From positions 2,430,001-2,462,000 of the forward strand of contig NC_017459.1 in NCBI RefSeq assembly GCF_000237865.1: 32,000 nt of DNA, read 5' to 3'. A program made the position numbers and the translations under genes. Shown in pieces: positions 1 through 32,000 of this stretch; the stretch's first letter is position 1, and each line of letters opens with the position of its first letter. Source of the stretch: Haloquadratum walsbyi C23 (lineage in GTDB: Archaea > Halobacteriota > Halobacteria > Halobacteriales > Haloferacaceae). The notes under the pieces were generated by a model. The model was not told the origin of the DNA. It saw only the letters and a program-made list of their open reading frames with translations, and did not search any database.

Positions 1-1
1 T

Positions 2-559
2 CATAAGAGCGATTTTACTGATCCAATACAGATTCTCTATGTTGGGGCACTTGAAAAACATAAAGGCGTTGACAAACTTGTTCCGATTATTCACGGTTTG
101 CGTCAAGATGGACTTGACGTAGAACTCACAGTTGTAGGCACCGGTGGATTTCGAGCAAAAATGGAGCAACAAAGAACAGAGTTAGATTGTGCTGAGTCTA
201 TTGATTTTGCAGGCTTCGTATCTAACGAAAAACTGCCCGAAGTATATGCAGGTCATGACCTGTTTATTCACCCGGGTGTTTGGGAAGAACCCCTTGCGCG
301 TGTGTACATTGAGGCATTGGCTACGGGAACACCGATTGTGACTCGTGAATATGGGAGTGTTCAATCGATTATTGGGGACGGGGGTGTGACAGCTGATGAT
401 AGTGTTGAGTCTTATATCGAGGTAATTAGCGATGTTCTCAGGGACAATCGACTGGCTTCGCTCTCGAAAGGGGCGAAGGATCATGTGAGACGATATGAGC
501 GAAAAAAAATAGTCTCACAGATCGAAGAATTATATCAGTCTCTGCTGTATGTATTTTGA
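2..559 (+). CDS. Glycosyltransferase, GT4 (GT-B fold) family, C-terminal part; the 5' end lies left of the window
   Basis: Frame 2 is open from the window edge (HKSDFTDPIQILYVGALEKHKGVDKL...) into ORF 98..559. It carries the GT4 E-x7-E region WEEPLARVYIEALATGTPIVT. Stop TGA at 557-559. Confidence 0.85.
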   Translation, partial: HKSDFTDPIQILYVGALEKHKGVDKLVPIIHGLRQDGLDVELTVVGTGGFRAKMEQQRTELDCAESIDFAGFVSNEKLPEVYAGHDLFIHPGVWEEPLARVYIEALATGTPIVTREYGSVQSIIGDGGVTADDSVESYIEVISDVLRDNRLASLSKGAKDHVRRYERKKIVSQIEELYQSLLYVF

Positions 560-1392
560 ATCCTCCAACATCTGATAAGATCGTCGTATTAATGGCTTCT
601 TTCACCCTGCGATGTCGGAAGACTACGCTGAGGGATCCGATTAAATCAGCATAGAACGTTTGATCTCATGATTGAAGTACCGCTTGATATTACAGATGAG
701 ATACATTACTCCAATCCCGTGGAGTTCATGATACCATTTACGCACTCGAACAGCTGGACCGTACAAGCGGTTTGATCGAGAGATTGGTAGGTTTGATTAT
801 TTCGATTGTCGCCAGTCTGGGCGTTGTCTATATGATCGTATGGAGTGAACGCACGATGTTCGACCAGTGTGATCTGATGTCGAGTTCACGGAACTCTCGC
901 GTAAGTTGAGCTACTCATCAACTGGGAGGTTGTCCGTATCAACACTGAGAATCTCAAAAATTTCGTAATCGTATCCATCAATTCAATCATTATTACGGAA
1001 ACCTTCTCAAGATTAATTCACAGATCGTAAAGTGAAATCATCGCACACATAGTGAAGTTGCCGCCAGTTCTATGCGCGGCAGGTTCATCCACATTACTGG
1101 AACTTCTCTTGGCAAGCCAGAGCTATTTCGCTTCGGCATCAGTGGTAATGTTTAGTCAGATTTACGAACATACATATTAAATCCTGTGGTTTAGGAACGC
1201 ATTACGGCGTAATTTGGCGATTCGATAAAGACAAATGAAGAATTATCCGGTGTTTGCGCGAGTATGACCCTTTTATGTCCCCTTCATTTTTAAGAAGGTG
1301 ATCGAGTTAGTGATCTAGCCTAGCGGAAGAAATCTAAGGTTACGTGTATGTTCATTCTATGAACAATCTCAATCATACATGTCTCACTCGAC

Positions 1393-2193
1393 TCACTTCT
1401 TTCCCTTGAGGAAGTACTCGCTCCCACGATATGATAACCTAGCCACGTCAAATCCGCAATCCTCTAATGTGGTTACGATATCTGATTCAGTGTCACTGTA
1501 CTCTTTGAGGCGATCAGGGTGGACCTCCACATAGCATATTCGACACGCAGACCGCGATAGAATGGAATGCATTCCCGCAAAGACTCGACCTTCGGCCCCC
1601 TCTACGTCAACTTTTAGAATAGTTGGTTGTGGGACTGAGCCGTTCTCAACAAGTCTATCACCAGTTGTTAATTTGATTTCAATCGTCTCCGAAGCCTTGC
1701 CCGTCGCGAGTGAATGTTTGCCTTCGCCAATGTCTGGCGATGCAACTTCAAGTTCGGCAGTTCCTACCGAATCAGCCAGCGCTTTTTCGATGGTTATAGC
1801 ATCTCTATTATTTAATCGTAGGTTCGACTGGAGCCCGTCAAGATTTGTGGGATGTGGTTCAAAAGCGATGATCTGTGATGCCGGTGCCTTCTGAGAGATG
1901 AAACAAGTATACGTCCCCACGTTTGCACCGACATCAAAGACGACATCGTCTGACTGAAGCTCAGATAGCAGATCCTCAATGATCGCCCGCTCACCGCCAA
2001 GGTTGCTAAATCGCAGAAACTCTCGTTTATTGTTGATATTAAATTTTACTGTTTCCCGTTTAATCGTCTTCTCGATAGTCTGATTTCGGAACAATTTTAT
2101 TCTCCAATATATTCCCCGGAGATACTTATGGACACCGAGCCGTATTGACCACGGTTTTATATACGACGAATAGAGAATCGAAGGAAGACTCAT
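1393..2193 (-). CDS. FkbM-family SAM-dependent methyltransferase
   Basis: 266-aa ORF with VFDVGANVGTYT (SAM-binding loop), IIAFEPHP and ILKVDVEGAEGRVFAG. This is the characteristic FkbM/Methyltransf_21 motif order. Confidence 0.85.
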   Translation of the reverse strand: MSLPSILYSSYIKPWSIRLGVHKYLRGIYWRIKLFRNQTIEKTIKRETVKFNINNKREFLRFSNLGGERAIIEDLLSELQSDDVVFDVGANVGTYTCFISQKAPASQIIAFEPHPTNLDGLQSNLRLNNRDAITIEKALADSVGTAELEVASPDIGEGKHSLATGKASETIEIKLTTGDRLVENGSVPQPTILKVDVEGAEGRVFAGMHSILSRSACRICYVEVHPDRLKEYSDTESDIVTTLEDCGFDVARLSYRGSEYFLKGKK

Positions 2194-2272
2194 GTTATAA
2201 TTCAGCTTTGCTCCACTGTTGATTATACTATGCCATTTGAGAATGTCGACGACAGGGGTGCACTTGTACCAT

Positions 2273-2785
2273 TTATTGAGTCATAATACGAGCGTATTCT
2301 CGTTCGATAAACGAAACAACACTGTGTGGTTCGAACTGTTCGAGTCGAGTGGCGCAAGCCTCACTGAGTTCAACCAGCCTATCAGGATCACATCTAATGT
2401 CCGACAATATTTTTGAAAGTTGTCCTACATTCCCACGGGGAAATGTCAATCCCGCTTCTCCGACGACCCACGGAGGACCTCCGATGTCTGAGACGAGCGC
2501 TGGTGTCCCCATCTGCATACTTTCGAGCAGAGTCCGACCAAACGGTTCAGGCCACATAGCAGGGTGGACGAATAAATCACTACTCCGGTAGTATTGTGGC
2601 AATTCGTCGTGTTCTACCCACCCTTGGAACGAAACTCTATCTTCGATACCGTTGGAGTCAGCAAGAGTGCGGAGATCAGACACTGCAGATCCAGTCCCAA
2701 GAACGGTTAGTTCAATTCCGGCTGTTTGGGTTAGCGCATTGATGAGACAATCTAACCCTTTCATCGGTTCAATTCGACCTACGTA
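2273..2785 (-). pseudogene. GT4 glycosyltransferase, C-terminal half, separated from its N-terminal half by an IS insertion
   Basis: The frame reads YVGRIEPMKGLDCLINAL...WPEPFGRTLLESMQMGTPALVSDIGG (GT4 E-x7-E region). It is open upstream of the listed Met right up to the IS boundary at 2785. Confidence 0.85.
2779..2785. repeat. Target-site duplication CTACGTA (left copy) of the IS at 2786-4070
   Basis: An identical 7-mer directly abuts both terminal inverted repeats (2779-2785 and 4071-4077). Confidence 0.8.
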
Positions 2786-4070
2786 CTCGGCTCTGCACGT
2801 TTAAGTAGGGGCGTGATGTAGGCAGCATTGAAACCTGATGCTGCCGATTACGGATTTCCTCTCGTGCACCGACGTGCTGGATGAATTCGACTCGCTATCA
2901 TATCATCAAACGACTCACGCCAAAACGTACGTGACAGGTCTTGCTGCGGGCCGCAGCAAGACTGTAACCGGAATTGCACGAGAGGTCCTTCCTGCCGGAA
3001 GTGACCGAGCACTCAACAAGTTCATCACCGAATACGATTGGGATGAGGATCAGCTCAACCACGAGCGGTTAGAGGAACTGCAAAAACACGGAGAGACACG
3101 CTGGTCACAAAACGGCTATATCGTTATTGACGATTCAGTCATCCAGCGAACCGGGAAGTCCCTTCCCGGTGCTGGAGAGTTCTACGATCACTCTGAGGGT
3201 GAGCCTGTTTGGGGACAGAACCTCGTCTACGCGTTCTATACCGATGATAAAACGTCCTATCCACTTGCTTTTCGCCAGTACGAGAAGGCCGACGACGAGG
3301 ACGAGGAAGACGAACAGGAGACAAAATACGACCTCGCACGAGAGATAATCACGGAATTAGAAGAAGAGGTAGGTGTGCCTGCGGGCACCTACCTCTTCGA
3401 TGCATGGTTTGCTCATGACTCCGGTCTGATCGAACACGTCGAATCACACGGCAAGGACTGGATTGGACCACTACGGGGCAACCGACAGGTGACCTACGCG
3501 AACAAAGAGAGACGCGTCGATGCGCTCGAAGAGTGCATCGACAAGGAAGAGCGAGAAGTTGACGGTGAAACGTACAAAATTTGGACTAAGACAGTCCCTG
3601 TCTCGAAATTAGGTGAAGTTCGGCTGGTAATCACAGAGAAGGTTACCGATGAGGACAAAGAGAATCCAGTAAAGTATCTTGCGACGAGCAAGATTGACGC
3701 GCCTTCGGCACACATTATTCGGAGCTATTCGTACAGATGGCGAGTAGAGACATTCTTCGAGGACTCGAAAGAGGATCTTGGCTTAGGAGACTGCGAGGTT
3801 CGTGATTCTGACGGTGCCAGTCGTCACTGGCACCTTCAGATGCTGGCCTACAGCCTTCTTCGGCTTGGTCCGGAATCGAGCGCCTCGGAGCGACTTGTCT
3901 CGAAAGCCTCGTCGCTCCGATCACAACTCGAACACGGTCTCAAGGAGACGATCTACAACATGTTTTCCTGGGTGCGCGATCAACCAGACCGCGATCTCGA
4001 TGGACTGATGGAAGATATTGACCACCTCTTTCTCCATTCTGAGGGCGGTTTATAAACGTGCAGAGTCGAG
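2786..4070 (+). mobile_element. Insertion sequence (1285 bp) with a single DDE transposase, IS4/IS701 superfamily
   Basis: Terminal inverted repeats CTCGGCTCTGCACGTTTA (2786-2803) and TAAACGTGCAGAGTCGAG (4053-4070) match 17/18. The element is flanked by the 7-bp direct repeat CTACGTA and interrupts a GT4 gene. Confidence 0.88.
2838..4055 (+). CDS. DDE transposase (IS701-like / IS4 superfamily)
   Basis: 405-aa ORF filling the IS. N-terminal YVTGLAAGRSKTVTGIAREV...FITEYDWDEDQL and C-terminal Y-x2-R-x3-E-x6-K signature (YRWRVETFFEDSK). The exact family was not verified. Confidence 0.85.
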   Translation: MLPITDFLSCTDVLDEFDSLSYHQTTHAKTYVTGLAAGRSKTVTGIAREVLPAGSDRALNKFITEYDWDEDQLNHERLEELQKHGETRWSQNGYIVIDDSVIQRTGKSLPGAGEFYDHSEGEPVWGQNLVYAFYTDDKTSYPLAFRQYEKADDEDEEDEQETKYDLAREIITELEEEVGVPAGTYLFDAWFAHDSGLIEHVESHGKDWIGPLRGNRQVTYANKERRVDALEECIDKEEREVDGETYKIWTKTVPVSKLGEVRLVITEKVTDEDKENPVKYLATSKIDAPSAHIIRSYSYRWRVETFFEDSKEDLGLGDCEVRDSDGASRHWHLQMLAYSLLRLGPESSASERLVSKASSLRSQLEHGLKETIYNMFSWVRDQPDRDLDGLMEDIDHLFLHSEGGL

Positions 4071-4077
4071 CTACGTA
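4071..4077. repeat. Target-site duplication CTACGTA (right copy)
   Basis: See 2779-2785. Confidence 0.8.
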
Positions 4078-4752
4078 GAGAAGTTGGAGAGGGGTGCTGG
4101 GGTCGATTTCATGTGACGGGATCTCGTCAGACCCGAACGTGGGATCGTAGAAATTCGGAACGACAGAAACTCGATCGGCAGGAAGACTGACATCGGAGTA
4201 GATTTCTTTTACTGCCGGGCTGATCGCAAAGTACTCATCAAGCTTTCCGCTCAATTTGGGCTCGATGAAAGTCCGTGACGCGTAGAACGGAATCTTCGCG
4301 ATACGCTTTCCTATCGAAGCGTCCTGATGGGCGAACTTGGCTCGGGCAGTACAGTTTCGATGGCACTCTCCATCCATCCGATTCAGATTCACGCAGAATC
4401 TGGTGTAGGTATTCAATCGGCCCACAACAGGCGTCTCCTCGTTCCGCTTGCGAAAGTATCCCGCAGCAGGCAATAACATTGGAGAGAAGACGTGAAAGAG
4501 GTCGGTGCCAGCAGCGTGTTCTGACATTGCACGGTATGCGTGCTCGAGACCGCCTATCCGAGTCCCGAACCTCGTCTGGGAGCTGACAACCTCGAATGTG
4601 AGACCGTCGGGATAATGATTCTTCGAAGGATCCAGGGTAAGGACTGTAACGTCGTGACCCTCCTTTGAGAGCATTTGGGCCATGAGTTTAAGACTGAAGT
4701 TTGAACCACCACCATCCAGATTCAGTTTCTGCACAACGTAGGTTATCTTCAT
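4071..4752 (-). pseudogene. GT4 glycosyltransferase, N-terminal half, same gene as 2273-2785
   Basis: Starts MKITYVVQKLNLDGGGSNFSLKLMAQMLSKEGHDVTVLTLD (GT-B N-domain glycine-rich loop) at ATG 4750-4752. The genuine sequence ends ...PLQLLYV at the IS boundary. The rest of listed ORF 3940..4788 is read-through into the IS. Confidence 0.85.
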
Positions 4753-4881
4753 CTCGAAGTACTCATGTGAAGATGCATCCTTGCACACATCATTTTATTA
4801 TTCTCATCAGTGAATATGATAATTGGGAATTTTCTTAGGGTCTCAGTAGGCATCAATGATAGAGTTACTTGGGGAATTCAA

Positions 4882-5841
4882 TCATTCAGATAGATATCCG
4901 AGATCGGCTAGCCGATCCGACACTACATCAGATGTGGTATTTTCACTGGTTTTCTCTGGCATCTCTGAATTGATGCTCTTTCGTGTAGATCCTTCGATGT
5001 CCAACCATGGGACTTCGACGAGTCGTTCGGTGTATGTTTCACGTGGATGACCGTATCGCCGAAACGGAAAAGGTCAAACGAATTCACCGAACAAGTTACC
5101 ATGATCAGATGTCACAACTGTTTTTCCATCGAAGATAGAAAGCAAGCTTTCGACATGTGGGAGCGTTATCTGTAGATTATCTATGTACGCTTCCCACACC
5201 TTCTCTTTGGACACAACGCCATCATTCTGAAGATCCCAAATCGTCGGTGCGTCCCTGTTCGGTTCTTTCCCCTGTGCTTGTCGGTAGCTGAGCTCACCCC
5301 CAGCATGGTCAGCTAATTTCTGTCCTTTCGGACCAATAAATGGATAGTGTGGTTGGAGAAAATGACCGATGATTCGTTTGCTGGGGTATTCGTGATATGC
5401 CTGTTTGGTCGCCTCCATCATTGGCTTAGGCAGAACAGTATTGTAATGATGATCCCACGAGTTCTCCCAGACATTGACCACAGCGTGGAAGGGCTGGTCT
5501 AATCGAATGTTGACTTGGGGGTTTGCAGTCACGTATACTACGTCGTGGAAGGTTTGATTGTCGAAGTTTCCATTCAGAAACTCTGGCGTCGAAGACCCGT
5601 GTGATTTTCGTTTCGATAGCTTACCATTAATCGTATTATGTTGCTCAAAGACATCGTACCGGCATCCGTCCAAAATAATCAGGTTATCCCAGTCTTCGTT
5701 CATGATATCAGTACCCCCAGGGGGACGGCGATTGAAGTATGCACGAATGATTTTGGTAGTTACGTAGGGAATAGCAGAGTCGCGCCACCAACTGATGTCG
5801 TCCCAGTTGCGTGCTACTTTCTGTAACTTTGACTCACTCAT
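4882..5841 (-). pseudogene. Alkaline-phosphatase-superfamily protein (nucleotide pyrophosphatase / PglZ / sulfatase-like) with an in-frame TGA at 5074-5076
   Basis: Motifs LIILDGCRYDVF, SHGSSTPEF and VVTSDHGN. The same frame continues after the TGA for about 63 more codons of plausible sequence (PFPFRRYGHPRETYTERLVEVPWLDIEG...RLADLGYLSE) to the stop at 4882-4884. Confidence 0.6.
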
Positions 5842-5993
5842 TATTTCTTACATTTATATTAGGTCACTAGCTGATAATAAATACTGCTTATTTCGAATTA
5901 GATATGTCGCATGAATAATATATCATATTAACAACGTATCGCACGAACAAAATATTCATACAGATCTAGAGGTCATCAAAATATATCCAATTA

Positions 5994-7367
5994 ATGAATA
6001 ATCATAATCAGAAGGTGATATCTATACCTATTGAGACGAAAGTACGAGAGTTTGACGGGAAACTCTGGGTCGGATTAAATGCGGTAGAGCGCGGTTACGG
6101 CGTAGTCCTCGGACCCTATTTCGAAATTCGACACGCTCTGGGAATAATAAAGCCGGATATACACATCACGAAAGATCCTGGAGACGGAAACGTTGAATTA
6201 TTCAAACAGATGGATTGTGCAGGGATTACAGTCTGCGGACTTGATACAGAAGGCGCCGTATTCGAGTCGATGGATCAATTCACAATCAACAAGACAGAAT
6301 TTCTCAATCACATCGATGCGTTCTGTGCATGGGGTGAGAAGCCCGCAAATGCGGTACGGAAGCATTATTCAGGTACTGATAAAATACATGTGACTGGGAA
6401 TCCGCGATTTGATCTTCTTCGCCCCAATCGCCGTTTTATTTATGAAGAGCGGGCAAAAACATTTATTAAAAAATATGGACAATTCATCCTCATCAACGGG
6501 AACTTTTCGAGTGCAAACCCATACGCTGAGAGCGTAATAAAAAAATCAGAGGAAATTTATGATCCATCCAGTAATTCTGAAATAAGCTACAATAATCGCA
6601 TTTTCCATTTGTTTATCGAGGTGATATACCATCTTCAAACGGAATTCCCAGAGACGCATATCGTCATCCGTCCACATCCATCAGAAAAGAACGAAACGTA
6701 TGAAGCGGCATTCAGAAAATATGAACATATACACGTTGAGGACGCTAGAGATGTCCGAGACTGGATCGCGGGTTCGAGTGTCGTAATTCACCACGACTGC
6801 ACCACAGGGATCGAGAGCGCAATGATGGGTACGCCTGTCGTGTCGTACCGACCAGTTCAAAACGAGGAGTACGAATCGCGGCTGCCTCAAATTGTAAGCC
6901 ACGAAGCGTCGTCTCGAAGAGATCTTACGGAATATATTGCTGCATGGCTTGAAGCTGATGATTCATATAAGATGACCGACGAGCAGACAAATGAACTCAA
7001 ACAGTACTTCTACAACATCAACGAATCAGCTGCTGAGCTCATGTGTGACGTTATTGAATCACTTGATACAACCAGGCAGCGAAACTACAACCTACTAGAA
7101 CCGAATTTAGCTGGCTCATTGAAGCAGCGTATCAAGAGCTCTAGCTTGTGTAATCAGGCTATCGCTGCTTACGATGGCTTTCACAAAGTCATCGGCGACG
7201 AATCTATCCCGAAGCACCGACAATACCAGAAACAGAAGTTCCCTATATTAGACAGACACGAAATTATCGACACTATTGAGCAGATGAAACCACTCCTAGA
7301 AACAGACGCTGTCTCGGTCAAACAGGTTCCACGGACAAACAATACTTATTATCTTAGACCTAAATAA
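5994..7367 (+). CDS. Surface-carbohydrate / capsule biosynthesis-like protein, putative GT-B glycosyltransferase
   Basis: 457-aa ORF in an AT-rich segment. N-terminus ISIPIETKVREFDGKLWVGLNAVERGYGVVLG resembles 'surface carbohydrate biosynthesis protein' families. HIVIRPHPSE and TTGIESAMMGTPVV resemble the C-domain of capsule-synthesis-type GT-B enzymes. The product call is by motif only. Confidence 0.65.
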   Translation: MNNHNQKVISIPIETKVREFDGKLWVGLNAVERGYGVVLGPYFEIRHALGIIKPDIHITKDPGDGNVELFKQMDCAGITVCGLDTEGAVFESMDQFTINKTEFLNHIDAFCAWGEKPANAVRKHYSGTDKIHVTGNPRFDLLRPNRRFIYEERAKTFIKKYGQFILINGNFSSANPYAESVIKKSEEIYDPSSNSEISYNNRIFHLFIEVIYHLQTEFPETHIVIRPHPSEKNETYEAAFRKYEHIHVEDARDVRDWIAGSSVVIHHDCTTGIESAMMGTPVVSYRPVQNEEYESRLPQIVSHEASSRRDLTEYIAAWLEADDSYKMTDEQTNELKQYFYNINESAAELMCDVIESLDTTRQRNYNLLEPNLAGSLKQRIKSSSLCNQAIAAYDGFHKVIGDESIPKHRQYQKQKFPILDRHEIIDTIEQMKPLLETDAVSVKQVPRTNNTYYLRPK

Positions 7368-7515
7368 TCGTACTCAGTCGAACGAGATTTGATGATAGCA
7401 TGTATTATCGCCTAGGTCATGAAAGATTATATCGCCAGATTGAATAGTATAAGTCGAGGGTGTCATAGAAGAGTTCTCATGGTTGCTGAATCAGCCCTAA
7501 CGAATTGAAACCGCC

Positions 7516-7530
7516 GTGCACTTGATGCAC
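7516..7530. promoter_or_regulatory. Near-palindrome GTGCACTTGATGCAC at about -38 to -24 of the RHH gene; candidate operator
   Basis: Half-sites GTGCA/TGCAC, followed by GCTATTCTTAG. Related copies lie at 7770-7784 (inverted) and 9109-9123. Confidence 0.5.
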
Positions 7531-7553
7531 GCTATTCTTAGACTGTCGTAGCT

Positions 7554-7754
7554 ATGGCAAAAGAGAAATTCGGAGTCGCTGTTGACGAGGAAATCGTGCG
7601 AGAAGTGGATGAACTGGTTGCTGAGTGTGACGAACTCGGAGTCAGCCGTTCCGAGATTGTTGAGACCATCCTCACAGCGTTCGTTCACTCCGAGTCAAAC
7701 CACGCTGAGCGAGTGAGAGAAATCATAATTCGGAAACGAAAAGGCACTCTCTAA
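7554..7754 (+). CDS. Ribbon-helix-helix (CopG/MetJ-type) small DNA-binding protein
   Basis: 66 aa: MAKEKFGVAVDEEIVREVDELVAECDELGVSRSEIVETILTAF. This has the beta-strand then two-helix RHH pattern ending in a basic tail. Confidence 0.72.
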   Translation: MAKEKFGVAVDEEIVREVDELVAECDELGVSRSEIVETILTAFVHSESNHAERVREIIIRKRKGTL

Positions 7755-7769
7755 GCATCTCAATGTACT

Positions 7770-7784
7770 GTACACCAAGTGCAC
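7770..7784. repeat. Inverted copy of the GTGCAC-N4-GTGCAC-type motif, downstream of the RHH gene
   Basis: GTACACCAAGTGCAC; its reverse complement is GTGCACTTGGTGTAC, matching the copy at 9109-9123 at 14/15. Confidence 0.5.
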
Positions 7785-8065
7785 GACCTTCTAAGCTAGT
7801 GACGCTCCATAACGGTCAGAAGCTCTACTATGATGTGTGAAGACGTTTATTACACCCTCTAAGTCAAGAATTTTTGTCCGGATACTGAAGGAGGGATATT
7901 CACTGTCGCGTTCTGAGTTCATAAAGCCCGGCGAAATTCTCTCCCAACGAACTGCTGGGTAAGAATCGTATGGGAGTTCACTCATCGAGCAGTTGTCGGT
8001 GAAATCCGTGTTGAGCCAAGAGAAATAGCAGTTCAGGGAAAGAAATGATGAATGATCGCCGCACA

Positions 8066-8101
8066 GGCGACAGCCGTCGCTGGTGGGTGACGGCTGTCGC
8101 C
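8066..8101. other. Perfect 13-bp stem / 10-nt loop hairpin just 3' of the transposase stop
   Basis: GGCGACAGCCGTC (8066-8078), loop GCTGGTGGGT, GACGGCTGTCGCC (8089-8101). Confidence 0.6.
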
Positions 8102-8117
8102 GGGAAGTGAAGATTGA

Positions 8118-9662
8118 TTAGCCGAATGAATCTAGCGTCTCATTCCAGAAGGTTCGAACTTTCTGGATAGCACGCGTCACGCCACCCTTGACTGGGTGGC
8201 GTTGGCGAAACCATACGACCAGCATATATCCAATCAATGCACAGAACAGCTCGAGTAACACGCCGTTCAGCGATTTCGAGTGAAAGTTCTCGATGTTGAG
8301 GTACTGTTTCCACTCTCGGAAGAGGATCTCAATCACTGTCCGTAGTGTGTAGATGTTGATTACGTCGATTGGATCGTACTCTGACGACGCCAGCGTCGTC
8401 AGGTACTCAATCTCTTCTCCATCGGGCGTTTCCAGCACAATCCTGCGGAACTCTTCGCCAGTCTCAGCTAACTCAATTCGTTCATCACGAACCCGTACCC
8501 GTCGTGTTGATTCCTCATCTGAGTGAGTCGGCTGAGCGGCGTTGTTCCCTGAGACGGTGACCTCGAACTCTTCGAGTGTCTCAATGAGTTCAAATCGAGC
8601 GTCTGAGTGCATCAGTGTGACAAAATCATTGTCACTATGCTTGATCTCACAGAACCGTAGATATCGCGTGTATGCGCGGTCAAAGACCCAGATTACCGAG
8701 TCGAGGTCTGCAAAGACCTCGACATCTTCCTTGAGGAGATCGAACTGCGGGCTTTCGTGGGTGTCGCCCTCTGTAACAATAGCGTCGAGTGGATGTTTAT
8801 TTTCTCCATCCACACGTGCTGCGCAGTGAAGTTCGAGACCACCATCGTCTGTGTCGATCTTGTAGACCTTGTCGTCGTCTCCGACGAATAATGACCGCGA
8901 CGCGATTTGCAAATTAATTCTCAATTCTGGAGGCAAGCGGCCTCTATTCGTGATTCTCAGGGAGCGTGAGACGGTGAATATGTGGTTTATATGTGAGCGG
9001 TGAAAATTGCTATACTAAGATTTCTACCGGCTGATTTTGGACCCCGGTAAGTCAGAAGAAGAAGATTCTAGCAGAGTGATAGTAATCCTCAAACGCTATC
9101 AAATCGCTGTGCACTTGGTGCACAGCTATCTTAGTCCGTTATTTTCTTGCTACGCCTTAGTTTTCAAAGGTTCTCTAAGCCATTACTCGTCTGAGACGAC
9201 AACAGAGCGCGTAAGTTCGAGGTTTGTGGCATCAACAGCGACAACACCTCGTGTCATCCACTCCAGTCGTTTTCGTTGAACTCCACGTTGATGATACAAC
9301 TGTGGTGTGTGCAGTACTTCGAAGAGGAGCTGAACGACCGCGCAGTAGTCGCGGTCGTTCGTGAGTTCTGAAAACCGTGATTTAGGCATGTGTTCGAGTG
9401 AGTCGTCGACAATGGTCTTATCCTCAAGTTCAGCGAGTGAGCTGGAGGGGTCAAGACCCTCACGAACAGCCGTCTTGACGTGGTTTGTGAAGTCGTGTTT
9501 GTCGGAATGGAGCCCGATCTTGAATTCATCGGCAATCGACTCGCTGTCGACTTCGTCGAGCAGCGAGTACAGTTCGTCAGCGACGAGATCAGTAGAATTG
9601 ATGTTAGAGGCGTCCGTTACGCCTTCTGACGGCCTGTTTGCTGAATCAAATTGCACAGACAT
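8118..9662 (-). pseudogene. IS4-family DDE transposase, split by a 218-bp insertion (parts 9192-9662 and 8118-8966)
   Basis: The N-terminal part has VAVDATNL (first D). The C-terminal part has VFDRAY (second D) and YTLRTVIEILFREWK (Y-x2-R-x3-E-x6-K). Both parts are in the same absolute frame. Deleting 225 bp joins ...TRSVVVS to RSLRITNRGRLPPELRINLQ... in frame. Confidence 0.8.
8974..9191. mobile_element. MITE-like non-autonomous insertion (218 bp) inside the IS4 transposase
   Basis: Flanked by the 7-bp direct repeat TGAGACG (8967-8973, 9192-9198). No ORF. Carries GTGCACTTGGTGCAC + AGCTATCTTAG (9109-9134), which resembles the RHH promoter region at 7516-7543. Its right end (CAAAGGTTCTCTAAGCCATT) resembles the RHH gene 3' end (AAAAGGCACTCTCTAAGCATC). 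I saw no convincing terminal inverted repeats. Confidence 0.6.
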
Positions 9663-9724
9663 TACGGGCCGTCACTAACGGCTCACGCCGTTTTTATATA
9701 CTCAGAACGCGACATGTGACAGGC

Positions 9725-11317
9725 ATGAAGAGGAAAGCACTTAATCTTGCTTCAACACTTAGTGTATCACAGCCGTTGATATCTTTATATGATAATTTTG
9801 TCAATCAAATCACTCCCAAATTAAACGTATGTGATGAAATTAGTTCGTTTGAGTTAAGAAATAAAGAACGTGAGGGATATATACTCTTAACTCTAATACC
9901 AGGAATAAAGCCAACTGGGATATTTACGCTAGCTACTGCATTTAAACTAAAGGGATATCAGCCAATCATTTTGTATAATAATGGAATGTTACCCATTAAG
10001 CCAAGCACTCGGTATTATACTAACTCCCAGGCCGCTCTAGATATACAACGTTACAGAATAAATTTATTTGAGAAGAATTTTCGAATTTCCCCTATTAGTA
10101 TCAACGATATACTTGATGAAAATTATGATTGTGATTTGGATGGATCCATATCTACTATTGATTCATTTAATTATAATGGTATTGATTTGTCACCTTATGC
10201 AGTTGCCTCTACACGGAAGTATCTACAGAAGTATACACTTAATAACGATGAAGATCGTGTTATGGATCCATATCGTAAATTTATCAAAGCCGGGGCTATA
10301 ATGTTAGATTCGACTCAATGGCTTGTAAATAAATTTGATATAGAAGCTGCTCTTCTTGTTGAACCAGCCTATGTTCACGGTGGTATTCCTGCGAAAATTT
10401 GTTCAAAGAATGGTATAAATGCATACACACGTGGTGGTGGATACCAGTTTGGGAAAGTCAGTTTTGGGCGAGCTTCTAATAGAAATCCGTTCCCGAATTT
10501 TGCTAATGAAGAGACTGTACTTTCTGCAATTAATACGGGATTGTCATCACTGCAAAAAAATCGAGTGCAGGAAGTCATGAAACGAAGAGAGACTGGTGAG
10601 ATTGTGAGCACATATTATACTACCGAAAATAAAGTATCTGTAGATAGCTCAAAAGATCATATTGTTGGTATTTTTTCACACTTGTTGTGGGATGGGGCAT
10701 TAGCACCTAAGCAGTCCATTTATCGGAATATATTTGATTGGTTAAGCGATATAATTAATATTGGCGCACAAAATAAAAATACACACTTTGTAATAAAATC
10801 ACATCCCGCAGAGCTAATAAAAGGCACTGACCAAAGTGTTGGTGACTGGATTGAGCAGACATATGATACCTTACCTTCCAATTTTACATTTCTCCCGCCG
10901 GACACTGACGTAAATACGTATTCATTAATCCGCGATCTCGATGCAGGTATTGTGTATGCTTCAACAGTTGGATTAGAGATGGCATATCACGGAGTTCCTG
11001 TTATTACTGGTGGATATCCACCATATCATGGATTTGGGGTAACACATGATCCAAAAAACCAAGCAGAATTTAAAACTATGGTCAAAAACATCAAAAGTTT
11101 AGATTGTAATAAGAATATGAAAAAGAAGGCAAAGAGACTTGCCTACCTATTATTTGTTTCAAAGTGTTTTGATTATCCATACTCATCAATTGAATCTGGT
11201 CAACATATATATATTACACAAGAAAGAATACTTTCAAATGACGCGATAAATAACATAGTTAATAGGATATTAAATGGGAAAGAAGTGATTAAACCGCACT
11301 GGCAGCATTCGAAATAA
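9725..11317 (+). CDS. Capsule-polysaccharide-biosynthesis-like protein (KpsC/KpsS-type GT-B fold), putative
   Basis: Long ORF in extremely AT-rich DNA. I prefer the ATG at 9725 (MKRKALNLAS) because the listed TTG start at 9638 lies inside the IS. TTTTTATATA at 9691-9700 sits about 25-34 nt upstream. HFVIKSHPAE and VYASTVGLEMAYHGVPVITGG parallel the motifs in ORF 5994-7367. Confidence 0.65.
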   Translation: MKRKALNLASTLSVSQPLISLYDNFVNQITPKLNVCDEISSFELRNKEREGYILLTLIPGIKPTGIFTLATAFKLKGYQPIILYNNGMLPIKPSTRYYTNSQAALDIQRYRINLFEKNFRISPISINDILDENYDCDLDGSISTIDSFNYNGIDLSPYAVASTRKYLQKYTLNNDEDRVMDPYRKFIKAGAIMLDSTQWLVNKFDIEAALLVEPAYVHGGIPAKICSKNGINAYTRGGGYQFGKVSFGRASNRNPFPNFANEETVLSAINTGLSSLQKNRVQEVMKRRETGEIVSTYYTTENKVSVDSSKDHIVGIFSHLLWDGALAPKQSIYRNIFDWLSDIINIGAQNKNTHFVIKSHPAELIKGTDQSVGDWIEQTYDTLPSNFTFLPPDTDVNTYSLIRDLDAGIVYASTVGLEMAYHGVPVITGGYPPYHGFGVTHDPKNQAEFKTMVKNIKSLDCNKNMKKKAKRLAYLLFVSKCFDYPYSSIESGQHIYITQERILSNDAINNIVNRILNGKEVIKPHWQHSK

Positions 11318-11788
11318 GATAGTTTCAGAATAGATGTCATTATATGACCACGGTCACTGCCATTGTCTAAACCCTCACTGATTTGACCCGTTTTCTGGAA
11401 AGACAGTTTAATCGCTTGACGGTCAACACTTAATCATATTATCACCCTAAGCAGTAATGCAGATGACGTGACCAGCGTCTATCGAACCACAAGGATACTG
11501 ACTACGCAAGTAATATTTCACAGTGAACGTTTCTTCTCGTCAGTCTCGACAGTATCCCCCGCCATGCAATCCCTATTTTCAGACGTATTGAAAATTAGCT
11601 CACCAGACTCCTCCAGTATTAGATGCACTATATCCTGAAAGACCGACAGTCCATTGATAAAAGTAGCAGCCGTATTTCTTGGTTACAATTTCGGTCTCAC
11701 GCGCCGCAATGCCGTATGGTATGTTTAGATCTGGTTGTATAGCGGCTTTGTCTTCGTGACTAACTGCTCATGTCGCGAGTCACCCAAC

Positions 11789-13210
11789 TCATTGAATCCC
11801 AGTAACCGTCGGTCGAATCGTCGTCACCCCAAGATCAATCGTCACTTGCTCACCCTGTCGTACTGGTTGTCCTTTCACACGAACGCCGTCAGTCGTCTGT
11901 CGAACCTGGACTCGCGCCGTAATTGTCACATCGCGGTTCGTCGGATGATCAAACACACCGAGGGATCCATCATCACCACGAATGAGAATTGTCGATGGAC
12001 GACGATTGACATCTGTCACTTGGACAATCGTATCTTCACCACTTCGCTCAGTAAGACCTGGCTGGATACTACTCGCTCGTCCTTCGCGAACTCCTGCAAG
12101 ACGGAATGTCATTGTTCGGGTTGTCACCCGTCCGCGCTGTTCGAGTGCTCCGGTGCGTTGAATTTGCCCAACGAGCCGGTATGCATCCGTTTGAACGGAA
12201 ACATTGTTTCCGCGTTGCACAGTCATCTCCCCGAACTGTGGACGATCAGTATGTTGGACTGTGGTTAGTGAAAGTCCCATGAACACACGCTTGCGGTCAG
12301 GATTATTCGTATCATAGACAGTAACACGTTCGACAGCAGCAGTTCGGTATCCTGCCACAGATGAAATATCACCAGGGGTGATTTGTTTGGTATCCGTTGC
12401 ATCGATAACATTCGTAATGAGCACATTGCGTGTTGCACGGTCAAGTCCACCACCAACGCGCTCAACCGTTCCACTCAACGTGTACTCATCACCTGGGAGC
12501 GTGATTGACGCCCCATTTGTCAATATGCTTCCCCCAAATCGGAGTTCACCCTGTCGTTGTGTTGCCGAGACATTGAGTTGCGCATACACTTGATGCGCAT
12601 TTGGATCATCAGTCGCGTATACCGCAAGATCCTCAACAGTGCCAGTCGTTCGTCCAGCAACACGAATTGCATCACCGACAGCAATCGCCTGTGCGGCGCT
12701 GCGAGAGAGTCGATCAGAGACAACGACCGTTGCCGGATCCTGTGAGATAGTCTGAGCATCCCCGAGTGCTCGGATGCGTCCGTCGACGCGATACTCGCCA
12801 GTGACAATCTCAAGCGTTCGCCCAAGCCGCGGTGGAGCACCATCATATGAGATGCCGTCGTATTGATCACTCAACTGTCCAGTAAGTGCCACGCGAGCAA
12901 GTACCCGCGGGCGTCCATCTCCATTCGGCGTGACATACAGATCGGATATCGTGAGTGAGTTCGAATCTGTCACCTCGTATGTGTCGCCCTCATTGATGAC
13001 TGTTGCAATCGTTGATGATTGAGTTCCTAAATCAAGTGTTGCATAGACAGTGTCTGTCTCGGGTTCGGGTTCGGGTGCTGGCTCATCACTTTGCCCAAAC
13101 ACGAGTGCAACGCCGGCGACAGTAACTGCGAGCACAAGAAGCACAACAAGCGCATCAATAATATTGACTGCACCGAAGAGTCGTCCCTCGTCGTCGATTA
13201 TATCCACCAC
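11789..13210 (-). CDS. DUF4330-type membrane-anchored protein
   Basis: N-terminus MVDIIDDEGRLFGAVNIIDALVVLLVLAVTVAGVALVF is the DUF4330 signature (IDxxGRLFGxxNIID plus a TM helix). It is followed by a PEPEPE linker and a long beta-rich Thr/Val/Gly ectodomain. Confidence 0.8.
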   Translation of the reverse strand: MVDIIDDEGRLFGAVNIIDALVVLLVLAVTVAGVALVFGQSDEPAPEPEPETDTVYATLDLGTQSSTIATVINEGDTYEVTDSNSLTISDLYVTPNGDGRPRVLARVALTGQLSDQYDGISYDGAPPRLGRTLEIVTGEYRVDGRIRALGDAQTISQDPATVVVSDRLSRSAAQAIAVGDAIRVAGRTTGTVEDLAVYATDDPNAHQVYAQLNVSATQRQGELRFGGSILTNGASITLPGDEYTLSGTVERVGGGLDRATRNVLITNVIDATDTKQITPGDISSVAGYRTAAVERVTVYDTNNPDRKRVFMGLSLTTVQHTDRPQFGEMTVQRGNNVSVQTDAYRLVGQIQRTGALEQRGRVTTRTMTFRLAGVREGRASSIQPGLTERSGEDTIVQVTDVNRRPSTILIRGDDGSLGVFDHPTNRDVTITARVQVRQTTDGVRVKGQPVRQGEQVTIDLGVTTIRPTVTGIQ

Positions 13211-13637
13211 AGATCACCAGAGTACTGCATCAGATGGCATATTTTCCTATGGCGTGAAAATCATTTCGTCATCGATGTTATCTAATTTCTATCTCTATGT
13301 TCACACAATCACACAATCAGTAATCGTGATATGATCCTCAGAATTATCGAGGTAAGTTAGAAAATGATTATATCAGTATTTTGCACAGGCACGACTCGTC
13401 AGAGCCTATTCGATTATTAACTATGTATATCGATACACGACATACAATCTATGCCGACCAAACTCATGGATATAAAACGTATACATCGAGTAATTTATGA
13501 CTAATTCAATGAATCATGACCGCCGCATATATATTGATTCTATCATATGTATAATTTAACTATCATACATCCGCAAATCAAAGATATGAGTGACACGAGC
13601 ATTGTGAGTATCTTCGATTGTATTGATTTATACTGGT

Positions 13638-14132
13638 ATGTCTGCGACTGATAACGATACGAGCGAATCACTGCGCGCTCGTTTGGAGACAACCGTCCAG
13701 CGTTCACAACTGGTGAGTGCGCTTACTCAGACATCCGAGAGTACAGTTGTCTCTGCTTTCCGTCGTGGTGGTCAGTGGATTGCTGATGCGACAATACACT
13801 CGTTTCTATATCGGTGGCTCACAAAAGAGCCAGAGCCTGAAGTCATTGTCATTGACTTGCGCGAGACATGGACAGTTGGACCGTTCATTACACTTCTTGA
13901 TGCATTCATTGCGTGGGTGCTTCCATTGTGGCGTGAGTCACAACTTGCACAACTCACTGGATCAATCGTGAGTATCGGTGAGGATCTTGCAGAGACGCGA
14001 TATGGACAACTTCTCGTTCAATTACTCGAACCGCCTGAGCCACCAACAGATCGGGATGATGATACCGAGTCAGACCAGACGGAAGCCACAGATGAGGATG
14101 CGTCATCGCATACGACAGAGCGGAATTCATAG
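13638..14132 (+). CDS. Hypothetical protein with an acidic C-terminal tail
   Basis: ORF with haloarchaeal acidic composition and one hydrophobic stretch (WTVGPFITLLDAFIAWVLPLW). The ATG at 13638 is preferred over the listed TTG at 13623. I recognised no family. Confidence 0.5.
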   Translation: MSATDNDTSESLRARLETTVQRSQLVSALTQTSESTVVSAFRRGGQWIADATIHSFLYRWLTKEPEPEVIVIDLRETWTVGPFITLLDAFIAWVLPLWRESQLAQLTGSIVSIGEDLAETRYGQLLVQLLEPPEPPTDRDDDTESDQTEATDEDASSHTTERNS

Positions 14133-14690
14133 TGTCAGATGAGGCTTCTGTCGACACTGCGCCCCTCATTGACGATTACACTGAATCCGAGCAGGACTAT
14201 TAGTTGGACTGATAACGCTCTGTCCGAGTAGACAACATCTTTATACGTCAGTTTCACCGTGCGAACCGACCACTTGTTGCAATCAGCTATCGGAGCGTAA
14301 TCACGACTCTCGTGGCATATTCGATTTCAGGACATGCACATGCATTCCTCACTCGGACAGGCATCACTCAATGGTCAAAATACTGGTATTCCTGATACTT
14401 GCTTGTGACTGAGAGCGTCCGAGAGAGCATACTCAGGAGTCAATTAACTAGATTCGAGAACTTGAGCGGCAGTCGTAATATGATAAGTTACTGAAAGCAA
14501 ACAATCAATATCGAATAATAACGAGAACTAAAATCAGTGGTGTTATGCAACGATTGCCCCATATCGATATTCAAGACGATATCATACCGACTCTGGTAGT
14601 TCATTAGACCAAATTCATAACACCGACCTGATCAATCAAACTCGCAGACACACAAACCAATATTCAATTTAATTTTATGACCGATCTATA

Positions 14691-15494
14691 ATGGCGGAGT
14701 CAGTCATTGTCGCAATCATTCTCGGTGCACTACAGGGTCTCTTTGAGTGGCTCCCAATATCCAGTGAGGGGAATATCACCGTCATTCTCGCTGCACTTGG
14801 AAGAAAACCAGGCGATGCCGTTACCCTCGCGTTATTCTTGCATCTTGGAACAGCCGTCTCGGCGACTGCATACTACCGAACGACGATTTATGAATTAATC
14901 GACGCAGGAATAACCCAACTCCGCGGCGGCGAGAGTGATGCACCACTCGTGTTTTATATAGTTGCAACAGGTGTTTCAGGAGTTGTCGGCATCGGGAGTT
15001 ACGCTATCCTACAAGAAATTGTCTCAGCACTCACTGGTGGTGCCGTCGTCATTGCGATTGGTGCATTACTGATTATAATGGGCGGATTTCAGCGTGTGTC
15101 TCCTGGAGGAGAGGTCGTCGCATCACCGGATCCGAGCATTATTGATGCAATCCTAGTCGGGGCAGCACAAGGGATTGCGATCCTCCCCGGAATCACACGC
15201 TCAGGGATGACGACTGGAACGCTATTATTACGTGGGTATGACGGGAGTGATGCATTCCGACTCTCGTTCGTGTTATCGATTCCTGCAGCAATCGGTGGAG
15301 GGGTTCTCGCCGCAGTCGACTCCGGATTACAGGGACTCACACCGACGGCTGCGATTGCCGCATTCATCACAGCAGCGATTGTTGGGTATGTCAGTATTGA
15401 TGTGCTCTTACGAATCGTTGAGCGAGTCGCATTTTGGGCTGTCTGCATCGGACTTGGGACAGCAGCGATTGTTGGTGGAGTTTTGGTAATCTGA
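14691..15494 (+). CDS. uppP: Undecaprenyl-diphosphatase (BacA/UppP)
   Basis: 267-aa polytopic membrane protein with the two UppP signature motifs: FEWLPISSEGN near the N-terminus and ILPGITRSGMT in the middle. Confidence 0.92.
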   Translation: MAESVIVAIILGALQGLFEWLPISSEGNITVILAALGRKPGDAVTLALFLHLGTAVSATAYYRTTIYELIDAGITQLRGGESDAPLVFYIVATGVSGVVGIGSYAILQEIVSALTGGAVVIAIGALLIIMGGFQRVSPGGEVVASPDPSIIDAILVGAAQGIAILPGITRSGMTTGTLLLRGYDGSDAFRLSFVLSIPAAIGGGVLAAVDSGLQGLTPTAAIAAFITAAIVGYVSIDVLLRIVERVAFWAVCIGLGTAAIVGGVLVI

Positions 15495-15784
15495 GACGTT
15501 TAGTCACAGCAGGGATAGAGCATCGATTTCAGACGCTTCTTGAACAGTACTGTATTAAACCGAAATCTTGTGAAAGCTCATGTTCGCCAGTGTGAGGATT
15601 CATTGCTCAATTACGATGAATTGACATTTATTTTATCATGGAAGGCAAGCACTGCATGGCGCATATGGGATACAATAAGTCTATATCCACTCCAGTTAAT
15701 CGGTTCAGGCATACAACAATACACCGGACAGTATTAGCTATTTCAAGCAGATATCCTGATATCTCACCCGAACTGATTAGCAAC
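15260..15784 (+). repeat. Long direct repeat, copy 1: uppP 3' end, downstream intergenic region and the last codons of a convergent gene
   Basis: Aligns by eye with 24609-25132. I counted 7 mismatches in the 235-nt uppP-coding part. The intergenic part is more diverged but colinear to ...CTCACCCGAACTGATTAGCAAC. Confidence 0.9.
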
Positions 15785-16327
15785 ACGAACCGCAGCAGCG
15801 TGGCTATCGTCAGGATCGAAATCATAGAGCGAGAGCGCCGCCTGTGCAATCTCAAGATTTTCTTCGATCTGTTGCCAGCGGGTGATATCTCGCCAGCCAT
15901 CGTCGCCGGGTTCCAGCTCAAGAGTGAGTTCGTCGACGGTAGCAACATCGTATTGCTTTTGGAAATTATTGAGTTCAGTCTTGAGATCTCGAATTGTGTT
16001 CCGGATTTCAGTTTTTGTATGTTCACGATGAATCGCTGCGATGCGCTTCATTGCCAGCATTTGTGGAGCACGCATATACCGCGTTTCGGACTCTGTGTTG
16101 ATTACTTTGACACAACCAGTCTCCGCTAGTATAGAGAGATATTTTCGCGCAGTCGACTCGCTCACATGCGCTCGTTCAGCTATCGCACTGACTGCCTGCG
16201 GTTCAGTCGTGACATCACTGACATGGCGAACACGGTCGAACGTACTTGTATCCACCTTCCACTGTTCAATCGCAGCCTCGTTCACGTCACCCTCCCACAG
16301 TTCGGAGCAAATATCGGCTGTTGTCAT
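15764..16327 (-). CDS. Winged-helix DNA-binding protein, paralog of 17067-17585
   Basis: 187 aa. The N-terminal region WKVDTSTFDRVRHVSDVTTEPQAVSAIAERAHVSESTARKYLSILAETGCV parallels WKEQTTAFDRIQSVASAVSQPQPVSHIAAEAHVAENTARNHLTRLVELNVL. The last 6 codons (ANQFG, stop) lie inside the long direct repeat. Confidence 0.75.
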   Translation of the reverse strand: MTTADICSELWEGDVNEAAIEQWKVDTSTFDRVRHVSDVTTEPQAVSAIAERAHVSESTARKYLSILAETGCVKVINTESETRYMRAPQMLAMKRIAAIHREHTKTEIRNTIRDLKTELNNFQKQYDVATVDELTLELEPGDDGWRDITRWQQIEENLEIAQAALSLYDFDPDDSHAAAVRVANQFG

Positions 16328-16426
16328 GTATATTTGGAACTATTGCCTCGAGTAATAAAATACGCTCTCAGAAATGACTAATATTTGTCGTCCTCGTTAA
16401 ATCATACTCGCTGTTCACTACTGTAT

Positions 16427-16756
16427 CTAGTATGGAGCACCGGGTCTCGTCCCTCGAAACCCGATTGCGGCGACAAGGGTGTCAGCCGTCTCTTCGGTAG
16501 TCACTTCCTCACGATCAAGTATTCTAATTGCGCCCTTAGATATCCTCACACCGAATCCGAATTCTCGTGAGGCGATGTGTTGAACGAGATCGACACACGC
16601 CTGAATCGCGTCTTCGAACATCCGTTCGACGGCACGCTGCTCCGTTATACTCGAGAGGAATTCTTGCCGGGGCAGTGTCTCTCGTTTTGTTTTGAGTTCA
16701 TTGTAATATTGCTCAATCTGCTCGAGTGTAAGGCACATAACTCGTTCGTCAACCAC
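16427..16756 (-). CDS. HEPN-type (DUF86-like) toxin partner of an MNT; probably degenerate at the C-terminus
   Basis: The GTG start overlaps the stop of the upstream MNT remnant. The body (AVERMFEDAIQACVDLVQHIAS) is HEPN-like. The expected R-x4-H motif (RDPVLH) is present only in the +1 frame just before the stop. Confidence 0.55.
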   Translation of the reverse strand: MVDERVMCLTLEQIEQYYNELKTKRETLPRQEFLSSITEQRAVERMFEDAIQACVDLVQHIASREFGFGVRISKGAIRILDREEVTTEETADTLVAAIGFRGTRPGAPY

Positions 16757-16848
16757 GTAATCCGTCCTCTGCTATCCGATCGATGACCGTACGCTGGTGC
16801 TGGCGAATCGTCTCACGTTGATCGTCAAATTCCGCCTCAATGTTGGAC
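16749..16848 (-). pseudogene. 3' remnant of a minimal nucleotidyltransferase (MNT) gene
   Basis: Encodes ...NIEAEFDDQRETIRQHQRTVIDRIAEDGLRG, stop. This parallels the C-terminus of the intact MNT at 28660-29091 (TEAEFDEQRETLRRHQRAIIDRIAEDGLRG). Homology stops near 16848. Confidence 0.7.
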
Positions 16849-17066
16849 GGCTCCCATTGAACAGGTCACGCGAAAGCGTGGTTGAACCGAGAGGAAACAC
16901 GGAAGCTCAAACTCCCCCTCGAGGGATCCTCACGCTCTCGCGCGGGAAGGATGTCAATCGGGAGCCTGTGCTGGTTTCATCTTAGGATAACGCCTCGCCC
17001 GAAATCATTGCTTCACATATTCTATTTGGAGATAGTTTTATTATTTTTGTCTTACTACATTATAAT

Positions 17067-17585
17067 ATGACTGACTCTGCTGGTGTTGAAGCCTGGAAAG
17101 AGCAGACAACTGCGTTTGACCGCATCCAGTCAGTTGCCAGTGCTGTCTCTCAGCCACAGCCTGTCTCTCACATTGCGGCTGAGGCTCATGTTGCCGAAAA
17201 TACAGCCCGAAATCATCTTACGCGACTTGTTGAATTGAACGTGCTGTTGAGGAGCGATCAGGATGGGACAGCTCTATACGCCCCTGATCCGCTCCACACC
17301 CGAATGCAGATGCTTCGAGACTTACTCGACGAACATGATCGTGATGGGCTCATTCAATTGAAGACTTCCTTGCAATCCCAGATTGAAGATTGGCAGGAAC
17401 AGTATAATACAGAATCACCAAGCGAGCTTCGCAACCGTGCAGCAGAGACAAAGACGGCTGCTCAGACACGCGAAATGCGGAACATAGCAAGCGATTGGGA
17501 ACTCATATTGTATCGCCTTTCTATCGTTGAGGATGCAATCGAGAATTACAATACATACAGCAAGGACTTCCAACTGTCAGCCTGA
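17067..17585 (+). CDS. Winged-helix DNA-binding protein with a coiled-coil C-terminal half
   Basis: 172 aa. wHTH region as above. An AT-rich box lies about 25 nt upstream of the ATG. Followed after 2 nt by the next ORF. Confidence 0.75.
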   Translation: MTDSAGVEAWKEQTTAFDRIQSVASAVSQPQPVSHIAAEAHVAENTARNHLTRLVELNVLLRSDQDGTALYAPDPLHTRMQMLRDLLDEHDRDGLIQLKTSLQSQIEDWQEQYNTESPSELRNRAAETKTAAQTREMRNIASDWELILYRLSIVEDAIENYNTYSKDFQLSA

Positions 17586-17650
17586 CTATGGCTGGATCGT
17601 CTGATTCATTTGATTCAGCAGCAGCGTCCCATCGCGCCCTTCGCAGTATC
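17460..17650 (+). repeat. Direct repeat copy 1 (about 190 bp): 3' end of the wHTH gene plus 5' end of the 142-aa gene
   Basis: Colinear with 22677-22868, with about ten mismatches by hand alignment. Confidence 0.88.
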
Positions 17651-18016
17651 AAACAAGAACTTGACCGACATCCAATCGTTACAGGGACCCGTGGGTTTCC
17701 CGCTGGCGATTTTGTAAAAGTGGTTGCAGATCTAGCTACAGAGCGGTGGGGGATTGACACTGATAACCCAAAGCTCACTGCTCGATGGTTTGCCGGAGAG
17801 AGGCAGGATGCTAGACCAGAGTTTTCGTTTCATTATAGCGATACTGAACGAGATTTTGGGTGGCATTATCATGAGCAAGAACACGTGGAGGGCTGGGGTC
17901 ATTTCCAAGAGCGGACAGGGGAGTCTGCGTATTCGTATGAAAGCTATACGTTTCCATCACAGAATCCTGCTGGACTCGTCTGGGATGTAATGTCCAACCT
18001 CTCTTCGAGAGTTTGA
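17588..18016 (+). CDS. Hypothetical His/Trp-rich protein; operon partner of the wHTH protein
   Basis: 142 aa, 2-nt gap from the upstream gene. The C-terminal half reads FSFHYSDTERDFGWHYHEQEHVEGWGHFQER. It loosely resembles His-rich cores of DUF6516/TumE-like toxins; this is not verified. Confidence 0.6.
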   Translation: MAGSSDSFDSAAASHRALRSIKQELDRHPIVTGTRGFPAGDFVKVVADLATERWGIDTDNPKLTARWFAGERQDARPEFSFHYSDTERDFGWHYHEQEHVEGWGHFQERTGESAYSYESYTFPSQNPAGLVWDVMSNLSSRV

Positions 18017-18709
18017 GCGGGCGATTACAGAATACTAGGAGAAAATCCTCCGTTTAAGCGCCAGAATGAATCCATTAACCGATAGCGAGTGTGAGTCTGG
18101 TCGGTTCAGTTCATCTGAGTTTGCCCGTATTGTTTGGTGATGGTCTTCCCCACCGACGTGATGAGGGGTTTCTCCTCAGTTGGCCTTCGACCAGCGACCA
18201 TGGTGGCTAACGGGTGTGTGCATATGACCATTCAAACAAGTGTTCGACGACTGGATCCATCGATTCAGGTCGTGAACCGATCCCCTGTTCGGCGCGTGAC
18301 CCGAATCGCCTCTTTATATCGACCGATTTCCTCACATACCATTGCCCACTCTGAAATTGTCTCCAGTTGGGCTTCTATCTCGGCGTGTGTTGCCTCAGAC
18401 GGCAGATTAAAACCGGAAAGTGTCCCGGCATTGAATTGTTCTTGATATTGATCGTGTATTATTTCGAGACTCCCGAGTTCATTGATGAGCTCCTCAAGAC
18501 TGTGTGAGACGGCATGTTCATTTGCTCGTCGCCAGCGAAGATACGCTTCGTTCCGTGCTCTCCGGCAGTTTTGACAGCTGCTTGTCCGCCCGCTGGCGCA
18601 TAACGTACCGGTGCTCGTCGCCGCTTTCCGACATACAATCCCAACAGTAACGACAAAACGGATATAAAACTAACTACCGGTATACAGCGGAGAGAATCAG
18701 AGTTCAGAG

Positions 18710-18868
18710 TTAGCGGTTCTGATTGTGTTCGTCGAATGTGACGTAGTCGCCGTCGAGGAGGTCCTCGACGCGGGCATCGAGTTCGCGGCGATCCACATCC
18801 TCCTCGTCGGTCTCGACTGCATCAGCAGTCTCGTGAGAAGTCTGACCGTCGCGGACATGATCGCTCAT
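18710..18868 (-). CDS. Possible small acidic protein (52 aa), below the ORF-track cutoff
   Basis: ATG at 18866-18868. MSDHVRDGQTSHETADAVETDEEDVDRRELDARVEDLLDGDYVTFDEHNQNR has haloarchaeal composition. The opposite-strand listed ORF (18725-18934) looks like a shadow. No family recognised. Confidence 0.35.
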   Translation of the reverse strand: MSDHVRDGQTSHETADAVETDEEDVDRRELDARVEDLLDGDYVTFDEHNQNR

Positions 18869-18934
18869 ACGCATAGAAGGAGCCGCAGCTTACTAAAGGC
18901 TTTTCGCCGCAGCCTCGGGAGAACGTCATATTAA

Positions 18935-19710
18935 CCAACAAATTCGTTCAATCCACGGTTAGTGTTGGTTAATGACGATATCGACACACCGTGTCTCGCC
19001 ACCGAGCACGTCCGTGCGCTCTACCAAGCGACCGACGATCAAGAAGAACACCTCCTGGTCCTCGCACTGTGTGCGTGGGGGCTTCGCCCGAGCGAAGTCG
19101 CGCGCCTCCACACGCGCCAGTTCGTCCTCGACGTCTCCACCGACGAAGTTCCGTATATCGTGTTCAAGGATCGAAAGAACGGCCCCGGCCAGGTGACGCT
19201 GCTCTACGGTCGGACTGTCCTGAAGGACCGACTCGCGACGTTCACCGATCACGACGACTGATAGTGATTAGTGCAAGTCTTTACCGCCGTGATTATCCGT
19301 GCCGTGATAGGAGCCCCTTAAACCGCGTCATTCGACACCGTCGGTGAAACTATTCGAACTAATCACTATGAGACGGCTATTTGTTCCCGTCACCCCATGC
19401 CTGGGGTGGGCCAATCCCACGGTGGACAGTCTGGAACAGATTTTCACAGCTCGCTGACCGTGTGGGGCTTGCCGACGAAATCGACGGAGTGGCACCTGCG
19501 CCGAAAATGGGGCGGCGGTACTGGTACGACGCGTACTCTGCGTCGCTCGACGTCGTTCTCGGTAGCCTCGACGAAATTGCGGCCGAACAAGGCAGCGCCA
19601 GCGCCGACGTCGTGTTGCAAAATTACCTCTCAGATTCGCGAGCCCGGAAGCTTCGGCAAGAATATATGCGTGAACAACTGGCTGCCGCGTTTGAACCGAC
19701 CGGCGAATAA
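18935..19710 (+). pseudogene. Tyrosine recombinase (phage-type integrase) remnant: N-terminal domain missing, catalytic domain split by a MITE
   Basis: Part 1 has LLVLALCAWGLRPSEVARL (catalytic Arg box). Part 2 (open from 19372) has DGYLFPS..., APKMGRRYWYDAY and GSASADVVLQNYL (His/Arg and Tyr boxes). The frame opens only at 18935, with no core-binding domain upstream. Confidence 0.75.
19259..19371. mobile_element. 113-bp MITE-like insertion in the integrase gene
   Basis: Perfect 12-bp terminal inverted repeats ATAGTGATTAGT (19261-19272) and ACTAATCACTAT (19358-19369). GAC lies on both flanks (19256-19258, 19372-19374). Removing it restores the integrase frame (...TDHDD / GYLFPS). Confidence 0.7.
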
Positions 19711-19768
19711 CGCCTCTACAGGCGGAACAGGCCGAGTACCTCGGGGGGTGACTCCGAAGCTATTCACC

Positions 19769-20198
19769 TCAGTTGAAGGGGTTGTCCGCAGTGTTCAGCC
19801 GCGTGACGGCGTCGAGCGCGTCGAAATCATCGTCGAACGAGTAGAGGTACTCGATACCTTCTCGTTCCATGTATGCCGCAATGGTCGAATCGACGAATGA
19901 GAGCTCCAAGTACCGGTGGAAGAGGGCCTGAACAGCGTTGAAATCCGTTTTCGGTCGTGGTCAATCTCGAAGTGGGCGCCCTCAATGAGCCGATCCAGCA
20001 TTTCGTTCGCAGCGTCTGGTCCGAGTTTCTCGCCGGTGAGGTTCAGCATTTCCGCGACGACGTAGTTCGTCACCATAACATCCGGAAGGTTGCCGTGGTC
20101 GATACCTCGGACAATCTCCTGAGCGCGGTCGTGGTAGTTGTCACGGGCGCTTGCACTGGGAAGAGGACGTTGGTGTCTAGGAGGGCAACCGGCATCAT
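19769..20198 (-). pseudogene. vapC: PIN-domain toxin VapC with two frameshifts
   Basis: Three frames give, in order, MMPVALLDTNVLFP..., then ARDNYHDRAQEIVRGIDHGNLPDVMVTNYVVAEMLNLTGEK...HFEIDHD, then FNAVQALFHRYLELSFVDSTIAAYMEREGIEYLYSFDDDFDALDAVTRLN. The ATG overlaps the vapB stop (ATGA). Confidence 0.75.
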
Positions 20199-20440
20199 TC
20201 CGCCCCGAACTCGCTCTCGACCTCGGCTGCGTCCGTCTCGCCAGCATCCACCGGCTCGAAGTCGTCAAAGACGCCCTCACGCTGATGGATGATCTCGATG
20301 GATAGGTCCCCCTCTTCGTTGGTGGTCCACCGAAGCTTGTCCCCCGGCTCGATGTCGAGACGTCGACGGAGATCGGCAGGGATTGTCACCATCCCCTGGT
20401 CGCCCACCTTCGTTTCCTCAGGACCTTCTTCAGTTGCCAT
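20195..20440 (-). CDS. vapB: AbrB/SpoVT-type antitoxin VapB
   Basis: MATEEGPEETKVGDQGMVTIPADLRRRLDIEPGDKLRW is a swapped-hairpin (AbrB) motif. I prefer the ATG at 20438-20440. Confidence 0.8.
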   Translation of the reverse strand: MATEEGPEETKVGDQGMVTIPADLRRRLDIEPGDKLRWTTNEEGDLSIEIIHQREGVFDDFEPVDAGETDAAEVESEFGAE

Positions 20441-20565
20441 ACCTTCGCGTACTGACCTCCGTAGCATACATATTGCTCTATATGTAGAGAGAGGATCGGT
20501 CCCCCATACTGCATATCTACACCATTGAATTTCCAGCTACACTACTCCAACCGCCGCAACTTTCT

Positions 20566-21132
20566 CTACCCATTCCACGTAAGCTGGTCAACGGTTGGAA
20601 ACTCGGATTTTGCTGTCTGGGGCGGGTTGTAGTATCGGGATTTGATATCGTAGTACCCGAATTCGGGAGGGAGACGAGCACACGCCATTGCCAGATTTTC
20701 GTCCGCTGTGTGGGTGATCACACGAATTCGGGCATTCGCGTCGAACAATCGAACCGCCAACGCGACCAACGACGCATCTCGCCAGTTGTTCGTCTCTGGG
20801 TACTTGCTTTGCTGGTTGAGAAACTCATCTGCAACGAACCGCGCTTTCTCAACCGGTCCAGCACTACTATCGAACCCCTTTGTGCGATCACCTGGTAGCG
20901 GTGTGGCTACCCGAAGCCACCCCTCTTCGACAGCCGCATCGAGGTACGGGTTCGTCGGTGAGTCGGTACTCCCAGTATCCGCCAGTTCGTGGTAGACCGC
21001 TGCTGGCACCCAAATTTCTGTTCCGGCTTGCTCTACGGCACGCTTGAGCGATTGTAAGCGCGGAGTGGGGTGCTTCCCTAAATTCCGAAACATCACCGTG
21101 TCCGCAATATTCGCAGTATACATCCTCGTCAT
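20566..21132 (-). CDS. PIN-like domain protein (188 aa), candidate toxin
   Basis: The N-terminal NIADTVMF acidic motif and the later ITHTADENLA suggest a PIN-like fold. Its ATG overlaps the upstream gene's TGA (ATGA at 21129-21132). A paralogous pseudogene lies at 25112-25659. Confidence 0.65.
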   Translation of the reverse strand: MTRMYTANIADTVMFRNLGKHPTPRLQSLKRAVEQAGTEIWVPAAVYHELADTGSTDSPTNPYLDAAVEEGWLRVATPLPGDRTKGFDSSAGPVEKARFVADEFLNQQSKYPETNNWRDASLVALAVRLFDANARIRVITHTADENLAMACARLPPEFGYYDIKSRYYNPPQTAKSEFPTVDQLTWNG

Positions 21133-21761
21133 TCGGTCTGCTTGTCGGCGAATTCCTCGAGGAGATTGCCTTCGTCCTCATCGAAATCATCCGGTGTGTA
21201 CGTCGTCGGGGGTGACTCGTCGTCACCGAGATCGAGAATCGAATAGAGCGCTTCGACGAGATCATACGCAGTACCAGGCGAAAGGTCTGTGAGGCTCGCG
21301 ATCTGCCGGATTGTGACGTCCCCCTCGCTGTGTGCTTTTACGAGATCGTATGCGAGTGCGAACGTGACGATGCCGTGCTCTTCGAGAACCCGTTTGATCG
21401 GGGGGTACTCGTTCTTCTGTGCGATCACCTCAATGAGTTCGGGAGTAATCGAGACTTCTGTCTCGCGGACCGTCAATATCAGCTCAAACTCTTCAGCGGT
21501 GTATACGGCGGTCCCGGCGTCGTCACCGGCCTTGCTGATCAGACCCGCCTGCTCCAGCTTATGGAGATAGTCGTACACCGTCTTCTTCGAGACAGTTGTT
21601 GCTTCGACGAGTTCGGGGGCCGTGGCAGTCGCTGAGCGTCTAATCGATGTATAGAGGCTAGCGAGGGACGGGTTTTCGAGTAATTCTGTAAACGTGGGGA
21701 TTCCGGTGATCATCCTCGGAGTGTCCCCCGCATTTCGCACGTGTTCTGTATCGTAGCTCAT
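21129..21761 (-). CDS. Double winged-helix DNA-binding protein, candidate antitoxin/regulator
   Basis: Two wHTH-like segments: TAPELVEATTVSKKTVYDYLHKLEQAGLISK and VTIRQIASLTDLSPGTAYDLVEALYSIL. Acidic tail. ATG at 21759-21761 preferred. Confidence 0.7.
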   Translation of the reverse strand: MSYDTEHVRNAGDTPRMITGIPTFTELLENPSLASLYTSIRRSATATAPELVEATTVSKKTVYDYLHKLEQAGLISKAGDDAGTAVYTAEEFELILTVRETEVSITPELIEVIAQKNEYPPIKRVLEEHGIVTFALAYDLVKAHSEGDVTIRQIASLTDLSPGTAYDLVEALYSILDLGDDESPPTTYTPDDFDEDEGNLLEEFADKQTE

Positions 21762-22021
21762 CTTGTATAGAGTTACGAAACTAGAAATCATAAACGTTTG
21801 CCACGGAAATAGAGCACTGCAGTGTTCACAAACGAGGGCACTGCTTTTCCCGTAAACAACCCATTCAACGAAGCGAACGACGAAGCCATGAGGAATTAGT
21901 GGGCCGGTTTACGCGTTTTCATTTGCTTGTGGCCGCCAGCATCCGAACATAAGACAGCGCTGGGACGGTCGCCCAGCTGAACGAGATCACCACAAGGAGA
22001 TTTTCAGGATAGCTAGATCAG

Positions 22022-22401
22022 TGAATCATAGAGTCCGTTAATCAATGAATTATTGAAACCATTAATCAGAGAGTCAAGGAGTACTTGATTCTTGGAATGC
22101 AATAGATCTCGGCGAGCCGGGATTCAATGAATCAGTGAATCAAAGAGATAATGAATCAAGGAATCTGTTACTATAGGAAGGGCTGAATCACTGATTCAGT
22201 AATGCCAGTAGCGAAACCAGTACTCAGGAACCGGGCATAGCGAGTAGAGGATTCATTGAATCCATGAATCAAGAATTCACTGATTCCTAGCCAATCTTGT
22301 GAAATATGGGTCTGTTGGAGTAATATACCGCGGAATTCAGCGTTCGAGAGTGTCTAGACCGGCATTAGATGTCTGACGTAAATTTATGAATCAGTGAATC
22401 A
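22022..22401. repeat. Iteron array: TGAATCA/TGATTCA heptamers in an approximately 640-bp intergenic region
   Basis: Nine perfect heptamers start at 22022, 22128, 22136, 22152, 22184, 22192 (inverted), 22265, 22387 and 22395. At least six one-mismatch variants are also present. The 17-mer ATGAATCAGTGAATCAA occurs twice (22127, 22386). A near-palindrome CTGAATCACTGATTCAG lies at 22183-22199. Confidence 0.85.
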
Positions 22402-22473
22402 ATGATCGTACTATGACCGAGTCGTAGTTGGATAGCAAGATCAAGATACACCGCTCAGTGATACCTCTCGTTC

Positions 22474-22676
22474 TTACCGAAGTTCTCTCCCACCTAGAAT
22501 TGACTGGAGCTGTTCAGGTGGATCAAGTCCTCGTCGTTTCCACGTCGCCAACATCGTTGTTATTGTCTCGTGAATCTGGACCCCTTCTGCCGAACGGAGG
22601 GTCCGAAACATCTTCCGAAGGACTACTTGCTCGCGCAGAGCCCGCTCTGCGCGATTATTCGTCGAGTCAATGCCTG
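22474..22676 (-). pseudogene. C-terminal fragment of an IS66-family transposase
   Basis: GIDSTNNRAERALREQVVLRKMFRTLRSAEGVQIHETITTMLATWKRRGLDP carries the IS66 NN-x-AER motif. It is truncated at 22676/22677, where the 190-bp repeat begins. Confidence 0.7.
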
Positions 22677-22868
22677 GCTCAGACACGCGAAATGCGGAAC
22701 ATAGCAAGCGATTGGGAACTCATATTATCTCGCCTTTCTATCGTTGAGGATGCAATCGAGAATTACAATACATACAGCAAGGACTTCCAACTGTCAGCCT
22801 GACTATGGTTGTATCGTCTGATTCATTTGACTCAGCAGCAGCGTCCCATCGCGCCTTTAGCAGTTTCA
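22677..22868 (+). repeat. Direct repeat copy 2 (truncated second copy of the wHTH 3' end and the 142-aa gene 5' end)
   Basis: Encodes ...AQTREMRNIASDWELILSRLSIVEDAIENYNTYSKDFQLSA, stop, then MVVSSDSFDSAAASHRA... before diverging. Confidence 0.88.
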
Positions 22869-22880
22869 GTCATCAGTCAT

Positions 22881-23102
22881 CTATTCATATTTCCGGACGA
22901 TTCCAAGTGTGACAAACTCCTCAAGATGAGTCCATGCAGCGTCCGCCGAGCACTGTATGCAATCGGCGATTATCGCTACCGTTGCGGGGTCACGGAGTCC
23001 AAAGGCAACACTGCGGATTCGATTTCGAGTATGTGTCGTTTCTGTCCACACCTCCTGCTCTTTCGTGATTGCTCCATCGGGCGGCGCGGGATCGAATATA
23101 TA
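22881..23102 (-). pseudogene. Short wHTH-family fragment (N-terminal domain only)
   Basis: The open frame reads ...EVWTETTHTRNRIRSVAFGLRDPATVAIIADCIQCSADAAWTHLEEFVTLGIVRKYE, stop. This parallels the WK..T.FDR(I/V)..V...IA......A..HL pattern of 17067-17585 and 15764-16327. The only start is a GTG at 23049-23051. Confidence 0.4.
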
Positions 23103-23489
23103 TCAGATATATTAGTTATTACCGCAAATATATTTGCAATTGGTATGTTACACGCGCTTTATTCGAAACTCCCAGCTGTCGTTGTGATGCTTCTTGGTTT
23201 CAGTCCCCGTGAGCCGATTGGGATATTGATAGATGATCGAAATGCTGAACGGACAATCTCCAGTGTGATTGAGAGTATATGATACGAAGGACGTGTTCGT
23301 GTGTTCAGTACTTTAGATACGATCCAGCATTTCGAATCACATACTTTCTGAGCGGTCTTCGTATCACTCTCCGGACGAGAAAACATCCCTTGTCATATTC
23401 TGATGTCCTCTCAACGGCGGTATAGATATTTTCGTCAAAACGCAATTACACAGCGCAAGAGTAAGCTATTATAGCAAGTATTACTATAT

Positions 23490-23750
23490 ATGAGTGAGTC
23501 TACTCGTGTCACAGAGAAGGGTCAGGCGACGATCCCTCACGAACTCCGCGAGAAATATGGCATAAATCCCGGTGACGAGGTCGTCTGGATGGACACTGGT
23601 GAGGGGATCGTGGTGAAAAAGCGTACTCGTACCGGCGGACGTGGGATGCTCGTTCCTGATGACACCTCGGATGCGAAGCGTGAGGAGATCGCCGAAGAAT
23701 TGGGACAGCGCGTTCGAAATCGCCGCGATCGGAACTACGAAGAAGTCTGA
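23490..23750 (+). CDS. vapB: AbrB/SpoVT-type antitoxin VapB
   Basis: MSESTRVTEKGQATIPHELREKYGINPGDEVVW is the AbrB swapped-hairpin motif. Followed 1 nt later by a PIN gene. Confidence 0.85.
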   Translation: MSESTRVTEKGQATIPHELREKYGINPGDEVVWMDTGEGIVVKKRTRTGGRGMLVPDDTSDAKREEIAEELGQRVRNRRDRNYEEV

Positions 23751-23751
23751 G

Positions 23752-24159
23752 ATGGCAGCATACACTACTGACGCCGTCTCGCTGCTGGTCTATCTCGTCG
23801 ACGCGCTCCCACAGGAGGCTGATCAAGTGTTCGCCGAAGCTGAAGCTGGGGAAACGGTCATCAAGACACCAAGTACAGCGATTGCTGAAGTGCTGTACTC
23901 GGTCTCCCGCGACAAGGACATTCGGGGCATCTCTCTCACGGGGACACCAGAGGACGCCCGTCAGGCGCTGGTTGGAAACGGACCGATCTCGGTCGCGCCC
24001 GTCGGTAATGCGGAGCTGGCAGAATACGCCCAACTGCTGGACGAGTTCAGCATCCATGACGGCCTGATTGTCGCTAGTCACCGCGCACAGGAGACTGATG
24101 CCATCCTCACGACTGACGGTGTTATCAGCAACGCCGGTTACAAGACGATCTGGGAGTAA
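23752..24159 (+). CDS. vapC: PIN-domain toxin VapC
   Basis: 135 aa from the ATG at 23752 (MAAYTTDAVSLLVYL...SIHDGLIVASHRAQETDAILTTDG). It has the N-terminal acidic residue and the C-terminal D-x-x-I / T-x-D PIN pattern. The listed ORF 23641-24159 starts too early. Confidence 0.8.
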   Translation: MAAYTTDAVSLLVYLVDALPQEADQVFAEAEAGETVIKTPSTAIAEVLYSVSRDKDIRGISLTGTPEDARQALVGNGPISVAPVGNAELAEYAQLLDEFSIHDGLIVASHRAQETDAILTTDGVISNAGYKTIWE

Positions 24160-24242
24160 CTTTTCTCTTCTGTGGTTATTGGACTCATCCGAGGATTGAA
24201 ACCATGGGTTTCCCTACATGTTCTTCTGTGAGTGAACGCGCT

Positions 24243-24608
24243 CTACCCGAAGTCGGAGTCAATACTGCGACCGGTGACGTACTCATCGCTCCCTATTCGC
24301 TCAGGCGCGTAACACGGGGTCTGCCAACCCGCGATGAACACCGGCGCCTCAATGTCGAGATCACTCCATCGGTCCAACAGCGGCGGAACGTCATCCCGGG
24401 GTTCGCTCACGCGCGGCTCGCGGTGAGTGTAGATCGTTCCCCTCGGTGGTCGGTGTTCGGTCGGTGGTGGGAGCGACTTCTTGACGATGTCATTGATGAT
24501 GACAATCCGCACGTTGAACAGCTGGGCGGGATACCACGCCGGAGTGGTCACGTCACATGCGACGACAAGGTCCCACGTTTCGAGTGCGTCTACGAACTCC
24601 CTCTTGAA
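24243..24608 (-). pseudogene. 5'-truncated gene fragment of unknown function
   Basis: The frame reads FKREFVDALETWDLVVACDV...LLDRWSDLDIEAPVFIAGWQTPCYAPERIGSDEYV... The tail resembles the frameshifted tail at 29746-29870 (PDIEAPIFHTADHGPCYVPDREGNNAYV). The N-terminal part of listed ORF 24243-24797 is merely antisense to the uppP fragment. Confidence 0.4.
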
Positions 24609-24843
24609 ACTCTCGTTCGTGTTATCGATTCCTGCAGCAATCGGTGGAGGGGTTCTTGCCGCAGTCGACTCCGGATTACAGGGACTCACACCGACGGCTG
24701 CGATTGCCGCATTCATTACAGCAGCGATTGTTGGATATCTCAGTATTGATCTGCTCTTACGAATCATTGAGCGAGTCGCGTTTTGGGCTGTCTGCATCGG
24801 ACTTGGGACAGCAGCGATTGTTGGTGGAGTTTTGGTAATCTGA
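24609..24843 (+). pseudogene. uppP: Duplicated 3' fragment of uppP (last approximately 77 codons)
   Basis: LSFVLSIPAAIGGGVLAAVDSGLQGLTPTAAIAAFITAAIVGYLSIDLLLRIIERVAFWAVCIGLGTAAIVGGVLVI differs from UppP residues 190-267 at 3 positions. No upstream uppP sequence is present. Confidence 0.9.
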
Positions 24844-25132
24844 AAGTTCGATCACAGCACGGATAAAGCACCGATTTCAGACGCTTCTTGAACAGTGCTG
24901 TATTAAACCGAAACCTTGTGAAACTCATATTCGCCAGTGTGAGGATTCATTTCTCAATCACAATGACTTGATATTTACTTTATGATGGAAGGCAAGCACT
25001 GCACGGTGCATATGGGATACAATGAGTCTATATCCACTCCAATTAATTGATTCGGGCATATGACAATACACCGGGCAGTATTAGCTATTTCAACCTAGGT
25101 ATCCTGACATCTCACCCGAACTGATTAGCAAC
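24609..25132 (+). repeat. Long direct repeat, copy 2
   Basis: See 15260-15784. Confidence 0.9.
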
Positions 25133-25659
25133 GAGAGTATCAATGAAATCCCGTCCTTCTATGATCATTGTGGTATCCCCGACACCGACAGCCGTGAGCA
25201 CGTCCTCAATAGCCTGTTCAGCTTTCGTATCGCTCACGAGCACGATGACATGAGTCGTATCATCCATTGCGTATTGATATGCGAGCCCCGCTAGAATAGT
25301 GTCCGTTTTCTCAATGTTATCTTCGGTAACGTCCTTAACAAAAAGATTCAGCATACGCTTCCGGGTTTTATCAACGACTTCAGAAACGCGGGGGATTGAA
25401 AAATCGACTCGCCCGGATTCAAGCCACCCAGCATTTTGTGCCGCCTGCGATCGGGTACGCTGCTAAACATACACATTCAGGCTTTCTCCCATTTTCTCGG
25501 CAACATGCCTTGGGACATGTATTGAGAGGTTTCGACGCGTTACGAACTGTTCGAACGCACGATACTGTTCGGTATCCGGTCCACCCATAGCGATGAGGAC
25601 ACTACTGTCGATGATGGCTAGGGTACGCTATTACACGGAATCTCTATTTTCGAACCCAT
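25112..25659 (-). pseudogene. PIN-like protein, decayed paralog of 20566-21132
   Basis: The pieces LAIIDSSVLIAMGGPDTEQYRAFEQFVTRRNLSIHVPRHVAEKM, AAQNAGWLESGRVDF... and MLNLFVKDVTEDNIEKTD...VIVLVSDTKAEQ lie in different frames and are separated by stops. They align with NIADTVMFRNLG...EIWVPAAVYHEL...AAVEEGWLRV... of the intact copy. Confidence 0.65.
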
Positions 25660-26149
25660 CAGTCGATCTGATTAAGATATGGGTCATGTGCCACAGCCTC
25701 CTCGACAACATCTTGCAGCGCCGTGAACACAGTCAGCCCCTCAACAGGATGGACACCGAGCTTGTTTGTACCTGTTCGCTGCGTGAAGCCGCCATCTATA
25801 ATCCGAAGCGTGTAATGGAGCGCGGCAGCCAGTTTGGAAACTCCCTGTCGGTCAACAAACACGCGAATATCCTCGCTCTCGCGTTGTCGACCAATCGCAT
25901 CAATCAAGACGGGTGTGGCACTGATGACAACATGTTCGGTATCCAATTCAATTGAAGATGAATCGGGTCAGCTGTTACCGTCGTGGGCGATACATCTTCA
26001 TCTCGAGTCAGGATATCCATTTCTTCGAGTCGTCTAAGATACTTGTATGCGGTTGAGTGCGGCATGTCGAGTTCAGTTTTGATCAGTTCAATCTCGACAG
26101 ACCTCATTAAGTCCCAGCTCGCGTAGTTCGCGACCCAAGCTTCGGGCAC
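25659..26149 (-). pseudogene. wHTH protein, frameshifted paralog of 21129-21761
   Basis: The first part is HSTAYKYLRRLEEMDILTRDEDVSPTTVTADPIHLQLN. After a frameshift near 25930 it continues DTEHVVISATPVLIDAIGRQRESEDIRVFVDRQGVSKLAAALHY. Compare AVYTAEEFELILTVRETEVSITPELIEVIAQKNEYPPIKRVLEEHGIVTFALAY. Its stop overlaps the ATG of the downstream PIN-like pseudogene. Confidence 0.65.
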
Positions 26150-26284
26150 GGGCTTTCCTCATCTCCTTGTGGTAACTACAGTCACAGACGGAACAACGGA
26201 TACACAAACATTTCTTCGTCAAGAAACTCAGAATCCAGACGTGTGAGGAGATTTAAGAGCCTTTAGCAACGGATTATAATAATC

Positions 26285-26623
26285 ATGAGACGAGAACAGC
26301 CCCCTGGCGTGCCAGTGGATGACAACCGTGAGCCATCGCTCCGCGATACCCTCGACGCCGTACGAGGCATGGACAGCCCAGGGGTTACCACCACTGACAT
26401 CAGAATCATTCTCGGCTGCTCTGCCGACACAGCTCGCCGGCGCCTCGAAATCCTATTTGAGCAAGGTCACGTAGACCGCCGGAAAACCAATCAGCAAACG
26501 CTCTGGTGGGAAATCGAATCCGAACACACCGAAGAGCGTGGCGCTGCTGAACATCTTGAACCCGTCGAGGGACCCAAAACAAACGCTGTCGAACTCATTG
26601 AAGCTAGCAGAGACGAGCGGTGA
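26285..26623 (+). CDS. Small winged-helix DNA-binding protein
   Basis: 112 aa. VTTTDIRIILGCSADTARRRLEILFEQGHVDRRK is an HTH plus wing pattern. Its stop overlaps the GTG start of the next ORF (GTGA). Confidence 0.65.
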   Translation: MRREQPPGVPVDDNREPSLRDTLDAVRGMDSPGVTTTDIRIILGCSADTARRRLEILFEQGHVDRRKTNQQTLWWEIESEHTEERGAAEHLEPVEGPKTNAVELIEASRDER

Positions 26624-26922
26624 CTGATCAGTATTCGGTTCCATACGAGGATCCACATCGTATCGTCACAAAACAATTCCGCCAAGTCACAGTCCAACAC
26701 GGTACTGGTGGTAACACGGTTCGTGGCGCACGACAGCGAGCACGCGTATCCCGCGCGAGTGACCCGCAGTACGATCGCTTCAACAGCGTCACGCTGGACG
26801 GGCGTTTTGTGCTAGTCTGTGCACTCGACGACGACGAAATCGTCAGGCTCACAACGGAGTTCGTCCCGGAGGGCGATCACGTCGGGTTCAGGTTCGAAGG
26901 GTCACTTGTTGCCAAAACGTAA
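26620..26922 (+). CDS. Hypothetical protein, coupled to the upstream wHTH gene
   Basis: 100 aa with a 4-nt overlap to the upstream gene. No family recognised. Its first approximately 18 codons lie in a 53-nt segment repeated at 29067-29119. Confidence 0.45.
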   Translation: MTDQYSVPYEDPHRIVTKQFRQVTVQHGTGGNTVRGARQRARVSRASDPQYDRFNSVTLDGRFVLVCALDDDEIVRLTTEFVPEGDHVGFRFEGSLVAKT

Positions 26923-26948
26923 TTACCTAGCACAATCGTAGATGTCCT

Positions 26949-27239
26949 ATGGCAACCGAAGATATCTCAACTCGACTCGCACAGCTCAAACCGAAACTTG
27001 AGCAGGAGTATCCGATCAGCGAGTTGGGTATCTTTGGGTCGTACGCGCGTGGTGAACAACAGCCTGACAGCGATCTCGATATACTCGTCGCGTTCGACAA
27101 GCCAGTAACGTTGTTCGATCTCGTTCGGTTAGAAAACGAACTGACAGAGGAACTTGGTATTGAGGTCGACCTCGTGACGAAAGACTCGTTGAAGCCACGG
27201 GTTGAATCCCGCGTTCGCGACGATCTCGTCATGTTATGA
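26949..27239 (+). CDS. mntA: Minimal nucleotidyltransferase antitoxin (MNT/MntA)
   Basis: GIFGSYARGEQQPDSDLDILVAF is the canonical GS-x-x-RG ... D-x-D nucleotidyltransferase motif. 4-nt overlap with the HEPN gene. Confidence 0.9.
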   Translation: MATEDISTRLAQLKPKLEQEYPISELGIFGSYARGEQQPDSDLDILVAFDKPVTLFDLVRLENELTEELGIEVDLVTKDSLKPRVESRVRDDLVML

Positions 27240-27574
27240 CAGCGGTTCTGGACTATCTCGATGACATTCTTGACGGCGTCGAGAAGATCAAGCGATATAC
27301 ACGAGAGATGACCTACGAAGAATTCGTTGACGACTCAAAGACAGTCGACGCAGTACTCCGAAATTTTGAGGTGATCGGCGAAGTAGCGAAGAACGTTCCT
27401 GATGAGATCCGTCAAGAGTATGATGATGTGCCGTGGTCAGAAATGACTGGAATGCGTGATAAGTTGATCCACGGATACGCAACCGTCGAATTACAAATCG
27501 TCTGGACAACCATCCAAGAAGAGGTGCCAAGCTTAGGAGCACAGATCGAGTCCGTTCGAGACGAAATTGAATGA
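27236..27574 (+). CDS. hepT: HEPN-domain (DUF86) toxin HepT
   Basis: 112 aa with R-x4-H-x-Y (MRDKLIHGY) near the C-terminal third. Typical DUF86 length and position after an MNT. Confidence 0.9.
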   Translation: MTAVLDYLDDILDGVEKIKRYTREMTYEEFVDDSKTVDAVLRNFEVIGEVAKNVPDEIRQEYDDVPWSEMTGMRDKLIHGYATVELQIVWTTIQEEVPSLGAQIESVRDEIE

Positions 27575-27902
27575 CATCGCAACGCACAGTAGTGTAGTGG
27601 GGTCTTCCATGACGTTCGTAATGAACACTTCATGAGCGACCATGGCTACATAATCCGAGAATGCTACGGCTATCTCGGAAGCGCAGGCATGGTTTGCGGC
27701 ACATCCAGAGTCTGCGAAACACAGCTCGACCGAGACGTCTGAAACTCCTCTCTAGAGTGTCTCTTCTCTGTTGACAACTCTGACTTCTCACGGCGAGGGA
27801 GATGTTGTGCGTGAACCACCTCGGGGTCACATCAAAGCCCCGAGGCACTTGCCTGCTCTGTCTGTAGAAACATTTACCAAGTGTTAGATGTAACTCAAAT
27901 AT

Positions 27903-28178
27903 ATGACGACGGCAGTGAAAGTCCACGACGATGCAAAATCTCGTCTCGAAGAACTCCAAGCGGAGATTCGACTCCAGACGGGGTCAGCAGTCACTCAACA
28001 GGAGTTGCTCTCGCGCCTCATCGATGACGCATACGAATCACGTGAGGACGTGATCGACTCGTTCCGAGAGTCATCAGTTCCACTGTCACCGGCAGAGAAG
28101 GAGGCCATGCGCCGTGGCCGGTTCCATTCAGGCGTTGAAACGGATGAGAGCGATATCGACGACGTACTGTACGGATGA
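27903..28178 (+). CDS. vapB: VapB-type antitoxin (RHH-like N-terminus, acidic C-terminus)
   Basis: 91 aa. MTTAVKVHDDAKSRLEELQAEIRLQTGSAVTQQELLSRLID. 4-nt overlap with the PIN gene. Confidence 0.75.
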   Translation: MTTAVKVHDDAKSRLEELQAEIRLQTGSAVTQQELLSRLIDDAYESREDVIDSFRESSVPLSPAEKEAMRRGRFHSGVETDESDIDDVLYG

Positions 28179-28606
28179 CGGTCTTTGTGGATACCGGTGT
28201 ACTGTACGCGGACCATGACCAAGATGCGTCACGGCATACCGCCGCCAGTGCTGCTCTTGACGCCGTGTACGACGGCGAGTTTGGGCAGCCGTATGTAAGT
28301 GACTACATTTACGACGAGGCGGTGACGCTCACACTCAAACGAGGTGGTGCGTTCATCCCCGCACGGCAGCTCGGAGCAAAGCTTAGGGGGGTCGATCCGT
28401 ATCCGAAGGCATATGAGCTGCTCCGTGTCTCAGCGGCAGTCTTTCAGGATGCTGTCGATGTGTTCGAACGCTACGACGATCAGGCGTTGAGTTTCACAGA
28501 CGCCACGACGGTCGCGCTGTGTCGTCGTCACGACATTAACGCCGTGTTGAGCTTTGATGACGACTTCGACGGCGTCACGGAGCGGATCGATCCTCGTTCT
28601 GTGTGA
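28175..28606 (+). CDS. vapC: PIN-domain toxin VapC
   Basis: MTVFVDTGVLYADHDQDASRH...SFTDATTVALCRRHDINAVLSFDDDFD shows the conserved PIN acidic residues (D6, D/E mid, D-x-T, S-F-D-x-D-F). Confidence 0.88.
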   Translation: MTVFVDTGVLYADHDQDASRHTAASAALDAVYDGEFGQPYVSDYIYDEAVTLTLKRGGAFIPARQLGAKLRGVDPYPKAYELLRVSAAVFQDAVDVFERYDDQALSFTDATTVALCRRHDINAVLSFDDDFDGVTERIDPRSV

Positions 28607-28611
28607 GCCCA

Positions 28612-28667
28612 TGGTGGGATTGTTCGATCTGTTCGAGTTTGATCCCAACGACGCGTTCGTCAACCAC
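28612..28667 (-). pseudogene. 5' remnant (about 16 codons) of the HEPN partner of the MNT at 28660-29091
   Basis: VDERVVGIKLEQIEQ parallels MVDERVMCLTLEQIEQ of 16427-16756. Similarity ends a few nt from the vapC stop. Confidence 0.6.
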
Positions 28668-29091
28668 GCAATCCGTCCTCCGCGATCCGATCGATGATCG
28701 CCCGCTGGTGACGGCGAAGCGTTTCGCGCTGCTCATCAAATTCTGCTTCGGTGTCCGTCTTGAACTCTTCAAACGCATCTTCATCACCACAAAGGAGTTT
28801 GCCGTTCACCACGTCGTGTGCGACGTCCAGTGGGAGCGATTCAATATCGGACACGTCGATGGATGGGAACTCCTCGTGTTGGAGCTCACCAAAGAGTACA
28901 CACCGCTTTTTGAACCGGTTCCGTTCAGAATAGTCTGCTGTGAACTTGACAGCGATATCAAGATCTGATGAACGCGTTGCTGTTCCCGAAAGCTGTGATT
29001 CGAATACAACGGCAAAGACGATGTCCGGATCAGCACAGATCATATCCTTGAGAGCGGAGCGTGTCTGTGACTGATCAGCATTCGGTTCCAT
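28660..29091 (-). CDS. Minimal nucleotidyltransferase (MNT) with an atypical glycine motif
   Basis: From ATG 29089-29091: MEPNADQSQTRSALKDMICADPDIVFAVVFESQLSGTATRSSDLDIAVKF. D-x-D is present, but the usual G-S reads E-S. The partner HEPN is truncated. Confidence 0.7.
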   Translation of the reverse strand: MEPNADQSQTRSALKDMICADPDIVFAVVFESQLSGTATRSSDLDIAVKFTADYSERNRFKKRCVLFGELQHEEFPSIDVSDIESLPLDVAHDVVNGKLLCGDEDAFEEFKTDTEAEFDEQRETLRRHQRAIIDRIAEDGLRG

Positions 29092-29745
29092 ACAAGAACC
29101 CACATCGTATTATCACAAATTGACATCCTCCTCGGCCTGAAGACGGGAGGAATCCAACGGCACCGTACCGCTGCGTTGAGTTGAGTTGAGTTGGGAATGT
29201 CAGGGTTGGGTTGACAGACTCCCAATACCAAGCCACCACACCGTTCGAATCGGTGAGTGACCGGGGCCGGTCGATGGGTAGTCTCCTGGGAGTGCCACAT
29301 CTCAGCTCTAGCTTCCGCCCCCGCTCCCGGGACTCCTCTCGTTTGTCAGAGTCGGACGCCCACGCCCAGAGTTGTTTGTGCTTCGGGGCGTCCGACACCG
29401 ACAGACTCAGACTTCAGCGGACACGGACTCGGAGTTAACTTTCACTGCGAGCTTCGCCCGGTGGTTGTTGTTTGCACAGAGGGCACACCCTGGTTCCAGC
29501 GTGGGCGGACACTCATACTCATACTTACACTTGAACCGCCAGTTTCGGGCGCTCGGCTACACTGGGGTCGTAACCGCTGGGTCGACATTGACATTCACAT
29601 ATGCGCTGTTTGTGGAGAAAACTGTGTGGAATTACCACTGTGACGGCGCGTATCCACACCGTGCGTGGGATTGCGCCTGCTCCGCGTATAATTCCGCCAA
29701 GTCATATTGTATCACCACACTAATGACAGTGTGGACTACCTGCTC

Positions 29746-29951
29746 TCAGCTAAACTCGTAGCCGGTGTTGCGGGCGTCGACGTATGCGTTGTTGCCCTCT
29801 CGATCTGGCACGTAACACGGACCGTGATCCGCTGTGTGGAAGATGGGAGCTTCGATATCCGGTCCGCTTCGCCGGCGTCGATTGCTTCGAGCCGTTCCTC
29901 AAGATCGCTACGATCCGGAGACTCGATCCGGACGTGGAGTGTTCGGGTCAT
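29746..29951 (-). pseudogene. Frameshifted remnant; the N-terminus resembles TumA/HVO_A0114-type regulators
   Basis: MTRTLHVRIESPDRSDLEERLEAIDAGEAD, then plausible sequence continues only in another frame (PDIEAPIFHTADHGPCYVPDREGNNAYVDARNTGYEFS). The expected wHTH body is absent. Confidence 0.4.
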
Positions 29952-30003
29952 GATGTGAGGAGTGGAGTCATGATCGTTTGTCAGTCACCGTACTTGAGAG
30001 ACG

Positions 30004-30201
30004 TCACCAGTCGGCACGTTTCGATGTCAGGAGTGCCCCCCGCCATGTGCGAAAGGTCTCAACAAGCCCGGGGTAGTTGATCTCGAACGGTTCCGACCCC
30101 AGATGGAGTTCATGAACGCCGTGGTGGGTATCAAACCGGATGGTCGGGTCTGTCGCGTCGACTTCGATCTCTTCTTCCAGCACGGTGATATCATCGCTCA
30201 T
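30004..30201 (-). CDS. Small hypothetical protein, possibly TumE/DUF6516-like
   Basis: MSDDITVLEEEIEVDATDPTIRFDTHHGVHELHLGSEPFE has a His-rich R-F-D-x-H-H...H-x-H core and lies upstream of a TumA-like remnant. This is a weak assignment. Confidence 0.35.
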   Translation of the reverse strand: MSDDITVLEEEIEVDATDPTIRFDTHHGVHELHLGSEPFEINYPGLVETFRTWRGALLTSKRADW

Positions 30202-30210
30202 CCACATATG

Positions 30211-30543
30211 TTAACATAAAGTGTTCACATAACTGTTAGGAATAATCCTAACAGAAACGCTTCGACATGAGTCCGGACCTCGTGGGATCAGGGAGAACAC
30301 TGCTGAGCAGTCACGAGCAGACTGAAACAATCCTGAGTCCCCTGTCGGTCGCGCCCTGTTAGTTCGTCTTGATCTCGGGAGTGTCGGCCTTGCGGGAGTG
30401 CGCACAGATGCGCTCAACGCGCTTCTTGAGCTTGAGCTTGAGCTCGATCTCAGGCTCTCAGCGAATGGCTTCGTCGAATCGTGATAGTCAACTATAGACC
30501 ATGTTGTCGTGGACGTGACCGTGTCGAGTGTTGGTTCGTTCAC
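30211..30543 (-). pseudogene. Small gene of unknown function, apparently frameshifted
   Basis: The GTG start overlaps the stop of the upstream 463-aa ORF. After about 30 codons the listed frame becomes Ser/Arg-rich junk. Another frame reads EPEIELKLKLKKRVERICAHSRKADTPEIKTN, stop. Confidence 0.35.
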
Positions 30544-32000
30544 TACTGCTCACCTCCATTCGGAAGCCGTGTTTGTCGCGTTGGGACTGCTATCGTCGGA
30601 TGTGTTGTCGGTGTCGTGGTGTGATAGGGATGGTCGGAATCGGCTTGGATGTCCGGGTGTTGGTACTGTTGTGCATTGCTGTTCGACAGTCGGTTCTTGT
30701 CGACGTTGATCATCGGATGCGCGGTGATGTGACTGGTATCTCCGTTAAGTTCGGTGGCAATCGAAGGTGGTGGGTGTCTGTCCCACTCAGCAAGAGTATA
30801 TTTCCTCATGTGGTCGAAGGGTATGCTTCTCGATCCGGTGGGTGTGGTCGGCTGTCGATATATCACTAGCGGCGGTGCGATCTGATTGCTGTTCGGCGAA
30901 AGCCAGGTCGTTACTGGTGGTGTCGGACTTGTTGTGGTCCACCGGCGGTGACCCTCTTGCTGGACTGCAGTTACGCGGTCAAGTTCGCGGACATCGCCAA
31001 TCCGTCGGTCATAGCTACTTGCGGAGATATCCGCCTGCTCGATTAGCTCCGAGCGACCAACTGGACCGTCGGCTCGCAATAGGGTGGCGTACAGTTTGGT
31101 GGCTGTCGGTGTGAGATCGGACCGGAAGCGCTCTGGTGGGAGTGTAGCCGCTGCGCGTTCGACGTCCGCAGGCGTTGAGGTTGGGGAGTGTGACTCGGAC
31201 TCGTTCAGCGCTCGCAGCAGGCTCTCTACGACATCGTATGGACACGCTCTGTGTGTGCCCGACAGACCGAACGAGCGCAGACAGAGCCGCACCAGTCGCT
31301 GTTGCTCGCGAGGTGTCCACCGAATGTCGTGGGTCATTGCAATCTCGGTGATCACCTGCCGGATGGCGGGGTACGTCGTCCCGTCGACGACAGGGATCTC
31401 AAGCGGTGGTACTTGCTCAATCCCCTCGGCGATTGATTGTCGGACGGTGGCGAGTTCACGTGCGAGCGTCGTGGTAATTTCGTCGTGAAGCGCGGTGATG
31501 GTCGGGCCCGAAAGTACCCATGACATGGTGAGATTCATCGTCGCGTCGTCATCAGTCTCATAGGGAAGTCGTCGGCACAACTTTGCGGGTCGTTCCTCGA
31601 ACAACATGCGATAGCCTGAGTGAATCCCGCAGATGGACTGTTTGGGAGCTGTCTTACTGAGAAACGCACAGAGATTCTGTCGTTGGGTGGTGTTACGTGC
31701 GAGTGCGTCGGTATCGGGAATTCTAATAGTGGTTGTCAGGTCGATACCAACCGCGTGATACAACTGTGTCGCCGAGGCAATCAGTCCATGAAGATCTTTG
31801 AACAGGTCGCTTCGGGCGGCTGTATCACCGCTGTGCGTGAGTTCGGCAACTCGTGTAAGCAGTCGATCTCGAACCGTTGTTATCCGCTCGCGCCATGCTC
31901 CGTAGGTGGTTTCGGCGTCGCTGTACCAGCCCACCTGATGACCACGGCGGAGAAGTCGGTCGACTGGATACGCCTGGGTTCCGTCATCGATTGCTTCGAA
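30543..32000 (-). CDS. Large hypothetical protein with an internal wHTH-like segment; the 5' end lies beyond the window
   Basis: The frame is open from the window edge (FEAIDDGTQAYPVDRLLRRGHQVGWYSD...). KLYATLLRADGPVGRSELIEQADISASSYDRRIGDVREL looks like a wHTH. The C-terminal tail is a Thr/Pro/His-rich low-complexity region. Confidence 0.6.
   Translation of the reverse strand, partial: FEAIDDGTQAYPVDRLLRRGHQVGWYSDAETTYGAWRERITTVRDRLLTRVAELTHSGDTAARSDLFKDLHGLIASATQLYHAVGIDLTTTIRIPDTDALARNTTQRQNLCAFLSKTAPKQSICGIHSGYRMLFEERPAKLCRRLPYETDDDATMNLTMSWVLSGPTITALHDEITTTLARELATVRQSIAEGIEQVPPLEIPVVDGTTYPAIRQVITEIAMTHDIRWTPREQQRLVRLCLRSFGLSGTHRACPYDVVESLLRALNESESHSPTSTPADVERAAATLPPERFRSDLTPTATKLYATLLRADGPVGRSELIEQADISASSYDRRIGDVRELDRVTAVQQEGHRRWTTTSPTPPVTTWLSPNSNQIAPPLVIYRQPTTPTGSRSIPFDHMRKYTLAEWDRHPPPSIATELNGDTSHITAHPMINVDKNRLSNSNAQQYQHPDIQADSDHPYHTTTPTTHPTIAVPTRQTRLPNGGEQ

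Follow-up and report, generated by a model that had tools for sequence, protein, structure and literature searches.

Diverged direct repeats at uppP in Haloquadratum walsbyi C23: probable old recombination scars in a hypervariable toxin-antitoxin and winged-helix island

In Haloquadratum walsbyi, repeat-mediated deletions at repeats of 4-20 bp and deletion-coupled insertions were described as the main modes of change, from a comparison of only C23 and HBSQ001 (Dyall-Smith et al. 2011, PMC3119063). The tRNA elements of this species (GI3/DV11, DV7) have 22-43-nt repeats beside an integrase and coherent phage or plasmid cargo (PMC3119063). The orphan modules of Rhs/CDI systems and the orphan immunity arrays of the V. 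cholerae T6SS are attributed to 3'-module displacement by homology-facilitated illegitimate recombination, HFIR (Kirchberger et al. 2017, PMC5361080, and references therein). In this study, a window of 32,000 nucleotides of the C23 genome (NC_017459.1:2430001-2462000; positions count from its first letter) was investigated around uppP, where two diverged direct repeats enclose 8.8 kb of DNA. Neither 'uppP' nor 'undecaprenyl' occurs in the text and supplements of PMC3119063 (0 hits), this repeat and this junction are likewise unmentioned there, and the 525-bp case does not appear in its table of repeat-bounded indels. We consider that the repeats are probably old recombination scars between versions of a hypervariable toxin-antitoxin/winged-helix island. 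The features at the two repeats are as follows.

14691-15494, + strand: intact uppP, undecaprenyl-diphosphatase of the BacA family (Pfam PF02673 BacA, E=1.4e-44)
15260-15784, + strand: R1, the last 235 nt of uppP plus a 290-bp spacer that runs into the final 7 codons of a PIN_halo gene
15764-16327, - strand: DUF7342 winged-helix (wHTH) gene, 187 aa, with chimeric C-terminus (PF24033, E=1.4e-43)
15777-15784, no strand: 8-bp microhomology TTAGCAAC at the junction of R1 with block D, in the VAN codons of both minus-strand genes
24609-25132, + strand: R2, fossil uppP 3' end with no 5' part, plus spacer
25112-25492, - strand: P, PIN_halo-type gene, 126 aa in haplotype H1 (precomputed PF26425 on 126-aa homologues)
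15260-15494 and 24609-24843: repeat family 1, collinear and direct, 97%
15504-15575 and 24852-24923: repeat family 2, collinear and direct, 93%
15574-15746 and 24921-25093: repeat family 3, collinear and direct, 89%

The repeat search and the pairwise alignment of the window both recovered the ~525-bp diverged direct repeats that the first-pass annotation had reported at 15260-15784 and 24609-25132. The three families given by the repeat search form one unbroken repeat with two 1-bp indels and a sharp fall of similarity at each side, and the match of ~92% is far above chance. The earlier count of 7 mismatches in 235 coding nt was exact (228/235 identical in the uppP 3' part), and the spacer was correctly said to hold more, being 88-89% identical. 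R2 indeed lacks the uppP 5' part, the final 78 codons (BacA profile positions 178-255) being all that remains of the gene there, whereas the complete uppP at 14691-15494 is identical to CCC41201.1/WP_014556630.1 of C23. The same search returned further small repeats (D2, D4 and D6) within the window.

An 'empty-site' allele, which the first-pass annotation had proposed to look for, was found in the contig L007 (KB659958.1), which reads from the uppP 5' part through R directly into the sequence of window positions 25133-25309; L007 is the sole representative of type I, measures 1.1 kb and ends inside P. R1, R2 and L007 are about equally distant from one another (uppP-3' 93.6-97%, spacer 89-92%), and R1 and R2 are different population alleles, in agreement with the earlier view that this is not a fresh duplication. 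In 100-bp windows the nearest allele to R1 shifts along the locus: its uppP-3' is 98.3% identical to the type II contigs L004/L005, and its spacer is 91-92% identical to L007/L018, but 77-80% to type II. Such a patchy profile fits allele shuffling. Tandem or segmental duplication in situ in the C23 lineage with subsequent divergence, or an artefact of assembly, would agree with the direct orientation of the copies and with the additional small repeats D2, D4 and D6, but the copies differ by 11% in the spacer and 3% in the coding part, the pattern of orthologous alleles from different lineages, the shared sequence of C23 and HBSQ001 being just 1.4% divergent (PMC3119063). Moreover, R2 groups with the R2 of haplotype H1 rather than with R1. 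Artefact, one of the refuting cases named in the first-pass annotation, is set aside because independent assemblies reproduce both junctions: the ENA contig L018 is an independent assembly across uppP, R and the truncated DUF7342 gene, and the second junction recurs in the contigs that run from block E through R2 into P. On these grounds we rejected in-situ duplication and artefact, which we regard as exceedingly improbable.

The DNA between the repeats is made up of blocks D and E, with an insertion I nested between them.

15777-18558, no strand: block D, 94-97% identical and collinear in L004/L005 (type II), L016, L017, L035 and H1 contigs
16427-16756, - strand: HepT-like fragment (D)
17067-17585, + strand: DUF7342 gene (D)
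17460-17651, + strand: D2a, first copy of a nested 192-bp direct repeat, 96% to 22677-22868 (D)
17588-18016, + strand: 142-aa gene (D)
18559-22872, no strand: nested insertion I, plasmid-derived, 4.3 kb
18962-19710, + strand: tyrosine-recombinase-like pseudogene, frameshifted, ~205 aa (I)
19769-20467, - strand: VapC-like PIN pseudogene and MazE (I)
20566-21132, - strand: 188-aa gene with a 185-aa homologue annotated PIN_halo (I)
21129-21791, - strand: TrmB/DUF7437 wHTH gene (I)
~22125-22424: ParA fragment (I)
22424-22687: IS66 fragment (I)
22677-22868: D2b, second D2 copy (I)
22809-23282, + strand: 157-aa ORF (E)
22873-24608, + strand: block E, 96.2% to J07HQW1 L016 12288-13737
23490-23750, + strand: MazE (E)
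23752-24159, + strand: PIN (E)
24204-24608, + strand: 5' part (~400-435 nt) of a 305-aa TumE-like gene, open from 24204 and cut at 24608 (E)

Taken together, this DNA appears to be mostly the ordinary downstream neighbourhood of the locus, as judged from other alleles. In J07HQW1 (L016) the order is FeS_assembly_P, spacer' plus P' (window 24924-25252), block G (~880 bp), D (window 15777-18558), E (window 22873-24610), F and M, and the 305-aa TumE-like gene continues intact there (13299-14216; TumE E=1e-4). In J07HQW1, haplotype H1 and a Lake Tyrrell scaffold, D and E directly adjoin one another next to the same spacer/PIN_halo block, L017 and H1 (L029) being arranged analogously to L016, and both blocks lie beside it in many metagenome contigs as well. 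D is likewise found downstream of uppP in seven type II contigs, which are made up of uppP, a 305-aa HTH gene, block G and full-length D. Insertion I is missing from L016, L017 and L035, where 18558 directly meets 22873, and it shows 87-91% nucleotide identity to plasmids of several haloarchaeal genera. The H1 contigs hold one D2 copy, joining 17651 to 22869.

The first-pass annotation had read the locus as a Campbell-type signature, in which a circular element carrying an uppP-3' segment of a related lineage entered uppP by one crossover. Such an element would comprise ~9.35 kb (15785-24608 plus one R) and would have entered in the C23 lineage; in an older variant that we add here, a circularised chromosomal fragment would have integrated in an ancestor. 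Part of this stands: intact gene and repeat at one end, repeat and old neighbour at the other, is a duplicative, Campbell-like topology, identical to that of allelic recombination, and the ancestral variant would give the same topology for the origin of the junction of E with R2. The direct repeats, one continuous with intact uppP, the empty-site allele L007, the allele-like divergence of R1 and R2, and the plasmid-like genes and recombinase-like pseudogene between the repeats all agree with it. What is not supported is 15785-24608 as one circular, coherent foreign insert, since D and E also neighbour spacer-P, in synteny, on chromosomes that lack the duplication, and the plasmid-like genes sit in the separate nested insertion. 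D is also linked to uppP in the type II contigs; therefore the adjacency of R1 and D is no new integration junction. Nor do the two junctions always occur together, as the E-R2 junction is found in H1 without the R1-D junction, and at the right repeat end lies a gene-truncating TTAGCAAC junction of secondary origin. No circle-type contig (E-R-D) was present among the loci retrieved, IMG/VR gave no matching contig and the phage search no match. The version with a recent event in C23 is thus weakened, and either form of the circle is unlikely.

Archaeal integrative elements can target tRNA genes or gene 3' ends, and the uppP 3' end might have served as attB for an integrase, with R1 and R2 as attL and attR. 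A tyrosine-recombinase-like ORF does lie between the repeats, 3.2 kb from R1 and 4.9 kb from R2, and is the sole recombinase-like gene there; it matches Pfam Phage_integrase at E=0.044 only, but 97% of its length aligns at 70-81% amino-acid identity with ~205-aa ORFs of haloarchaeal plasmids, some of these ORFs being annotated integrase. However, it is frameshifted, neither intact nor partitioned beside an att site, and it lies within insertion I, which is missing where D and E are contiguous. The repeats of 525 bp and 92% identity have no short identical core defining their ends, both ends are illegitimate junctions in coding sequence (the 305-aa gene and the DUF7342 gene), and a tRNA search of the window found none. 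Site-specific integration is accordingly very improbable.

The minus-strand ORFs 15764-16327 and 25112-25354 share the terminus VANQFG-stop, and the first-pass annotation supposed that one of the two genes is chimeric. That gene turned out to be the DUF7342 wHTH, 187 aa here vs 208 aa in the native form, which ends in VANTDRVVRSDSDERGALGDESEQSTT; the chimera is 92% identical to the 208-aa J07HQW1 protein as far as VAN, after which QFG follows where the native protein has a 24-aa acidic tail. L018 encodes the same 187-aa chimera. P is the native owner of the VANQFG terminus, and its C-terminal coding sequence is also found in L007, L016 and L017. Frame comparison shows that codon 10 of P is a stop in C23, leaving an 80-aa ORF (25112-25354) that had no match in the Pfam scan. 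TTAGCAAC occurs twice in J07HQW1 (L016, ~7709-7716 and ~8715-8722), ~1 kb apart, one copy at the end of P' and the other near the end of DUF7342, and C23 has a single copy at the fusion point, 15777-15784, as for a 4-20 bp repeat that the undeleted allele has in duplicate and a deletion junction has singly. The right boundary of R1 is a microhomology junction and not the end of a circle-borne homology.

At R2, the truncated 305-aa gene meets uppP codon ~190 with ~2 bp of microhomology. C23 and H1 agree in every base of this E-R2 junction, which recurs unchanged in at least nine environmental contigs, E-R2-P being spanned by L019/L029, L021/L030, L022, L023, L024, L026, L027 and L032. L029, the sole E-R2 contig that reads ~10 kb to either side, contains no BacA gene within that distance, and none was found in L030-L032 across the 5-7 kb upstream that they cover; a single crossover in this lineage, as first proposed, does not agree with the junction in H1. 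The R2 of C23 is orthologous to that of H1 (spacer 96.2% vs at most 92% to any other allele). The two differ by 2 synonymous and 4 non-synonymous codons, and gene-linked uppP copies give 7:2 and 7:1 (synonymous:non-synonymous), small counts which suggest that the fossil copies may be under relaxed constraint. Downstream of R2 and P lies block Q.

25422-26624, no strand: block Q
25659-25946, - strand: DUF7437 gene, accompanied by an 81-aa ORF (Q)
26285-26623, + strand: 112-aa wHTH gene (Q)

R2-P and Q stand in place of the 3.5-kb block F of J07HQW1, so that 24611-26619 corresponds to L016 13738-17253 between the common blocks E and M; the junction to M at 26620 (GTGAC) is shared by C23, L023, L025 and L028. 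A 329-bp spacer'-P' remnant adjoins FeS_assembly_P in J07HQW1 and H1. Left arrangements (uppP vs FeS) and right arrangements (E-R2 vs E-F) must have existed in all four combinations, and therefore recombination took place between the two junctions.

The best reading of these data is displacement-type recombination between alleles, homologous at one side and illegitimate at the other, with subsequent remodelling. Diverged versions of this one locus would have recombined and so rebuilt the island. R2 would be a fossil, a type I fragment (uppP from codon ~190, spacer, P and block Q) joined illegitimately to the 5' part of the 305-aa TumE-like gene, whose 3' part was displaced or replaced; this event is probably old because C23 and the common environmental haplotype H1 have exactly the same junction. 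R1 is the working uppP 3' end, and its right boundary would represent a second, independent event in which the 8-bp TTAGCAAC linked the final 7 codons of P with the DUF7342 gene minus its last 24 codons, with ~1 kb (P, block G and the DUF7342 tail) removed or bypassed. Either a deletion or direct microhomology joining of two alleles would give this outcome; no contig shows the intermediate uppP-R-P'-G-D-E. We infer this order of events, and that one-sided homology at the uppP-3'/spacer/P anchor combined with an illegitimate join made the duplication, a process that would correspond to HFIR and, in topology, to a Campbell-like 'ends-in' insertion.

Compared with the described systems, the locus shares with PMC3119063 the organism and the very genome, unrelated DNA at one position (R2-P-Q of 2.0 kb in C23 vs F of 3.5 kb in J07HQW1, 24610-26620), a deletion-type junction at an 8-bp direct repeat inside the 4-20 bp range, and donor DNA 'probably from close relatives'; the difference is that the anchor sequence was duplicated here, an outcome not described in that study. 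With Rhs/CDI/T6SS arrays it has in common a conserved upstream stretch as homologous anchor with the non-homologous end joined illegitimately, and an old downstream module pushed on with a fragment of the upstream gene before it, as 78 uppP 3' codons precede spacer-P-Q at R2 and D to E follow intact uppP. Those arrays are likewise shuffled between strains via ordinary homologous recombination (PMC5361080). Here, however, the anchor consists of an intergenic spacer and a membrane phosphatase gene of housekeeping type and not of a polymorphic toxin core, the cargo consists of TA-like and wHTH modules, the host is an archaeon, and any selective logic such as retained immunity would be conjecture. 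Campbell plasmids, proviruses and tRNA elements (PMC3119063) resemble it in having repeats that are the 3' part of the target gene, an intact gene at one end with a partial copy at the other, and an empty-site allele in the population, but the repeats here are diverged and 525 bp long, and what they enclose as cargo is the neighbourhood of the locus itself. The recombinase-like gene is a pseudogene within a nested insertion, and illegitimate junctions form both repeat ends.

The consequences today are a truncated wHTH protein and a truncated TumE-like gene, and R1 and R2 form a 525-bp, 92%-identical substrate for a 9.35-kb deletion. We also put forward, as a rather doubtful idea, that Haloquadratum may have a recurrent 'landing pad' in the uppP-3'/spacer/PIN_halo block, which would act as a portable homology anchor, capturing and displacing toxin-antitoxin/wHTH cassettes again and again while orphan copies stay behind, such as R2 in C23 and H1 and the 329-bp remnant in J07HQW1 and H1. 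If true, it would be an archaeal counterpart of the Rhs/CDI/T6SS orphan arrays, possibly selected to keep displaced modules.

Both repeat copies lie exactly where the first-pass annotation had placed them, with 15260-15784 (R1, the intact uppP end plus spacer) matching 24609-25132 (R2, a fossil uppP end plus spacer), and the topology of the pair had been correctly recognised. The seven mismatches it counted in 235 coding nt were also recovered, as the uppP 3' parts are identical at 228 of 235 positions; the 290-bp spacers are 88-89% identical. R2 lacks the 5' part of the gene and retains only the last 78 uppP codons, and the two minus-strand ORFs, at 15764-16327 and 25112-25354, both terminate in VANQFG-stop. 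The gene concerned is as follows:

14691-15494, plus strand: uppP, BacA family (E=1.4e-44), identical to CCC41201.1 / WP_014556630.1 of H. walsbyi C23

Seven other window proteins are exact C23 entries within CCC41202 to CCC41223. From the genome contig collection, which does not include C23, only relatives of uppP at <=47% identity were returned. uppP looks accessory in Haloquadratum. It lies on the margin of a low-GC glycosyltransferase/IS island that covers window 1-13000, where GC falls as low as 37%. C23 is the sole accession present in its 90% cluster, no HBSQ001 accession occurs among the protein cluster members listed, and the top 120 homologues include no protein of HBSQ001 or J07HQW; among named relatives Halobaculum comes next, at about 63%.

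The locus was compared with metagenome contigs, MAGs and Lake Tyrrell assemblies, and the following blocks were recognised:

upstream of D, about 880 bp: block G, no called gene
15777-18558: block D
22873-24608: block E
25112-25492: block P, a PIN_halo gene
25422-26624: block Q
3.5 kb, in J07HQW1 only: block F
26620-29119: block M
29688 onward: block N
329 bp: s'P', a remnant of spacer plus P

An empty-site allele (type I), for which the first-pass annotation had advised a search, was found in KB659958.1 (L007, 1.1 kb), which reads uppP, the repeat and then window 25133-25309. In seven type II contigs (L003-L006, L008, L038, L039), uppP is followed by 123 bp of spacer, a 305-aa HTH gene, G and a full-length 208-aa DUF7342 gene, and the match continues through window 15777-18306 at about 97% identity; the seven include two contigs taken up in a search for the intermediate uppP-R-P'-G-D-E, which proved to be of this type as well. 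The C23-like left junction was observed in L018, as uppP, the repeat and a 187-aa chimeric DUF7342 gene. In J07HQW1 (L016, KE356560.1) the order is Amidohydro_2, FeS_assembly_P, s'P' (window 24924-25252), G, D (15777-18558), E (22873-24610), F, M (26620-29119) and N (29688 onward), where the 3.5-kb F begins with the remainder of an intact 305-aa TumE-like gene. The common environmental haplotype H1 has the left side of J07HQW1, with E followed by R2-P-Q at 96% identity to C23, and was seen in at least nine contigs from JGI, ENA and NCBI MAGs (L019/L029, L021/L030, L022, L023, L024, L026, L027, L031, L032). No BacA gene was called in L029, the sole H1 contig followed for about 10 kb in each direction, and none was present in the 5-7 kb upstream covered by L030-L032. 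Of the two repeat-end junctions, the one at the left end of R2 (E|R2) is old and is found in H1 as well, a haplotype in which L029, the only contig followed that far, shows no uppP in the vicinity. Still other joins were noticed in L017, L035 and L025. In the last (CAJEJA010000207.1, a MAG contig), block Q follows straight on the plasmid-like cassette (window 19779-22423 + 25479-27632; 99.4% and 98.4%), and window 22424-25478 is skipped, with an IS66 fragment, the second copy of a nested repeat (D2b), E, R2 and the greater part of P. This join is another illegitimate junction at the locus.

At the left junction of C23, between R1 and D (...GAACTGATTAGCAAC|ACGAACCGC...), the motif TTAGCAAC stands in single copy at the fusion point, and J07HQW1 carries two copies about 1 kb apart, one at the end of P' and the other close to where the DUF7342 gene ends. 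The native DUF7342 tail reads ...VANTDRVVRSDSDERGALGDESEQSTT, as against ...VANQFG in C23, while P natively ends in VANQ[F/L]G in L007, L016, L017 and H1. The suspicion that one of the two genes sharing this ending is chimeric was thus well founded, and the chimera is the wHTH (DUF7342) gene. On its right side the repeat ends in a microhomology junction, of the type named repeat-mediated deletion in PMC3119063.

At the E|R2 junction (...CCCTCTTGAA|ACTCTCGTTCGTG...), codon ~135 of the 305-aa gene, which is intact in J07HQW1, meets uppP codon ~190, with an overlap of only about 2 bp; the junction is the same in C23 and H1. Because the Q|M junction falls at 26620 (GTGAC), R2-P-Q (2.0 kb) stands in place of F (3.5 kb), an exchange that is a deletion-coupled insertion in the sense of PMC3119063. 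An ancestral Campbell-type crossover of a circularised chromosomal fragment is a possible origin of E|R2, and the same data fit a linear 'ends-in' version equally. Several junctions within and near the spacer-P block were compared, and no core common to them was found. A match of window 24432-24484 to a type II-specific segment was considered as a sign of circular permutation and rejected as weak paralogy. P (window 25112-25492) encodes 126 aa in H1, but in C23 its codon 10 is a stop, and WP_049892039.1, the 80-aa protein annotated there, is probably what remains of it. The label 'PIN_halo' is the precomputed annotation of homologues, and Pfam gave no match for the 80-aa, 142-aa or 188-aa ORF.

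R1, R2 and L007 are about equidistant, and the earlier proposal that the copies are of allelic origin, and not a fresh duplication, holds. The R2 spacer groups with that of H1 (96.2%, versus <=92% to all others), and similarity to other alleles shifts patchily every 100 bp. Between the two fossil copies there are two synonymous and four non-synonymous codon changes, including G>E and G>R, and gene-linked copies differ mostly synonymously (e.g. 7:2 and 7:1), all of these being small numbers. Moreover, the observed combinations of left state (uppP or FeS) and right state (E|R2 or E-F) require recombination between them.

As regards the DNA between the repeats, D and E are the locus's own neighbourhood, and the segment 18559-22872 is missing where D abuts E (L016, L017, L035). 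The features of this segment and its surroundings are:

18962-19710: tyrosine-recombinase-like gene, frameshifted, about 205 aa; Pfam E=0.044 only, 70-81% aa identity to haloarchaeal plasmid ORFs
20161-21836: two-gene cassette, a 188-aa gene (185-aa homologue annotated PIN_halo) and a 220-aa TrmB/DUF7437 wHTH gene
17460-17651 and 22677-22868: D2, nested direct repeat, 192 bp, 96%, running from the 3' end of a 172-aa DUF7342 gene into the start of the gene that follows

The segment further includes a decayed VapC/MazE pair and fragments of ParA and IS66, and this nested insertion is plasmid-derived. The cassette shows 87-91% nt identity to plasmids of Halolamina, Natribaculum, Halobacterium (pNRC100/200), Halorubrum and others, in at least six haloarchaeal genera; such unusually high cross-genus identity suggests a recently spreading module. 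The D2 pair brackets 5.2 kb, with its second copy inside the segment, and H1 represents the 'empty' form, since its single copy joins ...17651 to 22869.... Full-length relatives of the recombinase-like gene (70-81% aa) are on 138 haloarchaeal plasmid records, often annotated as hypothetical only, and on a Halobaculum halobium plasmid one adjoins a ParA gene that also matches window 22125-22424.

The proposal that a single circular 8.8-kb accessory element had crossed into uppP did not hold. The repeat ends are two separate illegitimate junctions, around a cargo of ordinary neighbourhood plus the nested insertion. The repeats have no site-specific machinery associated with them, no tRNA or Rfam family was found within the window, 15200-25400 matched nothing in the phage collection, and IMG/VR gave no match to a conserved spacer 19-mer or the 172-aa DUF7342 protein. 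The locus would be explained most economically by homology-anchored illegitimate recombination of diverged alleles, which would first displace a module and would be followed by microhomology deletion and further allele shuffling. The same idea of module displacement was put forward earlier for Rhs/CDI/T6SS orphan arrays (PMC5361080).

With reference to the wider region, DV10 is a C23-specific region (nt 2411939-2454921) with transposase remnants, glycosyltransferases and one integrase homologue (PMC3119063), and Hqrw_3995 lies at 2.993 Mb, with J07HQW1 2.62-2.70 Mb corresponding to Hqrw_3137 (PMC4330952). From gene content and locus-tag arithmetic only, we infer that the window falls within DV10; Table S5 of PMC3119063 lists no repeat-bounded indel of this size. 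In 2273-4788 a glycosyltransferase gene is apparently divided by a transposase gene of IS type (2838-4055, 405 aa), and another transposase lies in pieces at 8118-9662. From 15 to 29 kb the window is a mosaic of TA-like modules that are paralogous to one another (MNT/HepT, MazE/PIN, wHTH/PIN_halo, DUF7342). A decayed MNT/HepT pair upstream of the DUF7342 genes (16693-16843 vs 28604-28754; 16427-16756) is 76% similar to the intact MNT gene 28660-29103, and its HepT ORF (16427-16756) is truncated. C23 has 568 bp at window 29120-29687 that J07HQW1 and L017 lack, 29119 being joined directly to 29688 in both. This stretch breaks up a paralogue of a 100-aa gene (the start of that gene occurs at both 26620-26672 and 29067-29119), and it has no terminal inverted repeats, only a 21-nt internal hairpin.

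No new biology and no new system type is implied by these results, and a direct repeat of a gene 3' end is no proof of an integrative element. The 'deletion-coupled insertion', whose mechanism was left open by Dyall-Smith et al. (PMC3119063), now has concrete junction sequences. The locus provides a base-resolved, multi-haplotype case of flexible island rebuilding in an abundant, globally coherent archaeon, by homologous exchange between alleles together with microhomology and illegitimate joins, with fossil gene ends remaining.

Follow-up and report, generated by a model that had tools for sequence, protein, structure and literature searches.

The locus analyzed here raises the question of which function is, or once was, served by a dense array of TGAATCA/TGATTCA heptamers at positions 22022-22401 of the window (i.e., the whole stretch of DNA that was analyzed, 32,000 nucleotides in length), for which the original prediction had proposed either a replication origin or a partition site. 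A total of 19 exact copies of the heptamer were found in the window, compared with 8.6 ± 2.7 expected from dinucleotide shuffles, and nine of these 19 fell inside the array together with eight one-mismatch copies (Table 1), in agreement with the nine perfect and at least six one-mismatch copies claimed initially. Based on the rate observed outside the array, 0.12 copies would be expected per 387 bp (Poisson P = 1.5e-14 for the array), and 20,000 shuffles of the array segment itself resulted in a mean of 0.07 copies and a maximum of 3. The tandem dimer ATGAATCAGTGAATCAA was present twice (22127-22143 and 22386-22402), and the inverted pair of heptamers was located at 22184-22198, both of them lying where they had been described. 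The GC content of the array stretch was 40%, and no hits were obtained in Rfam and tRNA scans of the 32-kb window.

Repeat unit and layout of the array

The 17 copies were distributed in four clusters, each of them keeping a constant 8-bp phase (6, 0, 1 and 3 for start mod 8), and 13 of the 16 spacings between successive copies were multiples of 8. What repeats is in fact an 8-bp unit, made of the palindromic heptamer TGA-N-TCA and one more base. Since the heptamer is palindromic and its centre variable, the distinction between direct and inverted copies is defined only by the centre base. The stretch at 22371-22386, ahead of the promoter-proximal dimer, would presumably act as a promoter, given its position 27-33 nt before the start codon, as in leaderless haloarchaeal genes.

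The two additional TGATTCA copies noted earlier at 17602 and 17611 do exist as such, and they do not belong to the array: they are 9 bp apart, form part of a coding sequence (SDSFDS), and the duplication of 17442-17671 explains the further copy found at 22819. The description of the repeat region as gene-free held only in part, because 22413-22423 correspond to the first 11 nt of a destroyed parA gene. The 8-bp register was a feature missed in the original prediction.

Table 1. Position of the repeat array, its clusters and the adjacent features in the window.
Feature	Coordinates	Strand	Description
Divergent left module	21129-21791 (two-wHTH protein); 20566-21132 (PIN_halo protein)	-	Pfam HTH hits
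Whole segment, parA-upstream homologue	22019-22423	+	TGAnTCA array, promoter and first 11 nt of parA; from blastn and the comparison with scaffold L043
8-bp repeat unit			(TGAATCAG)n in tandem notation
Cluster I	22022-22092		Perfect copy at 22022; one-mismatch copies at 22038, 22046, 22062 and 22086; phase 6
Cluster II	22120-22198		One-mismatch copy at 22120; perfect copies at 22128, 22136, 22152, 22184 and 22192 (the last on the - strand); phase 0; holds a tandem dimer and the inverted pair
Cluster III	22249-22287		One-mismatch copies at 22249, 22257 and 22281; perfect copy at 22265; phase 1; columns conserved across loci
Presumed parA promoter	22371-22379; 22380-22386	+	GTCTGACGT box, followed by TATA-like AAATTTA
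Promoter-proximal dimer (fourth cluster)	22387-22401	+	TGAATCAgTGAATCA; perfect copies at 22387 and 22395; -26/-18 from the parA ATG; presumed operator
parA remnant	22413-22423	+	ATG plus 8 nt (ATGACCGAGTC); same as the opening codons (MTE[ST]) of the 303-aa ParA of every relative
IS66-family element, terminal 263 bp	22424-22686	-	Starts GTAGTTGGATAGC; includes the 3' end of the transposase gene
Partial duplicate of 17442-17671	22659-22888	+	3' end of a DUF7342 gene and 5' end of the 142-aa gene

Association of the array with plasmid parA-DUF8160 cassettes

A sensitive blastn search against plasmids, with 21792-22430 as query, matched 22019-22423 to parA-upstream DNA at 71-73% identity in Natrinema pellirubrum pNATPE01, a Halobacterium sp. 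DL1 plasmid, Halolamina pCBA1230-02 and others, while the final ~54 bp of the segment matched a dozen more plasmids at 85-90%; these matches were often located at record coordinates 150-350, with parA as gene 1. More than 50 plasmids and contigs of haloarchaea carried, directly 5' of the gene for a 303-aa ParA, ~420 bp homologous to the segment. In each related locus, a clustered, 8-bp-phased TGAnTCA array extended over ~420 bp, and in each of those examined (including seven plasmid loci) a dimer was found at -26/-18 from the parA ATG, right after a TATA-like gaTTTA. By position, the repeats overlap the presumed promoter of the operon in all loci, with the dimer following the conserved TTTA. 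Such homology lends strong support to the partition-site half of the original prediction, the array being the conserved upstream region of plasmid parA-DUF8160 cassettes.

In addition to homology searches, a pattern built on the promoter dimer (TTTATGANTCANTGANTCAATGATCG) was searched in one genome per species. It resulted in 28 genome loci, all of them from haloarchaea, and an intact 303-aa ParA ORF started 4 nt downstream in 27 of the 27 that could be evaluated; the pattern was absent from viral contigs, and the phage collection gave no match. The array was thus located directly upstream of parA in the 27 evaluable genome loci, in the seven plasmid loci and in the metagenome scaffold L043, and homology, with 96% identity to L043 as far as the break described below, establishes the link of the window copy to parA. 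The ParA gene was followed by a DUF8160 gene (~145 aa, PF26492) in 32 of 34 loci, the other two ending at contig ends. This ParA clade was present on 23 haloarchaeal plasmids of PLSDB, belonging to many genera and sharing 74-100% protein identity, often as gene 1.

Across 32 loci, 320 TGAnTCA copies were recorded, with A (176), G (71), T (58) or C (15) as the centre base, and 335 of 351 pairwise distances of up to 64 bp were multiples of 8. After each heptamer comes n-(T)GA, and the units can therefore be written as TGAnTCAn. The density of TGAnTCA was 21 per kb at -450 to 0 of parA vs. 0.45 per kb in the flanks. In the 32-locus alignment the TGA and TCA columns were conserved, including those of cluster I, while spacers and inter-cluster DNA were variable; the GTCTGACGT box and the TTTA columns were nearly invariant. 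Intact relatives contained 4-14 exact TGA-N-TCA heptamers (about 12-22 when up to one mismatch was allowed) in four or five clusters, and roughly two-thirds of the 35 listed loci had an extra dimer that overlapped the partner gene's stop codon. A divergent cassette (L046), with a partner only ~38% identical, showed the same upstream motif, the GTCTGACGT box and TTTA, and had seven consecutive units after the stop codon. It was the one divergent cassette recovered in the analysis of adaptor-motif covariation, which revealed no specificity switch within DUF8160. In pNRC100, with a ParA only 32% identical and an unrelated partner, the upstream repeat differs (CTATTC/GAATAGC).

The associated ParA (303 aa) has a deviant Walker A motif (KGGTGKT), Pfam matches to AAA_31/CbiA/MipZ, and only ~17 aa before the P-loop region, without an N-terminal HTH domain. 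In DUF8160, the N-terminal peptide MDERFEDPSEE is conserved and its Arg invariant, the linker in the middle is acidic and variable, and the C-terminal domain of ~75 aa is nearly invariant, with N73, I74, W78, Y84, P87, K113 and H116 invariant throughout the family; the invariance of this domain fits that of the motif across genera. The C-terminal domain was predicted to be strand-helix-helix-helix, which is compatible with a fold of the ribbon-helix-helix (RHH) type, in AlphaFold models of low confidence (pLDDT 48.6 for the full length and 58.5 for the C-terminal domain). No fold relatives were found by Foldseek or by PDB sequence and profile searches, the Pfam fold search was empty, and no sequence or fold match to ParG, the adaptor of plasmid TP228, was detected. 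DUF8160 is the likely adaptor of the cassette. The gene at 17588-18016, considered as a ParA partner on account of its matching length (142 aa), was discarded, given that it showed no similarity.

The IS66-family break and the intact counterpart

No ParA or DUF8160 coding sequence was found anywhere in the window by tblastn, and homology to all relatives stopped after 22423. The intact form of the locus was found in L043, a 35-kb metagenome scaffold 96.1% identical to 20847-22423 of the window, in which genes for PIN_halo and two-wHTH proteins are followed by the array intergenic region, an intact 303-aa ParA and a 145-aa DUF8160; the identity ended exactly at 22423. The scaffold thus preserves the intact, ancestral arrangement. 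The sequence that follows the break (22424-22686) begins with the IS end and shared 95% identity with the terminus of an IS66-family element from a Halorubrum ezzemoulense megaplasmid. This fragment is itself truncated, and at ~22676-22686 it joins the duplicate of 17442-17671 through a short shared GCTCAGACAC. An IS66-family insertion separated the array from its operon and left it as a recent orphan: the element entered 11 nt into parA, and further rearrangement removed parA and the partner gene.

Apart from indels, the array segment was about 99% identical to that of L043. The differences comprised one motif base at 22046 (TGAATTA for TGAATCA, the latter being found at this site in both L041 and L043), two spacer bases, and a 32-bp deletion equivalent to four 8-bp units, which L043 retains in cluster II; one more base change was located just upstream (22006), and L041 differed from the window at three positions within the array. 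Given a divergence of ~1% from L043, the loss was recent, and the good state of the array is uninformative as to selection after the loss. Moreover, two further metagenome contigs (99.1% and 97.4% identity) shared the array-IS junction, and an intact partner gene was present in one sample of the same accession series as those contigs.

The missing parA was a point invisible when only the window was inspected. Three other features around the break were also discarded: the ORF at 22428-22802 is no gene, but arises where a fragment of the IS runs into the duplicated end of a gene; the reading 'MTES*' at 22414, considered as the start of a DUF7342 pseudogene, is the start of parA running into the IS end; and a 14-bp direct repeat (GGATAGC[T/A]AGATCA) flanking the array was treated as a coincidence, with its right copy inside the IS terminus.

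Function of the array and alternative readings

The most satisfactory explanation, which is considered probable, is that, in view of its position, its linkage and the analogy with known systems, the array is the centromere and operator of a type-Ib-like haloarchaeal partition cassette, recently orphaned in the window. In partition systems of this kind, a small Walker-type ParA works together with a small adaptor, typically a dimeric RHH protein whose gene follows parA, and repeats are arrayed upstream of the parA gene. The array is strictly linked to parA-DUF8160; by analogy with such systems, DUF8160 would be its binder, and the array would have both centromere activity and a role in autorepression. 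DUF8160 dimers would bind one 8-bp unit each and coat every cluster cooperatively; the distal clusters would then build the partition complex, i.e., act as the centromere, and this complex would stimulate nucleoid-bound ParA, and be positioned by it, via the N-terminal MDERF peptide of the partner. The operon would in turn be repressed by way of the dimer that lies between the TATA-like box and the ATG, placed, according to general haloarchaeal promoter architecture, where it would block initiation on a transcript that is probably leaderless.

In geometry, the TGAnTCAn units come closest to the met-box arrays of MetJ, which are tandem 8-bp palindromes (AGACGTCT) bound by one RHH dimer each, with cooperative contacts at 8-bp spacing; the repressor and its arrays were reportedly described by Somers and Phillips in 1992. 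Unlike the proposed binder of the haloarchaeal array, MetJ is a metabolic repressor that acts on 2-5 boxes and has no segregation role. The 8-bp register of the haloarchaeal array agrees with the way in which RHH arrays are spaced. The centromere-operators of pSM19035 are also contiguous short repeats, direct and inverted, bound by an RHH dimer each and located upstream of the partition genes, with a 7-bp register and a non-palindromic heptad (WATCACW) in a bacterial context. The haloarchaeal array is similar in its short repeats upstream of partition genes, and differs in its 8-bp, palindromic unit. In the delta/omega system of this plasmid, a ParABS partition system, the arrangement of parS sequences is described as essential for function in the accessible part of the source (PMC9499535).

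The parFGH system of TP228 in E. coli comprises the ParF ATPase, the RHH protein ParG, the parH centromere and the O_F operator; ParG binds ACTC boxes with 4-bp spacers (12 boxes in parH and eight in O_F), with one adaptor dimer per box and a flexible N-terminal tail that contains an arginine-finger-like motif (PMC3130281). The haloarchaeal array shares with the 20 boxes of TP228 the 8-bp register, the mixed orientation, the location upstream of a small ParA-type gene, and what would be a distal centromere plus a promoter-proximal operator, while the conserved MDERF peptide and acidic tail of DUF8160 are reminiscent of the tail of the TP228 adaptor. In contrast to the ACTC box of TP228, however, the haloarchaeal box is the palindromic heptamer TGAnTCA, and the array extends over ~400 bp in four or five separated clusters, with an archaeal TATA-type promoter and an extra site overlapping the 3' end of the operon.

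Among archaeal systems, the HpaAB pair of Haloferax volcanii pHV3 is, as far as the accessible text of the preprint describes it, a haloarchaeal two-gene operon of similar layout, with a ParA followed by an acidic partner of ~140-150 aa. According to the same text, the partner HpaB forms foci positioned by HpaA and is required for pHV3 maintenance, its foci are abolished by mutation of Tyr74, and it has been suggested to bind the centromere as an RHH protein and to interact with ParA through an N-terminal helix; that part of the source gives no centromere sequence (bioRxiv 10.1101/2025.11.19.689047). HpaA was only 28% identical to the ParA clade analyzed here, compared with 50% to the pNRC100 type, and the upstream region of pHV3 was devoid of a TGAnTCA array. 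A profile comparison of DUF8160 with HpaB and the pNRC100 partner (hhalign) resulted in a weak match (23% probability, E = 8.6e-4) that pairs Tyr84 of DUF8160 with Tyr74 of HpaB, a hint of relatedness only; the single-sequence hhalign comparison of HpaB and DUF8160 was negative. ParA-DUF8160 and HpaAB are analogous, possibly distantly related, cassettes of different families. The AspA-ParB-ParA cassette of Sulfolobus pNOB8 is likewise an archaeal plasmid partition cassette with a site upstream of its genes; it is described in the accessible text as a three-protein system, in which a spreading wHTH protein binds a single 23-bp palindrome (bioRxiv 10.1101/2025.11.19.689047).

It is quite unlikely that the array serves only as an operator, controlling the parA operon and perhaps the divergent HTH-PIN module as well, with the centromere located elsewhere. 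The sole copy in an obvious regulatory position is indeed the dimer between the TATA-like box and the ATG, and the true centromere could correspond to the sites located downstream, where the partner gene ends. However, four or five clusters over ~400 bp far exceed the needs of a repressor, distal and operator boxes both serve as centromeres in TP228 (PMC3130281), and in most loci the upstream array was the only strongly enriched site within the cassette. The neighboring winged-helix proteins, i.e., the two-wHTH protein and DUF7342, had been put forward as binders of the repeats, a suggestion that lost ground and is now considered highly unlikely. An HTH gene lies divergently adjacent to the array both in the window and in L043, and DUF7342 fragments occur just downstream; yet homologues of the HTH protein (28-35% identity) were found in only 3 of ~35 related loci, none of them adjacent to the array, and on other plasmids the HTH-PIN module was located kilobases away from parA or beside unrelated genes. 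Moreover, the HTH gene has a conserved palindrome of its own (CACTGCAGTG, 21815-21824), and it was a rearrangement following the IS break that brought in the DUF7342 pieces.

It is also very improbable that the array is a replication origin, of the iteron type or another, to which RepH or Orc1/Cdc6 would bind. Iteron origins consist of 17-22-bp direct repeats beside an initiator gene, with an adjacent AT-rich unwinding region, and Orc1/Cdc6 origins of ORB elements flanking a DUE beside an orc1/cdc6 gene. The dense short repeats, the low GC content of the stretch and the RepH-type replicon would be in keeping with an origin, and parA cassettes often lie close to plasmid origins and occupy coordinate 1 in plasmid records. 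Against this, the unit is an 8-bp palindrome unlike iterons or ORB elements, and the conserved adjacent gene is parA rather than rep, in all 27 evaluable loci; in the examined flanks of 34 related loci, orc1/cdc6 was present in only six and repH in none, and the repH of the window lies ~8 kb away, with its upstream side beyond the window. The origin half of the original prediction was thus not borne out, the array traveling with parA and not with a rep gene, while its remark that this is not an ORB-type origin was correct, in view of the absence of orc1/cdc6 from the window and of the differences from the consensus features of ORB elements.

The reading of the array as the centromere and operator of a partition cassette concerns its identity, and it is compatible with the array being inert today, a relic devoid of any activity in the host where it now resides; the chances of this are considered about even. 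Both parA and the partner gene are gone, the 10 kb around the array are a mosaic of broken ORFs, partial duplications and pieces of IS elements, and the ~1% divergence from the intact form has left no time for decay; on the other hand, the array-IS junction was found in two more metagenome assemblies at 97-99% identity, and the same-series sample with an intact partner gene makes a supply in trans possible. The orphan array could act only if a co-resident replicon supplied ParA and DUF8160, and it is considered unlikely that it is a working centromere served in this way by a co-resident plasmid, or that it exerts incompatibility against that plasmid. If it were, it would represent a case of centromere hitch-hiking in archaea; unless served in trans, the window copy is a relic of limited biological consequence.

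No paper was found in the literature on the TGAnTCA motif or on the centromere of a haloarchaeal ParA cassette. The phased-short-repeat site upstream of a small parA is new, and the kind of site, i.e., a partition centromere/operator, is already known. Active DNA segregation in haloarchaea has only just been demonstrated experimentally, for HpaAB on pHV3, and the present analysis provides a precise and conserved candidate site for another, widespread cassette (303-aa ParA and DUF8160), which occurs in many haloarchaeal genera with protein identities of 88-100%. This site is defined by TGA-N-TCA units that keep an 8-bp register, with four or five clusters, one dimer at the promoter and one more site at the operon's 3' end. 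If its proposed role is true, TGAnTCA would be the first sequence-defined centromere motif for this cassette, and DUF8160 a new centromere-binding family. Such arrays can be recognized for annotation even after gene loss, and IS66-type elements can inactivate plasmid stability modules.

Regarding the genomic neighborhood, the HTH-PIN module is the ancestral left neighbor of the cassette, and is not the predicted binder of the array: the L043 homologue of the PIN protein carries PF26425 (PIN_halo) in an identical arrangement, and the module was found at 87-91% nucleotide identity on many plasmids, away from parA. A RepH homologue (70% identity), extending on the minus strand from 30543 to beyond 32000 at the right end of the window, indicates that the window derives from a RepH-type haloarchaeal replicon. 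The right half of the window also contains HepT/MNT and PIN modules, DUF7342 wHTH genes and many broken ORFs, and the left half is occupied by glycosyltransferase genes and IS elements.

Repeat units flanking the parA-DUF8160 operon

The TGAnTCA units are not confined to the array upstream of parA. Of the 35 loci listed, roughly two-thirds have a TGAnTCA dimer across the stop codon of DUF8160, the putative partner gene directly following parA (+1364/+1372 counted from the parA ATG in related loci), and in a divergent parA-DUF8160 cassette (L046) seven consecutive 8-bp units follow the stop codon of this gene (1494-1550). Since units also occur at the DUF8160 stop codon, the operon has candidate binding sites on both sides. 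Compared with the intact metagenomic locus L043, to which it is 96% identical, the window is shorter by 32 bp at about 22127, the missing stretch being GAATCAGTGAATCAAA twice, or four 8-bp units; array length varies by whole units, as expected from slippage.

The ParA and partner encoded on pNRC100 belong to a family distinct from the ParA-DUF8160 cassettes, and HpaA of the Haloferax volcanii plasmid pHV3 is a member of this pNRC100 family (50% identity). On pNRC100, an array of its own, unlike TGAnTCA, lies within the 300 bp preceding parA (parA at 667) and consists of about 8 copies of CTATTC followed by about 5 oppositely oriented copies of GAATAGC, whereas only a short AGATTATT pair was found in the upstream region of pHV3. 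The DUF8160 family is small: 1.84 billion representative proteins contain no more than 24 clusters of it at 50% identity, and one match sits within a 5868-aa protein. The family was haloarchaeal in all loci examined.

Modules and remnants around the array

Features surrounding the array in the window
Feature	Position	Strand	Remarks
Two divergent DUF7342 wHTH genes	15764-17585		30% identical to each other; on either side of HepT-like ORF
HepT-like ORF	16427-16756		between DUF7342 genes
HTH + PIN_halo (PF26425) two-gene module	20566-21791	-	counterparts in L001 (related locus), L002 (pNRC100) and L043
Palindrome GAGCACTGCAGTGTTC and nearby GGGCACTGC	21812-21844		directly upstream of divergent two-wHTH gene
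Truncated IS66-family end	22424-22686		fused to 22659-22888
Partial duplicate of 17442-17671	22659-22888		joined to IS66-family end through microhomology GCTCAGACAC
Third DUF7342 piece, fragment	22896-23054	-
RepH plasmid replication protein, C-terminal part	30543-32000, continuing past right window end	-	70% identity to RepH of Halorubrum ezzemoulense megaplasmid

The HTH + PIN_halo module showed 87-91% nucleotide identity among plasmids from many haloarchaeal genera, and resembles a mobile, toxin-antitoxin-like stability module. A single base pair, at window position 21554, is deleted from the HTH gene of the related locus L041. Both GAGCACTGCAGTGTTC and GGGCACTGC are kept, slightly changed, upstream of two-wHTH homologues on pNRC100 and the Halolamina plasmid pCBA1230-02, and this region is probably the own operator of the two-wHTH gene. 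The predicted ORF at 22428-22802 was rejected as a gene, being a chimera of the IS66-family end and the duplicated segment.

Base composition and replicon type

The GC content across the window (37-58%) is unusually low for a haloarchaeon. It is raised (about 57%) at 18000-20560, where all ORFs were short and overlapping, without family matches, and probably represent decayed genes. The partial RepH gene at the right edge of the window indicates that the latter derives from a RepH-type replicon, the origin of which probably lies beyond 32000.
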